DNA of 64,000 bases, taken from an uncultured delta proteobacterium (GTDB taxonomy: Bacteria; Desulfobacterota; Desulfobaccia; Desulfobaccales; 0-14-0-80-60-11). Made by a program: the position numbers and the translations under genes. Positions within the stretch are counted from its first letter, which is position 1, and every line of letters starts with the position of its first letter. Below are positions 1 through 64,000 of this stretch, piece by piece. The stretch covers positions 1,824,001 through 1,888,000 of the forward strand of contig CAWETI010000003.1 of the NCBI GenBank assembly GCA_963812015.1. The letters are read 5' to 3'. The notes below the pieces were generated by a model that ran no database searches, had not been told where the DNA came from, and saw only the letters and a list, made by a program, of their open reading frames with translations.

Positions 1-2
1 TG

Positions 3-1238
3 GCCCAACTCCTCGCCTTGATGGACGGTCTTACCAAGCGCCAGAACGTCATTGTCATTGCCGCCACCAACATCCCCAACGCCCTGGACCCGGCGCTCCG
101 GCGGCCGGGGCGGTTCGACCGGGAGATCGCCATCCCCATCCCCGATCGCCATGGTCGGCTGGACATATTAGAAATCCACAGCCGGGGCATGCCCCTGGCC
201 GAGGACGTAAACATGAGCCACCTGGCGGAGATCACCCACGGTTTCGTGGGGGCCGACCTGGAAGCGTTGTGCCGAGAAGCGGCCATGATCTGCCTACGCC
301 GTCTCATGCCCGACATTGATTACGGCCTGGCCACCATCCCCTACGAGCAACTGGCCCAACTGGAAGTGCACATGGACGACTTCCTGGCCGCGCTTCGGGA
401 AGTGGAGCCATCCGCCATCCGGGAGGTGTTTGTGGAGGTCCCGGATGTGCGCTGGGAGGATGTGGGCGGCCTCCGGGCCGTGAAGGAGCGTCTCGAGGAA
501 GCGGTGGAGTGGCCTTTAAAGTATGCCCACATCTTCAAAAAAGCGGGCATCAGGCCCCCCAAGGGCATCCTCCTATCCGGGGCGCCGGGGTGCGGCAAGA
601 CCCTGCTGGCCAAGGCCATCGCTACTGAAAGCCGGGTGAATTTCCTGTCGGTGAAGGGGCCGGCCCTCATGTCCAAATATGTGGGCGAATCCGAGCGGGG
701 GGTGCGGGAAATGTTCAAGACCGCCCGGCAGGCGGCGCCCTGCATCATCTTCCTGGATGAGACTGAGGCCCTGGTCCCGGCCCGGGGGATGGGTGGCTCT
801 GATTCGCATGTCTCGGAGCGGGTCCTGAGTCAGTTCCTGGCGGAGTTGGACGGCATCGAGGAATTGAAGGGGGTGCTGGTGCTGGGGGCCACTAACCGCC
901 TGGACATGATGGACCCTGCGGTCCTGCGGCCGGGCCGTTTCGACGCCATCGTGGAGATTCCTTTGGCCGATGAGACGGACCGTCAGGAGATCTTTGCGGT
1001 CCACCTCCGGGGAAAACCCTTGGCCAAAGGGATCAGCGCCAAAAAACTGGCGGCCCGCAGCGAGGGCTTAAGCGGCGCCGAAATCGCCGGGGTGTGCAAC
1101 CAGGCGGCCCTGGCCGCGGTGCGCCGGGCAGTGGCGGCGGAAATCGCCGAAGCGGGCACAGGTTTGGCCCAGGTCCTGATCCTGCCTGCCGACCTGGAAG
1201 AAACCCTGGACGAGATGATGGGGGGACCGGGGGATTAA
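3..1238 (+). CDS. Cdc48/VCP-family AAA+ ATPase, 5'-truncated by window edge (positional equivalent of the AAA ATPase in Serratia-type gas vesicle loci)
   Basis: End of D1 (ATNIPNALDPALRRPGRFDREI), D1-D2 linker (EVEPSAIREVFVEVPDVRWEDVGG), D2 Walker A GAPGCGKT, Walker B IIFLDE, SRH ATNRLDMMDPAVLRPGRFD. Confidence 0.92.
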   Translation, partial: AQLLALMDGLTKRQNVIVIAATNIPNALDPALRRPGRFDREIAIPIPDRHGRLDILEIHSRGMPLAEDVNMSHLAEITHGFVGADLEALCREAAMICLRRLMPDIDYGLATIPYEQLAQLEVHMDDFLAALREVEPSAIREVFVEVPDVRWEDVGGLRAVKERLEEAVEWPLKYAHIFKKAGIRPPKGILLSGAPGCGKTLLAKAIATESRVNFLSVKGPALMSKYVGESERGVREMFKTARQAAPCIIFLDETEALVPARGMGGSDSHVSERVLSQFLAELDGIEELKGVLVLGATNRLDMMDPAVLRPGRFDAIVEIPLADETDRQEIFAVHLRGKPLAKGISAKKLAARSEGLSGAEIAGVCNQAALAAVRRAVAAEIAEAGTGLAQVLILPADLEETLDEMMGGPGD

Positions 1239-1242
1239 GGTG

Positions 1243-1419
1243 GTCAGCTATCAGCCATCAGCAAATAATTGGTGATTAATCGGAGTATACCTGCGGGTGC
1301 CGGGCCGTGGGGGGTAAACTCGCCCCTATTTGAGTGGCCAAAAGGATAATTTATTAATGCACGGCCAGGTGTGGTTTCTTTTTCTTTTGCTGAAAGCTGA
1401 CCGCTGAAGGCTGAAAGCT
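1243..1419. repeat. Inverted pair of heptamer tandem repeats (TCAGCTA/TCAGCCA ... GCTGAAA/GCTGACC)
   Basis: gtcagctatcagccatcagc at ~1243-1262 and gctgaaagctgaccgctgaagggctgaaagct at ~1389-1419 are approximate reverse complements. Confidence 0.6.
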
Positions 1420-1474
1420 TAACAAGCCCTTAGCCTTTCCTTCAATTTACAGATTTTTCAGGGGTAGGCGCACA

Positions 1475-2286
1475 ATGCCCCAAGGACTTTATTTATACTG
1501 CCTGGCCCGGTTGAGCCGGCTGCCCCCCTCCCCCTTTTGGGCCGGGGACTGGATGGCCAGAACTCGCTGGCAGTGGCAACATATCAGGATCTCGTGGCGG
1601 TCTGGAGTCCGGTGCCGGTGGAGGATTTCTGCGGGCCGGAGGCTGAAGAACGGATGCTGGACCTGACCTGGATTGGCCCCCGAGTCATCCGCCATCAGGA
1701 GGTGGTGGCCGGGGTGATGCGCCATTCTCCCGTGCTGCCGGTCCGGTTCGGGACCATCTTTTCGTCATTGGCTAACTTGGGAAAGGTTTTGCAGCGCCAC
1801 TCTGACACCATCACCGGGTTCCTGGAGCGCCTCACGGACCAGGAGGAATGGGCCGTCAAAGGGATGCTGGACCGGTCCGAAGCCCAAGAGCAACTGTTTT
1901 CTCTGAAGCTGGCCCGGGAGGCGGAACGGCTGGGGGCCTTATCGCCCGGAACCCGTTATTTTCATGAGCAACGCCTCCGGGCCGGGTGTGACCAGGAACT
2001 CCAGCTTTGGCTCCAAGAAGTGTGCCGCAAGCTGTGGACTCACCTCCGGGATTATGCCGCGGAGGTCCGGGAACGGCGGCTGCTCTCCCGGGAAGCCACC
2101 GGCAGTGATCAAGATATGGTCTGGAATTGGGCCCTGCTGATGCCGAGGCAGGCAGTGGGCGGTTTCCAATCCCTGATCCAGGACGTCAACGCCCGATTCG
2201 CCGATCGCGGCCTGAGGCTGGAATGTACCGGCCCCTGGCCCCCCTATAGCTTTTGCCCTGCCCTGGACATGGAGCCCGAGGCATGA
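1475..2286 (+). CDS. gvpF: GvpL/GvpF-family gas vesicle protein, apparent 1-nt frameshift at C-run ~1523-1534
   Basis: N-term MPQGLYLYCL in one frame continues as GRGLDG..RVIRHQEVV..VLPVRFGTIF..EWAVK..TGPWPPYSF in another; adding one C restores LPPLPLLGRG. Confidence 0.85.
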
Positions 2287-3035
2287 GTTGCTTGTTTTAT
2301 TGTATCCGCCGCCAGCCGCGCTCAGAATTATCGGGATCCCTGTTGGGGGTGGGGGGCCGCCCGGTATACCAGGTGGCGCACCGGGGGTTAAGTGTGGCCC
2401 TTTCCCAAATCGGCCTTGCCGACCTGGACCCGGATATTCCCAGGGTACGGGCCTATGAGCGGGTGGTGCTCTCCTATCACCGGAGGGGCGCCGTGGTCCC
2501 CATGCGTTATGGCTGCGTGGTGGAGCAGGAATCCCAGGCTATCCGGCTCCTGGAAGAACACGGCCCTCAATATGAGGCCTTGCTCCAGGAACTGGACGGC
2601 TGTGTGGAGATGGGGCTGCGGGTCTTGCTGCCGTCTGGACCTTGGGCTGAGGTGATCCCCGGCGGCCCGGAAAGTAGCCGGGAGGTGGCCGGGCCCCGCC
2701 CCCCTGACCCTGCGGCGGCACCGGACCGCTTAGGGTTGACTTATCTCACGGCCCGCAAGGCCCACTATGCCAGCCAGGACCGGTGGACCAAGGAGTACCG
2801 GCAGGCCGCGGAACGGTGCCGGGAGCAGTTCACCGGACTATATGTCAAATACAAAACGGAAGCTCCTTCCCCCCGCCTGCCCCTGCTTTCCCTCTATTTT
2901 TTGGTGCCCCGCCCGGCCGTGGAGGCTTTTCGCCAGGCGTTCCGGCAGCTCACCGAGAGCGAGCCGGCCCAGCTGATGCTGAGCGGTCCCTGGCCACCTT
3001 ATAATTTTGTCACGAGCGCTTCACGTCCCGGATAA
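2283..3035 (+). CDS. gvpF: GvpL/GvpF-family gas vesicle protein
   Basis: VVPMRYG, EMGLRV, SGPWPPYNFV motifs; ATGA overlap with the upstream stop. Confidence 0.88.
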   Translation: MSCLFYCIRRQPRSELSGSLLGVGGRPVYQVAHRGLSVALSQIGLADLDPDIPRVRAYERVVLSYHRRGAVVPMRYGCVVEQESQAIRLLEEHGPQYEALLQELDGCVEMGLRVLLPSGPWAEVIPGGPESSREVAGPRPPDPAAAPDRLGLTYLTARKAHYASQDRWTKEYRQAAERCREQFTGLYVKYKTEAPSPRLPLLSLYFLVPRPAVEAFRQAFRQLTESEPAQLMLSGPWPPYNFVTSASRPG

Positions 3036-3066
3036 TCCCCCGGGGTTGGTTGAAGAGGCCGTAGTC

Positions 3067-4553
3067 ATGAATACGCATGGAAATTCGCGGGATAATAGTC
3101 CGATATCACAGCGGTACCAGCAACTCTACGACATGCTGCTGGACGCCATTCCCTCGTCAGTGCTGCTCATCAATCAGGATCTGAGTATCGCTTCGGCCAA
3201 TCGTAACTTCCTGGAGAAAAACCGCCGTACCCTCACAGACACCATCGGCCACCGCCTGGATGAAGTGTTTCCGGCCATCATTATCGACCAGATGGATTTT
3301 CCGGGGCGCATCCGGCAGGTCTTCGAAAAAAACTTCCGCGTCAAGGGGGAACGGATGACCTATCGGGCCCCGGGCATTCCCCTGAGGATTTATTATTACA
3401 GCATCCTGCCTTTTCCTGGCAGGGGGTGGTGGAGCTGGCCATGCTGCTCATGGATGACGTCACCGAGCAGGTGCGTCTGAGTGAAGAGGTGCGCCGGGTG
3501 GAGCGCCACCTGGCCTCGGTGGTGGAAAGCGCCCAGGATATTGTTTTGTCCACTGACATGGAAGGCCAGATCTTGACCTGGAACACTGCGGCGGAGAGGC
3601 TCTCGGGCTTCACCCTCTACGCGATCCGGGGACACAACTTTTTCGACTTCTGCGCCGGAGACGATCAGGGCGAGATGGAGCGAGTTTTTACCAACCTCCA
3701 GGCCGGCAAAGACGCTCAAATGGCGGAATGGGATCTGAAAACCAGGGATGGCGGTCGCATTCCGGTTTCCTGGATCTTTTCTCCCATGAAGGACCACCTG
3801 GGCGAGACCGCCGGGATCGTGGCGGTGGGGCGGGACCTGACGGAGCGCCGAAAATTTGAGGCCCAGTTGCTGCAGACGCAGAAACTGGCCGCCCTTGGGG
3901 TCATGGCGGGGGGCATCGCCCATGAGATCCGCAATCCCCTGGCGGTTTGCTCCAGTGCCGCCCAGTTTATCATGGACGGCGATCTTGAACCTCAATTTCA
4001 GCAGGAGTGCGCCGAAAAGATCCATGCGGGCATCCTGCGGGCCTCCATGATTATTGAAAATTTGCTGCGCTTCGCCCGTCCCTCGGTGAAACCCGACATC
4101 AAGAAGATTAACCTGACCACTCTCCTGGAGGAAACCCTGTCCCTGGTAACGAACCAGGCCCGAATTGCCAAGATTGAGCTGCAGGCGCAACTGCCTCCGG
4201 AGCCCATCTTGATCAGCGGCATGGAAGCCTTGCTGCAGCAAGCCTTCATGAACCTGCTGCTCAACGCCATCAAAGCCATGCCCGATGGGGGGGGATTGGG
4301 CGTCGCCCTGGGACAGGCCGATGGGGAAGCCTGGGTCAGTATTAGGGACACCGGCCAGGGCATCGCCCCCGGGGACCTGAACAATATCTTCGACCCCTTT
4401 TACACCACCGCGCCGGTGGGCCAGGGCACGGGGTTGGGTCTCTCCATCTGCTATTCCATCATCAAGCAGCACTTCGGCACCATCACCGTGGAGAGCGGGG
4501 CAGACCAAGGCAGCATCTTCACCGTGAGATTGCCCATCTTAATACGCGGTTAG
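3067..4553 (+). CDS. PAS-PAS sensor histidine kinase (NtrB-like; GvrB-equivalent), apparent 1-nt frameshift at TTTT 3411-3414
   Basis: PAS1 (LLDAIPSSVLLINQDLSIASANRNF) joins PAS2 + H-box GIAHEIRNPL, N-box NLLLNAIKAM, G boxes DTGQG/FYTT/GTGLGL if one T is added. Confidence 0.88.
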
Positions 4554-4562
4554 GGCGGTGGG

Positions 4563-4952
4563 ATGACTGATCCAGGCGACCTGATTCTCATTGTGGACGA
4601 TGAGCCGGATATGTGCTGGGCCCTGGAACATCTCCTCAACAAACAGGGTTATGTCACCCGCAAAGCCCTGACGGCCCTGGAGGCTCTGAAGTTGATGGAG
4701 CAGCACCGATTCGGCTGCGCCTTCCTGGACGCCAAGCTACCGGATATGGACGGCCTGGAACTGGCCCGACGCATCCAGGACAGGGCGCCGGACATGCACA
4801 TCCTGATGGTGTCCGGTTACTTTTACCGGGATGACGCCTCCATCCAGGAGGCCATTGCCCAAGGGGTAATCATCGATTTCATCAGCAAGCCCTTCCTCCA
4901 ACAAGAAATTCTCCGGGTTTTGAGAAAACTTGAACGGACATATTTCTTCTAG
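4563..4952 (+). CDS. Single-domain response regulator receiver (GvrC-equivalent)
   Basis: ILIVDDEPD, FLDAKLPDMDGLEL, SG, FISKPF. Confidence 0.92.
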   Translation: MTDPGDLILIVDDEPDMCWALEHLLNKQGYVTRKALTALEALKLMEQHRFGCAFLDAKLPDMDGLELARRIQDRAPDMHILMVSGYFYRDDASIQEAIAQGVIIDFISKPFLQQEILRVLRKLERTYFF

Positions 4953-4986
4953 AAGACCGCAAGGGCATAGGTTAGCTACCCTAGAG

Positions 4987-5018
4987 TAGGGAAATGATTC
5001 CATAGAGCAAATTCCCTA
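4987..5018. promoter_or_regulatory. Candidate enhancer (UAS) inverted repeat TAGGGAA-N18-TTCCCTA upstream of the gvpA promoter
   Basis: Perfect 7-bp inverted repeat ~70-100 bp upstream of a -24/-12 motif, with an AT-rich stretch between. Confidence 0.4.
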
Positions 5019-5088
5019 GCCCCGGCCGGCATCCTCCTCTTCAGACATAACCTACTTATTTTAATGGATTTACTCTACCTTCTGGTCC

Positions 5089-5104
5089 TGGCATGCTTCT
5101 TGGA
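5089..5104 (+). promoter_or_regulatory. Putative sigma54 (-24/-12) promoter of gvpA
   Basis: TGGCATG-CTTC-TTGGA vs consensus TGGCACG-N4-TTGCW (correct spacing, C>G at -12), 65 nt before the gvpA ATG. Confidence 0.6.
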
Positions 5105-5169
5105 TAAGTAGGCCTTGAGGCATTGCCTCTCTCTCAAAACTCCCAAAAATTACATGAAGGAGGTTCCCC

Positions 5170-5388
5170 ATGGCCAAAGTACAGAAGTCAACAGATTCCT
5201 CCAGCCTGGCGGAAGTTGTCGACCGCATCCTGGACAAGGGTATCGTCATCGATGCCTGGGTCAAGGTGTCGCTGGTGGGCATCGAACTGTTGTCCATTGA
5301 AGCCCGGGTGGTCATCGCCTCCGTGGAAACCTACCTGAAGTACGCCGAAGCCATCGGCCTGGCGGCCAGCGCGGCCGCTCCCGCGTAA
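5170..5388 (+). CDS. gvpA: Major gas vesicle structural protein GvpA
   Basis: [55 protein letters not shown] signature; RBS AAGGAGG. Confidence 0.98.
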
Positions 5389-5420
5389 GGATGCTTCTGG
5401 GGAAAGGTTCCTCTTGCGCT

Positions 5421-5441
5421 GAGGGGCCGCTTCGGCCCCTC
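5421..5441 (+). terminator. Strong GC stem-loop after gvpA (partial terminator or mRNA stabiliser; no U-tract)
   Basis: GAGGGGCCG-CTT-CGGCCCCTC, perfect 9-bp stem. Confidence 0.6.
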
Positions 5442-5535
5442 GACGGAAGGGGGTTGCGGTTGAGGAGAATTGAGCCGCAACTGCGATGCCTAGGAAAATT
5501 CCCCGGCACGGTCCAAAGGAAAGGAGATACTTCTT

Positions 5536-6087
5536 ATGGGTCCTTTTACGGAAAGTATGACCCGGCTGTGCGGTGAGATCGTGGCCCTGCGCGGGGCGCG
5601 CCTGACCTTCGTCCGGGATCTGGGCCAGGATGTGGCCGCCATGAAGGCTGACTTTCGCCGGGCGCATGCCGAAATGGGGCAGCGGACCAAGGCGGAACGC
5701 CAGGGTTTCGTCAAAGCCTTGGGCCATGAAGTGGCGAGCCTGATGGCGGGGCTTCATCGGGCCCATAAAGCCATGGCCCACCAGACCAAGGCGGAGCGGC
5801 GGGCTGCCGTGAACCACTTAAAGAAAACCGTAGGCGGCATGCGCCGGGAATTTGCCCTGGACCTGGCGGGAGCGCACCGGGTCTGGTTCGGCCCCACTCC
5901 GGCTGAACGCCGGGCCCAAGCGGAGGCCGAGCGCCGCGCCAAACATGAGGCGGAACAGCGGATCAAGGAAGCCGCGGAACGGGACCGGATGGCCGCCCTG
6001 GCTATGGCCAAGGAAGAGGCCGTCCGGCATCAAGCCGCCCAAGGCAATAAAGAAGAGGCGGGACGCCCGGGCAAAAAGAAGGGGTGA
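5536..6087 (+). CDS. gvpC: GvpC-like helical repeat protein
   Basis: 33-aa repeat FVRDLGQDVAAMKADFRRAHAEMGQRTKAERQG / FVKALGHEVASLMAGLHRAHKAMAHQTKAERRA; position right after gvpA; RBS AAGGAG. Confidence 0.75.
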   Translation: MGPFTESMTRLCGEIVALRGARLTFVRDLGQDVAAMKADFRRAHAEMGQRTKAERQGFVKALGHEVASLMAGLHRAHKAMAHQTKAERRAAVNHLKKTVGGMRREFALDLAGAHRVWFGPTPAERRAQAEAERRAKHEAEQRIKEAAERDRMAALAMAKEEAVRHQAAQGNKEEAGRPGKKKG

Positions 6088-6110
6088 AATCTGCAAGCCC
6101 CTGATAAGGC

Positions 6111-6503
6111 ATGGCAATGACCCAATTCAAGCACGCCACCGAGAAAACCGTGCAGAAAAGCCGCTCAGAAGGAGAAATGGTGGAAGTTACCTGTTCTTTC
6201 TGCAGCGGCCGCGGCAAAGATCCTTTTGGGATCATGTCCTGGCTTTCCACCTGCTGCGTCTGCGGCGGGAGGGGAGTGGTGCAGGTGCCGGCGCTCCATC
6301 GGCCCTGCGCCCACTGCCGGGGCACCGGGGCCATCAAGACCTTCACCTGCACCGTGTGCCGCGGCAGCGGTCACGTCCCGTTGATCCCCGGACTTCTCCG
6401 GGCCTGCCCGGAGTGCCGAGGCACCGGCGACGACGACGCCTCGGCCCTGGCCTGCATGACCTGCCGGGGTCGAGGTTGGGTGCCCCAAGCGAGTCACAGA
6501 TAA
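6111..6503 (+). CDS. DnaJ-type zinc-finger protein without J domain (6x CxxCxGxG)
   Basis: CSFCSGRG, CCVCGGRG, CAHCRGTG, CTVCRGSG, CPECRGTG, CMTCRGRG; no HPD motif. Confidence 0.85.
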   Translation: MAMTQFKHATEKTVQKSRSEGEMVEVTCSFCSGRGKDPFGIMSWLSTCCVCGGRGVVQVPALHRPCAHCRGTGAIKTFTCTVCRGSGHVPLIPGLLRACPECRGTGDDDASALACMTCRGRGWVPQASHR

Positions 6504-6568
6504 CAGATTACCAATCCTGCCCCTGGCTTCCAGGGGCAGTTTCATCGCCAGTTAGAGGAGCAACGCGC

Positions 6569-7579
6569 ATGAGTGGTGAGCAACGGAAAAGGGCCACGGT
6601 GGCCGTGGTTAAGGTGGAGTCCCGGGACGACCAGGTGACGCCGGAAGCCGGCCCGGATTTCGTGGAAACGGGTTATGTCCAGGACCTCAGCAAACGGGCC
6701 CTGGCCTACCTGGCGGTGGGTTATCCGGTCCACTTCGCCGGTCCGGCCGGCACGGGCAAGACCACCCTGGCTTTTCATGTGGCGGCGCAGCGGGGCCGTC
6801 CGGTGGTACTGATCCACGGGGACGACGAGTTCGCCAGTTCGGATCTGGTGGGGCGCCACTCCGGCTACCGCAAACAGAGACTCATCGACAACTACATCCA
6901 TTCCGTCCTCAAGACGGAAGAGTCCATGAATGTCACCTGGATGGACAACCGCCTCACCATGGCCTGCAAGGACGGCTACACCCTCATTTACGATGAGTTC
7001 ACCCGGTCCCGGCCCGAGGCCAACAACGCCCTCTTAAGTATCCTGGAGGAGAAGATCCTCAATCTGCCCAAGATGTCCCGGGGCGGCGACGGCTACCTGG
7101 AGGTCCACCCGGATTTTCGAGCCATTTTCACCTCCAATCCCGAGGAGTACGCCGGGGTCCACAAGACCCAGGACGCCCTTATGGACCGGCTCATCACCGT
7201 CAATCTGGGGCATTTCGACCGGGAAACAGAGGTGCAAATCGCCATGACTAAATCCGGTCTGTCTCGCCTGGATGCCGAGATCATCGTGGATGTGGTCCGG
7301 GAACTCCGGGGCTTTGGGGTCAACAACCACCGCCCTACCGTCCGGGCCTGCATCGCTATTGCCAAGATCCTGGCGCACCAGGGGGCCCGGGCTCATAAAG
7401 ATGACCCGGTCTTCCAGTGGGCTTGCCGTGACGTGCTCAACACCGACTCCGCCAAGGTGACCCGGGGCGGCCAGTCCCTTATGGGAGAAAAAGTGGGAGA
7501 AGTGATCGACACGGTTTTAGGTTCACGCCCCCAGACCCCGCTGAGAGCAGGGGGGGTGCGAAGCCGCGCCAAGGAGTAA
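6569..7579 (+). CDS. gvpN: Gas vesicle AAA+ ATPase GvpN
   Basis: GPAGTGKTT, LIYDEFTRSRPEANN, FTSNPEEYAGVHKTQDALMDR; ATG 6569 with RBS GAGGAG. Confidence 0.95.
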   Translation: MSGEQRKRATVAVVKVESRDDQVTPEAGPDFVETGYVQDLSKRALAYLAVGYPVHFAGPAGTGKTTLAFHVAAQRGRPVVLIHGDDEFASSDLVGRHSGYRKQRLIDNYIHSVLKTEESMNVTWMDNRLTMACKDGYTLIYDEFTRSRPEANNALLSILEEKILNLPKMSRGGDGYLEVHPDFRAIFTSNPEEYAGVHKTQDALMDRLITVNLGHFDRETEVQIAMTKSGLSRLDAEIIVDVVRELRGFGVNNHRPTVRACIAIAKILAHQGARAHKDDPVFQWACRDVLNTDSAKVTRGGQSLMGEKVGEVIDTVLGSRPQTPLRAGGVRSRAKE

Positions 7580-7583
7580 CCGT

Positions 7584-7880
7584 ATGACCATTCCCAGGAG
7601 AGGTATCCAGGACATTCGCACCCTGACGGGGAAAGTGAGAAAGGCCACGATTCCCCATGAGGCCTATCTGCGCATTAGTCACATTGAAATGGAAAAGGCC
7701 CGCAAGACCCTGGAGAGCGAGAAGGCCAGGCAATTGATGGCAGACATCGGTGCCCGCCTCGCAGAAATTGAGGCCGAAAAAGAAAGTCTGCTGCAGTCGT
7801 TGGGGGAAAAGGGCGGTAGAGCCCCTCCGGGGCGGACCGGCCCGGCACGCCACAGCGGCGGCTTTAAAATAAAATATTAA
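7584..7880 (+). CDS. gvpV: GvpV-like coiled-coil gas vesicle accessory protein
   Basis: Follows gvpN; RGIQDIRT..AYLRISHIEMEKAR..coiled coil..FKIKY pattern recalled for GvpV-type proteins. Confidence 0.6.
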   Translation: MTIPRRGIQDIRTLTGKVRKATIPHEAYLRISHIEMEKARKTLESEKARQLMADIGARLAEIEAEKESLLQSLGEKGGRAPPGRTGPARHSGGFKIKY

Positions 7881-7906
7881 AGTTTAATTAATCAAAATTA
7901 CAGAGG

Positions 7907-8113
7907 ATGCCGATGCTTATTCTTAAGGATGCCAACCAAGTTCGGACCATGCGCCAGGTGAAGAGTTACCGCTCCTGCCCCACTTCCACGGGCCTGCCCA
8001 TGTGGGGGTCGGAGTTAGGCCGCATGTATCAGGAAGAGGTGGCCCGGTGCAACCGGAAGTTGCGGCGCCGCTGGCGGGCCGCGGCCTGGCGCAACCGTTG
8101 CGGCTGCCGGTGA
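7907..8113 (+). CDS. Small basic hypothetical protein in gvp operon
   Basis: Co-directional 68-aa ORF filling the gap, GAGG upstream. Confidence 0.5.
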   Translation: MPMLILKDANQVRTMRQVKSYRSCPTSTGLPMWGSELGRMYQEEVARCNRKLRRRWRAAAWRNRCGCR

Positions 8114-8129
8114 AAGGATCGAGTGCCCT

Positions 8130-8498
8130 ATGGAATACGCCATGCAGGTCCTTAACCGGTACGGCCCGGTTTCAGGCAGGCCCACCCGCCGGAAACGGTT
8201 CGTGGATAAAGTGTCCTGCGCCTACTGCGGCGGCCGGGGGGCCGACCCCAAGTACAGCAGCGCCTCTGGTTGCCCCGTATGCCGCGGCGCCGGGGTCGTG
8301 CGGGTCATGCCCCCGGTGGTGAGCTGCCGCCAGTGTAGCGGCACCGGCCAAGTGGGGGGTGATTTGATCTGCCTGACCTGCAAGGGGGTGGGGATGGTAT
8401 CGGTCCCCGTTGAGGCCGATACCTGTTCGCGCTGCGGCGGCACCGGCGAAGAGGGGGTTTTTTATTGTAACGCCTGTAAAGGACAAGGGATCGCCTGA
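8130..8498 (+). CDS. Second DnaJ-type zinc-finger protein without J domain (6x CxxCxGxG)
   Basis: CAYCGGRG, CPVCRGAG, CRQCSGTG, CLTCKGVG, CSRCGGTG, CNACKGQG; same layout as 6111-6503. Confidence 0.85.
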   Translation: MEYAMQVLNRYGPVSGRPTRRKRFVDKVSCAYCGGRGADPKYSSASGCPVCRGAGVVRVMPPVVSCRQCSGTGQVGGDLICLTCKGVGMVSVPVEADTCSRCGGTGEEGVFYCNACKGQGIA

Positions 8499-8529
8499 CT
8501 TCGACAGACGTCAGAAATGGAGAATTGAC

Positions 8530-8733
8530 ATGAAAATTAATTGTCTGTCCTGCGGCTTTAAAGTGGACCTGGATGATACGTATGACGACTTTGAGGGTCC
8601 CATCAAGTGCCTGTGCGGCGCTTTGCTGGAGATCAGGACCGAAGAGGGCATGCTCAAGGCCATCAAGATGGGGGAACCGCTGTCCCGCACAGTCCTCAGG
8701 ACCAGGCGGATGGAAGGCGGCGCCACCCCCTGA
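8530..8733 (+). CDS. Small Zn-ribbon protein
   Basis: MKINCLSCG...IKCLCGALLEI; RBS GGAGA before ATG 8530. Confidence 0.7.
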   Translation: MKINCLSCGFKVDLDDTYDDFEGPIKCLCGALLEIRTEEGMLKAIKMGEPLSRTVLRTRRMEGGATP

Positions 8734-8836
8734 GGAGCGTGCAGGCCGGGTCAGGCGACGGAAGTTGTCGCAATGCAGGATTATCTGGAAGCCGTGGGTG
8801 TTGCCTTTCGGTTTCCCGTTGATGTGAGACAAGGAT

Positions 8837-9598
8837 ATGGCGGCGCACGCAGCAGCGAAAAGCGGCAGATACTTATACGCCATAGTGACCGCTCCCGGGG
8901 AGCGGACCTATGATTTTACCGGTATAGACGGGGCCCCGGTGTACAGCATCGCCAATGGGCAGGTGGCCGCAGTGGTGAGCGACGTTGTAAACGACAGGAT
9001 CAGCCCGGAACGGCGGCATCTGGCCGCCCAACAGGCGGTCCTCAAGGGGCTGTTGTCCAGGGCCGACGCCATGCTTCCCATGGCCTTCGGCATCATTGCC
9101 GACGGTCCCAAAGCCATCCAGAAGATCCTGTCCCGCAACCAGGCGGCCTTCCTCCAGCAACTCCAACGCGTGGCCGGGATGGTGGAAATGGGACTGCGGG
9201 TCTCCCTGGACGTCCCCAATATCTTTGAATATGTCGTCAACACGCATCCAGAGTTGCGGGCCGCCAGGGATCGCTTCCTCGGCCCCTACCGCAACCCTTC
9301 CCAAGAAGACAAGATCGAGCTAGGGCGACTCTTTGACCATCTCCTGAACGAGGATCGGGAAGCCTTTACCGAGCAGGTGGAGGAGATCCTGTCCGGTTAT
9401 TGCCGGGAAATTAAGCGGAACAAAAGCCGCAACGAAAGCCAGGTGATGAGCCTGGCCTGTCTGGTGCCTCGCAATGGACAGGAGCGGTTCGAAGAGGGCG
9501 TCTTTGCCGCGGCCAAGCTCTTCGACAACAATTTCACCTTCGACTACAACGGCCCCTGGGCGCCCCACAACTTCGTGGAACTGAATCTTGGACTGTGA
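8837..9598 (+). CDS. gvpF: GvpF/GvpL gas vesicle protein
   Basis: YLYAIV, GIDG, MLPMAFG, EMGLRV, DYNGPWAPHNFV. Confidence 0.92.
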   Translation: MAAHAAAKSGRYLYAIVTAPGERTYDFTGIDGAPVYSIANGQVAAVVSDVVNDRISPERRHLAAQQAVLKGLLSRADAMLPMAFGIIADGPKAIQKILSRNQAAFLQQLQRVAGMVEMGLRVSLDVPNIFEYVVNTHPELRAARDRFLGPYRNPSQEDKIELGRLFDHLLNEDREAFTEQVEEILSGYCREIKRNKSRNESQVMSLACLVPRNGQERFEEGVFAAAKLFDNNFTFDYNGPWAPHNFVELNLGL

Positions 9599-9622
9599 CA
9601 CCTGAGCTCTGAAGGAGATGTG

Positions 9623-9943
9623 ATGTTTCTCGTTGACGACATCTTACTGTCCCCTGTGAAAGGCGTTCTTTGGGTGTTCCGGGAGGTCCACGACGCCGCC
9701 CAGCAGGAGTTGGCCGGCGAAGGCCAAGCCATCACCGCGGCCCTGAGCGAGCTTTACATGCGGCTGGAAACCGAGCAGATCACCGAGGAGGAGTTCGACG
9801 CCCAGGAAAAGGTGCTCCTGGACCGCCTGCAGGCGGAAGAAAAGACCGCGGCACCTGAGAAGAAACCGGCCAAGCAACGCTCCAAGGCCAAACCGACCAG
9901 GAGAAAATCTTCGCCCGGGGTGAAACCGGCCACCCTAGTCTGA
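9623..9943 (+). CDS. gvpG: Gas vesicle protein GvpG
   Basis: MFLVDDILLSPVKGVLWVF...LSELYMRLETEQITEEEFDAQEKVLLDRL; Lys-rich tail. Confidence 0.9.
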   Translation: MFLVDDILLSPVKGVLWVFREVHDAAQQELAGEGQAITAALSELYMRLETEQITEEEFDAQEKVLLDRLQAEEKTAAPEKKPAKQRSKAKPTRRKSSPGVKPATLV

Positions 9944-10101
9944 CATGACGCCCATAGGTAAGCGCCGGCCAGATGAAATCAGGTGATCAACCAACGGCAG
10001 CAGGAAAGCGGGTGGCTCGGGACATGGCGCCGGAAGCATAGGGAAGGGCTTGATGAGGTTGCGAACACTTTACCCGCTTGACACGGAAGGGGTCACCCCG
10101 G

Positions 10102-12106
10102 ATGTCCATAATTTCGCTTTCCAACATCACCATGGGGGCAAAGGGCGTGCCCGATTTCTTAGAGAATCCCCATTTCAGACTGATATTCTTCGGCGGCAAG
10201 GGCGGGGTCGGAAAGACCACATGCGCCGCGGCCTCCGCCCTCCGTTATGCCCGCCGGTCCCCCCTGGGCTCGTTCCTTCTGGTCTCCACTGATCCGGCCC
10301 ATTCCCTGACCGACAGTATCGGCGATTTTCATCTCCCCGACAATTTAAAGATTCTGGAGTTCAATGCCCAGGATTCTCTGGCGACCTTCAAGGCCAGGCA
10401 CCGGGCCAAGTTTGCCGAGATTGCCGCCCGGGGCACCTTCCTGGATGAAAAGGATATTCGCCGCATCCTGGACCTCTCCCTGCCCGGCCTGGATGAACTC
10501 ATGGCTTTGCTTGCCATCGCCGGCTGGGTGGAAACCCGGGCCTACGACCTTATCGTGGTGGATACCGCGCCCACCGGGCACACGCTGCGACTGCTGACCA
10601 CGCCGGAGTTGATCCGCGGCTGGCTCAAGGCCCTGGACGCCCTGCTGGCCAAGCACCGCTTCATGCAGCAGCGGTTCCGTGGTTCGTATCAGCGGGACGA
10701 ACTGGACGAATTTCTCCTGGATCTGGCCGCGTCAGTGAAGCAGATGGAGGCTCTGCTGCGCAATCCCCGCGCCTGCCGGTTTGTGCCGGTGATGTTGGCG
10801 GAAGAGGTGGTCATCACCGAGACCTTGCAGCTCCTGAGTCAGTTGCAGCGGATGCATATCCCGGTCACGGAGGTGGTGGTCAACCGCCTCTATCCGGAGA
10901 ATTCCTGCCCTCTATGCGCCGAAGGGCGGCGGCGGCAACGACAGCTCCTGAACGAGCTTTTTAGCCGCGGCTCCTTAGGCCGATATACCTGGTGGGGCGT
11001 GCCCCTGTGCCCGGAGGAAATGCGAGGTCCAGTCCTTGAGACCCTTTGGGATGGGGTCAGTGTGTTTGATGCCGCGCTGCCGACCCGTCTCCAGCCCCCC
11101 TTGGAAATACCGCCCCGGGTAGAGGCTGCGCCCCCCTGCCCCTCTGCCAAGACTACGTTCTTGATTTTCGCCGGCAAGGGGGGCGTGGGCAAGACCACCC
11201 TGGCCTGCGCCACCGCGGTGCGCCTGGCCCAGGAGTTTCCGGGAAAACAGGTCTTGCTCTTCTCCACCGACCCGGCCCACTCCCTGGCCGCCTGTCTGGA
11301 GGTGAGCATTGGCCCCCAACCGGTACGCCTCGGCCAGGGACTGACAGCCATGGAGATCGACGCCCCAGGGGAATTCGCCGCTTTAAAGAGACAATACCAC
11401 CAAGAGCTGGAGAAGTTCCTGCAAACCGCGTTCGAGAATTTCGATGTCCCCTTCGACCGCCAGGTGATGGAACGGTTGCTGGACCTCCCCCCCCCCCGGC
11501 CTGGACGAGATCATGGCCTTGGTGCAAGTCATGGAATTTTTGGAAAAGGGCCGCTACGATATTTTTATATTGGATTCGGCCCCTACCGGACATCTCCTTC
11601 GCCTCCTGGAACTGCCGGAACTAGTGGACCAGTGGCTTAAGACGTTTTTCGGCTTGCTCTTGAAGTACAAGCTGACCTTCCGGTTTCCGGACATCTCCCA
11701 GCAGTTGGTAGGAATTTCCCGTAACCTGAAACAACTGAGAAACCTGTGGCGGGACCCGGCCCGGGCGGCGCTCTACGCCGTGACCATCCTTACGGAAATG
11801 GCCTTCCAGGAGACCAGCGACCTGATGGCGGTCTGTAGGCGGCTGGGGGTGTCGGTGCCACTGCTGCTGCTCAACCTCGCCACCCCGGCCTTGGATTGTC
11901 CCCTGTGCGCCGCCCTGAACCGCCGGGAGGCCCTCATTCGGGATAAATTCCAGCAAACCTTTGCCGGTCATCAAACCGTCATCTATCGCCAGAGCGAACC
12001 TCGGGGCCTGAAACGACTCACTGCCTTGGGGCAGGCCTTGTACCGGTCCAGGATAATGGAGAACCACCATGGGGCTGTTGCTGATATGCCCGCATTGTCA
12101 AGCTAA
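10102..12106 (+). CDS. Tandem two-domain ArsA/GET3-family ATPase, frameshifted at C11 run 11487-11497
   Basis: Two copies each of GKGGVGKTT, STDPAHSL, PGLDE, D(T/S)APTGH and CPLC; second half continues in ORF 11513-12106; exact start uncertain. Confidence 0.9.
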
Positions 12107-12530
12107 GGTACCGTTGGTCTTGCGGGCTTGTTCGGCTTGCGGTGCCGACCTGCGGACTCTGCCGCCGACCGACCGCCGTTATTTCATCGGCAAGTCGGCG
12201 GCTGCGGCATCCGCATCCCTGGTCCCGAAGATGATTCCCGGGTCAAACCCGGAGACCGTGGAGGTGGAATTGATGGTGCCATACCCGGAAACCATGCTGC
12301 CGGAAGCCTCGCTCCCGGAGAGCAAAGATGTGTCGTTGTGCGAGGCCCTGGACCGCATTCTCAATAAGGGCGCCGTGCTCTTTGGGGAAGTGATGATTTC
12401 CGTGGCCGATATCGATCTAGTCTACCTGGGGCTCCAGGTCATCCTGGCCTCTATGGAAACCGCCCGGGGATTTAAGCCTGGGGGGGAGGGGCAGTTGGGA
12501 CCGAACCTTTTTGCCAAGGGCGCATGCTGA
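12069..12530 (+). CDS. GvpA/GvpJ/GvpM-family minor gas vesicle protein with N-terminal Zn ribbon
   Basis: N-term CPHC..CSACG; Pro-rich linker; C-term SLCEALDRILNKGAVLFGEVMISVADIDLVYLGLQVILASMET. Confidence 0.85.
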   Translation: MGLLLICPHCQAKVPLVLRACSACGADLRTLPPTDRRYFIGKSAAAASASLVPKMIPGSNPETVEVELMVPYPETMLPEASLPESKDVSLCEALDRILNKGAVLFGEVMISVADIDLVYLGLQVILASMETARGFKPGGEGQLGPNLFAKGAC

Positions 12531-12898
12531 TGAAATCCCCGGAACCGGCTCAAGTGGAATCACAGGCCATCAGCGATTTTGCCAAGGTCATGCAAGGCGG
12601 TGCCGCTTTAACGGCCCCATCTCCGGGTAGCCAGACCCCCCGGATCAACCTGGACCAGGACAACGTCAAGAACAGTTTGGGACAACTGGTCTTGACCCTG
12701 GTGAAACTGCTTCACGAACTGCTGGAGCGCCAGGGCATCCGGCGCATCGAGGCCGGGTCCCTCACGGACGCCCAGATTGAGCGGCTGGGGTTGACCTTGA
12801 TGAAACAGGCTCAAGAGATCGACCGACTCCGGCAGGAGTTCGGCCTGGAAGAAGACGACCTGAATATCGACCTTGGCCCCCTGGGCCAACTCCTGTAA
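12524..12898 (+). CDS. gvpK: Gas vesicle protein GvpK
   Basis: LGQLVLTLVKLLHELLERQGIRR..LTDAQIERLG..FGL..DLNIDLGPLG. Confidence 0.93.
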   Translation: MLMKSPEPAQVESQAISDFAKVMQGGAALTAPSPGSQTPRINLDQDNVKNSLGQLVLTLVKLLHELLERQGIRRIEAGSLTDAQIERLGLTLMKQAQEIDRLRQEFGLEEDDLNIDLGPLGQLL

Positions 12899-12911
12899 GG
12901 AGGAACTGCGC

Positions 12912-13226
12912 ATGGCCAGACAACAAGGCATCCAGAGTTCCATTCAGAGCACCAATCTGGCGGATCTCTTGGAACGCATCCTGGACAAGGGGATCGTCAT
13001 CGCCGGCGACATCAAAATCCGGCTGGTGGAAGTGGAACTCCTCACTCTGCAGATTCGCCTGGTGATCTGCTCGGTGGACAAAGCCAAAGAATTGGGGATA
13101 GATTGGTGGGTAGCCAACCCGGCCTTTAATTCCCAGGCCCCTTCGGAAGAGCTGGCGGCCTCCCTTAACAAGATCGACGAGCGCTTGGGGCGCCTGGAAT
13201 CTGCTATAGCCGTGGCCGGCTCCTGA
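12912..13226 (+). CDS. gvpJ: GvpA-family protein GvpJ-like
   Basis: [61 protein letters not shown]. Confidence 0.88.
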   Translation: MARQQGIQSSIQSTNLADLLERILDKGIVIAGDIKIRLVEVELLTLQIRLVICSVDKAKELGIDWWVANPAFNSQAPSEELAASLNKIDERLGRLESAIAVAGS

Positions 13227-13347
13227 GTTCCTTGGCGACATCGGGAACGTCCGGCTCCGGGGAGCGGGTGCCGCCATCTACCAGCCCAAGAACCCGAGGC
13301 CTCACCCGGGTAGTGGTATACGACAGCCGCAGTGAACCAGCTTCCGC

Positions 13348-13407
13348 AACGGAGCCGCGTGGGGGAATCTCACCCTCACGCCCTTCCGAAACAGGACATG
13401 AGTCTCT
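13348..13407 (-). mobile_element. Group II intron 3'-end remnant (part of domain V plus domain VI)
   Basis: Minus strand agagactcatgtcctgtttcggaagggcgtgagggtgagattcccccacgcggctccg resembles the canonical intron end (..tcacgtccggttctgagagggcgtgggggtgagattccc..); 5' half of DV missing. Confidence 0.5.
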
Positions 13408-13466
13408 TTTCTGAAAAGCCCTTACGAACGACATAGGGGAGTTTTCCTCGGTGCCAGGTTACTTGC

Positions 13467-13995
13467 GAGACTGTCGACAAAGAGTTTAGCTCAGCTGATT
13501 TCCCGCCTATGAAGAAGTTACCGCCAAAAGTTAGTTCAGTCATTAAAATCATCTAACATATCTTAATTACTGTTAAATTATTTTATGCCGTGAGAGAGTG
13601 AAACCGGGGATAAGTCAAAACACTGGTTAGAGAGACGGCACATGGCTAAATTCAAGGCATACGATTACTGGCAAAGGGTTTTCCTGCCAGTTTCCTTGGA
13701 AGATCAGTTGAGGCCCGAGGCCCTGGAGTTCGCCATCCACACTTGCCGCCGGGCCACGATAGAGGCATCTACCTGTCACGATCTAAGGCATATGGCAATC
13801 AATACCTGGCGGTTGCAGGGGCACGACTATTTCCGTATAATGGCGGCAATCGAGTATAAAACCCTTGCCGGTTGTAGGCAATATAACCCGGTGAGCGAGG
13901 AAAACCTCAAGCCCTGGCAGATGGAAGTTGATCATGATAGCCCCCTCTCTGGCTACCAAGCGTCCTCCATCTGCCGGCCTACTGCCGTACCTTAA
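13467..13995 (+). pseudogene. Chimera of IS1182-family left end/transposase N-terminus and tyrosine recombinase C-terminus
   Basis: GAGACTGTCGACAAAG end-like sequence at 13467; MAKFKAYDY..FLPVSLEDQLRPEALEFAIHT fused at ~13743 to HDLRHMAINTWRLQGHDYFRIMAA..KT..QYN. Confidence 0.65.
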
Positions 13996-14019
13996 TGAAA
14001 ATAGTGAAACTGTTGATAT

Positions 14020-14106
14020 GCCTGGGTGGCGGAATGGGTAGACGCAAGGGACTTAAAATCCCTCGGTCGCAAGGCCGTGCCGGTTCGAGTCCGGCCCCAG
14101 GCACCA
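14020..14106 (+). tRNA. tRNA-Leu (anticodon TAA)
   Basis: Acceptor GCCTGGG/CCCAGGC-A-CCA, anticodon arm AGGGA-CT-TAA-AA-TCCCT, long variable arm, GGTTCGAGTCC. Confidence 0.97.
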
Positions 14107-14161
14107 GTTAATAAAATGGGTTAACCATTTCCGGTCAACCGCTTTATGCTTTCACGCTGTC

Positions 14162-14183
14162 CAGGGATAACCCAGGGATAACC
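14162..14183 (+). repeat. Tandem CAGGGATAACC x2 (third copy at 20118-20128), candidate integrase arm-type sites
   Basis: Exact 11-mer occurs just inside both att sites. Confidence 0.6.
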
Positions 14184-14875
14184 TGAGTGCGGAAAATTAC
14201 CCTTTTGGGTGCCTGAAAATCGTCTGTCCTCTGTTCTGAAATGTCAATTTCGTGCCCTTGTTCCTGAACCTTTTTCTTCCCCTCCCCTCATTGCCTCTCT
14301 GTGGGCTTCATATGCAACCGGTTTTGGAGGGGGGCTGTTCCCACCTCAAGGTACCCCTCTCCTGGCATTGATCTCACACTTAGAAGGACAGTTTTAAGCG
14401 AATAACCCATAGCAAGGGGTATATGAGGTGAGGGTAAGCCTATCCGTACAAGGTGAGGCTTCTCAGAGAGTTATCCGGAAGGCCAAGGTCATGGGCTGAG
14501 AGGGTTTCGGGCAAGAGAGGCAACCTCGGGACTGAAGGTGGTCCCCCCTTTGCTATATATGACCGCCACGGGGATTTTTTCAAAAATATATCGAGGAGTG
14601 AGAGCGACAGGCCCCCCTGTGCACAGGGCGCCTCAAAAATTTTTGACACAAGGATTGTCGGTACCCATTCCTTAAACCGGTCTTAAAAAAGCATGACATG
14701 CTTTGTAAGGCGTGTTCGCGCTTCGACCCAGGGTTGGGTCTTGGTTGAGGAAAGATACTCCCCCTGGCGGGACCTAGCTCAAAAATTTTAAAATGGAAAA
14801 TCTGCCCGGTTACTCCTTTAGCCACCATCATTACTTGCGCCCGCCGAACTTCTTCAATGCTAAGGGCATATGCGA

Positions 14876-17566
14876 TTATTTAATAATTCCGGTTACCGCG
14901 GCAACGCCGATGGTGACCAGAACGTAGCCGGCGATTTGATGCAGATAAAAATAGGTTTGCACGGAAAATTTGCCGCCGGTAAGCCGGGAATGAAGGCGCT
15001 CAGGCAATGACTGCGTTAATTTAGAGGGGATGAACTGCATGAACGGAATTAATTTATCCGGCTTTACCTGGTACAATTTGTCCGGTCCAAAACTGATAAA
15101 GGGCACATAGGCATCCAAACTGAACCAAAAGGCCTGCGTGAGCCGGATTTTCCCCACGCTTCCCTTTTCTGCCCTGGTCAGGACTCCTGGCCGGGAAAAG
15201 ATGATGGTTCCCAATAAGATGAAAAAGGCGCTCCAATACAAGGCTCTCTCAGGGTTGCGGCCGTAGCCCACCCCCCTATCCAGCAAGGTTTTTTCCAGGA
15301 AAACTCGAGGCCATTGCGAGGGTTCCCCCCAGGACCAAGACTCATTCAGTTCACGCCGTTTCCGAGAAATGAATGACTCGTTGGCCAGTTCCGGATAACC
15401 GCTCTGCTTCAGAAAGGTTTCCAACTGGGTGTAAGGCTGGGAATGGAACCGGGCCTTTCCCAGCAAGGCTAGCAGTTTTTGACAACTATTTGATTCATCC
15501 CCCGCGGTGATGACTTTATAAGTCAGTCCCTCTAAATCAATAGCGTCGGGCTGGGTCGGCCAGATAACTCCGCCTAAATTTAAGACTTGGATGGTGCCAA
15601 AGCGTAAATTCACCGGTCCCGCAAAGTTTACCCTGCTAAATAAAGCGCCCTGGCCCACCTTCAGGGTTGCGAAGTTGGCCTCCTGGTCCTTATTTTCAAA
15701 CCTGGCCCCTTCGGCGTTGAACTGCCCGCCGATGTCGGCACCGCCGAAGTCAGCTGACCCCCTAAAGACGGTTTCTGTTTTCTTTCCCTCTTTTTCAATG
15801 GTACTTATCTCAAAATCACCTTTTACCTGCATCACGGAAAAGTCCACCGGCCCGTTAAACACGGCACCCCTGAAGAAGGCGTGCTGGCCCACCCTCAGGC
15901 TGTTGAAGTCGGCCTCCTGGTCCTTATTTTCAAACCTAACCCCATCGGCGTTGAAATTCCTGCCGATGTCCGCCGAGCCAAAATCCACCAGCCCCTGGAA
16001 AACAGCGCCTTCCAACCAGGCACTCGTGCCCACCTTCATACCGTTAAAGTTGGCCTTCTGGTCCTGACCTTCAAACCTGGCCCCGTCGGCGCTGAACAGC
16101 CTGCCGATGTCCGCGCCGCCGAATTTAGCTGACCCTCTAAAGATGCTTTCTGTTTTCTTTCCCTCTTTTGCAATGGTACTTATCTCAAAATCACCTTTTA
16201 CCTGCATCACGGAAAAGTTCACCGGCCCGTTAAACACGGCGCCCCTGAAGAAGGCGTGCTGGCCCACCCTCAGGCCGTCAAAGTCGGCCTCCTGGTCCTT
16301 ATTTTCAAACCTAACCCCATCGGCGTTGAAATTCCTGCCGATGTCGGCACCGCCGAAGTCAGCTGACCCCCTAAAGACGGTTTCTGTTTTCTTGCCCTCT
16401 TTTGCAACGGCACTTATCCAAAAATCCCATTTTACCTGCGTCATGGAAAAGTCCACCGGCCCGTTAAACACGGCGCCTCTGAAGAAGGCGGTCTTGCCCA
16501 CCTTCGTGCCGTTAAAGTTGGCCATATTGTCTTTGCCTTGTCCCTCAAAGTGCGCCCCGGAGGCGACGAGATCCCCGCCGATGAGACCGCCGACAAAGTC
16601 AACCGGTCCTTGGAAGACAGCGTCTTGGAAGAAGGCGGTCTTGCCCACCTCCATGCCGTTAAAGTCGGCCATGTTATCTTTGCCTTGTCCCTCAAAGTGC
16701 GCCCCGGAGGCGACGAGATCCCCGCCGATGCGGCCGCCGACAAAGCTAACCGGACCCTGGAAGACGGCCTCCTTAAAGAAGGCGCCCTGGCCCACCTCCA
16801 TGCCGTTAAAGTCGAACCTCTGGAACTCCTCTTGTCCTCCAGACTGGTTCTTCTCCTTGCCCTCTGACTCGCCCGTTTCTTTTACTTCAAACCGCGCTCC
16901 GTCGGCGTCGAAATTTCCTACGATGTGCGCACTGAGGAAATTCACCGGACCCTGGAAGACGGCCCCCCTAAAGTAGGCGCTCTGGCCCACCTTCATGTCG
17001 CTAAAGTCGGCCATGTTGTCTTTGCCTTGTCCCTCAAACTGCGCTTTTTCGGCGTCGAAATTTCCGCCAAAATCGGCCGCGCCGAAATCTACTGGTCCCT
17101 TAAAGTTGGCCTCTCTGCAATAGACCTCTTTTTCTACCTTGATCCGCAGAAAATTTGCCCCTTCCTCAAAGTGCGAACCATTTATAAATAGATATTCCTC
17201 GAAAACTGCATCGTTGAAAAAGACCCAATTTTTGAACCAGCAGGCAACCAATTCCACCGGGTGGGGTATATTGGCATGTCCCAGGTCCAGGGACTCGGCG
17301 ATAACGGCGTTTTTTATCCGGACCCCCTTGCGTTGCACCTTGTAGGCCCCGGTGAGGAGGTCCTCCAGGAACCGAGCGGAGAGCTGGCGGTTCTTTTCCG
17401 GATCTCCGAATTGGTCTTTGAGGTCGGCCTCTTGGCCCGCCGCCGCCTGCCGGCGGACATACTCCTCTGCCGGGGTGAGCTTGCCTTTGGCCGCCTCAGC
17501 CCGAGGGGACAGCAGGCATCCGAGGGCCAGGACTAATACCATCAGGAAGGTCCTCGCCAATGTCAT
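14876..17566 (-). CDS. Signal-peptide beta-solenoid (pentapeptide-like repeat) protein with C-terminal 2TM/re-entrant module
   Basis: ATG 17566 with GGGAG RBS, signal peptide MTLARTFLMVLVLALGCLLSPRAEA, repeats (AxFxGPVDF, ADIGGxF, MxVG), C-term GVGYGRNP-TM-FSLDAYVP-TM. Confidence 0.85.
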   Translation of the reverse strand: MTLARTFLMVLVLALGCLLSPRAEAAKGKLTPAEEYVRRQAAAGQEADLKDQFGDPEKNRQLSARFLEDLLTGAYKVQRKGVRIKNAVIAESLDLGHANIPHPVELVACWFKNWVFFNDAVFEEYLFINGSHFEEGANFLRIKVEKEVYCREANFKGPVDFGAADFGGNFDAEKAQFEGQGKDNMADFSDMKVGQSAYFRGAVFQGPVNFLSAHIVGNFDADGARFEVKETGESEGKEKNQSGGQEEFQRFDFNGMEVGQGAFFKEAVFQGPVSFVGGRIGGDLVASGAHFEGQGKDNMADFNGMEVGKTAFFQDAVFQGPVDFVGGLIGGDLVASGAHFEGQGKDNMANFNGTKVGKTAFFRGAVFNGPVDFSMTQVKWDFWISAVAKEGKKTETVFRGSADFGGADIGRNFNADGVRFENKDQEADFDGLRVGQHAFFRGAVFNGPVNFSVMQVKGDFEISTIAKEGKKTESIFRGSAKFGGADIGRLFSADGARFEGQDQKANFNGMKVGTSAWLEGAVFQGLVDFGSADIGRNFNADGVRFENKDQEADFNSLRVGQHAFFRGAVFNGPVDFSVMQVKGDFEISTIEKEGKKTETVFRGSADFGGADIGGQFNAEGARFENKDQEANFATLKVGQGALFSRVNFAGPVNLRFGTIQVLNLGGVIWPTQPDAIDLEGLTYKVITAGDESNSCQKLLALLGKARFHSQPYTQLETFLKQSGYPELANESFISRKRRELNESWSWGEPSQWPRVFLEKTLLDRGVGYGRNPERALYWSAFFILLGTIIFSRPGVLTRAEKGSVGKIRLTQAFWFSLDAYVPFISFGPDKLYQVKPDKLIPFMQFIPSKLTQSLPERLHSRLTGGKFSVQTYFYLHQIAGYVLVTIGVAAVTGIIK

Positions 17567-17662
17567 CTCCCCCCCTGCAGAACCGTCGGCGCCTCCGGTT
17601 TCCCGGCGTTTGGCTTGGAACGCCCCTGCTCCAGTCGGAGTAAAGAGCCTAATCAAATAATT

Positions 17663-17854
17663 TTAGGCGTTGTTCGGCTTGACAAAGTTATTTGGCTGTG
17701 ATAATATCTCATACATGCGCCTGGGGTTGCGTTTATCCCATCGAAAAGCGGCGACAAATCGCCCCTCTTCATCAACGATACCCAGACCGCCGGTTTGACC
17801 GGGATCAATTCCCACAAACAGTTTTCTATCTAAAGGTATTTGGAGATCAGCCAT
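17663..17854 (-). pseudogene. Short ORF resembling the N-terminus of a RuvC-like resolvase, inside the IS left end
   Basis: MADLQIPLDRKLFVGIDPGQTGGLGIVDEEG; hhGIDPG-x-TG motif typical of RuvC beta1; runs out through IRL. Confidence 0.5.
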
Positions 17855-18737
17855 GGACAAACTCCCTTCTCTCATTGAAATCCTCAAGAAATTCGACACT
17901 GAGGAAAAGTGTATCGCCCATTTTGAGCGCATACGCTGGCCTAACGGCCTTGTCTGCATCAAATGCGGTAGTCCCCGAGTGATGAAGTTTAAGGCGTTGG
18001 GGAAAACCAAGAAGGTGCGCCAGCTTTACGAGTGCAAAGACTGCCATTATCAATACTCGGTAACTGCCGGGACAAGCTTTCATAATTCCCATGTGCCTCT
18101 TACCAAGTGGTTCCTGGCAATCTACCTGATTTGCTCTGCGAAAAAGGGCGTGGCCGCCCGCCATCTTCAACGCCATCTTTCGGTAGGGGTCGAAACTGCA
18201 TGGTATATGGCTCATCGGATTCGCCTCGCTATGTCAGAGGACGAGGAGTTTTGCGCGAAGTTTGCCGGTATTTGCGAAGTTGACGAGACTTATGTAGGTG
18301 GCAAAGGTAAAGGTCCACACGGGCGCGGAGCCGCCAATAAAACTCCCGTAGTAGGGATAAAAGAGCGGACATCAGGCAAAATCCTTATGAAAGCGGTTGA
18401 TAATGTCAAGGCCAGCACCTTGCGGGGTTTCATCCGCAAACACGCCTCGCCTGGCTCTGAAATCCAGACTGATGATTTTCGGTCTTACCTCTGGCTTGAT
18501 AGCTCTGAATTTGTCCATAATGTCGTGAACCATGGCGAAAAAAAGTATGTGAAGGCCGGGAATATTCACGTGAACGGGATTGAGAATGTTTGGTCCTTGT
18601 TCAAGAGAGCTATCACCGGCGTTTTCCATAAGGTTTCTGCCAAGTATCTGCCTCTGTATCTCAATGAGTTCGCTTTCCGGTTCAATAACCGGGAGCAAGT
18701 CAATATGTTGGATGAGGTCTTAAAAACGAGTTTCTAA
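17853..18737 (+). CDS. IS1595-family (ISXO2-like) DDE transposase
   Basis: Zn ribbon CIKC/CKDC, HTH, VDETYVGGK, IQTDD, NGIENVWS, YLNEFAFRFNNR. Confidence 0.95.
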   Translation: MDKLPSLIEILKKFDTEEKCIAHFERIRWPNGLVCIKCGSPRVMKFKALGKTKKVRQLYECKDCHYQYSVTAGTSFHNSHVPLTKWFLAIYLICSAKKGVAARHLQRHLSVGVETAWYMAHRIRLAMSEDEEFCAKFAGICEVDETYVGGKGKGPHGRGAANKTPVVGIKERTSGKILMKAVDNVKASTLRGFIRKHASPGSEIQTDDFRSYLWLDSSEFVHNVVNHGEKKYVKAGNIHVNGIENVWSLFKRAITGVFHKVSAKYLPLYLNEFAFRFNNREQVNMLDEVLKTSF

Positions 18738-18931
18738 GAGAAAACAAAATCTGCCTGTTTAAAACTCCCATGGCTTCCCATGTCCGCTTGTGCTATGGTG
18801 ATTTTGCGGAATCACATACCAACGGAGACGAGAAGCCATGGCTAAATGCCCCTTTCAAGACCGCATAGATTGCCCCAGCTGTGGTCTGTTTGTTCTAAGA
18901 ATCCTGATATATTCGGGGCGGCGATAGGGTT

Positions 18932-19873
18932 ATGCCAAAAAAGAAACAATTATATTGGATTTTATTTATCATATTGGCATTATTTCTCATAATAGAAATT
19001 ATCGGATTACAATGTTCCCATACGCCATCCGATGATCACCGCAGCCAAGAGAAGACCTACCAGAAAAAAGATAGTACGGGAACGGCGATATTTTCCCCAG
19101 TTTTGGGGAAGGGGATTAATTGTATCCTTGATTGGGTTGGAACTAATAATGCTGCTGTTGTCGCATTGGCTACTATAATCATTGCATTGTTCACAGGCAC
19201 ACTGTGGTGGGCCACTACTGGTTTGTTCAAGACTGCCCAAGAACAATCCAGGGACATGAAGGACTCCATCGCTGCCGCCCAAAAAGCCGCCAAGGCCGCC
19301 GAAGATAGTGTTAAAATCGCTAAAAAGTCTCTCAATACCACCCGCCGTGCATACGTTTTCCTCAAAGATATTGAAATAAGAGAAACACAGGGCAGAGGAA
19401 GTATTTCTGCAATTCAGGGACAAATGAGATGGCAACTTTTCCCACGTTGGCAAAATAGTGGGGACACCCCTACAAGGAATTTGACAATTAGTGTTGGTTG
19501 TAAGGTTTCTGATAGATTTCTCCCCCATAACTTCCCGTTTCCATATACTAATAAAGAACTTAAAGGACTTTCCGGTGATTGTTGTTACTCGTATGATACT
19601 AAAAGAAATATTCCTATTGTAATTGGGCCAAAGGCTGCTATTATTAGTGTGCCCTTGATTATTTCGGAGACACATGATGATATTGCTCGTATTATGTCGG
19701 ATTATTTGTCTATCTATGTTTGGGGCGAAGCCAAATATCTTGATGTTTTCGATGCAACACTTACCCATTGCACACGATTTTTCGTTAAACTGTCTTTTCC
19801 AGAGAAGTTCATTGAACAACCATTGCTCATTTATTATGAAAGATATACTTGTGCTGATGAGGATTGCGGTTAA
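18932..19873 (+). CDS. AT-rich membrane-anchored hypothetical protein (IS passenger)
   Basis: Two hydrophobic segments, Ala/Lys coiled segment, then a soluble domain (NSGDTPTRN); lies between transposase and IRR. Confidence 0.75.
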   Translation: MPKKKQLYWILFIILALFLIIEIIGLQCSHTPSDDHRSQEKTYQKKDSTGTAIFSPVLGKGINCILDWVGTNNAAVVALATIIIALFTGTLWWATTGLFKTAQEQSRDMKDSIAAAQKAAKAAEDSVKIAKKSLNTTRRAYVFLKDIEIRETQGRGSISAIQGQMRWQLFPRWQNSGDTPTRNLTISVGCKVSDRFLPHNFPFPYTNKELKGLSGDCCYSYDTKRNIPIVIGPKAAIISVPLIISETHDDIARIMSDYLSIYVWGEAKYLDVFDATLTHCTRFFVKLSFPEKFIEQPLLIYYERYTCADEDCG

Positions 19874-19949
19874 TAGGAAGGCGACACACTTTGTCAAGCC
19901 GAACATCGCCTAATTTTAAATGTCAATTAAATGCAGATTATGCGGCAAC

Positions 19950-20103
19950 CTTGCCCACCCACAGCGTTCCCAACAAAGCTTGCCGGTCTTTACATCTTTG
20001 AAGGCTACCCAATAGATGCGGTCGGCCCGTTCCCGCCACTTGTGCACGGTTGATTCCGTGTAATATACCCCGGCATATTTCTTGACAGATATTTTTTCGC
20101 CAT
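19950..20103 (-). pseudogene. Tyrosine integrase N-terminal (arm-binding) stub
   Basis: GGAG RBS + ATG 20103; with +1 A in the A6 run reads MAKKISVKKYAGVYYTESTVHKWRERADRIYWVAFKDVKTGKLCWERCGWA, matching the KYxGVYY..DRxY..GWASEG pattern of such integrases; then truncated. Confidence 0.65.
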
Positions 20104-20258
20104 AGATACTCCAATATCAGGGATAACCTTTGTAAGTGAACTATAAGTCTTTTCTGTCTACTATTCCCCGAACTATGCCATGTATAACTAATTAACGTCA
20201 AGGGATATTTCTATTTAGGTGGTCTTTGGACATTTCTTGTCTATTTATAAAGAAATGA

Positions 20259-20314
20259 ACTTGAAATCCCTCGGTCGCAAGGCCGTGTCGGTTCGAGTCC
20301 GGCCCCAGGCACCA
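20259..20314 (+). repeat. attR: duplicated 3' half of tRNA-Leu
   Basis: ACTTGAAATCCCTCGGTCGCAAGGCCGTGTCGGTTCGAGTCCGGCCCCAGGCACCA; no 5' half. Confidence 0.92.
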
Positions 20315-20653
20315 ATGATTTCAATATGCACGCTCCATTCAGCCTCTCCTTCCCCGGTATAAGCATTGCCCCGGGGTCATAATAGGTGTCATCCACACCC
20401 TGATTCCCCCGACTTACCCTCATGTATCTCAAGGAGAGGGTCTCAGACGGCATTGGCCCAGAGAACAGAGAGGCCAACTTCTCCTAAGCCTTCTCGACGA
20501 TTTCACTTGATGGGCGCATCCTTAATGATCTCCTGGTGCACTATCCTTGCCCGGAAAGCGTCAGATCGAACCTTCTCAAGTTTTTCTTGGCTTTCAGTTT
20601 TTATATGATAAAATAAGACGTTTAAGTCGCATATCAGGAGATCGAATGGGCTC

Positions 20654-20884
20654 ATGAAAAAAGATATTCATCCCAACTACCTTGAAACCACCGTGCGCTG
20701 TGCCTGTGGCAGCGAATTCGTGACCGGCTCCACCAAGGAATCCATCCGGGTGGAGATCTGCTCCAAGTGCCATCCCTTCTTTACCGGCAAGCAGAAGCTT
20801 ATGGATACCGCCGGCCGGGTGGAGCGCTTCCGCCGCAAATACGCCAGTTTCGAACAGAACAAGGCCACCGACAAGCCCGAATGA
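20654..20884 (+). CDS. rpmE: 50S ribosomal protein L31 (Zn-binding type)
   Basis: [34 protein letters not shown]. Confidence 0.98.
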
Positions 20885-21879
20885 AGCCGGATGACTTGCG
20901 CATGGCCGTAGGCGGCCAGGCCGTGTTGGAGGGGGTGATGATGCGCTCCCCCCACGCCATGGCCGTGGCGGTGCGCCGTCCCGACGGCACGGTGATCCTC
21001 AAGGATGAGGCCTATCATTCCCTGGCGGAGCGCTACCCCGCCCTCAAGCGTCCCTTCCTCAGGGGTCCCGTGATCCTCATCGAGGCCATGGTCACCGGGG
21101 TCAAAGCCCTGACTTTTTCGGCCCAGGCCGCCCTCCAGGAAGAAGGTGACGCCCCGGGGGAAGAACCACTGGGTTGGGGCAGTATGGCCCTCACCCTGGG
21201 GGGCGCTTTCCTCATGGCCTTTCTCTTTTTCGGCTTCCTGCCCCACTGGTTGAGCGGCAAGGCGGGTTACTTGGTGGGTCGTCCCCTGACCCCGGCCGAC
21301 TTCACTTTTCACGTCATCGATGGCATCATCAAGGCCACCTTTCTCATGCTCTATATCTGGGGCATCTCTTTTTTCCCGGACATCCGTCGGGTCTTCGAGT
21401 ACCACGGCGCCGAGCACAAGTCCATCTGCACCTTCGAGGCCGGGGAAGAACTGACGGTGGCTAACACCAGGCTCCACCCCACTGCCCACGCCCGCTGCGG
21501 CACCTCTTTCATCTTGGTGGTGCTCCTGGTGAGCATTCTGATCTTTACCGTCTTTTTCCCCCTGTTTCCGGCCCTGACCCGCCGGGGCCTGGCCAACAAT
21601 TTCCTCCAGGTAGTCATCAAGGTGGGCCTGATGTTTCCCATCGCGGCGCTCTCCTACGAGATCATCCGCTGGGGCGGCAAGCACTGCCGCCATCCCCTGG
21701 CGAGAATCTTCCTCTGGCCCGGGTTGGTCACCCAGCGTCTCACCGCCCTGGAGCCCGACGACTCCCAGCTGGAAGTGGCCCTGGAGGCCTTGAAGGCGGT
21801 CCTGGCCCGGGAAGAGCATCCCCTCCCGGAAGGCCAGACGGCCGGTGACTCCCTGGCCTGCGCCGAGTGCGGGCATTGA
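20881..21879 (+). CDS. DUF1385 (YqhQ-like) membrane protein
   Basis: [41 protein letters not shown]; usual neighbour of rpmE. Confidence 0.9.
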
Positions 21880-22045
21880 AAAGTAGCCATTAATCAGTGG
21901 TTAGTGGTTGGTCATGAGGGTGCGCACTGCGCACCTTTTTCGTTTTCGTTATTTTCGCCACAGGTCTGACCGGGTATAATGCAGGCTAAACCGAATCCCG
22001 CTCTCTTGGGTAAAGGAGAAAACCCAGGGTTTTGGTTATGGTCCG

Positions 22046-22939
22046 ATGCCCACCGCCGTCCCACCGCCACCCGAAAACCCGAAACTCTACATCGGTCCCG
22101 CCGGCTGGGATTATCCGGACTGGCAGGGGGTGCTCTATCCCCCGGGGCTCAAGGGCACTGACCGCCTCACCTTCCTGACCGCCTGGTTTACTGCGGTTGA
22201 GATCAACGTCTCCTTTTACCAGCCCCTTAATCCCGACTACGCCCGGCGCTGGCTGGCGGCAGTGCAAGAGGCCCCTGATTTCCGTTTCACCGCCAAGGTC
22301 TGGCAGGTCTTCACTCACGAACGCCGGCTGCCCGAGGCCGAACTGGCCCGGTTCCAGGAGGGGCTGGCCCCGCTCCTCACCGGGGGGAAGTTAGGGGTGC
22401 TCCTGCCCCAGTTCCCCTATTCATTCCATAACACCGAAGAAAATCGCTCTTATCTGGTGCAGCTCAAGGCCGCCTTACAAAAATATCCCCTGGCCGTGGA
22501 GGTGCGCCATCGCTCCTGGCAGCGACGGGCCGTGCGGGAGTTTTTGCAGGTGGCGGGCCTGGATTTCTGCAATATCGACCAGCCCATGGTGTCCTACCCT
22601 ATGGGGGCCACCCGGTGGGTCACCGGCTCCCGGGGGTATCTCCGGTGCCACGGCCGGCGGAAGGAGGCCTGGTTTGAGTTCGGGGACGACCGGGGGGCCC
22701 GCTATGACTATTTATACCCGCCGGAAGAGTTGGAGGATTTAGCTGAAAGGACCCGGAAGCTGATGTCGAAGGCCCGGGAAACCTACGTCATTTTCAACAA
22801 CCATCCCGGGGGCCAGGCCGTGGCCAACGCCTTGGAACTGGCCCATGTCCTCACCCCCACCCGGCGGCTCAACATCCCTCCGGGCCTGCTGGAGGCGTTC
22901 CCAAGATTGGCCGAATCGCTTATGAGGGGGAATGGCTAA
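22046..22939 (+). CDS. DUF72 (YecE-like) protein
   Basis: IGPAGWDYPDW, VEINVSFY, QFPYSF, VEVRHRSW, YLRCHGR, RYDYLY, FNNH. Confidence 0.9.
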   Translation: MPTAVPPPPENPKLYIGPAGWDYPDWQGVLYPPGLKGTDRLTFLTAWFTAVEINVSFYQPLNPDYARRWLAAVQEAPDFRFTAKVWQVFTHERRLPEAELARFQEGLAPLLTGGKLGVLLPQFPYSFHNTEENRSYLVQLKAALQKYPLAVEVRHRSWQRRAVREFLQVAGLDFCNIDQPMVSYPMGATRWVTGSRGYLRCHGRRKEAWFEFGDDRGARYDYLYPPEELEDLAERTRKLMSKARETYVIFNNHPGGQAVANALELAHVLTPTRRLNIPPGLLEAFPRLAESLMRGNG

Positions 22940-23186
22940 ACCGGGGTAAGACTGTAGAACCGTATGAGGTCGACGCAGCAATTTTATGGAGAGGGAATAG
23001 ATACCGGAGAGGGGTTACTTAAGAGGACGGCCCCAGGATGCCGTTGCTGTCATCTTGGAGCCGACCAGCCTTCCAACTTATTGCCATCCTGGGCATAACA
23101 TGTAGCTCCTCTTCAAGTCTTCAAGGGATTTACTTACTTGGGGGGCACGGTTTTCTCATCTTGACACGCCCCGATGACCATTGCTG

Positions 23187-23483
23187 TTACCGGTTCAAGA
23201 CCTGCCAAGACGTGGCTGTACGTCCAGTCTTCCCCTGAATTCTTTCGACTTTTGCCTCCTTTTTTTGTTCACTGAGTTTTTCCTCTTCCTTGGCTTTTTG
23301 CGCCTGGGCTGCTTTCGACCTATATTCTTTCATCTCGTAGAAGGTCTCAGCCGTCTTTCGGTTAAGGGGAAATATGTACCCATCCGGCGCCTTACCAGTG
23401 GGTGCAGCCTCTTCGGCATAAGCGGCGGCACAAAATAGGATCAGAATCGCGGCAATCACCGCACTCCAGATTGAGACTTTCAT
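23187..23483 (-). CDS. Small exported hypothetical protein
   Basis: Signal peptide MKVSIWSAVIAAILILFCAAAYA; RBS GGAG. Confidence 0.6.
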   Translation of the reverse strand: MKVSIWSAVIAAILILFCAAAYAEEAAPTGKAPDGYIFPLNRKTAETFYEMKEYRSKAAQAQKAKEEEKLSEQKKEAKVERIQGKTGRTATSWQVLNR

Positions 23484-23838
23484 CAACTCCCTCCGGTGTT
23501 TTTCCTAATTTCTACCTTACCATTTGGATAAGTGGAATCCAGAAAGTTCCTGATTTCCGCCTGCGGAATCCCTGAGAATGGCCTAAATAAAATTAATATA
23601 GCCTGTGCTGGCGCCGCTCTTCCAGTTTCGATCCTGCTATGCCTCGCTTGCCCAAGGGAACCTCGGGTAATGTCCCCAAAAGAGGTAACGGGAGAATGGC
23701 GCAAAAAAGGCTATTGAGGGGCAAAACTTCCCGGGCGACCCGGCCGGTCGCCCATGGGTAAGCGGGTTGGGAGGGGGGTGTTGGGGGAGGCAGGGACTCT
23801 TATGTAAGGGTTCCTGGACCTCCTCTCACAAATCCTTT

Positions 23839-25761
23839 CTAAAACACCAGGGCGCCGAAGCCTCTCGTCAGCAGGGCCAAGGCCAGGGCCAGGACCAGGG
23901 ACAGGCCTGCGGCCGCGGCCGCCCCTTTCCAGCCCAGTTCCCGGCTCATGGCCGCGATGGTGGAGGCGCAGGGTACGTAGAACAGGACAAAGATGGTGAA
24001 GGTGAGGAGTTGGGCCAGGGTGAGCGCCGTGGTGATCTGGGTGGTGCCCAGGGCCTCGGTGAGCATAATAAGAGAAAGTTCCCGACGCATGATCCCAAAA
24101 ATCAGGGTGACGCCCACGGATGCCGGCAGGCCCAGCACCGCGGTGAAGGGGCGGCAGATATCGTTGACGTAGACCTCCAGGTGGTAAAACTGCAGGAGGC
24201 TCAGGATCAGGCTGCCCACGATCAGGATGGGCCAGGCCACCACGATGAATTCCTTGAGGGTGTGCCAGGATTTCCGGGTCACATTCTTCAGGGTCGGGAA
24301 GCGGTATTCGGGGATCTCCATGAGCAGGCCCGGGGAGACCTCGGGCAGGATCCAGGTGGACACCTTCCCCAACAGGGCGATGACCACCAGATTGAAAAAG
24401 TAGACCCCTAATGCCCAATAGGGTCCCAGGGCGTAGGCCACCAGGGCGAAGATGATCACCGAGCGGGCCGAGCACGGCACCAGCACCGCCAGAAAGGAGA
24501 CCACCAGCCGGTCCCGGGGGCTCTCCAGGATGCGGGTGGCCATCACCGCGGGCACGCTGCAGCCGTACCCCAGGATGAAGGGGATGATGGACTTGCCGTG
24601 GAGTCCCAAAAAGTGCATGAGATTATCCAAGAGGAAGGCCACCCGGGGCAGGTAGCCGCTGTCCTCCAGGAGGGCCAGGCCGACGAGGAAGGGCACCAGG
24701 TACGGCAACACGATGGCCACCCCGCCGAAGATGCCCATGAGCAGGCCTTCCACCATGCTGTAGGTCAGGGTTTTGGTCCCCAGCCAGGCCTTGCCGAGCT
24801 CCTGGGCCGCGGTTAAATAGCCCATCAAGAAATCTTCAACATGTTGCCCCACCTTGAAGACCACCAGGAAGAACACTGCCAGGACGGCCACCAGGAGGAT
24901 ATAGCCCCAGAACTTATGGGTGGCGATCTTGTCCAAGCGCTCGCGCCAGCCGGGTTTTTCCGCCGGCTTGACCTTCGCCACCAGCTCAAAAAGGTTGACG
25001 CTCAAGGCATGGCGCTCGGAAGAGATTACGGATTCCGGGGGCCGCCCGTGCGACTGGGCCAGAATCTTCTGGCTGTTGCGGACCACGTGAACCGCCTCGG
25101 TATCCTGCCGTCCGATCTCCTCGATAACGTAAGGGTCGTCCTCCAGGGCCTTGACCAGCATGAAACGCCAGGGCAGCCCCAATTTCCGTGAAAAGGAGAA
25201 ATCCAGTTGGTCCGCCAGGGAGTCGATCTCTTCTTCCACGTCCCGGGCAAATTGAGTCTGGGCCGGGCGCACCCCGGCCCGGCCGGCGCGGAGGGCGGCG
25301 CTCAACAGGTCGCCCAAGCCCCGGCCGGCGGCGGCAACGGTGGTCACCACCGGCACGCCCAGGAGATGGGAGAGTTTGGCCGCGTCGATCACGATCCCCT
25401 TGCGGGCGGCCTCATCCATCATGTTCAGGGCCACCACCAGGGGGCGTTCCAGGCTCATCAACTCCAGGGTGAGTTCCAGGCTGCGGCTCAGGAGGGAGGC
25501 GTCGATGACGTTGATGATGACGTCGGATTGCCCGGACAGGAGGTAGTTCCGGGATTCGCGCTCCGCCGGGTCGATGGAGGTGAGGGAATAGACCCCGGGT
25601 AGATCCACGCAGGTGAGTTCTTCACCTTCAAACACCACCTGACTGACGGTGTATTTCACCGTGGTGCCGGGAAAGTTGGAGACCGCGGCCTTATAGCCGC
25701 TGAAGTAATTGAAAATGGTGCTCTTGCCGCAATTAGGTTGGCCGATGAGGGAAATTTTCAT
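23839..25761 (-). CDS. feoB: Ferrous iron transporter FeoB
   Basis: G1 GQPNCGKST, NFPGTTV, DLPG, NMMD; gate motifs GYGCSVPA, VPCSAR, YVPC. Confidence 0.95.
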   Translation of the reverse strand: MKISLIGQPNCGKSTIFNYFSGYKAAVSNFPGTTVKYTVSQVVFEGEELTCVDLPGVYSLTSIDPAERESRNYLLSGQSDVIINVIDASLLSRSLELTLELMSLERPLVVALNMMDEAARKGIVIDAAKLSHLLGVPVVTTVAAAGRGLGDLLSAALRAGRAGVRPAQTQFARDVEEEIDSLADQLDFSFSRKLGLPWRFMLVKALEDDPYVIEEIGRQDTEAVHVVRNSQKILAQSHGRPPESVISSERHALSVNLFELVAKVKPAEKPGWRERLDKIATHKFWGYILLVAVLAVFFLVVFKVGQHVEDFLMGYLTAAQELGKAWLGTKTLTYSMVEGLLMGIFGGVAIVLPYLVPFLVGLALLEDSGYLPRVAFLLDNLMHFLGLHGKSIIPFILGYGCSVPAVMATRILESPRDRLVVSFLAVLVPCSARSVIIFALVAYALGPYWALGVYFFNLVVIALLGKVSTWILPEVSPGLLMEIPEYRFPTLKNVTRKSWHTLKEFIVVAWPILIVGSLILSLLQFYHLEVYVNDICRPFTAVLGLPASVGVTLIFGIMRRELSLIMLTEALGTTQITTALTLAQLLTFTIFVLFYVPCASTIAAMSRELGWKGAAAAAGLSLVLALALALLTRGFGALVF

Positions 25762-25898
25762 ATAATTATAAAGATATCGGGGGGCGTTCTCCCCAGGTTT
25801 TTCCTTTAAAATCTTGACACTTTTGCAAACTTCTTTATATTAATTAATTTGTACCTTGGAACCAAGGTTTTATTTTGACCATTTTTCAGGGTAAGGCC

Positions 25899-26444
25899 AT
25901 GGAAAAGAAAAAAAGCCTCCAGATCAACATCAAGACTATCCCCGAAACCGGCCTGGAGGTCGCCATCGACCTGGGCCCGGAGTGGTTCAGCCGCTGGCAT
26001 GAAGAGGACCCGGACCTGGAATTTACCGACGCCCGGATCACCGGCCTCGTCAGCCTTGAGAAACACGGCCTGGACATCCTGGTCCGGGGCAATCTCTCGG
26101 GCCGGCTGCAACTGGCCTGCAGCCGGTGCCTGGAATCCTTTGCCGCCCCGGCCTCAGTTGAATTTGACCTCCTCCTGGTTCCCGGCCCCCCCACGGCGAC
26201 CGCGGCAGACGCAGAATTGAGCCAGCCGGACCTGGACCTGGATTATTATACCGGTGAGGTGGTGGACCTGGAAAGCCTCCTGAGGGAGCAGATCATTCTG
26301 ATGCTGCCCTTAAAACCCTTGTGTGACGAAACCTGCAAGGGCCTGTGCCCCCAGTGCGGCGTTAGCCTCAATCGGGAGACCTGCCACTGTCAGGCCGAAG
26401 CCGTTGATTCCCCCTTTGCCAACCTGGCGAAGTTGAAAATTTAA
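25899..26444 (+). CDS. yceD: DUF177 / YceD family protein
   Basis: CSRCL, LREQIILMLPLKPLCDETCKGLCPQCG; upstream of rpmF. Confidence 0.9.
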   Translation: MEKKKSLQINIKTIPETGLEVAIDLGPEWFSRWHEEDPDLEFTDARITGLVSLEKHGLDILVRGNLSGRLQLACSRCLESFAAPASVEFDLLLVPGPPTATAADAELSQPDLDLDYYTGEVVDLESLLREQIILMLPLKPLCDETCKGLCPQCGVSLNRETCHCQAEAVDSPFANLAKLKI

Positions 26445-26455
26445 GGAGAGAGCCC

Positions 26456-26638
26456 GTGCCTTTACCAAAAAGAAGAAAATCCATCTCGAAGAAGAATATG
26501 CGACGCTCCCACGATCACCTGGTCCCGCCGTCGTTGTCCACCTGTCCCAAGTGCAATGAGCAGCGTTTGCCCCACCATGCCTGCCCCCATTGCGGTTTTT
26601 ACAAGGGCCGGCTGGTCATCCCCAAAGCGGCGGAGTAA
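26456..26638 (+). CDS. rpmF: 50S ribosomal protein L32
   Basis: PKRRKS..RRSH..CPKC..PHHACPHCGFY. Confidence 0.97.
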   Translation: MPLPKRRKSISKKNMRRSHDHLVPPSLSTCPKCNEQRLPHHACPHCGFYKGRLVIPKAAE

Positions 26639-26644
26639 GGGGCC

Positions 26645-27802
26645 ATGGATTACCTGCTCACCGAAGAGCAGCAAATGCTCCAGGAGCTGGCCCGCCAGAT
26701 CGCCCACGAGCGCATCAAACCCATCCGGGCGCAACTGGACGAAGAAGAGAGCTTTCCGTGGGACATCCTGGCCGCCTTGGCCCAGGCGGATCTCTGCGGC
26801 AGCATCATTCCCGAAGCGTATGGCGGTCTGGGACTGGGGTGCATGGAAAACTGCCTAGTCCTGGAAGCCCTGGCCGAAGGCTGCGTGGGTGTGGCCACCA
26901 CCTATGCCGCCAGCTTTCTGGGGGCTTATCCCCTGCTGTTGTACGGCACCGATGACCAGAAACACCGCTATCTGCCCCCCATGGCCCGGGGCGAAGCCCT
27001 GGCCGCCTTTGCCCTCACCGAACCCCAGGCGGGGAGCGATGCCGCCGCCATTGCCACCACCGCGATGAAGGACGGCGATTTTTACGTCCTGAACGGCACC
27101 AAGCAGTGGATCACCAACGCCGGGGAAGCCGAATTCAACACCATCATCGCCCTCACCGACCGGACCAAAGGCGCCCGGGGGGCCTCGGCCTTCCTGGTGG
27201 AAAAAAATGATCCCGGCATCTCCTTCGGCAAGAAAGAAAAAAAGATGGGCATCCGGGCCTCCGTCACCCGGGAGATCATCCTGGAAGACTGCCGCATCCC
27301 CGCGGACCGGCTCCTGGGGAAACCCGGCCTGGGCTTCATCATCACCATGAAGACCCTGGACCTGGCCCGTCCCGGCGCGGGAGCGCTGGGGGTGGGGCTG
27401 GCCCAGAGCGCCCTGGACGAAGCCGCCGCCTTTGCCAAGGAGCGCCACCAGTTCGGGGCCCCCATCTTTTCCTTCCAGGCGGTCCAGCACCTCCTGGCCG
27501 ACATGGCCACCAAGATCGAGGCGGCCCGGGCCCTGGTGTACGCCGTGGCCCGCCATATCGACAGCAAGCCCAAGGATTATTCCAAACACGGGGCCATGGC
27601 CAAGCTCTTCGCCACCGATATGGCCATGCAGGTGACCGTGGACGCCGTCCAGGTCATGGGCGGCCACGGCTACATGCGGGAATACCCGGTGGAAAAGATG
27701 ATGCGGGACGCCAAGATCCTCCAGATCTACGAAGGCACCAACCAGATCATGCGGAACGTCATCGGCCTGGCGCTGAATAAGGAATATTCAAAGAAAAAAT
27801 AA
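26645..27802 (+). CDS. Acyl-CoA dehydrogenase (butyryl-CoA dehydrogenase-like)
   Basis: FALTEPQAGSD, LNGTKQWITN, KMGIRAS, QVMGGHGY, QIYEGTNQI. Confidence 0.95.
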   Translation: MDYLLTEEQQMLQELARQIAHERIKPIRAQLDEEESFPWDILAALAQADLCGSIIPEAYGGLGLGCMENCLVLEALAEGCVGVATTYAASFLGAYPLLLYGTDDQKHRYLPPMARGEALAAFALTEPQAGSDAAAIATTAMKDGDFYVLNGTKQWITNAGEAEFNTIIALTDRTKGARGASAFLVEKNDPGISFGKKEKKMGIRASVTREIILEDCRIPADRLLGKPGLGFIITMKTLDLARPGAGALGVGLAQSALDEAAAFAKERHQFGAPIFSFQAVQHLLADMATKIEAARALVYAVARHIDSKPKDYSKHGAMAKLFATDMAMQVTVDAVQVMGGHGYMREYPVEKMMRDAKILQIYEGTNQIMRNVIGLALNKEYSKKK

Positions 27803-27882
27803 GGGGAAAAGGCGAAAAGGGAAAAGCCGCTTCAAGCCCGAACCCCTTTCGCCTTTTCGACTCTTCGCCTTTTCGCCCTTCG
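27802..27882. repeat. Inverted octamer-like repeats (AAAAGGCG / CGCCTTTT)
   Basis: ggggaaaaggcgaaaagggaaaag ... ccctttcgccttttcgactcttcgccttttcgcccttcg. Confidence 0.55.
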
Positions 27883-27893
27883 AAAATTAACTC

Positions 27894-28688
27894 ATGCTGC
27901 GAATCATCGTCTGCATCAAGCAGGTGCCCGAGACCCAGGAAGTCCGCCTGGACCCAGTGACCCACACCCTCAAGCGGGAGGGCATTGCGGCCATCATCAA
28001 TCCCTTTGACCTCTACGCCCTGGAAGAGGGGCTACGGGTCAAGGATTCCCAGGGGGGCACGGTGACGCTCATCACCATGGGTCCGCCCCAGGCCGACGCC
28101 GCGCTGCGGGAGGCCTTGGGTTACGGGGCCGATGCGGCGGTGCTCTTATCCGACAAGGCCTTTGCCGGGGCCGACACCTGGGCCACCGCCCTGACCCTGG
28201 CCCGGGCCATCGAGAAACTTGGCGGCGCCGACCTGATCTTTTGCGGCAAGCAGGCCATTGACGGCGACACCGCCCAGGTGGGCCCCATGCTGGCCACCAT
28301 CCTGGACATTCCCTACGTCGCCTGGGCCCGGAAACTATCATTTAGCGACGGCGGGAATCTCACGGTGGAGCGCCTCCTGGACCACGGCTATGACGCTGTG
28401 GAGACCAGCCTGCCGGCCCTGGTTACCGTGGTCAAGGAAATCAACGATCCCCGGGTGCCGTCCTTCAAGGCCAAACTCAAGGCCAAGAAAGAAGTTATCC
28501 CGGTGTGGGGTCTGGCTGACCTGAATCTTTCCGCCCAGGAGGTGGGCCTGAGCGGTTCTTTCACCCAGGTGGTGAAAGTCTTTCCTCCCCCCTCCCGGGG
28601 CACCCCGGAGATCTGGACCGGCGCCCCGGGGGAACTGGCGGCGCGCCTGTGGCAGCGGCTGAAGGAACAGAGCACAGCGCAATTGTAG
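27894..28688 (+). CDS. etfB: Electron transfer flavoprotein beta subunit
   Basis: IIVCIKQVP, INPFD, FAGADT, GKQAIDGDTAQVG. Confidence 0.96.
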   Translation: MLRIIVCIKQVPETQEVRLDPVTHTLKREGIAAIINPFDLYALEEGLRVKDSQGGTVTLITMGPPQADAALREALGYGADAAVLLSDKAFAGADTWATALTLARAIEKLGGADLIFCGKQAIDGDTAQVGPMLATILDIPYVAWARKLSFSDGGNLTVERLLDHGYDAVETSLPALVTVVKEINDPRVPSFKAKLKAKKEVIPVWGLADLNLSAQEVGLSGSFTQVVKVFPPPSRGTPEIWTGAPGELAARLWQRLKEQSTAQL

Positions 28689-28741
28689 GGGCGCACCCGC
28701 GTGTGCGCCCTAAAGAGGCGGACACATGGGTCCGCCCCTAC
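28685..28741. repeat. GTAG-family REP doublet (second copy 50592-50644)
   Basis: GTAGGGGCGCACCCGCGTGTGCGCCC..GGCGGACACATGGGTCCGCCCCTAC; the GTAG supplies the etfB stop. Confidence 0.8.
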
Positions 28742-28800
28742 AAAACATTTTAGATATTTTAGACCTCGTTGCTAAACCCAGTTTGAGAACCAGAGGTCAT

Positions 28801-28821
28801 GGTGGGCAGTGCCCACCCTAC
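28801..28821. repeat. Short REP palindrome GGTGGGCAGTGCCCACCCTAC (relatives at 21918, 40805, 40836, 54808, 61013)
   Basis: Six intergenic copies of a GGyGsGCAGTGCsCrCCCTAy-like consensus. Confidence 0.7.
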
Positions 28822-28888
28822 ATTTGGCGCTTTTTTAATCCTGGCTTTTGGCTGATAGCTGAAAGCTGACTGCTGATAGCTCCCATCC

Positions 28889-29629
28889 ATGGCCTTACAG
28901 GAAGACTTTGAAAAAATCGGGGAATACTTTTTCAGGTGGAGAAGCTATCTGCCGTTGGTCATGGCCGTTTTATTTATCCTGGCCCTGGCGCAGTTCCGGT
29001 ATCCCTTTGCCAGCCGCCGCCTGAATCTGGCCTGGGATGCCGGCTGTCTGGCGATTGCCCTCATGGGCCAGGTAGTCCGCTTCTTTACCGTGGGTTTTGT
29101 CCCCCGGGGGACCTCGGGCCGCAACACCCGGGGACAGGTGGCCGAGACCCTGAACACCACGGGCCTGTATTCTAGCGTCCGTAACCCCATTTATCTAGGC
29201 AACTTTATCATCTGGTTCGGCTTGTCTCTGTTCATGAAATCGGTGTGGTTCACCACGGTTATCATCCTGTGTTTCACGATATTCTACGAACGGATCATCT
29301 TTGCGGAAGAGACTTTTTTGCGGCAAAAGTTCGGCGACGCCTTTTTGCAATGGGCCGATGCGACCCCGCTCATCATTCCCCGGTTCAAGAATTGGCGGCC
29401 GCCGTCCCTGCCCTTCTCCTGGAAATCGGCCCTTAACCGGGAATACGGCACCTTTTTCGCCATCATCGTCACCTTTACGATCCTGGAATTGCTGGCCGGC
29501 CTGTTCAACTATGGAACATTGAGGATCGATGCCATCTGGGTAAAGCTCTTTATTTGCAGTGGGGTTCTCTATCTGACGATAAGGTATCTGAAGAAAAAGA
29601 CCAAGGTGCTGGCCACGGATGGAAGGTAA
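28889..29629 (+). CDS. ICMT/PEMT-family membrane methyltransferase (lipid A phosphate methyltransferase LmtA-like)
   Basis: FRWRSYLPL, GTSGRNT, LNTTGLYSSVRNPIYLGN, YERIIFAEETFL. Confidence 0.8.
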   Translation: MALQEDFEKIGEYFFRWRSYLPLVMAVLFILALAQFRYPFASRRLNLAWDAGCLAIALMGQVVRFFTVGFVPRGTSGRNTRGQVAETLNTTGLYSSVRNPIYLGNFIIWFGLSLFMKSVWFTTVIILCFTIFYERIIFAEETFLRQKFGDAFLQWADATPLIIPRFKNWRPPSLPFSWKSALNREYGTFFAIIVTFTILELLAGLFNYGTLRIDAIWVKLFICSGVLYLTIRYLKKKTKVLATDGR

Positions 29630-29676
29630 CTCAAGAAACCGGCATATCTGATCCCCTTAGATGAAGATGTTTTAAC

Positions 29677-30870
29677 ATGAGCCTGATCTTTTACTCTGAT
29701 AGATGTATCGCCTGCGGCCAGTGTGTGGAAGCCTGCCCCTTCGGGGTCTTGCGGTTGGAGGGGGAGGACCTCGTCATCGGCGAGGGCTGCAATCTCTGCG
29801 GCGCCTGCGTGGAGGTCTGCGAGGTTGAGGCCCTGGCCCTGCCCGAGACTGCGGGTCTTGCCCCCCGCCCCGGGGTGCCCCCCGACGGCGTCTGGGTCTT
29901 TGCGGAGCAACGCCGGGGTGAGTTGGCCCCGGTGACCGGCGAACTCCTGGGAGAAGCCCGGCGCCTGGCCGAGGTCTTGGACGTCAAGGTGGCGGCGGTC
30001 CTCCTGGGTGACAGGGTGGACCACCTGATCGAGGCTTTGTTTACCGCCGGGGCCCACAAGGTTTACGTAGCGGAGCACCCGCTCCTGGCGGATTTCATAG
30101 AAGAGAGCTATGCTGCGGCTTTGACCGAACTGGCCCGGAAATTTCAGCCCGAGATCATCCTGGCGGGGGCAACCTACCTGGGGCGGGCCTTTATCCCCCG
30201 GGTGGCCGCAGCGCTCAAAACCGGCCTCACCGCTGATTGCACCGCGTTTGCCATCGACCCGGACCAACGCCTGCTGCTCCAAACCCGCCCAGCGTTCGGC
30301 GGCAATATCATGGCCACCATCATCACTCCCCGGACCTATCCCCAGATGGCCACGGCCCGGCCCGGGGTCTTCAAGCCCGCAGCCCCCGCCGCCGCCCCGG
30401 TCGGAGAAGTGGTCCGGGTGGAGCCGGCGGACCTGGGCAAATCGCCCCGGAGCCGCTTTGTCGGCACCGTGGCGGAAATTAAGGACCGCATCCCCCTCAA
30501 TGCCGCGGAGGTCATCGTGGCCGGAGGCCGGGGTCTCAAAGAGGCCAAGCACATCAAGCTTCTGGAAGAACTTGCTGACTTGCTGGGCGGCGCGGTGGGG
30601 GCTACCCGGGGCGCGGTGGACGCAGGCTGGATACCCTATGCCCAGCAGATCGGCCAGACCGGCAAAACCGTGTCCCCCAAGCTCTACATTGCCGTCGGCA
30701 TCAGCGGCGCCACCCAGCACCTGGTGGGGATGCAGTCCTCCGATGTCATCGTGGCCATCAACAAGGACCCCCAGGCCCCCATCTTTCAGGTGGCCGATGT
30801 GGGTCTGGTGGGGGACCTGTTCGAGATCGTTCCGGCCCTGATCCAGGAGATCAAGAAAGACCGGGGCTGA
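29677..30870 (+). CDS. etfA: Electron transfer flavoprotein alpha subunit with N-terminal 2x[4Fe-4S] ferredoxin domain
   Basis: [54 protein letters not shown]. Confidence 0.95.
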
Positions 30871-31127
30871 ACCTTCCGGGGTTGGGCCGGGCCGCGACTT
30901 TGGCTGCCACCGGCCTCTTGTGGTGAAAATCGCTCCGTCAGGACGAGTCGACGGGACGACCCGGCCGGAAATCCGCCCACGTGAAAAAAAGTATAAGAAA
31001 CCTCTTTCAATTTCGGCGGATTCGATTTATGTAATTAAGCCAGCAGGCCTGAATTTCCAGAGGTGGAGGTTATTGGTTTGCCCTGAGCCTTAGACGACAG
31101 CCAACGGATACCCAGACAATATAAACT

Positions 31128-31874
31128 ATGAGTGAAACCAGCCGCATAGCCTTGGTGACCGGCGCCGCCCGGGGCATAGGCCGGGCCATTGCCCTGGAAC
31201 TGGCCCAACCGGGCCTGACCATCTATCTCAATGACGTGGTCCTCGGGGAAGAAGCCGCCAAGACCCAAAAAGAGGTGGAAGCCCGAGGAGCGTCGGCCCG
31301 GTTGGTGGAATTTGATGTAGCTGAGGCCACCACGGTTAACCAGGGCCTGGAATATATTCTCAAAGAAAGTGGCCGCATCGACATCCTGGTGAATAATGCC
31401 GGCATCACCCGGGACAACCTTATTGTCCGCATGAAAGAAACGGAATGGGATGCGGTCCTGGGAATCAACCTCAAAGGCGCCTTCAATTGTATCCGGGCCG
31501 TGAGCAAGCCCATGATCAAACAGCGGGGCGGGCGCATCATCAACATCAGTTCGGTGGTGGGCGTCATGGGAAACGCCGGCCAGGCTAATTATGTGGCTTC
31601 CAAGGCCGGCCTGATCGGGCTCACCAAGACGGTGGCCCGGGAACTGGCCTCCCGGAACATCACGGTCAACGCCGTGGCTCCGGGGTTTATCCAGACAGAA
31701 ATGACCGAGGCCTTGCCGGAGGCCACCAGACAGCTGATGTTGGCCCAGATCCCTCTGGGCCGCTTTGGCACCGCGGCGGAAGTGGCTCAGGCGGTGGCTT
31801 TCCTGGCTTCCGATGCTGCAGCCTATATCACCGGTCAGGTGATTCATGTCAACGGCGGAATGCTGATGGTTTAA
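31128..31874 (+). CDS. fabG: 3-oxoacyl-ACP reductase
   Basis: TGAARGIG, NNAGITRD, YVASK, VAPGFI; next to acpP. Confidence 0.96.
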   Translation: MSETSRIALVTGAARGIGRAIALELAQPGLTIYLNDVVLGEEAAKTQKEVEARGASARLVEFDVAEATTVNQGLEYILKESGRIDILVNNAGITRDNLIVRMKETEWDAVLGINLKGAFNCIRAVSKPMIKQRGGRIINISSVVGVMGNAGQANYVASKAGLIGLTKTVARELASRNITVNAVAPGFIQTEMTEALPEATRQLMLAQIPLGRFGTAAEVAQAVAFLASDAAAYITGQVIHVNGGMLMV

Positions 31875-31896
31875 GAAAAGAGGAGGTTTTTGAACA

Positions 31897-32133
31897 ATGG
31901 GAGCAATAGACGAAAAGGTGATCGACATAATCGTAGACAAATTGGGCGTGGATCGTTCCGAAGTCACGCCTGAAGCCGTATTTGTCGATGACCTCGGGGC
32001 TGATTCCCTGGACCTGGTGGAACTGATCATGGCCATGGAAGAAGAGTTTGGCATGGAAATCGCGGATGAAGACGCGGAAAAACTGAGGACCGTTCAGGAT
32101 GTCACCAGCTTCATCTCCGCCCGGGCCGGCTGA
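31897..32133 (+). CDS. acpP: Acyl carrier protein
   Basis: [20 protein letters not shown]. Confidence 0.97.
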
Positions 32134-32584
32134 GCCGGAAATCATCGCCATCGGCTGCGATCACGCCGGCCATGGCTTGAAACGGGAAATTCTCAAATTA
32201 TTGCACGAACTCAAGGTGCCCGTGGAGGACCTCGGCTGCGCCAGCCCGGATGAATCGGTACATTATCCGCTCTACGGCAAAAAAGTAGTGGATGCGGTGT
32301 TGGCGCGGCCCCACGCGCGGGGTATACTTATTTGTGGCACCGGACTAGGCATGAGTATCATGGCCAACCGGTTCCCCGGCATCCGGGCCGCCCTTTGTCA
32401 TGAAATCTTTAGCGCCATGATGAGCCGACGCCACAATGACGCCAATATGCTGGTTATGGGGGGACGCGTCATCGGGCCGGACCTGGGCAAAGAAATCGTC
32501 AGAACCTGGCTCGGCACCCCCTTTGAAGGCGGCCGCCACCAGGAGCGTTTGGATCTACTGGAACGGTTGGCCCAAGAGGCTTAA
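32099..32584 (+). CDS. rpiB: Ribose-5-phosphate isomerase B (start uncertain, overlaps acpP)
   Basis: [27 protein letters not shown]. Confidence 0.92.
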
Positions 32585-32604
32585 TCTTTAGGAGTCTTTA
32601 CCGG

Positions 32605-33933
32605 ATGGATGACCTGGCTCACACAGACCCTGAAATCTATGCTGTCATTGAGCGTGAGCGCCAGCGCCAACTGAACAAGTTGGAGATGATTGCCTCCGAA
32701 AACTTTGTCAGTGGCGCGGTACTTGAGGCCCAGGGTTCCATCCTGACCCATAAATACGCCGAGGGGTATCCGGGCCGGCGCTTTTACGGGGGCTGTGAAT
32801 ATGTCGATACCGCGGAAAATTTGGCCCTGAGCCGGGTCAAGGAGCTCTTCGGGGCGACTTACGCCAATGTGCAGCCCCATTCCGGCACTCAGGCCAATAT
32901 GGCCGTTTATTTTTCCTTCCTCAAGCCCGGTGATACCATCCTGGGCATGGACCTGGCCCACGGCGGCCATCTGAGCCATGGCGCCTCGGTAAATTTCTCC
33001 GGCCGCCTGTTCAAGGCTATCACTTACGGCGTGGATCGCCGCACCGAAGAAATCGACTTTGAGGTGGTGGCGGAACTAGCCCGGCAGCACCGCCCCAAGA
33101 TGATCATCGCCGGGGCCAGCGCCTATCCCCGCTTACTGGATTTCGGGCGTTTTACGGAAATTGCCCGGGAGGTGGAGGCGTATCTCATGGTGGATATGGC
33201 CCATATCGCCGGGTTGATCGCCGGTGGCCTCCATCCCAATCCCTTGCCGGCGGCGGATTTTGTCACCTCCACCACCCATAAAACCATGCGCGGTCCCCGG
33301 GGCGGCCTCATCCTGGCCCAACCCCAATACGGCAAAGCCCTGGACAGCCAAATCTTTCCGGGGATTCAGGGCGGCCCCCTCATGCACATCATCGCCGCCA
33401 AGGCGGTGGCCTTCAAGGAAGCCCTGGCGCCTTCTTTCCGGGTCTACCAGGAGCAGATCGTGGCCAATGCCCGGACCCTGTCCCGGGAATTTCTCAAGCA
33501 GGGATACCGCCTGGTGGCAGGCGGTACCGACACCCATCTCATTCTGATGGACCTGACTCCCACCAACCTCACGGGCCGAGAGGCGGAAGAGGCCCTGGAC
33601 CTGGCCGGCATCACGGTCAACAAAAACGCCATCCCCTTTGACCAGCGGCCACCCCGCATCACCAGCGGCATTCGCCTCGGCACCCCGGCCTTGACCACCC
33701 GGGGCATGAAGGAACCGGAGATGGAGATCATCGCCGGACTCATTCACCAGGCTCTGTCGTCGCCCAAGGATACCGCCCGTCTCCAGAAGCTGGAAGCCCA
33801 GGTGAAAGAACTCTGCCGGAGTTTTCCCAAGCTTTTTTCCGAAGAATGGCTGAGTGACCACCCAGCCCCCTCCTGCGCCGCCTGCGGTTCCTCTGGGCAG
33901 ACCCCCCATCCCAACCCGCGCCTTTCCGGCTAA
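32605..33933 (+). CDS. glyA: Serine hydroxymethyltransferase
   Basis: [36 protein letters not shown]. Confidence 0.98.
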
Positions 33934-34060
33934 CCCCGTTGCTGCTGCCTCCTTTCCTTGAGATGCCTGGATAGGGGCGCCGCCGAGCAATTTTTTTTTC
34001 CGTTCGCATGACCCATGAATTTGCCCTTTACTGGGGATCATTTTTATTGGAAGATATGTC

Positions 34061-34537
34061 ATGCGTTGTCCCTACTGCCATAGCACCAACAACAAGGTCA
34101 TAGATTCCCGTCCCAGCCGGGAGGCCAACGCCATCCGGCGGCGGCGCGAATGCCTCCACTGCCAGCGGCGCTTCACCACCTATGAACAGGTGGAAGAAAG
34201 CATGCCGCTGGTCGTCAAAAAAGACGGGCGCCGGGAACCCTTTCAGCGTGCCAAGCTTTACGAAGGCATCACCAAGGCCTGCGAAAAACGGCCGGTGTCC
34301 ATCGACGCCGTCGAGAATTTCCTCGACAGTCTGGAACGTGAGATGCTGGAGTCCGGCCAGCGGGAAATCGCCTCCACCTGGATCGGCGAACGGGTGATGG
34401 CTCAGTTGCGCCAGTGGGACGAAGTGGCCTACGTGCGCTTTGCCTCGGTGTACCGTCATTTCACCGACGCCACCGACTTTATGGAAGAGATTCGCCACCT
34501 CCTGGCCAGCCGGAAGGGGGAGAAGGGGAAGCCATGA
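34061..34537 (+). CDS. nrdR: Transcriptional repressor NrdR
   Basis: MRCPYC..DSR..RRRREC..RFTTYE; ATP cone; VAYVRFASVY. Confidence 0.97.
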   Translation: MRCPYCHSTNNKVIDSRPSREANAIRRRRECLHCQRRFTTYEQVEESMPLVVKKDGRREPFQRAKLYEGITKACEKRPVSIDAVENFLDSLEREMLESGQREIASTWIGERVMAQLRQWDEVAYVRFASVYRHFTDATDFMEEIRHLLASRKGEKGKP

Positions 34538-34619
34538 TTTGAGGGGACGGCCGGAGGACGTCTTCCGTACTTCCGTAAGGGTCCCCCGCCCTCCCCTCAG
34601 ACTTCCCTCCCAGCCCCTT
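34536..34619. repeat. ~85-bp G/C-rich palindromic intergenic repeat (copies at 37024-37108 inverted and 39126-39189)
   Basis: TTTGAGGGGA..GGACGTCTT..CGTAAG..CCCCGCCCTCCCCTCA(G/A)ACT(T/C)CCCTCCCAGCCCC shared between loci. Confidence 0.75.
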
Positions 34620-34754
34620 TATTGACACAGTGAGGGGGTCTCTTTCACAAGCTCCTGATAGGAAACGTCAATTTTTGACCCAAGCTCGGCTTGGGCACCT
34701 CAGGAGTTGAGAGACGACGACGCGACAGGATGCATCAGCGTTCAGGGAGGAAGG

Positions 34755-35144
34755 ATGAGCAGCACGAGATATGAGCGCGGCTGGAAAAAACTGCTGGAGA
34801 TCGACAAGGAGGCGGGAGAGCGGGTCATGGATGCCTTAAAAAATATTGCCCCGGACCTGGCCCGTTACACCATTGAATTCCCCTTTGGCGACATCTATTC
34901 CCGTCCCGGCCTGGACCTCAAATCTCGGGAGATCGCCACGGTGGCCGCCCTCACCGCCCTGGGCAACGCCGCCCCCCAATTGAAAGTGCACATTTACGCC
35001 GCCCTCAACGTGGGCTGCACCCGGGCGGAGATTGTCGAGGTTATCATTCAAATGGCGGTCTATGCCGGTTTTCCAGCCGCCATCAACGGTATGTTTGCCG
35101 CCGAGGAAGTCTTCCAAGAACGCGACGAGAAAGGACAATCTTAA
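34755..35144 (+). CDS. Carboxymuconolactone decarboxylase (CMD/AhpD-like) family protein
   Basis: [28 protein letters not shown]. Confidence 0.9.
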
Positions 35145-35281
35145 TTCCGGTTAATTCTGGTTGCCAAACAGGAGCTTGGGAACCAGAAAAAATGCCCTTC
35201 CAGCCCCCCTTTATGGGGGTTAGAGGAAAGGGCCTCGGAGAGGCCCTGATAAAAACCCCCTCTCCCCAAACGAGGACTGTC

Positions 35282-36376
35282 TTGGATACCAACGCGACTT
35301 ACATGAAGCTGGCCCTGAACCTGGCCGCCCGGGGGGCGGGCTGGGTATCGCCCAACCCCATGGTGGGGGCGGTTGTGGTCAAAGACGGTCAGGTAGTGGG
35401 CCGGGGCTACCACCGCCGGGCCGGCCTGCCCCATGCCGAGGTGGAGGCTTTGCGGGCCGCGGGAGAGGCCGCCCGAGGCGCCGACTTATATGTCACCCTG
35501 GAGCCTTGCAACCATCAGGGGCGCACTCCCCCGTGCACCCACGCCATCCTGGCGGCCGGGGTGCGCCGGGTAGTCATCGGCAGCCGGGACCCCAATCCCC
35601 AAGTAACCGGCGGCGGCGCCGAGTTTCTGACCGCGCGGGGGGTGGACGTGGCCGAGGGAGTGCTGACCGCCGAGGCCCGGCGTTTGAACGAAGCCTGGTT
35701 TCATTATGTGACTACCGGCCGCCCCTGGGTCATGGCCAAGGCGGCCTGTTCCCTGGATGGCAAGATCGCCACCGTGGGGGGCGAGAGCCAGTGGCTCACC
35801 GGCCAGGCCGCCCGGGGCCTGGGGCACCGCCTCCGCCATCGGGTGGATGCCATCGTCGTGGGGATCGGCACGGTGCTGGCCGACGATCCCCAGCTCACCA
35901 CCCGGCTGCCCCGGGGCCCGAGTCAGGACCCCATCCGCATCGTCCTGGACAGCCGCCTGCGCCTGCCCTTAACGGCCCGGCTGCTTAACCTGGACTCGGA
36001 GGCCCCCACCTGGGTGGCCACCACCGGCCAGGCCCCGCCGGACACGATCCGTGCCATCAAGGCGCAGGGGGCCCAGGTCCTGGTGCTGCCCGGGGACGCC
36101 GGGCGGGTCTCCCTCCCCGCCCTGCTGGAGCACCTGGGGGCCCGCCAGGTTCAAAGCCTCCTGGTGGAAGGCGGGGCCGAAACCCTGGGGGCTTTTTTCG
36201 ACCAGCGTTTGGTCAATCAGTTTTATTTTTTCTATGCCCCCAAAATCCTGGGAGGCCAGAAAGCCCCGGGAGCGGTGGGCGGCCATGGGATCACCCATCT
36301 GGGGGACGCCCATATCGCCCGGGACCTCCGCGTCCGCCGTCTGGGCGGCGACCTGTTGGTGTCGGGATATTTATAG
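35282..36376 (+). CDS. ribD: Riboflavin biosynthesis deaminase/reductase RibD
   Basis: PNPMVG, HAE, TLEPCNH..PPC, SLDGK, VEGG; TTG start with GAGGA RBS. Confidence 0.96.
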   Translation: MDTNATYMKLALNLAARGAGWVSPNPMVGAVVVKDGQVVGRGYHRRAGLPHAEVEALRAAGEAARGADLYVTLEPCNHQGRTPPCTHAILAAGVRRVVIGSRDPNPQVTGGGAEFLTARGVDVAEGVLTAEARRLNEAWFHYVTTGRPWVMAKAACSLDGKIATVGGESQWLTGQAARGLGHRLRHRVDAIVVGIGTVLADDPQLTTRLPRGPSQDPIRIVLDSRLRLPLTARLLNLDSEAPTWVATTGQAPPDTIRAIKAQGAQVLVLPGDAGRVSLPALLEHLGARQVQSLLVEGGAETLGAFFDQRLVNQFYFFYAPKILGGQKAPGAVGGHGITHLGDAHIARDLRVRRLGGDLLVSGYL

Positions 36377-36500
36377 GGCAGACTATATAACCGGGTGGGA
36401 TGGCTTTATACCAGTTTCCCCGGAAAATGCCAGGAACAATCTGTTTAACTTATTGTTATGATTTATTCTTCTAACAGAAAACTGAAAACCGCAAACGGTA

Positions 36501-36992
36501 TTAAAGGTCAAGTCGATAGGCGATGGGCCCCGGATCCCCGTCGAATTCCGGGGCCCGCTTGAAACCCATTTTTTCATAGAGATGCCGGGCGACCGCCATA
36601 AAAGTCCCGGTGTAGAGGTAAATGGTGCGAACCTGGAGCTCCCGGGCCCGGTCCAGGCAGAATAGGGTCAGCAGGTTGCCATATCCTCGACCCCGGCTGG
36701 CAGGACGCACGGCCAGCAGTCTGATTAACCCCGCTCCGGCCGGCCACTGCCCCTGGTGAGCCTGGCCGGCATCGGGGTAAAAGGTCACGGCTCCCTCGAT
36801 CCTGCCCCCCTGCTCCGCCACCAGCACCATGCCTCCGGGTCCATGCATCGCCTCACTGATGTTATCCATCCACCTATTCCAGGCAGCCTCCGGCATGAGG
36901 GGCTGGAATTCCCGGTAGGCGTCTTTCACCAGGTTTTCAACCTTATGCAATTCCTCTGCTCCGGCCTCCCGGATTCGGATTTCCTGCGCCAT
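36501..36992 (-). CDS. GNAT-family acetyltransferase
   Basis: RLLAVRPASRGRGYG, ARHLYEKMGF. Confidence 0.88.
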   Translation of the reverse strand: MAQEIRIREAGAEELHKVENLVKDAYREFQPLMPEAAWNRWMDNISEAMHGPGGMVLVAEQGGRIEGAVTFYPDAGQAHQGQWPAGAGLIRLLAVRPASRGRGYGNLLTLFCLDRARELQVRTIYLYTGTFMAVARHLYEKMGFKRAPEFDGDPGPIAYRLDL

Positions 36993-37126
36993 AATCTGCC
37001 TGCTCTGAAAGGTTGATGGCTTCACCCCCTTTCAAGGGGGCTGGGAGGGGAGTTTGAGGGGAGGGCGGGGGGCTCTTACGAAAGACGTCCCCCAGCCCTC
37101 CCCTCAAAATATTCAAGTTCCATACT

Positions 37127-37924
37127 CTACTTCCCCCGCAGAGGCGCCTTGAGGGCGGCAATGAAATCGCCCACCTCTTTGATCAGTTCTTTTCCCCGCA
37201 GTCTGGCCACCCTCTGGACGATGGCGCTGCCCACCACCACTCCGTCCACATAGGGAGCCAACCCGGCCACCTGCTCCGGGGTGGAGATACCGAACCCCAC
37301 GGCCAGGGGGCATTTCACCAAAGCGCGCACTTCCTGCAGCGATGCCGCCAGGTCCGGGGGCAGCTCCGTGCGGGCCCCGGTAATCCCGGTCACCGAGACA
37401 TAGTAAAGAAACCCCTTGGTGAGGCGCCCCAGGGTCTTGATGCGTTCAGCGCCGCTGGTGGGCGCCGCCAGAAAAATGGTGGCAATATTGGCATTTAAGG
37501 CCGCCACCCGCCAGGGCCCCGCTTCCTCCGGGGGCAAATCCGGGATGATGAAGCCGTCCACCCCGTTGGCGGCAGCCGCGGCCGCGGTGCGCTCTAACCC
37601 ATATTGCAATATGGGGTTGTAGTAGCCCATAAGGATGAGAGGAATCTGGGTGTGGGCCCGCAAGTCCCCAGCCAGTTTCAGGACGTCCTCCAGATGGACC
37701 CCCCCCTGCATGGCCCGGAGGCTGGCGGCCTGAATGGTGGGGCCGTCGGCCAGAGGATCGGAGAAAGGCACCCCCAATTCCAGGATATCCGCGCCCCGGG
37801 CGGCCATCTCCAGGGCCAGAGCCCGGCTGGTGGCAATATCCGGGTCTCCCGCGGTGATGAAGGGAATGAGGGCCTTCCCGCCTTTAGCCTTGAGCTGCTT
37901 GAATACCCTGTCAATGCGCGTCAC
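37127..37924 (-). CDS. trpA: Tryptophan synthase alpha
   Basis: [28 protein letters not shown]. Confidence 0.98.
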
Positions 37925-39104
37925 CGGACACCTCCATAGCTTCGGCCACTGCGTCTACGTCCTTGTCACCCCGGCCGGAAAGATTGACGATAATGATGTC
38001 ATCGGCGGTATACTCGGGGGCCAGCCGCGAAAGATAGGCGATGGCATGGGCGCTTTCCAGGGCCGGGAGAATCCCCTCGGTCCGGGAGAGCAGGCTGAAC
38101 CCCGCCAGGGCATCGGTGTCCGTCACCGCCACGTATTCGGCCCGGGCCTGGTCTTTGAAAAAGGCGTGCTCCGGGCCCACGCCGGGATAATCCAGCCCCG
38201 GCGCCAGGGAGTGGGCCTCCTGGATATTGCCCCAGGGGTCTTGTAAGAGGTAGCTAAAGGCTCCGTGCAGGACACCCACCGTGCCGGCCACCAGGGTGGC
38301 GGAGTGGTGCCCGCTGTGGACCCCATGCCCCGCAGCCTCGACTCCCACGAACCGCACCGGGTCGTCCCGGAAGACATGGAACAGCCCCATGGCGTTGCTG
38401 CCGCCCCCCACGCAGGCCACCAGGCATTGGGGCAGCTTGCCGGTCCGCCGCCGCAACTGGCTCCGGGCCTCCCGCCCGATCACCGCCTGAAAATCCCGGA
38501 CGATCATCGGGTACGGGTGCGGTCCGCCCACGGACCCCAGGACATAGTGGGTATGGCGCACGTTGGTGACCCAATCCCGGATAGCGTCATTCATGGCATC
38601 CTTCAGGGTGCGGCTGCCCGACTCCACCGGCACCACCTTGGCCCCCAACAGACGCATGCGAATAACGTTGAGGCGCTGGCGCCGGATGTCTTCAGTGCCC
38701 ATGTAGATGTCGCACGACAGCCCCAACAGGGCCGCCACCGTGGCGGTGGCCACTCCGTGCTGACCTGCCCCGGTCTCGGCGATGAGCCGGGTTTTGCCCA
38801 TGCGCCGGGCCAACAACCCCTGTCCCAGGGTGTTGTTGATCTTGTGCGCCCCGGTGTGGGCCAGGTCCTCCCGCTTGATGAAGATCTGCGGGCCCCCCAA
38901 CTCTGCGGTCAGATGCCGGGCGAAATACAGGGGCGTGGGACGGCCCACGTAATCTTTGAGATACCAGGACAACTCCTGGCGAAACTCCCTGGTGCGGCTG
39001 ATCTTGCGATACGCCTCCTCCAACTCCAACAAGGCCGGCATCAGGGTCTCCGGCACAAACCGACCCCCATACCGCCCATACCTGCCATGCCGATCCGGTA
39101 ACAA
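37911..39104 (-). CDS. trpB: Tryptophan synthase beta
   Basis: [39 protein letters not shown] start after AAGGAGG. Confidence 0.98.
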
Positions 39105-39190
39105 GATGAACCTCCTTGGATAGGTTTTGAAGGGCGGACCGGGGGACACGAGTCCCCCGCCCTCCCCTCAAACTCCCCTCCCATCCCCCT

Positions 39191-39856
39191 TTACGAGTTT
39201 GGGGGAGGGGGTAAGGGCGGGGACCCTTTGCCCCCTCCCCCAACTGCTTTTATAGCATTAATGAAGCTCTCAAGCTTCACCGGGTCTTTCCGGCCCGGCG
39301 CGGCTTCGCTGCCGCTGGCCGCGTCCACAGCATCGGGCTGTGCCGTCGCGATGGCCTGGGCGACGTTATAGGGCGTCAAACCCCCGGCCAGGATGATCCG
39401 GCCGTACTTTTTAGCTTCCCGGGCCAGGTGCCAGTCAAAAACTTCACCGGTGCCTCCGACTTGCCCTTTTATATAAGTGTCCAGCAGGAAGGCTTGGACC
39501 GCGCCCCGAAAGGGCTCCAACTGCTTAAGGGAGCTTGCGTCCTTGATGCGAAAGCCTTTGATCGCCCGCCGCCCCAGGCCCCGGCAGTATTCCGGGGATT
39601 CCTGGCCGTGCACTTGAACCCAGTCCAGGCCTACCCGGGCCGCCAGGGCCCTCACCACCGCGGCGTCTTCATCCACGAAGACCCCAACCGCGGCCACGAA
39701 GGGGGGCAGTTGGGCGATAATCGACCGGGCGGCTTCCGGGGCCACCTTCCGGGGGCTCTTGGGGTAAAAGATAAACCCCAGGGCGTCTGCCCCCAACTCC
39801 GCCGCCAGCAGTGCGTCTTCCAGATTCGTGATGCCGCAAATTTTGATGCGCACCAT
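39191..39856 (-). CDS. trpF: Phosphoribosylanthranilate isomerase
   Basis: IKICGIT, VQVHGQE, GGTG, ILAGGL; C-terminus runs into a repeat. Confidence 0.96.
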   Translation of the reverse strand: MVRIKICGITNLEDALLAAELGADALGFIFYPKSPRKVAPEAARSIIAQLPPFVAAVGVFVDEDAAVVRALAARVGLDWVQVHGQESPEYCRGLGRRAIKGFRIKDASSLKQLEPFRGAVQAFLLDTYIKGQVGGTGEVFDWHLAREAKKYGRIILAGGLTPYNVAQAIATAQPDAVDAASGSEAAPGRKDPVKLESFINAIKAVGGGGKGSPPLPPPPNS

Positions 39857-39973
39857 ATTATTTTCCAGTTGCCAGTGATTAGTTCTTCGTTGATTCTATA
39901 GGTTATCGATAATTTGTTTCCGATCAAAGTTGCCGATCCGGCGAAAACCATTCCAGGCATAACTGGCAATTAA

Positions 39974-40765
39974 CTACTGACTACTGGCTACTCCCAAGAA
40001 TTCCCTTAACGCGGCCCCCGGGTCTGCCTGGGTCACTAGGCGCTCCCCGATGAGAAAGGCGTGGATGCCGGCCGCCTCCAGGCGTTCCAGGTCGGCCCGG
40101 GTCTTTAATCCCGACGCGGCCACCAGGGTCACTCCCGCCGGCGCCAGGGGAGCCAGCTCCAGGACCCGGTCCGGAAACATCTCGAAGGTGTAAAGATTTC
40201 GGGAGTTGATCCCGATCAACCGGGCCCCCGCGGTCAGGGCCGTCTCCATTTCCGCCACAGTGTGCACCTCCACCAACGCCTCCAGACCCAGGGAGCGGGT
40301 GAGCAGCAGCAGGCCCCGGAGTTTTCGTAAGTCCAGCAGGCTGACGATGAGCAGCAGGGCGTCGGCCCCTAAGGCTGCGCTTTCATAAACCTGTATCGGC
40401 TCTAATATAAAATCCTTGCGCAAGATGGGGAGGTGGATCACCGGGCGCATCCGCCGGATGAACTCCGGGTCCCCTTTAAAATAATGGACTTCCGTCAGAA
40501 CCGAGATAGCCGCGGCGCCGTTGTCCTGGTAAATCCGGGCCAACTCCACCGGGTCCCGGCCCAGGGCCAGGTCCCCCTTGCTGGGGGAGGCTCGCTTGAT
40601 CTCGGCGATGATAGCCGGGCCGGCGGCGCCATCCAGGGCGGCCTTGAGGCTTTTGGGGGCCGGCCGCCGGGCGATGTCGGCCTTGAAGGCGTCAATTACC
40701 CCGGCGGCAAACAACCGCTCGGAATCCCTCAGTTTCCGGGCGACGATTTCCTCTAGAAAGTTCAT
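39974..40765 (-). CDS. trpC: Indole-3-glycerol phosphate synthase
   Basis: IIAEIKRASPSKG, SVLTE, LRKDF, LVEVH. Confidence 0.96.
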   Translation of the reverse strand: MNFLEEIVARKLRDSERLFAAGVIDAFKADIARRPAPKSLKAALDGAAGPAIIAEIKRASPSKGDLALGRDPVELARIYQDNGAAAISVLTEVHYFKGDPEFIRRMRPVIHLPILRKDFILEPIQVYESAALGADALLLIVSLLDLRKLRGLLLLTRSLGLEALVEVHTVAEMETALTAGARLIGINSRNLYTFEMFPDRVLELAPLAPAGVTLVAASGLKTRADLERLEAAGIHAFLIGERLVTQADPGAALREFLGVASSQ

Positions 40766-40859
40766 AGCAAACCTAAACCTTTGTCGTCCACAATGTCATG
40801 TAATGGGGCGCAGCGCGCACCCTGCCTTCATCTATGGCGGGCAGTGACCGCCCTATATA

Positions 40860-41927
40860 TCACTGCTCATCGCTAAAGCTCTTGCTTTTGCCGATCAAGG
40901 CCTCCAGTTTGGCCATGGCCTTGCCGGAGCGAATGGTCTCCCGGGCCAATGCGATGCCTTGCGGGAAGTCGGCAACCAGGCCCCCGGCGATGAAGGCTGC
41001 GGCCGCGTTCAAGGCCACCATGTCTTCCCGGGGCCCCCCCTCCCCTGCCAGGACCTGGCGCACGATGCGGGCATTCTCGAAAACGTCCCCGCCCTTGATA
41101 TCCGCCAATGTGGCCCGTTTCAGGCCGAAATCCTCCGGCGCGATATCGTAGGTCCGCACCGCCCCGTCCTTGAGCTGGCTCACCCGGGTGGGGCCGACGA
41201 TGCTGATTTCATCGAAAGAGCCCTCGCCGTAAACTACGAAGGCGCTCCGGCCTCCCAGGTTGCCCAAGACCTGGGCCAGGGGCTCGGTGAGCCGGGCGTC
41301 ATAGACCCCCAGCACCTGGACGTTGGCGCTGGCCGGGTTGGTCAGGGGTCCCAGGACGTTGAAGATGGTGCGGATGCCGATCTCCCGCCGGGGGCCGATG
41401 GCGTAGCGCATGGCCCCGTGGAGCTGGGGGGCGAAGAGAAAGCCGATGCCCACCTCCAGGATACACCAGGCCACCTGCTCCGGGGTGAGGGCCAGATTGA
41501 TCCCCAGGGCCTCGATGACGTCGGCGGAGCCGCACCGGGAGGACACCGCCCGGTTGCCGTGCTTGGCGACTTTCAGGCCCGCCCCGGCCACCACGAAGGC
41601 GGTGGTGGTGGAGACGTTGAAGGTGGAGGTGGCATCCCCCCCGGTGCCGCAGGTGTCCACCACCGTCTCCCAGTCCACGTTGATCTCATCCCGGTCCAGG
41701 TCGATAAGCCCGTCCGAGATGGGGATGCGGGTGGCCTTGGCCCGCATCACCTTGGCCGCGGCGGTGATTTCGGCCACGGTCTCCCCCTTCATCCGCAGGG
41801 CCGTAATGAACGCCCCGATCTGGGCCTCGGTGGCCTCCCCGCTCATGATAATTTCCATGGCCCGGGTCATCTCGGCCTCGGTCAGGTCCTGCCGGGAGAC
41901 CACCTTGAGAATAGCTTCTTTGAGCAT
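40860..41927 (-). CDS. trpD: Anthranilate phosphoribosyltransferase
   Basis: [36 protein letters not shown]. Confidence 0.97.
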
Positions 41928-41962
41928 GTTCTAATTCCTTCAACTGGTAAGGTTATCTGTGC

Positions 41963-43939
41963 TTATTTAAACTGCGTAAACACCGCAGCCAGGCCGATGG
42001 GAATCAAAATCCACCCCGCAATCTTGTGAAAATGGTAATAGAGCAGCATGGGAAACGAGATTTTCTCGATCTGCCACAGCTTGGCCAGCCCCAGGTCCAC
42101 TCCGGGCAGGAACTCATCCAGGCTCAGGAAAAATTGCACCGCCATGGTTTTATAGCGGTTGCCTTGAATCAGCCACGTCCAGCCCCCCAGAAAGCTGGGA
42201 TCGAAGTTGCGGTGGTCAAAGACAAAGGTCCCCATAAATACGATCAGCAGGCTGACCCAGAGGGTCCGGGTCGGTTTCTTGCCGTAGCCAGCCAGGCCGT
42301 CCCAAAAGACCAGGGTGGCCAGATTATAGGGATGCCACCATTTTTGCATGACCTCCCGGCGCTTGCCCTCGATATATACCGTGTCCGCCCGGTCCTTGGT
42401 GCCCCCATGCAGGAAATAATCCTCCAACTGCTGGTAGTTGCGGTTGTCGAAGCGGCTATGGTTAATCCAGGCCAGGAGCTTGTGCCAATCCTGGGGCCCC
42501 TCCCCGGCGCTGACATTCTGGTAGGTCAACCCCTCCAGCCAGACCTGCTCCGGGTTGGGCGGCCAGGTGACGTTGAGCATCTTCAGCGAGTAAAAGCTGC
42601 TGTCCCGCAGGTCGGCCTTGCGGCTGATGGTGAAATTCTTCAGAATGGTCGGGCCTTTCACCTGCAACCGGCTGGCCTGGAGGGCTTCAACCTGAAAATC
42701 GCCCAGGATCAGGCTGTAGTCTACCATGGCCCCATCCAGATTGATTTCCTTATAGGTCAGGGCCGGGTCAGCGCCTCCGGCCAGCACGAGATTCTTAAAG
42801 CTGGTCCCCACCATGGAGACCCCGCTTTGAAAAACCGTGTCGGTGAAGAAAGCGTGCTGGTCCACCTTCAAACCGAAAAAGTTGGGGGCCCGGTCGGGAT
42901 TTTCGAACCGCGCCTGATTGACGATGAGCATCCCGGCCACAGAGGCCATGGAAAAGTCCACCGGGCCCTTGAAAACGGTGCCATCAAAGGAGGCGCGCGG
43001 ACCCACCTTGAGGCCGTTGAAACTCACTTTCTGAGAGCCGGATTCAAAGCGGGCCTCATCCGCGAACAACTCGCCGCCGATCTCGGCGCCCCCCAAATCC
43101 ACCGCTCCCTGAAAAACGGCCTTTATGAAGGAGGCGCTTTGGGCCACCTTTAAGCCGTTCAGCTTGGCTTTGTGATCAGCCGCGGTAAATAGGGCGCCGG
43201 CGGCGTTGAATTCCCCGCCGACCTTGGCCCCGGTAAAATCAACCGGACCCGCAAAAACCGCATTTTTCAGGGAGAGACTCTGACCCGCCACGCAACCGTT
43301 AAAATTGGCTTCCCGGGCCTGGTCGGCAAACTTGGCGTCCGTCAGGACGAATTGCCCGTCGATGCTCGCGCCGCCAAAATCCACCGGACCCGCAAAGACC
43401 GCGCCGCCTAAGAAGGCATCCAATCCCACTTTCAGGCGGTAGAAATTGGCCTGCTGGGCAAAAACGACCTGCTTCAAGGCCAGAGTCTTCTTAAACTCGC
43501 AACCGGCGAAATTTACCGGACCCTGGAATTGGCAGCCGACGAAAAATACGGCGTGCGGGACTGTGGCGAATTCCAGGCTCAGGGGGTCAGGGATGACGGC
43601 ATTGACCAGATAGATGCCGCTGCGGTGGGGCTTGAATCCCGGCATACCGTCGGTGAGCAAGGCCTCCAGGAAGCCGGCATGGATTTGCCGGGATGAGTCC
43701 TCGGGGCCGAATTTCTCCTTCAAGTCGGCGACCCGGCCTTCAGCCGCCTGCTGCAGGACCCAGGACTCCGCGGGGGTAAGCCCCCCCGGTCCAGGCATCG
43801 CCGCAACCGGTCCGGCCAGCCCCATGCAGAGCGCCATAATGAAGCCGCTACAAACCCAAAACGCCGCGTTTTTCAGCGCAGCCTCGACGCTGCCGGGCCG
43901 GCGAGGGCTCGTCGCGACCACGCCTCTGTCCTTTACCAT
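41963..43939 (-). CDS. Beta-solenoid repeat protein with C-terminal 2TM module (paralog of 14876-17566)
   Basis: Hydrophobic leader, LTPAESWV..ADL, repeats AVFxGPVDF, LEGLTY, YQQL, AGYGKKP-TM-LSLDEFLP-TM. Confidence 0.85.
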   Translation of the reverse strand: MVKDRGVVATSPRRPGSVEAALKNAAFWVCSGFIMALCMGLAGPVAAMPGPGGLTPAESWVLQQAAEGRVADLKEKFGPEDSSRQIHAGFLEALLTDGMPGFKPHRSGIYLVNAVIPDPLSLEFATVPHAVFFVGCQFQGPVNFAGCEFKKTLALKQVVFAQQANFYRLKVGLDAFLGGAVFAGPVDFGGASIDGQFVLTDAKFADQAREANFNGCVAGQSLSLKNAVFAGPVDFTGAKVGGEFNAAGALFTAADHKAKLNGLKVAQSASFIKAVFQGAVDLGGAEIGGELFADEARFESGSQKVSFNGLKVGPRASFDGTVFKGPVDFSMASVAGMLIVNQARFENPDRAPNFFGLKVDQHAFFTDTVFQSGVSMVGTSFKNLVLAGGADPALTYKEINLDGAMVDYSLILGDFQVEALQASRLQVKGPTILKNFTISRKADLRDSSFYSLKMLNVTWPPNPEQVWLEGLTYQNVSAGEGPQDWHKLLAWINHSRFDNRNYQQLEDYFLHGGTKDRADTVYIEGKRREVMQKWWHPYNLATLVFWDGLAGYGKKPTRTLWVSLLIVFMGTFVFDHRNFDPSFLGGWTWLIQGNRYKTMAVQFFLSLDEFLPGVDLGLAKLWQIEKISFPMLLYYHFHKIAGWILIPIGLAAVFTQFK

Positions 43940-43982
43940 GCTATAACTCCGGGAAGAAAGTGCCTTACCTCACGCTGCTGCT

Positions 43983-46436
43983 TCACTTGAACTGCGACCA
44001 TACCCCCAGAAAAAAGACCGCAATGAAAATTCTCCCCACCAATCGATGCACCTGAATATAGGCCCGGGTCCTCCACGAGAGGGGGGGTGGCGTCCAATGG
44101 TTTTCCATCCCCAGGTTGAGCAGGGACGGGGTGAATATATCCACACTGAGGAGCACTGAACCCACCAGGGCGCAAAATCGGTTTTTTTTTGGCCATTCCC
44201 GGTCTACCAGGTACTCGGATTTGAACATGAGCGCCCCCCCCAGGATAAACGGGATGGCGAATAGAAAGATCCTCAGGGGTCGGCGGCCGCGCCCCACCGG
44301 CAAATCCCAAAACAGCAGTTCCGGCCATTGCAAAGGATTAAGGTAATCAGGCCACTCTTCCAGGCCGTTGGCCCGCCGTTTCATGTTGATATATGCCTGG
44401 GCGGCCAGGTCGTCCTGGCCGGTTTGCTCAAAATGGTTCTTGAGCTGCAAATAATTCCGGCTGTCGAAGCTGCTGCGGCCCAGCCAATCCAGCAGGTTAT
44501 CCCGGGAAAAGAGCCAGTTTCTCAGCCGATGGAACCAGTGGTCGGCGCCGTTATTGTTCATGGAAATCGATTGATAGGTCATGCCGGCGAGCAACATTCG
44601 CTCTTTGTTCGTTTGGGGCCATTTCGTCCCGCTCATTTCCAGGTCCACGAACTTGCTGTTGCTCAGGTCGGCCTGATCGGCGATCTCCAGATTATTGAAG
44701 GCCGCGATGCCTCTGACCTCCAAATTATTCCCCTGAAACTCCTTGACCTTGACATTGACCAGGTCCAAATTGCGCTCCACTACGGTCCTGGTGAGGTCCA
44801 ATTTAGTGATTATAGGGGGAGTATCCTTGGGGGGCTTGATTTCCGTGCTTTCCGATTCCTGGGGCTTGATTTCCGGGCCCTTGATAGACAAATCGAAAAA
44901 TTTGCCATTATCCAGGAAGATTTTCACCGGCAACCCCCCGCCTTTGAACACCGCCCCTTGAATGGCTTCGGCGCGCAACACCCCGCCGATCTTGGCACCG
45001 GAAAAATTGAGGTTGCCGTTAAACCAGGCGTCCGAAAAGAAAGCGAGTTGGCCCACTTGCAAGCCGCTGAAATCAACGTTTTGGGCCGCCTCGAATCGGG
45101 CCCGATGGGCATTAAACTGTCCGCCAATATTGGCGCCGGCGAAACTTACCGGCCCAGCGAAGGAGACCTCCTCGAAATTTGCGGTATTGCCGACTTTCAA
45201 ATCTGGAGCCTCGATGCCTTTGTCCACATTCTTAAACAGGGCCCCCTTGGCCTTTAAATTAAGGCCGATTTCGGCTGAACCAAAATCCACCGGACAGTTG
45301 AACAGGGCTTCTTCGAAGACAGCCTCCTGTCCCACCTTGGTCCGGAAAAAACTGGCGTAATGATCGCTACAGAAACTCAAGAACTGCGCTTTGGAGGCGC
45401 GCAGATCCTTGGCGATATCCGCGCCCCCAAACCAGGCCTTCCCATGGAAATGGGCTTCTTTGAAATCCGCGTAATTCCCCACTTTCATAATGAGAAAGGT
45501 GACGTGGTCTTCAAAGATGGTTTTATTGCACCGCAGGGTATATGCCACTTTGAGGCTGTCAAATATCGCCTCTTTCCAAAAGTGAGCCCCGCTCATTTCC
45601 AACAAGCCATCGATTGTTGCCAGGCAAAAATCCACCGGGCCATGCAGCCTCGCGTTTTCCAAGATGGCATTCTTGCCCACGTACATACTGTTAAAACATA
45701 TCTCTTCGGCCTCACTTTGGCATTGAGTGTCTATGAGACTGAATTCTTCGCCGATATGAGCCCGGTTGAAATTCACCCCTTGCAGGAAGCGGCTCTCGTT
45801 GAAATAGGCGCATTGATCAACCGTGAGGCCCAAAAAATTAGCGTCCTTTTTGAAAATCGAATTAAGAAGTTGCAGGTTTTTCTTAAAATGGCTATCACGC
45901 AAATTAATAGATTCCTCAAAGATACAGCTACTCAACAGGATATCGAGGGGTACGAGCGCGGCCCGGAGATCAAGGGGGTTGGAGATCACTGCGTTTTTCA
46001 GCCTTACCCCGTGGTTATGGGCCTTGAACCCGTCAAACCCGTCAACCATCAATTGCCTGAGGAAAGCGGCCCGGATGACCAGGCGCGGGCCCCAATCGCC
46101 CCTAAAAGCAGTCCAACGGGCTGGGTCCGCCTTTTCCAGGCGCTCCCTCAGATCCGTTAGGCCTTCTTTCTCGCCCATGACCAGGCCGTATTGTCTCTTG
46201 AGAGCCTCCCGGACCCCGTATTGCTTAACGAGATCCGCCACCTCTCCAGCCTTCACCTGATCCAGGACCCACACTTCCTGCGGGGTGAGGGAACTGGTGC
46301 CGACCCTGTTATCCACGGTATACCGGGGATACCTTTGAGCGTAGCCCGCTGTCGCCCCAAGGATGACGACGAAAACAAAGGATAATCCCAAGACAGCCTG
46401 CCGGGCGTTGCCGATGACGCACCGTTGTCGGTTCAT
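43983..46436 (-). CDS. Beta-solenoid repeat protein with C-terminal 2TM module (third paralog)
   Basis: Signal peptide (..GATAGYA), LTPQEVWV..ADL, repeats, LAGMTY, YLQL, VGRGRRP-TM-LSVDIFTP-TM. Confidence 0.85.
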   Translation of the reverse strand: MNRQRCVIGNARQAVLGLSFVFVVILGATAGYAQRYPRYTVDNRVGTSSLTPQEVWVLDQVKAGEVADLVKQYGVREALKRQYGLVMGEKEGLTDLRERLEKADPARWTAFRGDWGPRLVIRAAFLRQLMVDGFDGFKAHNHGVRLKNAVISNPLDLRAALVPLDILLSSCIFEESINLRDSHFKKNLQLLNSIFKKDANFLGLTVDQCAYFNESRFLQGVNFNRAHIGEEFSLIDTQCQSEAEEICFNSMYVGKNAILENARLHGPVDFCLATIDGLLEMSGAHFWKEAIFDSLKVAYTLRCNKTIFEDHVTFLIMKVGNYADFKEAHFHGKAWFGGADIAKDLRASKAQFLSFCSDHYASFFRTKVGQEAVFEEALFNCPVDFGSAEIGLNLKAKGALFKNVDKGIEAPDLKVGNTANFEEVSFAGPVSFAGANIGGQFNAHRARFEAAQNVDFSGLQVGQLAFFSDAWFNGNLNFSGAKIGGVLRAEAIQGAVFKGGGLPVKIFLDNGKFFDLSIKGPEIKPQESESTEIKPPKDTPPIITKLDLTRTVVERNLDLVNVKVKEFQGNNLEVRGIAAFNNLEIADQADLSNSKFVDLEMSGTKWPQTNKERMLLAGMTYQSISMNNNGADHWFHRLRNWLFSRDNLLDWLGRSSFDSRNYLQLKNHFEQTGQDDLAAQAYINMKRRANGLEEWPDYLNPLQWPELLFWDLPVGRGRRPLRIFLFAIPFILGGALMFKSEYLVDREWPKKNRFCALVGSVLLSVDIFTPSLLNLGMENHWTPPPLSWRTRAYIQVHRLVGRIFIAVFFLGVWSQFK

Positions 46437-46524
46437 AATCAGGCCTCCATGCCGAACAGAATGACGACCTCGACGCTATTCCCTATAATTTAAAAAATTT
46501 TATCAACTCCATAATATCTTCATA

Positions 46525-47088
46525 TTACTCGGATTCCTCTTGGGCCTGGACCTCCCGCCAGCCTTGAGCCGCGGCCACACCCGCGGCCAGGGCCCGGCGG
46601 TTCAGATCTTCCGTGCCCTTGGGCACCCGGGCCAGCACCGCCGCCGTCAGGCTCTGGAGCGATACCACCCCGGTGACTTGGGCCAGGGCCCCCAGGGCCA
46701 CAATGTTGGCCGCCATCGCCCGCCCCAAGTCCCGGGCGATCCGGGTGAACGGCAGGGCCAGGGAGCGGCTGGCGGGCACCTCCTTGACCAGGTCGGCGTC
46801 CACCAGGAGAAGACCCCCCGGCTTCAAATCAACGATAAACGCATCCAGGGATTTCTGGTTCATGGCCAACAGCACATCGGGCTGGATGGCCTTGGGATAA
46901 TCGATCTCCGCATCGCTGATCACCACTTCCGCTTTGGACGCCCCACCCCGGGCCTCGGGACCGTAACTCTGGGTCTGGCAGACAAACTTGCCATCATAAA
47001 TCCCCCCCGCCTCCGCCAGAATGATCCCCGCCAATATCAACCCCTGGCCCCCGGACCCGGCCAGGCGAACTTCGTAACGACTTGGCAT
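46525..47088 (-). CDS. korC: 2-oxoacid:ferredoxin oxidoreductase gamma subunit
   Basis: AGSGGQG, QSYGPEARGG, ANIVALG. Confidence 0.92.
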   Translation of the reverse strand: MPSRYEVRLAGSGGQGLILAGIILAEAGGIYDGKFVCQTQSYGPEARGGASKAEVVISDAEIDYPKAIQPDVLLAMNQKSLDAFIVDLKPGGLLLVDADLVKEVPASRSLALPFTRIARDLGRAMAANIVALGALAQVTGVVSLQSLTAAVLARVPKGTEDLNRRALAAGVAAAQGWREVQAQEESE

Positions 47089-47154
47089 GATTGCTTACCT
47101 GTTGAGAGTTCAAGGTTCAAGGTTGTTCGAGCTTTTAAAACTTTGAACTTTGAA

Positions 47155-47994
47155 CTATTTCTCCATCATCGCCGCCCGGGCCGCGTCCCGGATTTTCTGG
47201 TATTCCTGGGTATAGATGGGCAAGTCCCGGTCCACCAGGGTGCCGATGGTGATCTTGCCCGCCAGTTCTTCCGGGCTCATGGTCTTGGCCTTGTCCACCC
47301 GTACGGCCAGTTCCTTCTGCTGGCGCATCATCTCCACTGGGCCCCCCAGCTTATTTTTAGCGCCGAACTGAGTGTGGCAGTGGCTGATGACTTCCACCAC
47401 CGCAAAGCCCCGTTTCAGGATGGCCTGTTCCATGAGCTGATCCAGCAGGGTGGCGTGGTACACCGTGCCCCGCCCCACCATGGCGGCCCCGGCGCACACG
47501 GCCATCTCGCTGATGGAAAAGGCGTGTTCCACGTGGCCGTACCACGAAGTGGCGGACTTCGCCCCATACGGCGTGGTAGGCGAGTACTGGCCGCCGGTCA
47601 TGCCGTAGATATTGTTGTTGATGATGATGGCGGTCAGATTCAAGTTGCGCCGGGCCGCATGGATAAAGTGGTTGCCACCGATGGCGGTGGCGTCGCCGTC
47701 ACCCATAACCACGATCACCTGGAGCTTTGGATTGGCCAGTTTCACGCCTGTGGCAAAGGTCAGGGCCCGGCCGTGGGTGGTGTGGAGGGTGTTGAAATCC
47801 ACGTACACGCTCAGGCGGCCGGCGCAGCCGATCCCGGTTATCAAGACGATATCATCTTTTTCAAACCCGGTGCGGTCGATGGCCCGGATCAGCGCCCCCA
47901 GGACGATGCCGTTGCCGCACCCCGGGCACCAGACGTGGGGGAACTTCTTTTCGTGGCGCAAGTATTTGTGGATCAGCTTGGTGACTTCGGACAT
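47155..47994 (-). CDS. korB: 2-oxoacid:ferredoxin oxidoreductase beta subunit
   Basis: WCPGCG, GIGC, HTTHGR, GDGD..IGGNH, NNIYGMTGGQ. Confidence 0.94.
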   Translation of the reverse strand: MSEVTKLIHKYLRHEKKFPHVWCPGCGNGIVLGALIRAIDRTGFEKDDIVLITGIGCAGRLSVYVDFNTLHTTHGRALTFATGVKLANPKLQVIVVMGDGDATAIGGNHFIHAARRNLNLTAIIINNNIYGMTGGQYSPTTPYGAKSATSWYGHVEHAFSISEMAVCAGAAMVGRGTVYHATLLDQLMEQAILKRGFAVVEVISHCHTQFGAKNKLGGPVEMMRQQKELAVRVDKAKTMSPEELAGKITIGTLVDRDLPIYTQEYQKIRDAARAAMMEK

Positions 47995-48244
47995 GGCGTT
48001 TGGCTCTCAGCTGTCAGCGTTCAGCTTAAATTAGGACTTTCGATGCTATACCCACCGGTGCTCAGGGTCCGGAAGAAAAGTGATGAAGTCGGTTTCCGCG
48101 CCTTGAACCCGCACCAGCCAACCCCCGGGGACTTTGGTTCTATATACATTTCTTCTGGCAACCCAGCCTATCCCCTCCTGCTTCAATTCCTCCCAGACTA
48201 CTGTAGCCATTAGCGCTTCTCCCTGTTAACTAACTTATTGTTCT

Positions 48245-49387
48245 TTATAAAGTCGCTAACCTTTCTAAAATCTCCTCCGGCGTGATCAGGTCCCCGTCAA
48301 TCCGGTTCAAGGTCTCGATCCGGGTCATCCCCTGGTTGATGCGCTTGAGTTCCCGGGACATCTGGCCCATATTGAGTTCCGGCACCAGGACGGCCCGCAC
48401 CTGACGCAGGTGCGGCGTCAGCAAGCGCCGGGGAAAGGGCCACAGAGTGATAAGTTGCAGCAGCCCCGCTTTGATGCCCTGCTCCCTCGCATCCCGGACG
48501 GCCCGCTGCGCCGAGCGGGCCACCGACCCGTACGCCACCACCAGGAGCTCCGCATCCCCGGTCATCTCCTCTTTGACCATCAGGATATCGTCGAAATGCT
48601 GGGTGATCTTGCGGAAGAGCCGGTTCATGAACGGCACGATCTCATCATGGCGCTCGGTGGGGAAGCCGTGGACGTCATGGATGAGGCCGGTAACGTGGTA
48701 GCGGTAGCCGTCGCCGAAAATGCCCATGGGCGGCACCCCCCGGGCGTTGTCTTCATAGGGCTTGTACCATTCCGGCGGCACTGTGGGGCGCAAGCGGTCC
48801 ACTACCTCCACCGCCGCCGGCTCCGGCAGCACCACCTTTTCCCGGGTGTGGGCCACCATTTCATCGGTCAAGAGGATCACCGGGGTGCGGTATTTTTCCG
48901 ACAGGTTGAAGGCGCGGACGGTCAGGTCGAAACAGTCCCGGGTGGTGGCCGCGGCCAGAACGATGATGGGGTGGTCGCCGTGGGTGCCCCACCGGGCCTG
49001 CATCACGTCTCCCTGGCTGACGTGGGTGGGCAGTCCCGTGGAAGGGCCGCCCCGCATGACATTGACGATGACGCAGGGCACCTCCGCCATACAAGCGAAC
49101 CCCAGGTTTTCCTGCATCAGGGAAAATCCCGGGCCGCTGGTGGCGGTCATGGACTTGACGCCGGCCAGGGAGGCCCCCATCACCGCCCCCAGGGAGGCGA
49201 TCTCATCCTCCATCTGGATAAAGGTGCCCCCCACCGCGGGGAGACGATAGGACATGACTTCGCTGATCTCCGTGGCCGGGGTGATGGGGTAGCCGGCAAA
49301 AAACCGGCACCCGGCGGCCAGCGCCCCTTCCACCACCGCGTCGTTGCCCTGGAGCAGCATAGTTTGTCGGCTTTGTGTCGCGTCCAT
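48245..49387 (-). CDS. korA: 2-oxoacid:ferredoxin oxidoreductase alpha subunit
   Basis: AGYPITP, QMEDE, TSGPGFSL, RGGPSTGLPT. Confidence 0.94.
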   Translation of the reverse strand: MDATQSRQTMLLQGNDAVVEGALAAGCRFFAGYPITPATEISEVMSYRLPAVGGTFIQMEDEIASLGAVMGASLAGVKSMTATSGPGFSLMQENLGFACMAEVPCVIVNVMRGGPSTGLPTHVSQGDVMQARWGTHGDHPIIVLAAATTRDCFDLTVRAFNLSEKYRTPVILLTDEMVAHTREKVVLPEPAAVEVVDRLRPTVPPEWYKPYEDNARGVPPMGIFGDGYRYHVTGLIHDVHGFPTERHDEIVPFMNRLFRKITQHFDDILMVKEEMTGDAELLVVAYGSVARSAQRAVRDAREQGIKAGLLQLITLWPFPRRLLTPHLRQVRAVLVPELNMGQMSRELKRINQGMTRIETLNRIDGDLITPEEILERLATL

Positions 49388-49506
49388 GGTTTTCTCTAAC
49401 TTCTTTCACCACCGCGGCACCAAGAACGCCGATGCACGCAAAACAAAAATAGTTAATTGCGCTTAAGGCGTAATCAAGACTCTTGGGGGCTTAGTGGTTG
49501 GTCTTT

Positions 49507-49836
49507 TCACTCCAGCTCTTCAGGTTTTGGTTCCCCAGGCGCCACTTCCCGGACACAGATGGCAAAATCCGGGCAGTGCAGCTCGCACCAGCGGCAGCCG
49601 GTGCAGCGCTCGGCGTGGTCCACTACCGGCGCCCCTTCGGCATCCAGGCTGAGGCATTGCCGGGGGCAGAAGGCGGCGCAGATGCCGCAGGACTTGCACC
49701 ATTCCCGGTAGATGTTGATCCGATATTCCGGATGAGGTTTCTCGGGATGCTCGTCCCCCGGGGGAACCGTACCCGGGGCCAAGGTTTGATTCAATTTTTC
49801 CTTTGAACCTGCGTCTCTCTCCATTATTCCCATCAC
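49507..49836 (-). CDS. korD: 2x[4Fe-4S] ferredoxin (delta subunit)
   Basis: CKSCGICAAFCP, CTGCRWCELHCPDFAI. Confidence 0.9.
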   Translation of the reverse strand: MMGIMERDAGSKEKLNQTLAPGTVPPGDEHPEKPHPEYRINIYREWCKSCGICAAFCPRQCLSLDAEGAPVVDHAERCTGCRWCELHCPDFAICVREVAPGEPKPEELE

Positions 49837-49841
49837 CTTCG

Positions 49842-49912
49842 TGATAGCCGCAGACTGTATCCTGCGCCGCTGGAATTGTCCGGTGTCAACGCAGGCTAAA
49901 GCCTGCGGCTAC
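49842..49912. repeat. REP-like inverted pair (TAGCCGCAG.. / CGCAGGCTAAAGCCTGCGGCTAC)
   Basis: GTAG-type palindrome at ~49890-49912 with a degenerate partner at ~49842-49866. Confidence 0.6.
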
Positions 49913-49951
49913 ATCGCTTTCCTTCCGGGTTCCCCCAAATTCTTTAACCCT

Positions 49952-50524
49952 TCACCCCCGGCTGCGCTTCAGAAAATTGCGCAGCAGGTTGAGGCCCTCA
50001 GTGGTGAGGATCGACTCGGGGTGGAATTGAACCCCGAACACCGCCAGATCCTTATGGCGCAACCCCATGATCTCCCCCACCGAGGTTTGGGCCGAGACCG
50101 TGAGACAGTCCGGCAGACTCTCCCGTTCCACGATAAGGGAATGATAGCGCGTCGCCTCAAAGGGCGAAGGAATCCCCTGGAATAAGTCTTTGCCGTCGTG
50201 GTAGATGAGAGAGGTCTTGCCGTGCATCAGGCGGGGGGCCCGGATCACCCTCCCCCCAAACGCCGCGCCGATAGCCTGGTGCCCCAGGCAGACCCCTAGG
50301 ATGGGCAGGCGCCCGGCAAAATGGTGGATGGCGGCCAGGGAAATCCCCGCCTCATTAGGAGAACACGGGCCGGGGGAGATCACCAGTCGGCTGGGTCGGC
50401 TCGCCTCCAGGCCCGCCAGGTCAATCTGGTCATTGCGAAAGACCCGCACTTCCTCCCCCAGCTGGCCAAAATACTGGACCAGATTATAGGTGAAGGAATC
50501 GTAATTATCTATCATTACTAACAT
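49952..50524 (-). CDS. trpG: Anthranilate synthase component II
   Basis: [32 protein letters not shown]. Confidence 0.96.
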
Positions 50525-50671
50525 AATAAACCTCTGAGATAAACCCCTTATATTTTTGCAGGAGGGGGCTTGGGGGAACCCACCGCCCACCGTAGGGGCG
50601 GACCCACGTGTCCTCCCTGGGCGCACACATGGGTGCGCCCCTACGATTAAAAGCGGGGTTCCCCCAAATCC

Positions 50672-52147
50672 TCACATCAATCCTTCCTCCGCCCGGTCCA
50701 GGGCCCGCATCAGGGCCATCCCCTTGTTCACGGTTTCCTGATACTCCGCGGCCGGGTCCGAATCCGCCACGATGCCGGCCCCCACCTGGAGATAGACCCG
50801 GCCCTGGTGGATGGTGAAGCTGCGGATCGTGATGCAAAAATCAAGATTGCCGCCGAAACTGAGATATCCCACCGCCCCGGCGTAGGGTCCCCGGCGGGTC
50901 GGCTCCAGCTCCTCGATGATCTCCATGGCCCGCACCTTGGGGGCGCCCGCGACGGTCCCGGCAGGAAAGGTTGACTTCAGCAGGTCCAGGCCGTCGTGCT
51001 CCGGGGCCAGTTCCCCCTCCACCTGAGAGACGATGTGCATAACGTGGGAGTAGCGTTCGATGCTGAACAGCTCCGGCACTCGCACGCTGCCGATCCTGGC
51101 CACCCGGCCCACGTCGTTGCGGCCTAGGTCCACCAGCATCAGGTGCTCGGCCCGCTCCTTGGGGTCGGCCAAAAGCTCGGCCTCCAGCGCCTGATCCTCG
51201 GCGGGCGTGGCGCCCCGGGGACGGGTGCCGGCGATGGGCCGGTAGCTGACCTGGCCTTCCTCCAGGCGCACCAGGATCTCCGGCGAGGCCCCCACCACCT
51301 TCATGTCCCCCTGGTCCAGGTAGAACATGTAGGGCGACGGATTGATTAAGCGCAAGGCCCGGTACAGGTCAAAGGGGTCGTGGCGCAGCGGCGTAGAAAA
51401 ACACTGGGACAGCACCACCTGGATGACGTCCCCCGCGGCGATGTACTCCTTGGCCTGCCGCACCATGGCTTCGAACCGCTCCTGGGTAAGGTTGGACTCC
51501 AGGGAGGGCCGCGGCGACGCCGGCAAGGCCTCCACCAGGGGCACCGGCTGGCGCAGGCGCCCGATAATCACGTCGATGGCCGCCACCGCACGGTCATATT
51601 GGCCCTTAAGGGGCGCGGCCGGGTCGAGGTGCACCAGGGTCAGGATCTTGATGGTCTGGCGCAGGTTGTCGAAAATCAGCAGGTTGTCCGCCAACATCAA
51701 TTGGGCCTCGGGCATGGCGATGGGGGGGTTGAGGGACGGCAGCCGCTCGATATAGCGCACCATGTCGTAGCCCAGGTAGCCTACCAGCCCGCCCCAGAAC
51801 CGGGGCAGCCCCGCCGTGGCCACCGGCCTGAACCCGGCCAAAAGGCCTCGCAGGTGCTCGAAGGGGTCGGCGGCGGGGTCCAGAATTTCCCTGCGCCCCT
51901 GGCGGTGGATGACCGTTTTGCCGCCCTCAACCTGGAACATCAGGGACGGATTGAGGCCCAGAAAACTGAAGCGGCCCCATTTTTCACCACCTTCCACGCT
52001 CTCCAAAAGGAAGGAACACCCCTCGCCCCGCAACTTCTTGTAGGCCGACACCGGGGTCTCCAGGTCCCCCAGGATCTCGCGATAGACCGGGATCAGGTTG
52101 CCCTGCCGGGCCATGTCGCTAAACGTGCCAAAATCCGGATAAACCAT
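50672..52147 (-). CDS. trpE: Anthranilate synthase component I
   Basis: LLES (Trp feedback), NPSPYM, IAGTRPRG, EHLMLVDLGRND, GAPKVRAM. Confidence 0.97.
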   Translation of the reverse strand: MVYPDFGTFSDMARQGNLIPVYREILGDLETPVSAYKKLRGEGCSFLLESVEGGEKWGRFSFLGLNPSLMFQVEGGKTVIHRQGRREILDPAADPFEHLRGLLAGFRPVATAGLPRFWGGLVGYLGYDMVRYIERLPSLNPPIAMPEAQLMLADNLLIFDNLRQTIKILTLVHLDPAAPLKGQYDRAVAAIDVIIGRLRQPVPLVEALPASPRPSLESNLTQERFEAMVRQAKEYIAAGDVIQVVLSQCFSTPLRHDPFDLYRALRLINPSPYMFYLDQGDMKVVGASPEILVRLEEGQVSYRPIAGTRPRGATPAEDQALEAELLADPKERAEHLMLVDLGRNDVGRVARIGSVRVPELFSIERYSHVMHIVSQVEGELAPEHDGLDLLKSTFPAGTVAGAPKVRAMEIIEELEPTRRGPYAGAVGYLSFGGNLDFCITIRSFTIHQGRVYLQVGAGIVADSDPAAEYQETVNKGMALMRALDRAEEGLM

Positions 52148-52455
52148 GCCTGCTCCAAAGAAAAGAGAATATTTTATCAGAGGTTCAGGGAGCTTCGCCC
52201 CATGTCCCCCCTACAATCTGACGATTGCGCTTGTGCGGGGAGAGGGCTAAGGGCTTTTTTGTAAGGTGCCCTTACCCCCTCCCCCCACACCCTCCACCCC
52301 CCCCACCCCCATAAGGGGGTGAGAAATGGGAATTATTGGTGGGGCGAGCCTCCGTGCCCGCCATGCCTCCATCATCCTTCACAATCATTGGTGGCGCAGG
52401 CGTCTCGCCTGTGCATCTTGCTGTGAACCTTAATCCACTATACCATCAAAACCAT

Positions 52456-52492
52456 AAAAAAAAGCCAGGCCCCCATTGGGCCACGGCTTTTT
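52456..52492 (-). terminator. Second intrinsic-terminator-like hairpin in trp leader
   Basis: Minus strand AAAAAGCCGTGGCCCAATGGGGGCCTGGCTTTTTTTT. Confidence 0.55.
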
Positions 52493-52498
52493 CCGCCT

Positions 52499-52531
52499 AA
52501 AAAAACCGGGGCCCCTCTCGTGAGGGGCCCC
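52499..52531 (-). terminator. trp attenuator terminator
   Basis: Minus strand GGGGCCCCTC-ACGA-GAGGGGCCCC-GG-T7; CCTCACGA is complementary to TCGTGAGG at the leader ORF end (antiterminator). Confidence 0.85.
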
Positions 52532-52560
52532 AAAATATCAAACCTGTTGCCGGACGCACC

Positions 52561-52617
52561 TCACGAACCCGCCATCACGCGCCACCAGCACCAACTGAAT
52601 TCAAAGGTAATTTCCAT
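52561..52617 (-). CDS. trpL: trp operon leader peptide MEITFEFSWCWWRVMAGS
   Basis: 18-aa ORF with W-C-W-W directly upstream of the attenuator and trpE. Confidence 0.88.
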   Translation of the reverse strand: MEITFEFSWCWWRVMAGS

Positions 52618-52624
52618 AGCTGAA

Positions 52625-52653
52625 AAATTATCTCATCAGCAACGGGGTGTCAA
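52625..52653 (-). promoter_or_regulatory. sigma70 promoter of trp leader
   Basis: TTGACA-17 nt-TAATTT, 7 nt before the trpL ATG. Confidence 0.7.
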
Positions 52654-53849
52654 GCTTTATCCTTGTCTTTATCAATAAAGCCGGGCTGGGCGGACATAAT
52701 GGATAGACGCCGAGAGGTAAGATTGAAATAGAGCAGAACTACTAATATTAACGGAGTTATCTGCAGCATATTCTCGTACGCCAGAACTCTGGATAACAGA
52801 GGCGTAATCCAGGCCAGAATCAGGAAGATCTTATCATTGACCAGCCAGCCCTTTTGATACCCTTCCCAACCAATCCATGCAGCGGGAATGGCCAGCCGTA
52901 CCAATTCGTATTCCGAAGCATAGGGCGTAAACAACAAGCTGCCGATGACCAATACCGAAACCCGAATAGCCATGGCCTCCCTCCGGGACCACGTCCAAAT
53001 CACAACGCCAACCATTGCGGCCATCGCCAGTCCCTGGATAATATAGGCTGCAGTCAGATTTCCCCCCGCCTGGAGAGTTGCAGCAAAGAGAGTAGGCATA
53101 ATTTTTAAAGAGGCTAACCCCTGTTGGAGGGCTTGCATGGGCAGGCTACGAATGTGCCAATAGGCCAGCCAGGGTTCCCAGCCAAAAGCCAGGATACTGG
53201 CAAAGGCCAGAATTCCGGCGGAAACCATGGGGGCCCCCAGAGTTCGCCAATAGCGACCAGCAAGCAATGCCAATGGAATCAAAACAAAAAAATTAGGCTT
53301 GTAACTGAGCAGCCCGAATAAAATTCCCGCCATGACGGGCGAGCCTTCCATCAGGAGCAGGCCCCCGCCCAATAGCGCGGCCGAAAATAGGCCATTTTGC
53401 CCATAATTGAGGTTCATCAATGCCCCGGGAAATGATAAGGCCAGCCAGATGGTCAGGGGATGGGGGGCACTGAGTCTGATTACCAAGAGATAGGCACTGA
53501 GAGTCAACACCAGCCACATTATAAGAGAGGGATAATAAGGCAGGAAAGACAGGGGCAAGACCATAAGTAAGAAAGTCGGAGGGTAGAACCAGGGAGTCGG
53601 AAACGGTTGGCCGTTTGCCTGAGCCAAGGCCGGATAGAATTGCGCCGTATCATAAACCGCCGCGGGCTTCCCAGCTGCGACAAAGGAAGATCCAACCCAG
53701 AATTCGAGAAAGTCGTTCTTGCTTAAAGGGCCTTCCAAATTTAATGCCCAGCGAACCAGTATATTCCCTACATAGGCAACAATAATTATCTTAGGTATTA
53801 TTGTCAGTATCTTTAGTAACAGCCAATCCCAATCAACGGCAATCTTCAT
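52650..53849 (-). CDS. GT87-family (DUF2029) membrane glycosyltransferase
   Basis: DFLEFW, WFYPPTFLL, GQNG, YKP; multiple TM segments. Confidence 0.85.
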   Translation of the reverse strand: MKIAVDWDWLLLKILTIIPKIIIVAYVGNILVRWALNLEGPLSKNDFLEFWVGSSFVAAGKPAAVYDTAQFYPALAQANGQPFPTPWFYPPTFLLMVLPLSFLPYYPSLIMWLVLTLSAYLLVIRLSAPHPLTIWLALSFPGALMNLNYGQNGLFSAALLGGGLLLMEGSPVMAGILFGLLSYKPNFFVLIPLALLAGRYWRTLGAPMVSAGILAFASILAFGWEPWLAYWHIRSLPMQALQQGLASLKIMPTLFAATLQAGGNLTAAYIIQGLAMAAMVGVVIWTWSRREAMAIRVSVLVIGSLLFTPYASEYELVRLAIPAAWIGWEGYQKGWLVNDKIFLILAWITPLLSRVLAYENMLQITPLILVVLLYFNLTSRRLSIMSAQPGFIDKDKDKA

Positions 53850-53886
53850 GCTGAATTTTTCCGGAAAACTTTTCTTCTCGGGGTTA

Positions 53887-54750
53887 TTATCTTAATGATT
53901 GGGACAATTTATCCGCCTTGATTAACGACAACAATCGTGAATGAATCAGATCATTACTGCCTACAATATTGGGGGCGCAGATGTCGTAATCGCCGCCGTC
54001 GAAGGTGGTGATCTTGCCCCTGGCCTCGGTGACAATGACCACACCCGCGGCGGTGTCCCAGGGCTTCAGGTTTTCTTCATAGTAGCCGTCAAAGCGGCCG
54101 CAGGCCACGTAGCACATGTCCAGGGCCGCGGCCCCGGCCCGGCGTACCCCCTGTGCGCTAGCCACCACCCGACCTAACCGGGCCATGCTCTCGGGCACCC
54201 GCTCCCGGATGTCGTAGGGAAAGCCCGTGGCGATGAGGGCCCGGGACATTTGCGCCGTCTCGGATACCCGGATAGGCCGGCCGTTGAGTCTGGCCCCCCC
54301 TCCCCTTCTGCCCTCGAAGAGCTCATCCCGCAGGGGGTCATAGATAACTCCGTATTCCAGGAGGCCGTCCGCCTCGCACGCGATGGACACGCAAAACATG
54401 GGAAACCCGTGGGCGAAGTTGACGGTGCCGTCCAGGGGGTCGATGATCCAGCGGCAGGTCGGCGCCGGCTCGGCCTCCCAGGCCAGGCCGGGATGACCCG
54501 GTTCCAGGGCAGCCAAGGGCGGCTGCCCCACCCCCCCCTCCCCTACCCTCTCCTCGGCCAGAAACTCGTGGTCCGGGAAGGTCTGGCGGATCATCCCGAT
54601 GATAATCTCCTGGCACTGAAAATCGGTCTCGGTCACCGGGTCGATGGTCCCCTTCATGGTGATCTGGTGGGGTTTCTGGTAGTTGAGGCGCATCACCGCG
54701 CCCGCCGCCAGGGCGGCTTGCCGCCCGATCTGGGCGATTTTATCTGGCAT
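53887..54750 (-). CDS. suhB: Inositol monophosphatase family protein
   Basis: VTETD, AEE, WIIDPLDGTVNF, GAAALD, PWDTAAG. Confidence 0.93.
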   Translation of the reverse strand: MPDKIAQIGRQAALAAGAVMRLNYQKPHQITMKGTIDPVTETDFQCQEIIIGMIRQTFPDHEFLAEERVGEGGVGQPPLAALEPGHPGLAWEAEPAPTCRWIIDPLDGTVNFAHGFPMFCVSIACEADGLLEYGVIYDPLRDELFEGRRGGGARLNGRPIRVSETAQMSRALIATGFPYDIRERVPESMARLGRVVASAQGVRRAGAAALDMCYVACGRFDGYYEENLKPWDTAAGVVIVTEARGKITTFDGGDYDICAPNIVGSNDLIHSRLLSLIKADKLSQSLR

Positions 54751-54850
54751 ATGATTAATTCCTTGCCTGGCAGGCAGGTTGGAAATGATGGCAATAAATG
54801 AGATGCTGGTACGCAGTGCGCACCCTATAAAAAAAACAAAAACCGGCTGC

Positions 54851-55300
54851 TCAGGAGCCCACCGTCAGGAGCTGAAAGCCGGTCTGGGGGTCCTTTTGGC
54901 GCCGGGCGTCGGTCCCGAGGATTTCCAGTACGACCACCTCGCCCACCAGCCAGACGTCCACCCCAGCCCGGGTGCAGCCCACCGTGGCCCCCCCTTCCCG
55001 GCCCGCGGCGGCGTGCATGTGCAGCATGGGCGTCCCCGCCTCGTCGGGGATCAGGGTCCCCACTGCCAGGACTTCCTGGGAGCCGGTGAGCTGGTGGATC
55101 AGGGGCACGACCGCGTCAAGCCGCTGGGCATCGGGACCCACCACCACTTTGCTGCCCGTGGCCGACCCACCCAGGTAGAAGGCCAGGGCGTGTTTTAGCC
55201 CCTGCTCCCGGGCGAAGGTCTCCAGCGTATCATTGAGGCGCTCCCCGTCCTCCAGTCGCAAGACGAAGACCCGTCCCATCCTGCCTTCCGTGTACTGCAT
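54851..55300 (-). CDS. PPC/DUF296 domain protein
   Basis: RVFVLRLEDGE, GTL, LHMHAAAGR. Confidence 0.85.
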   Translation of the reverse strand: MQYTEGRMGRVFVLRLEDGERLNDTLETFAREQGLKHALAFYLGGSATGSKVVVGPDAQRLDAVVPLIHQLTGSQEVLAVGTLIPDEAGTPMLHMHAAAGREGGATVGCTRAGVDVWLVGEVVVLEILGTDARRQKDPQTGFQLLTVGS

Positions 55301-55562
55301 GCCGCCTCCCTTGAGGTGTTGATGCCGAGTCGTCATCAAACCAGTGGCCCGGGCTTTCCCCCGCGGCTACCAAAGAACTTATTGCTCGCAACTCGGTATG
55401 ACAACTCCCTTTATGGAATGTCTCAACTATACCATTACTTAAACGCATTCGCCCTTAACCTCCCCCTCCCTTAAAGGAAGGGGGTTAGGGGGAGGTGAAT
55501 GGTAAGGCTGTGCAGTTATTTTAACTTTTATCAACCCCAGCCTGCCCCTACGAGCAGGGGCC

Positions 55563-56279
55563 TCATTTCTTCTTGCCTTTGCTGCTCCCCTGCTTTTTGG
55601 AGGCGGGTTTGGAATGAGCCGGGGCCGGGGTCAGGGGCGTGAACAGGTTGACCGTGACCAACCCGATAAAGAACCCCCCCAGGTGGGCCATCCAGGCCAC
55701 GGTGCCGCCGTTCCTCAGGCCGTAGAACTGTAACGCCAGCCACAGTCCCAGCCAGACGAAGGCGGGGATGTACACCGTTTCCGGGCGTAGCCGCCAGAAA
55801 ACTATGGTGCAGATGGGCGATTTGGGCAGTCGGATCAGATACCCCCCCAAAACCCCGGCAATGGCGCCGCTGGCTCCGATGAGGGGTACGGCCAGGCTGG
55901 AAGCCGCCAGCACGTGGAAGATGCAGGCAAAGAAGCCGCAGAAAAAGTAAAAGCCGAAAAACCGTCCGGGGCCTAGGTCATCCTCCAGGGCTTCCCCAAA
56001 GACCCAGAGAAACCACATATTGCCGATGAGGTGCACCCAGCCGGCGTGGAGGAAGAGGGAACTGAACATGGTAGGCAGCAGCCCCACGGACTGCCGGAGG
56101 CTCAAGACCTTGAGCCGGCTGAGCTTAGCGGCCACCGCCCCCTTGTGGTAAAACAGGTCCGTGGCCGCATCGGAGCCGATGTGGAGTTGATAGAGAAAAA
56201 TCGCCACATTCACCACGATCAGCCCCAGGGTGATCCAGGGCCACCGGTGTTTGGCCGGGGCCCCCCTGATAGGAATCAT
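55563..56279 (-). CDS. Rhomboid intramembrane serine protease
   Basis: FLHAGWVHLIGNM, GASGA, AHLGGF. Confidence 0.92.
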   Translation of the reverse strand: MIPIRGAPAKHRWPWITLGLIVVNVAIFLYQLHIGSDAATDLFYHKGAVAAKLSRLKVLSLRQSVGLLPTMFSSLFLHAGWVHLIGNMWFLWVFGEALEDDLGPGRFFGFYFFCGFFACIFHVLAASSLAVPLIGASGAIAGVLGGYLIRLPKSPICTIVFWRLRPETVYIPAFVWLGLWLALQFYGLRNGGTVAWMAHLGGFFIGLVTVNLFTPLTPAPAHSKPASKKQGSSKGKKK

Positions 56280-56639
56280 GCCGCAGCTCCGGCGTGCAAA
56301 TCCTGAGGCCCGGGCCCGATAAGCGCAACCCGGCCTGGATGACGATGCGGTGTACATCTGGCGGTGGACACCATGGGTTCTCGGTTAAGCTCCCTCTTGT
56401 GGCCGCGAGTTATTCATCAGGGCGTTAACCAAGTCCCTTCCCTTTTCCCCCTTCTCCTCGGAGGAGAGGGTTGGAGTGGCGGTGAAGGTGACTTGATTCC
56501 TGGTCCGGGTAGTAAGAACGGGAAGAGTTAACTCACCCCGGCCTTTCAGCCCCGCGCATTGTACCCCAATCCCTCATAGCTGTCCAGACCCGGAAAGCGC
56601 GGAGTTGACAAGGGGAGGAGTTTCTAATAAAAAGACTAC

Positions 56640-57974
56640 ATGGTGCGGCCCAAGAGAAAATTGTACATTCGGACGTTTGGCTGCCAGATGAACGTGGCCG
56701 ATTCCGAACTGATGGCCCAGGTTTTGGGGGAGGAATACGACCTGACGGCCCGGGCCGAGGACGCCGACCTCTACCTGATCAACACCTGCGCCATTCGCCA
56801 CAAATCCCAGGAGAAGGTCAAAAGTCTCCTGGGCAGTTTAAAGTTTCTCAAGCAGCAGCGCCCCCAGCTTATCCTGGGGGTCGGGGGCTGCGTGGCCCAA
56901 CAGGAGGGCGAGCGGCTCCTGGCTGTGGCCCCCCATCTCAATCTGGTATTCGGCACCAAGGGCATCTACCGGCTGCCAGCCCTGGTGAACCGGGCCGTGC
57001 AGGGCGAACGGGTGGTGGACGTGACCCTGGAACGGCACTTTCCGGACCTGCCCCACCGCGCCTGGTCGCCGCGCACGGTGCAGACCATGGTGACGATCAT
57101 GCAGGGCTGCGATAACTTCTGCACCTTCTGTGTGGTCCCCTACGTCCGGGGCCGGGAGGTCAGCCGGGAGCCCGCCGCCATCCTGGACGAAGTCGCGGCT
57201 TTTCTTGAGGCCGGTGGCCAGGAAGTGACCCTCCTGGGCCAGAACGTCAATTCCTATGGCCGGGGCTTGCCGGAGCCCATCACTTTTCCCCAACTGCTGC
57301 GCCGTCTGAATCGGCTGCCGGGCCTGAATCGCCTGCGGTTCGCCACCTCCCACCCCCGGGACCTGTCGCCTGAGCTCATCAGCGCCTTTGGCGAACTCAG
57401 CGCCCTGTGCGAACATCTCCATTTGCCGGTGCAGTCCGGGGCCAACCGCATCCTCCGGAGGATGAACCGGGGCTACACCCGGGAACACTACCTGGAAAAG
57501 GTCGTGTCTCTCCGGGGCGCCTGCCCTGACCTCGCTCTGTCCACCGACCTGATCGTCGGCTTTCCCGGGGAAACCGAGGCGGATTTTGACCAGACCCTGG
57601 ACCTGATGCGGGAAGCGGAGTTCGATCAGGCCTTTTCCTTCAAATATTCCCCCCGCCCCCAGACCCGGGCGGCGACCTTCCCAGAACAGGTGCCGGAAGA
57701 GATTAAGGCGGATCGCCTGGCTCGCCTCCAAGCCTTGCAGGATGAGCTTACCCGGAAATCTCATGCCCGTCTCGTGGGCCAGGAGCGGGAGGTCTTGGTG
57801 GAAGGCCCGAGTAAACGCTCCGCCCAGGAGTTGTGCGGACGTCTCAAGACCAACCAGATCGTCAACTTTAACGGACCCCGGGAATTGGCGGGACGTCTGG
57901 CCCGGGTTATCATAACCGAGGCTCACCCCCATTCTCTGAAAGGCCGATGGGTGCAGGGCTCGTCCACCTCGTAA
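56640..57974 (+). CDS. miaB: tRNA-i6A37 methylthiotransferase MiaB
   Basis: TFGCQMN, NTCAIR, GCVAQ, CDNFCTFC, LLGQNVN, TRAM domain. Confidence 0.96.
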   Translation: MVRPKRKLYIRTFGCQMNVADSELMAQVLGEEYDLTARAEDADLYLINTCAIRHKSQEKVKSLLGSLKFLKQQRPQLILGVGGCVAQQEGERLLAVAPHLNLVFGTKGIYRLPALVNRAVQGERVVDVTLERHFPDLPHRAWSPRTVQTMVTIMQGCDNFCTFCVVPYVRGREVSREPAAILDEVAAFLEAGGQEVTLLGQNVNSYGRGLPEPITFPQLLRRLNRLPGLNRLRFATSHPRDLSPELISAFGELSALCEHLHLPVQSGANRILRRMNRGYTREHYLEKVVSLRGACPDLALSTDLIVGFPGETEADFDQTLDLMREAEFDQAFSFKYSPRPQTRAATFPEQVPEEIKADRLARLQALQDELTRKSHARLVGQEREVLVEGPSKRSAQELCGRLKTNQIVNFNGPRELAGRLARVIITEAHPHSLKGRWVQGSSTS

Positions 57975-58014
57975 CCGTGGGGAGGCGCTGGTGGCCATCC
58001 CCGAGGGAGGCATC

Positions 58015-58512
58015 ATGCTAAGAGAAATGACGGTTTCCGGGTTGACCATCGACCCCTTCACCAACAGCCCCATCATGATCCTCAAGGATGTGGACTCGGA
58101 CAAAGCCGTCCCCATCTGGATCGGGTTGCTGGAGGCCACCGCCATTGCCAGTGAGTTGGAGAACATCAAGTTCTCCCGCCCCATGACCCATGATCTGTTG
58201 AGAAATATCATGGATCTCATGGAGACCACGGTGACCAAGGTGGAGGTTTGCGACCTGCGCGATAACACCTATTTTGCCCTTATCTACCTTATCCGGGACG
58301 GCCGGGAAGTCAGCATCGACGCCCGGCCCAGCGATGCCATCGCCATCGCCCTGCGCACCAAGGCCCCCATCTTCGTGGCCGAGGTGGTGATCCAAAAGGC
58401 CCGGCGCGTGGACCTGACCGCCAAAGAGGCCATCACCACCGAAGACGCCAAGAAGTGGACCGAGGTGCTGGAAAGCCTGGACCCGGAAGATTTCGGCAAA
58501 TATAAGATGTAA
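58015..58512 (+). CDS. Bifunctional nuclease family (DUF151) protein
   Basis: PIWIG..EA, RPMTHDL, IDARPSDAIA. Confidence 0.93.
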   Translation: MLREMTVSGLTIDPFTNSPIMILKDVDSDKAVPIWIGLLEATAIASELENIKFSRPMTHDLLRNIMDLMETTVTKVEVCDLRDNTYFALIYLIRDGREVSIDARPSDAIAIALRTKAPIFVAEVVIQKARRVDLTAKEAITTEDAKKWTEVLESLDPEDFGKYKM

Positions 58513-58601
58513 GGAAAACCGGCGTACATCTGACCACGCCGCATGGCCAGGCGGCCCCACGCCGGAAAAATCCCCGCTGGCTCGATAATGAGAGCTGCAA
58601 T

Positions 58602-59255
58602 ATGATCGATCTCCATACCCATTCCCTGTATAGCGACGGCGAACTGGTGCCGGCAGAGCTGTGGCGCCGGGCCCAGGTGAAAGGATACCGCTATCTCGCC
58701 ATCACCGATCATGTGGATGCCTCCAATTTCGAGGTGGTCTTCAGCCGGCTGAAAGCCGCGGCCTTGAGCCTTAACCGGGGGGACTACCCGGTGCTCATCC
58801 CCGGCCTGGAGTTCACCCACCTGCCCCCGGCCCTCATTGCCCCCCTGACCGCCCAGGCCCGGGCCCTGGGGGTGCCCCTCATCGTGGTCCACGGTGAGAG
58901 CCTGGCGGAACCGGTGGCTCCGGGCACCAACCGGGCCGCCATCGAGGCCGATATCGACATCCTGGCCCACCCCGGCCTTATCACCCTGGATGAAGCCGCC
59001 CGGGCCCGGGAACGTGGCGTCTTTCTGGAGATCTCCGCCCGCAAAGGCCACTGCCTGGCCAACGGCCACGTGGCCCGGACCGCCCTGGAAGTGGGCGCGT
59101 CTCTGCTGGTCAACACCGACTCCCACGGCCCCTCGGACCTCATCACCCGGCACCAGGCGGAGCGCATCGCCCGGGGCGCAGGCCTCACGGAGGCCGCGGT
59201 CCATACCCTCTTTGCCGACGCCGAATCCCTGGCCCGCCGTCTGGCAGAGCTGTAA
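58602..59255 (+). CDS. PHP-family phosphoesterase
   Basis: DLHTHS..SDG, ITDH, VHGE, LAHPG, NTDSH. Confidence 0.92.
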   Translation: MIDLHTHSLYSDGELVPAELWRRAQVKGYRYLAITDHVDASNFEVVFSRLKAAALSLNRGDYPVLIPGLEFTHLPPALIAPLTAQARALGVPLIVVHGESLAEPVAPGTNRAAIEADIDILAHPGLITLDEAARARERGVFLEISARKGHCLANGHVARTALEVGASLLVNTDSHGPSDLITRHQAERIARGAGLTEAAVHTLFADAESLARRLAEL

Positions 59256-59332
59256 AACGCTTGTGGTATGCATTAAGTTAATTCTTTTATTATTTCCTAA
59301 ATTCCCTGATAGGGCAAAAGGAGAATATAACC

Positions 59333-60058
59333 ATGGATAGTTCTGAAGAAAGAACCCGTGGCGAGCAAATCAACACATGGGTGCAAACTATCGGGATTGT
59401 TTTAGCTGCTGCCTGGGGAATATACACTTTTGTCTTTACACAAATTACGCTGCCAAAATCAGCCCCACTAAATATATCGATAGGTCTTTCTTTAAAAAGG
59501 AGCGGTACGAGCGTTCCTGTAGTAGCCAAAAATGGTAAAAAATTTGAAGCTATCGAAATGAAAATTTCCGCCCAAAATCCTAGTTCACGAATAATTTATC
59601 TATATCCTAATAAATTCATAGCATATGGATTTAAGGTAATTCAGAAAGATTATAATATTCCGAAACAAATCCCTGATCAACAAGATAATTTTTGTAGTCT
59701 CATAACTAAGCATTATAGCTTAAGCCAGTCGTCAATAATAGCTATTGCTGATTTTATACCTGATTTCTTTTTAAAACCAGGTGAAAAAGTAGGAAGAGAT
59801 TTAATATTTCTTGTCCCTAAAGGCGAATATGATATGCTTCAAGTTATTGGTTATATCCCTACTGCTGCCGATGAATCAGATGAATTTAAATTGAGGTGGG
59901 AATGTGTAGAAAACAATGAGTTGGCTTATTCTATGTACAAGGTTTCAGGAGGTAAGGAAGAGAAATTAGAGAAGATAAAAGGAGTTGGATTTAAAAATTA
60001 TCCAAAAAAACTTGACTGGCAATATGCTGAAACTAGCTCAATGATATCTTTGTGGTAA
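59333..60058 (+). CDS. AT-rich single-TM hypothetical protein
   Basis: 241-aa ORF, RBS AGGAG, N-terminal TM WVQTIGIVLAAAWGIYTFVF. Confidence 0.75.
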   Translation: MDSSEERTRGEQINTWVQTIGIVLAAAWGIYTFVFTQITLPKSAPLNISIGLSLKRSGTSVPVVAKNGKKFEAIEMKISAQNPSSRIIYLYPNKFIAYGFKVIQKDYNIPKQIPDQQDNFCSLITKHYSLSQSSIIAIADFIPDFFLKPGEKVGRDLIFLVPKGEYDMLQVIGYIPTAADESDEFKLRWECVENNELAYSMYKVSGGKEEKLEKIKGVGFKNYPKKLDWQYAETSSMISLW

Positions 60059-60186
60059 GCTCATCACTTAGTTTGCTTTAAATTTTCCAATATTTATATA
60101 GCGGCTTATGGCCGCCATAATAATCTGACGCCTCCGCCAAATGCCTCTCCAAATCTTGCCATTCTCTCAAGATTATTTGCCAATTC

Positions 60187-60975
60187 ATGGCCTGTCATGG
60201 TTTAATAGAATCGATGGACCGAGTGACACGTGAATCTGCCAAAAATTTGGGAATATGGCTCAACCGCTTCGGCCTGACGGTGCTGGAGTTCTTTCTGCCC
60301 CGGATGTGTCTGTTCTGCGGGGCGGCGGTGGGGGAAGAGGCCCAGATCGCGGTCTGTCCGGAGTGCGAGGGGCAGATCGAGTGGGTCGCCAGCCCCCTGT
60401 GCACCTGCTGCGGGGTGATGTTTGCCTCCCGGGACGGCGCCGACCGCGTCTGCGGGGATTGCCAGACTGATCCGCCCCCCTTTACCCGGGCCCGGGCCGC
60501 GGCTATCTACGAGGGGCCCGTGGCCAAGGCCATTACCAATTTCAAGTTCGGCCGCCGCATGGCCTATCTCCCGGTTTTGCAGCACTGGCTGAGGTGCCCC
60601 CTGTGTCTGGAGTTGGTGGCCACCGCCGACCTCCTGGCACCCGTGCCCCTCCACCCGAAACGCCTGAAACATCGGGGCTTCAACCAGTCCCTCCTCCTGG
60701 CCCGGACCTTCCCAGAGGTGCCGGTGGAACGGGAGGCCGTTGTCCGCACCCGCCATACCGTGCCCCAGGTGGGACTCAAGGCCAGGGAGCGCCGGGACAA
60801 CGTCAAGGGGGCCTTTGCGGTGCCCGATCCGGCCCGGGTGAAGGGGAAAAACGTGCCCCTGGTTGATGACCTGTTCACCACCGGCTCCACGGTGCAGGAG
60901 TGCGCCAAAGTCTTGCGCAGGGCCGGCGCCCGCCAGGTGGAAGTCCTCACCGTGGCCCGGGTGAGGCATGAATGA
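60187..60975 (+). CDS. comF: ComF family protein (Zn ribbon + phosphoribosyltransferase)
   Basis: CLFC, CPEC, CTCC, CGDC, PVPLH, RGFNQS, VDDLFTTGST; start uncertain. Confidence 0.9.
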   Translation: MACHGLIESMDRVTRESAKNLGIWLNRFGLTVLEFFLPRMCLFCGAAVGEEAQIAVCPECEGQIEWVASPLCTCCGVMFASRDGADRVCGDCQTDPPPFTRARAAAIYEGPVAKAITNFKFGRRMAYLPVLQHWLRCPLCLELVATADLLAPVPLHPKRLKHRGFNQSLLLARTFPEVPVEREAVVRTRHTVPQVGLKARERRDNVKGAFAVPDPARVKGKNVPLVDDLFTTGSTVQECAKVLRRAGARQVEVLTVARVRHE

Positions 60976-61141
60976 GAATTAAGGGAAAAAACGGATTGCT
61001 GGAATTTCTGATGGTGGCCCGTGCCGGCCCTACAGGTAAAATATTTTACCATCACTGGTTCTCGTTAGGGCACAGGGTACTGGGCCCTCTAACGACCAAC
61101 CTTGGGATGAAAATTCTTCATATTTACCGAGGCCGCAATTC

Positions 61142-61636
61142 ATGACCGTATGCAGCACCGACCATAAAGTGGTGGATCGGGAGGCCGCGGCCCGGTGGGT
61201 CAAAGACCGACAGGGCGCGGCTAAGCTGGTGGTCTTCACCAACGGCTGTTTCGATCTCCTGCACCTGGGCCACGTGCACTACCTGGAGGAGGCGCGCTCC
61301 CTGGGGGACGCCCTCATCGTCGGGGTCAACACCGACGCCTCGGTGGCCCGCCTGGGCAAAGGCCCCGGCCGCCCCCTCAACCCCGCAGCCGACCGGGCTC
61401 GGCTCTTGGCGGCCCTAGCCTGCGTGGATCGGGTGGTGCTGTTCCCCGAAGACACGCCCCTGGAGCTCATTACCATGATCGCCCCCGACATCCTGGTGAA
61501 AGGCGGGGACTACCAACTGCACGAGATCGTGGGCCGGGAAGCGGTACTGGCCCGGGGCGGCCGGGTGGTGGCTTTGCCCTTCGTGCCGGGCTACTCCACC
61601 ACCGCGCTCCTCGAGCGCATCCGGGGTGGAGGTTGA
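61142..61636 (+). CDS. rfaE2: D-glycero-beta-D-manno-heptose 1-phosphate adenylyltransferase
   Basis: [29 protein letters not shown]. Confidence 0.93.
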
Positions 61637-61916
61637 GGAGGAGGCAAACCGACCTCTGCCGTTCTTGTCCTGGCAGTCCTTGTGAGCAATAATTTGATTT
61701 TTAAAAATGTTATGTGCTATCGTGCTATCCACGAATCGAGTTTGGTTTAAATAATAAAGTCGCTTTTGTGCTAACCTTTGGAAAAGATGTCCCATAGCCG
61801 ATTTCTTACAGACGCAGCCAAAACTGCCGCATCATCTCCATATAACTCCCCCAATAGGCGCCAAGCAGCAATGCAGTCAAAGATGCCCCCCGATCATCAT
61901 CGTTGCCATAGCATAA

Positions 61917-63072
61917 ATGATCAAAGCTAAGATAATCATATCCTACCTGATTATAATTGTTATTAATATTCTCTGTATTGAGAGTATAGCTTATTGTTTA
62001 GGGAAATATTTAGAAACTAAAGGTGTGTTATATAAAGCGCAGGAAACTTTTGATGATTTTGATAATTATCTGAAAAACCGACATCCGGTATTAGGTTGGA
62101 TTTCTCAGAAGGATGTCGATGCACATGGGTCACGCCTCATTCCTGCCTACCCTGACCCCACCAAATTTACTGCCTGCGTCTCTTTGTATGGAGATTCTTT
62201 TACTTGGGGCGCAGAAGTTGATAATGAAGACGCCTGGTCCAATGTGCTCTCATCATTACTGGGTTGCCGGGTAGAAAATTATGGTGTCGGTGGGTACGGC
62301 ACTGACCAAGCTTATTTGCGGTTCAAGTTAAATATTCAGGATAAATCCAAGGTTGTCATAATGGGTTTTTTAACTGAAAATATTTTCAGAAATATTAATC
62401 AATTTAGGAATCTTCTTTATCCAAACCATCGCTATGCCCTTAAGCCGCGATTTATCCTCGATAAGGATGGAAACCTTGAATTGATTCCCTTAATAAATGT
62501 ATCAAAAAATGAATATATTCTCCTCGTGAAAGAACCGGATAAATATTTGAAGCATGAATTTTTTTTTAGAAGACTTCGGCCATATAAATAGTCTTAGATT
62601 CCCCTATACGCTGTCACTCTTAAAATGCGTTAACCATTATTACCTACATGCCAAACTTGCTGGAAAGCCTACCTATTCTGATTTTTACAATTCGAATCAT
62701 AAATCGGGAGCTTTGCAAATTACAAATAAGATTCTTATAGATTTTAATAATGACGCTTCAGCAGAAAACAGGATTCCAATAATATTAATAATACCTACGT
62801 ATGATGATTTAAAATATTTTAAAAAAAATCAAAAATGGGTCTACCAAAATCTCATAGATTTATTAAGAAAAGAAGGCATAGAACCACTACATGTCGGCGA
62901 AGATTTTTTAGAGAAAATTGGAACGCGCAACATTAATGTTTTTTTTACAATTACAACCGGTCACCTTAATGTCGAGGGCAATAAAATACTGGCAGGCATT
63001 GTCTATAAATATATTAAAGAGAAAGTGTCTGCCAACCCATCGAAACCCACCTCATTGCCTGCCTCCCCATAA
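61917..63072 (+). CDS. AT-rich SGNH/GDSL-like protein, frameshifted at T9 run 62559-62567
   Basis: N-terminal TM, GDSFTWG, NYGVGGYGTDQ in ORF1; GHLNVEGN in ORF2. Confidence 0.75.
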
Positions 63073-63114
63073 TGTTCTCAAGTTTATTCATCAGGCATTG
63101 CGGGGCTCTTCTCA

Positions 63115-63999
63115 TCAAGTTTTTGCCCGCAAGCCGGCGAAGGCCAGGGGCAGGAGGGCCAGGCTGATGGCCCCGGAGATGATGAGCGGCGCCTGGTAGC
63201 CGTAGGCCGCGCCCAGGGGGCCGAAGATCAGTGACCCGGCCAGGACCCCCATGGTGGTGGTCAGGGAGATGAGGCTGGCGCTGCCGCCGATGCGGTCCAC
63301 GTGAAAGAGCCGGGTGATCGTGGTGTAGGTCTCCATAAGGATGAGGCCGTCGCCGAACCCGTGCACCGCCCGCCAGGCAAAGGACCAGGGCAGGACCGGA
63401 TATGTCATCATGATATGCCCGGCGCCGGAAAAAACGAGGGCCAGGGAGAGAAAGGTGAGGGGCTTGAGGCGCTGCGCCCAAAAACGGCCGTGGAGATAGG
63501 CGGTGAGGGCCACTACCCCGAACTCCCCGGCCATGTATGTCCCCACCCCCAGGGGCGACAGGCCCAGGTTCTCCTCCAGGAACAGGGCGAGGCTGGTGGC
63601 CTCGGCCCCCCAGTGCAGGGTGAAGAGAAAGAGCCAGGTGACAAAAAAGAGCACCGGGGGAGCCAGAAAATCCCGGCCATACTCGAAGAGGGGGATACGC
63701 ACGCCCCGGGTCAGCGGGAGTTTGACCGTGGGCGCAATCAACAGGAGTAGCCCGATGCTGCAGAGCTTCAGGGTGGTGGCAAAATCCAGCCAGTAATACG
63801 CCGCCCCCCCAAAAAGGGCCCCCACCATCATCCCCCCCATGCGCATGGCGTTATAGTGGCCCAGACGCCGGGGGGTATCCGCCTGCTCTTCCTTGAACAA
63901 CAGGGTATCCAGGGAGAGCCGGAAGAGTTGGATACTCAGGCCGAACCCCCAAAAGACCCCCAGAAAGGTCCAGAAACTCCCCACGACCGCCAGCCCCCA
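63115..63999 (-). CDS. MFS transporter, 5'-truncated by window edge
   Basis: Multiple TM helices, MFS-like pattern (HGFGDG, GPLGAAYGY). Confidence 0.8.
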   Translation of the reverse strand, partial: WGLAVVGSFWTFLGVFWGFGLSIQLFRLSLDTLLFKEEQADTPRRLGHYNAMRMGGMMVGALFGGAAYYWLDFATTLKLCSIGLLLLIAPTVKLPLTRGVRIPLFEYGRDFLAPPVLFFVTWLFLFTLHWGAEATSLALFLEENLGLSPLGVGTYMAGEFGVVALTAYLHGRFWAQRLKPLTFLSLALVFSGAGHIMMTYPVLPWSFAWRAVHGFGDGLILMETYTTITRLFHVDRIGGSASLISLTTTMGVLAGSLIFGPLGAAYGYQAPLIISGAISLALLPLAFAGLRAKT

Positions 64000-64000
64000 G

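Follow-up and report, generated by a model that had tools for sequence, protein, structure and literature searches.

The gas vesicle genes at the start of this 64,000-nucleotide stretch of Desulfobacterota DNA (the window) form, by their sequences and order, a buoyancy-organelle cluster of the Serratia sp. ATCC 39006 type with its operon order inverted, and the accessory genes interleaved with them for the most part have names already, gvpH, gvpW, gvpY and gvpZ. We see an even chance that the products of these four genes are an optional quality-control kit for misassembled shell protein and not a required assembly line. An essential GvpA relay is unlikely, because published single deletions leave vesicles normal in Serratia and give conflicting results in E. 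coli.

The locus opens 3.5 kb 5' of the window, and all named genes were detected on the + strand, in agreement with the full co-directional gvp set described in an earlier note on this DNA. The Serratia-type gene set is present (gvpA1, C, N, V, F1, G, A2, K, A3, gvrA, H, Z, F2, F3, gvrB and gvrC). Compared with the Serratia locus, gvpA1CNVF1GWA2KXA3Y / gvrA gvpH Z F2 F3 gvrB gvrC (Tashiro 2016, PMC4982088), it has, likewise, a sigma54-type site 5' of gvpA and every named gene, upstream flank counted, but the TPR gene gvpX, for which no counterpart was found in the locus. The differences are the inverted operons, the move of gvpY ahead of gvrA, and the addition of two CxxCxGxG proteins, a Zn ribbon, a ribbon on GvpA2 and three frameshifts in the assembly. 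The Serratia-like order with swapped blocks that the earlier note described is thus real, but it is not new: it was published in 2016, and inverted operons were already on record for Desulfomonile tiedjei and Psychromonas. The 5' flank holds gvpY (C3:1820472-1821131), gvrA (sigma54 activator), gvpH (Hsp20) and the 5' part of gvpZ, so that both the sigma54 activator and the Hsp20/GvpH expected upstream were found there. In the enterobacterial cluster G782 the order is A1-C-N-V-F1-G-(Get3)-A2-K-(TPR)-A3-(GvpY homologue) / gvrA-H-(Cdc48)-F2-F3-gvrB-gvrC, which agrees with the printed Serratia order and places Get3 in the GvpW slot and Cdc48 in the GvpZ slot. Identities to G782 are 97% for A1, 68% for Z, 55% for N, 53% for H, 48-50% for W and 45% for Y. 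Among same-family genomes, 23/36 carry gvp genes, and a same-genus Get3 labelled 'Desulfobaccales bacterium' bears out the proposed host lineage. The earlier note took this lineage to have seen little gas vesicle work; delta-proteobacterial GvpZ and GvpV were published in 2016, and a Desulfobacterium gvp cluster already produces vesicles in E. coli.

The major shell protein gene gvpA1 (5170 to 5388; NF006874 of NCBIfam, 133 against a cut-off of 100) is present here as a single copy, while 15/17 relatives carry gvpA-short gvpC-gvpA-gvpC. Neither GvpC nor GvpV matched the profile library (none for GvpC in Pfam). The gvpC-like gene (5536 to 6087) was assigned by its 33-residue repeats, lag 33 giving 20 matches and other lags at most 13, and by weak similarity (29-37% identity) to GvpC of G782 and G438; gvpV (7584 to 7880) was assigned by its position and because it is 32-37% identical to the gene that follows gvpN in the same two genomes. 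The AAA+ ATPase gene gvpN (6569 to 7579) scores 350 against a cut-off of 266.8 (TIGR02640). The three GvpL/F proteins, GvpG, GvpK and the two minor GvpA paralogues are all above Pfam cut-offs: gvpF2 (1475 to 2286; PF06386, 177 bits), in which the frameshift detaches the N-terminal YLYCL strand, gvpF3 (2283 to 3035; 170 bits), gvpF1 (8837 to 9598; 213 bits), gvpG (9623 to 9943; PF05120), gvpK (12524 to 12898; PF05121), the GvpM/S-like gvpA2 (12069 to 12530; PF00741) and the GvpJ-like gvpA3 (12912 to 13226; PF00741, 58% identity to A3 of G782). The gvpA2 gene overlaps the end of gvpW and codes for an N-terminal Zn ribbon (weak Zn_Ribbon_1 match) that is lineage specific, as most family loci have it and more distant loci do not.

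The regulators are gvrB (3067 to 4553), a PAS-PAS histidine kinase with HisKA and HATPase_c domains, and the receiver protein gene gvrC (4563 to 4952; PF00072). A sigma54-type -24/-12 site, found by pattern match, lies at 5089 to 5103 on the + strand, about 85 bp 5' of gvpA; its -12 element reads TTGG in the family, and 14/17 family loci with gvpA1 have a sigma54-type pattern at similar spacing. Because this site before gvpA is conserved, the locus probably comprises two transcription units, with GvpH/GvpZ and GvpW likely in separate operons. Scans for sigma70 promoters (5 against 3.4) and terminators (14 against 14.3) were at chance level. The RNA-run contigs X15 and X16 span the region, but they stem from relatives with small word shares and their coverage is no sign of expression or co-transcription.

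The Cdc48 reported in the earlier note is borne out. The 3' part of the gene occupies positions 3 to 1238 of the window, the ORF beginning 5' of it (stop to stop G000:C3:1823055-1825238), and the product is a double-AAA ATPase of the Cdc48/p97 type with an N domain and two AAA domains (TIGR01243, 865 against 803; PF02359 above cut-off; CDC48_N and CDC48_2). Given its 68% match in the GvpZ slot, we identify Cdc48 as GvpZ, and the Hsp20 as GvpH. Across many phyla the extra genes turn up again next to gvp genes, the point that the earlier note proposed to check by a neighborhood survey. At 44 gvp loci centered on Get3, and within the reach of the contigs, Cdc48 was found at 17, Hsp20 at 19, a Zn finger at 9 and GvpY at 7; by these counts the members of the kit are not inherited together.

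The GET3-like ATPase of the earlier note also stands, as a tandem Get3/TRC40-type protein (10132 to 12106; TIGR00345, 256 against 135) that is split here by an extra base and is one ORF in 12 relatives. It is the GvpW of Serratia, since it occupies the same slot between G and A2 in G782; the orthologue in genome G005 is 49% identical to the ArsA-family ATPase AUG98569 of Serratia 39006, five accessions away from GvpY (AUG98564). Aligned with the ArsA of Comamonas, GvpW shows two inserts, of 14 and 19 residues, that follow switch II; it lacks the three metal-binding cysteines of ArsA and carries CxxC in both halves. It shares the P-loop, switches I and II, the TRC40-type groove insert and the CxxC zinc clamp with the tandem bacterial Get3s (Farkas 2019, PMC6593721, section 7), with archaeal TRC40 (3zq6) and with algal ArsA1 (5zme), the last two being its best PDB matches. 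A core gvp gene lies near 46/50 high-scoring Get3 loci and 1/30 low-scoring ones, with the threshold of 210 set after inspection of the data. In a quick, midpoint-rooted tree (162/181 domains kept, 16 family loci thinned out), one clade contains 104/105 gvp-labelled domains (SH-aLRT 95), and its seven 'non-gvp' rows come from the 3-7 kb contigs L222, L223 and L226, plus L224. The gvp Get3s thus form, on this tree, what appears to be a single gvp-specific clade with single-domain and fused forms, which is new here. The single-domain genes are often ordered gvpH-Get3-gvpZ. Castillo and Saier (2010, PMC2963123) had already found ArsA-like genes and Hsp20 in gvp operons, proposed that the former act in 'energizing' biogenesis, and called the gvp-linked forms always two-domain. 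Their clusters 4 and 6 of two-domain ArsA homologues agree with ours in the tandem ATPase of about 640 amino acids, the Hsp20 and the missing ArsA cysteines; the differences are the gvp-linked single-domain forms found here in the same clade and the mapping of the gene to Serratia GvpW. Farkas et al. list no function for the tandem group, and neither 'gas' nor 'vesicle' occurs in the main text of their review, whereas here these genes are tied to gvp operons. Get3 is missing from 2/16 family loci spanning the slot and present in 15/29 gvpN-positive genomes of the phylum.

The two DnaJ zinc fingers of the earlier note survive in part. Both proteins have the CxxCxGxG domain (PF00684, 39.7 and 38.8 against 32.7), and in neither (110-140 amino acids with Zn-finger motifs only) did Pfam match a J-domain with its HPD motif, TIGR02349 scoring 36-40 against 377, so the DnaJ part fails. 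CxxCxGxG repeats are common to DnaJ's central zinc finger, anti-TRAP and these proteins, but there are six motifs here and four in DnaJ, and the substrate-binding domain is absent as well. ZnF1 (6111 to 6503; PF00684 and PF15777), directly 5' of gvpN, is a stand-alone protein with six such motifs found in 17/17 family loci spanning the slot, while ZnF2 (8130 to 8498) is patchy (10/16). That the CxxCxGxG proteins are without a J-domain and patchy is new here; they were not found in the enterobacterial cluster G782. Ser39006_001280, between gvpC and gvpN, was considered as a ZnF1 orthologue and rejected, as the G782 slot holds a Pro/Lys-rich low-complexity ORF without CxxCxGxG. The small Zn-ribbon protein (8530 to 8733), present in 16/16 family loci, is weakly LysW-like, with PF21344 at E 0.004-0.03, under cut-off, in 4/5 members. 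We take the Zn-finger and Zn-ribbon proteins as lineage-specific additions that likely serve as adaptors near GvpN. Between gvpV and gvpF1 there is also a basic 68-residue ORF (7907 to 8113; no Pfam match), missed by the earlier note, that an iterated profile found in 30/41 loci with both V and F1, plus G782 and G438; it is a conserved, unnamed gene, new here.

The gene upstream of gvrA is GvpY, with a predicted TIKI/EreA/ChaN fold, also new here. It is present in 25/29 gvpN-positive and 2/372 gvpN-negative Desulfobacterota genomes, a closer co-occurrence with gvpN than that of any chaperone, while the gvp plasmids of haloarchaea and of Nostoc yielded no GvpY. The AF2 model (pLDDT 89.3) has a parallel beta-sheet core, and in the structure comparison (VIA) 6/8 top rows were superfamily members, the best being a moderate match (Z 9.5, rmsd 4.1, 156 residues). 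Foldseek gave no match at E <= 0.001 (ChaN was at rank 6), the ESM Atlas returned hypothetical clusters alone, and a GvpY profile gave only E 0.13 and 0.9 against PDB sequences; 16/26 members match PF01963 weakly (best E 2e-4). Conservation is strict at H31 (142/143), Q88-D89 (150/150), E129 (150/150), R170 (150/150) and H196 (148/148), and H31, Q88-D89, R170 and H196 fall at the expected strand ends of the predicted fold. The predicted fold and the predicted layout of His, acid, Arg and His resemble those of TIKI/TraB/EreA/ChaN proteins (ChaN 2g5g, EreC 6xcq, Bcr136 2qgm), from which GvpY differs in being minimal (190-230 amino acids), soluble, under the Pfam TraB cut-off and with Gln-Asp for Glu: of the 2His/2Glu set of RRSP, the first Glu is absent and Gln-Asp stands at the second. 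Some TIKI folds are non-catalytic.

While the gene identities, the orthology to Serratia slots, the cross-phylum linkage and the Get3-type features come from our data, the dispensability comes from published deletions. The deletion check proposed for the extra genes has largely been done on GvpZ, GvpW and GvpH of Serratia. In the native host, single deletions of each preserve vesicles; in E. coli, one study found the xAM signal weakened or lost when W, Y, Z or H was deleted, and another, in BL21-AI, that the same deletions raised yield. A rise in yield fits plain cost saving as well as clearance. Shell protein aggregates and turns toxic when it outpaces its assembly factors (PMC12848028). The optional kit would hold, unfold and clear misassembled shell protein when supply exceeds assembly: GvpH and the GvpW groove would bind exposed hydrophobic segments of GvpA, GvpA2 or GvpG, GvpZ may pull subunits out of aggregates or stalled shells, and GvpY may cut a Gvp substrate. 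Points against such a kit are the uneven co-occurrence of its genes, the likely separate operons of GvpH/GvpZ and GvpW, and the departure of GvpY from the RRSP set together with its moderate structural match.

It is unlikely, though worth keeping in mind, that the four proteins dismantle vesicles, with GvpY as a gas-vesicle-specific TIKI-family protease that nicks GvpC or GvpA and opens aged or collapsed shells, GvpZ extracting subunits and GvpW and GvpH capturing monomers for reuse or disposal. The enzyme-like invariance of GvpY on its predicted fold, its closer tie to gvpN, and the formation of vesicles despite deletions, with yield up in one study, speak for it, but had the proteins been pure destroyers, deletion should have raised the signal in the other E. 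coli study, where it fell, and GvpY is not found on the plasmids named above. If true, it would mean active lowering of buoyancy and recycling of shell protein, and would explain why the genes look 'non-essential' in formation assays. Quite unlikely is a role of GvpW like that of eukaryotic Get3 proper, in which it would ferry a helix-anchored minor protein, GvpG or GvpA2/GvpM, to a membrane or a site of nucleation without the help of Cdc48 and Hsp20. The groove insert, the position of gvpG immediately 5' of Get3 in 37/52 blocks (A2 or F2 is 3' in 33) and the single hydrophobic segments predicted in GvpG and GvpM (PMC2963123) are consistent with it; however, GvpG and GvpA2 are essential and GvpW is dispensable, none of the loci examined has a linked gene for a membrane receptor, and Farkas et al. 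(PMC6593721) prefer general chaperone roles for bacterial Get3s. A complex prediction of Get3 with GvpA and Zn scored 0.00, with the controls not folded, and argues neither for nor against binding.

We consider very improbable an obligatory forward relay in which Hsp20, Get3, the Zn fingers and Cdc48 in turn hand GvpA on to assembly, close to the dedicated chaperone relay of the earlier note. The cross-phylum linkage, the Hsp20-Get3-Cdc48 adjacency in single-domain loci and the weakened or lost xAM signal favor it. Against it are the native and BL21-AI deletions, by which it is largely refuted already for single genes, complete-looking clusters without Get3 (L041, L042, L085, L089, L093, L103) or without Zn fingers (G782), and GvpF, the documented GvpA binder; its novelty is also lost to the ArsA-like and Hsp20 genes known since 2010. 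An ArsA of an arsenite pump, with the remaining extras as hitch-hikers, is scarcely credible as a reading of the ATPase, for although databases label its homologues 'arsenite-transporting ATPase', the cysteines are absent, the non-ArsA inserts present and the clade gvp-specific, TIGR04291 gives 137 against a cut-off of 650, and the window locus has no ars operon (no arsB, acr3 or arsD).

The bARGSer ultrasound reporter is built on the Serratia cluster, whose GvpW, X, Y and Z have carried the label 'unknown function' since 2016. With W placed in the gvp-specific Get3 clade, Z as Cdc48, X as a TPR protein and Y as a predicted TIKI-fold hydrolase, existing deletion strains become direct tests. 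These assignments may account for the disagreement between the deletion studies in E. coli and for the proteotoxicity limiting heterologous expression, and the tandem CxxC Get3 group, with no known function in 2019, gains a candidate client class.

The copy in the window carries a 1-base loss in a C run at 1523-1528 of gvpF2 (an indel against relatives), another near 3408 that splits gvrB, and a 1-base insertion among the 11 Cs at 11487-11497 of gvpW. Both gvpF2 and gvrB are whole in relatives and essential in Serratia. Because three genes are frameshifted in the assembly, this copy may be decaying, or the shifts may be long-read errors; it is otherwise an ordinary member of the family-wide cluster. 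None of 82 control ORFs was split by tblastn, and net-frame indels numbered 4 in 58 kb of coding DNA taken as control, of which two look like alignment edges and each may lie in either genome, against 3 in about 10 kb of the locus.

The gas-vesicle locus belongs to a known system, in a variant shared across the family. The gvp genes at 3-13226 all run in one direction according to Pfam and NCBIfam searches, which bear out the set of gvp and extra genes that an earlier note had read from the DNA, and the locus starts about 3.5 kb upstream of the window. The upstream flank holds a 219-aa ORF with no match in the Pfam or NCBIfam libraries, the 5' portion of the Cdc48 gene, and both the sigma54 response regulator (gvrA) and the Hsp20 protein (GvpH) that the note had suggested looking for there. 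The first gene block reads Y-gvrA-H-Z-F2-F3-gvrB-gvrC and the second A1-C-ZnF1-N-V-orf68-ZnF2-Zr-F1-G-W-A2-K-A3, where W is a tandem Get3-type ATPase, ZnF1 and ZnF2 are stand-alone CxxCxGxG proteins and Zr is a small Zn-ribbon protein. A sigma54-type site lies at 5089-5103, and 14 of the 17 family loci having gvpA1 show the pattern with comparable spacing. As sigma54 and GvrA have been proposed to drive the gvpA1 operon of Serratia sp. ATCC 39006 (PMC11778176), the locus is likely organized as two transcription units. The gvpA/gvpC region (5170-6087) is a single unit, whereas most relatives (L033-L051) have gvpA-short gvpC-gvpA-long gvpC; two gvpA1 copies occur in 15 of 17 same-family loci, against one in the window.

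Gas-vesicle domains were found in 26 of 61 related genomes (23 of 36 in the same family), and the gene order was the same in twenty stretches fetched from relatives. A protein of a same-genus genome carries the name Desulfobaccales, which gives the lineage. Among same-family loci spanning the respective slots, ZnF1 was present in 17/17, Zr in 16/16, the Get3 gene in 14/16 and ZnF2 in 10/16. One same-genus genome (G015) has 12 gas-vesicle-domain matches over at least four contigs (L038, L037, L051/L052); its L038 Get3 is 54% identical to that of the window, yet has near relatives labelled Syntrophales, which may reflect either a second cluster or mixed binning.

The accessible text of Tashiro 2016 (PMC4982088) counts GvpV, W, X, Y and Z among proteins of unknown function, credits delta-proteobacteria with GvpV and GvpZ, and reports an inverted operon order for Desulfomonile tiedjei and Psychromonas. 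With 46% identity, the 219-aa ORF of the upstream flank matches P0392, a protein named "GvpY, Serratia sp. ATCC 39006". The Serratia protein AUG98569, a 637-aa ArsA-family ATPase, shares 49% identity with the intact gvpW orthologue of a family relative (G005) and is five accessions away from GvpY, which is the place of gvpW in the gene order printed by Pfeifer 2022 (PMC9501494). An enterobacterial genome with a Serratia-type cluster (G782) codes for an ATPase 99% identical to AUG98569, placed between G and A2; in the same cluster a TPR protein separates K from A3, GvpY follows A3, and gvpH is followed by a Cdc48 with 68% identity to that of the window. From this layout and the position of AUG98569, W is therefore the Get3, X the TPR protein and Z the Cdc48, the names being assigned by slot. 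The gene in the GvpX slot (L351:9359-9655, PF13174 over cut-off) is missing from the window. The G782 cluster contains neither a CxxCxGxG protein nor a Zn ribbon, and its A2 has no ribbon. The basic 68-aa orf68, between gvpV and gvpF1 (7907-8113), has no Pfam match; it is kept in 30 of 41 loci and has a counterpart in G782 (about L351:5390-5581).

In alignments, GvpW has P-loops and a CxxC in both halves and, compared with a true ArsA, inserts of 14 and 19 residues following switch II; it has none of the ArsA cysteines, and its closest solved structures are algal ArsA1 and archaeal TRC40. Among 80 Get3 loci returned from GTDB genomes, a core gvp gene was nearby in 46 of the 50 scoring at least 210 and in 1 of the 30 below; the association that the note had proposed to survey recurs across many phyla (Acidobacteriota, Verrucomicrobiota, Planctomycetota, Chloroflexota, Gemmatimonadota, Myxococcota, Bacteroidota and Nitrospinota, among others). 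A Nostoc plasmid also carries the Get3, with a gene for a Cdc48-like ATPase next to it downstream. Of 401 genomes sampled from the phylum, 19 had a Get3 above 200 bits; 15 were gvpN-positive, and two more had gvp genes adjoining the match. A quick tree of 162 domains united 104 of the 105 gvp-labelled rows (SH-aLRT 95) in a group with single-domain, N-half and C-half subgroups, a pattern compatible with a single internal duplication. Castillo and Saier 2010 (PMC2963123) had noted that gvp operons contain two-domain ArsA homologues together with Hsp20, and a tandem CxxC Get3 group is described, in the text available of Farkas 2019 (PMC6593721), without a function. In three loci (L221:8000-10300, L222 and L224, from G126, G340 and G186), ORFs of the Get3 clade measure 728-809 aa, include an additional partial segment at the N-terminus and have an Hsp20-like match nearby. 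The gvp locus of a Methanomicrobiaceae archaeon (L143:6200-7100) includes both a CxxCxGxG protein and a single-domain Get3; because the latter is not part of the main gvp clade, recruitment to gvp loci may have happened twice. Elsewhere, the gene is reduced to an N-terminal remnant between gvpG and gvpA2 (L099:2400-2750, G115), a natural deletion, and in G273 (L220) the V-Zr-F1-G-Get3-A2-K-A3 block has an inverted, degenerate duplicate beside the main copy.

What the note had called DnaJ Zn fingers do carry six CxxCxGxG-type motifs each, but a Pfam search found no J-domain in either protein. Related proteins are encoded in Chloroflexota, Planctomycetota and Methylococcaceae, as well as at one methanogen locus, and outside the family the finger is followed by gvpN in 13 of 24 blocks. 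Judging by this adjacency, our guess is that they are adaptors at GvpN. We found no description of CxxCxGxG genes in the portions of the gas-vesicle literature searched.

The gvpY orthologue lies at positions 1820472-1821131 of the source contig (G000:C3; L002:6472-7131), 3.5 kb upstream of the window. Its profile matched 25 of the 29 gvpN-positive genomes of the phylum sample and 2 of the 372 gvpN-negative ones (27 of 401 in all, kin not being independent). Four of 72,556 plasmids matched, every one carrying gvpN, which in an Octadecabacter plasmid is 25 kb away. In metagenomes, a core gvp gene shared the stretch in 68 of 80 GvpY loci, and in 37 of 40 stretches of at least 5 kb; the family comprises 961 clusters at E <= 1e-10. 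The AF2 model (pLDDT 89.3) matched ChaN (Z 9.5), HopBA1, the PMT C2 domain, EreC, RRSP and Bcr136, which the consulted text of PMC6254334 assigns to the TIKI/Ere superfamily. Pfam TraB was matched weakly by 16 of 26 members, and JGI labels four homologues "TraB". Near-invariant residues in 150 diverse members are H31, Q88-D89, N111, E129, E137, R170 and H196. GvpY is thus predicted to have a TIKI/EreA/ChaN fold, and we infer that it may act as a hydrolase. Our search of non-subscription literature returned no paper pairing gas vesicles or GvpY with TraB or TIKI; this predicted fold and the tight gvp linkage are, along with the identification of GvpW and GvpZ, what we add.

Identifying GvpW and GvpZ connects existing deletion data to the chaperone hypothesis, and weakens it. 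In Serratia, vesicles still form after deletion of gvpC, W, X, Y, H or Z, as summarized in Hurt 2023 (PMC10344784), and the Tashiro 2016 excerpts report no discernible phenotype while allowing for kinetic or condition-specific roles. In Escherichia coli, loss of H, W, Y or Z weakened or eliminated the signal in one study (Hurt 2023), and single deletions of the same genes increased yield in another, as far as its available text goes (bioRxiv 10.1101/2024.10.30.621148). These results together favor a conditional role, and the best model, to which we give an even chance, is that the non-core genes form an optional quality-control kit. The boldest, a dedicated machine for dismantling vesicles, we consider improbable. 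The dedicated relay for GvpA inferred in the note keeps the linkage of the extra genes to gvp loci, but an obligatory relay is ruled against by vesicle formation in the Serratia deletions and by the increased E. coli yield.

The window differs from relatives by three 1-base indels in C runs, in gvpF2 (1523-1528), gvrB (about 3408) and the Get3 gene (11487-11497), where the relatives' contigs carry intact frames. A sequencing run with 96% of the words, possibly the source data, agrees with the window across the gvrB break. Because gvpF2 and gvrB count as essential genes in Serratia, this copy is decaying or mis-assembled, and in our judgement the former is somewhat the more probable. Just downstream of the locus, a tRNA-Leu(TAA) (14020-14106) is followed by a low-GC stretch (0.44-0.55, within 14000-20000) with a 926-aa pentapeptide-repeat protein on the minus strand (14876-17656) and a transposase of the IS1595 family (17853-18737); the stretch is probably a small island without relation to the gvp genes.
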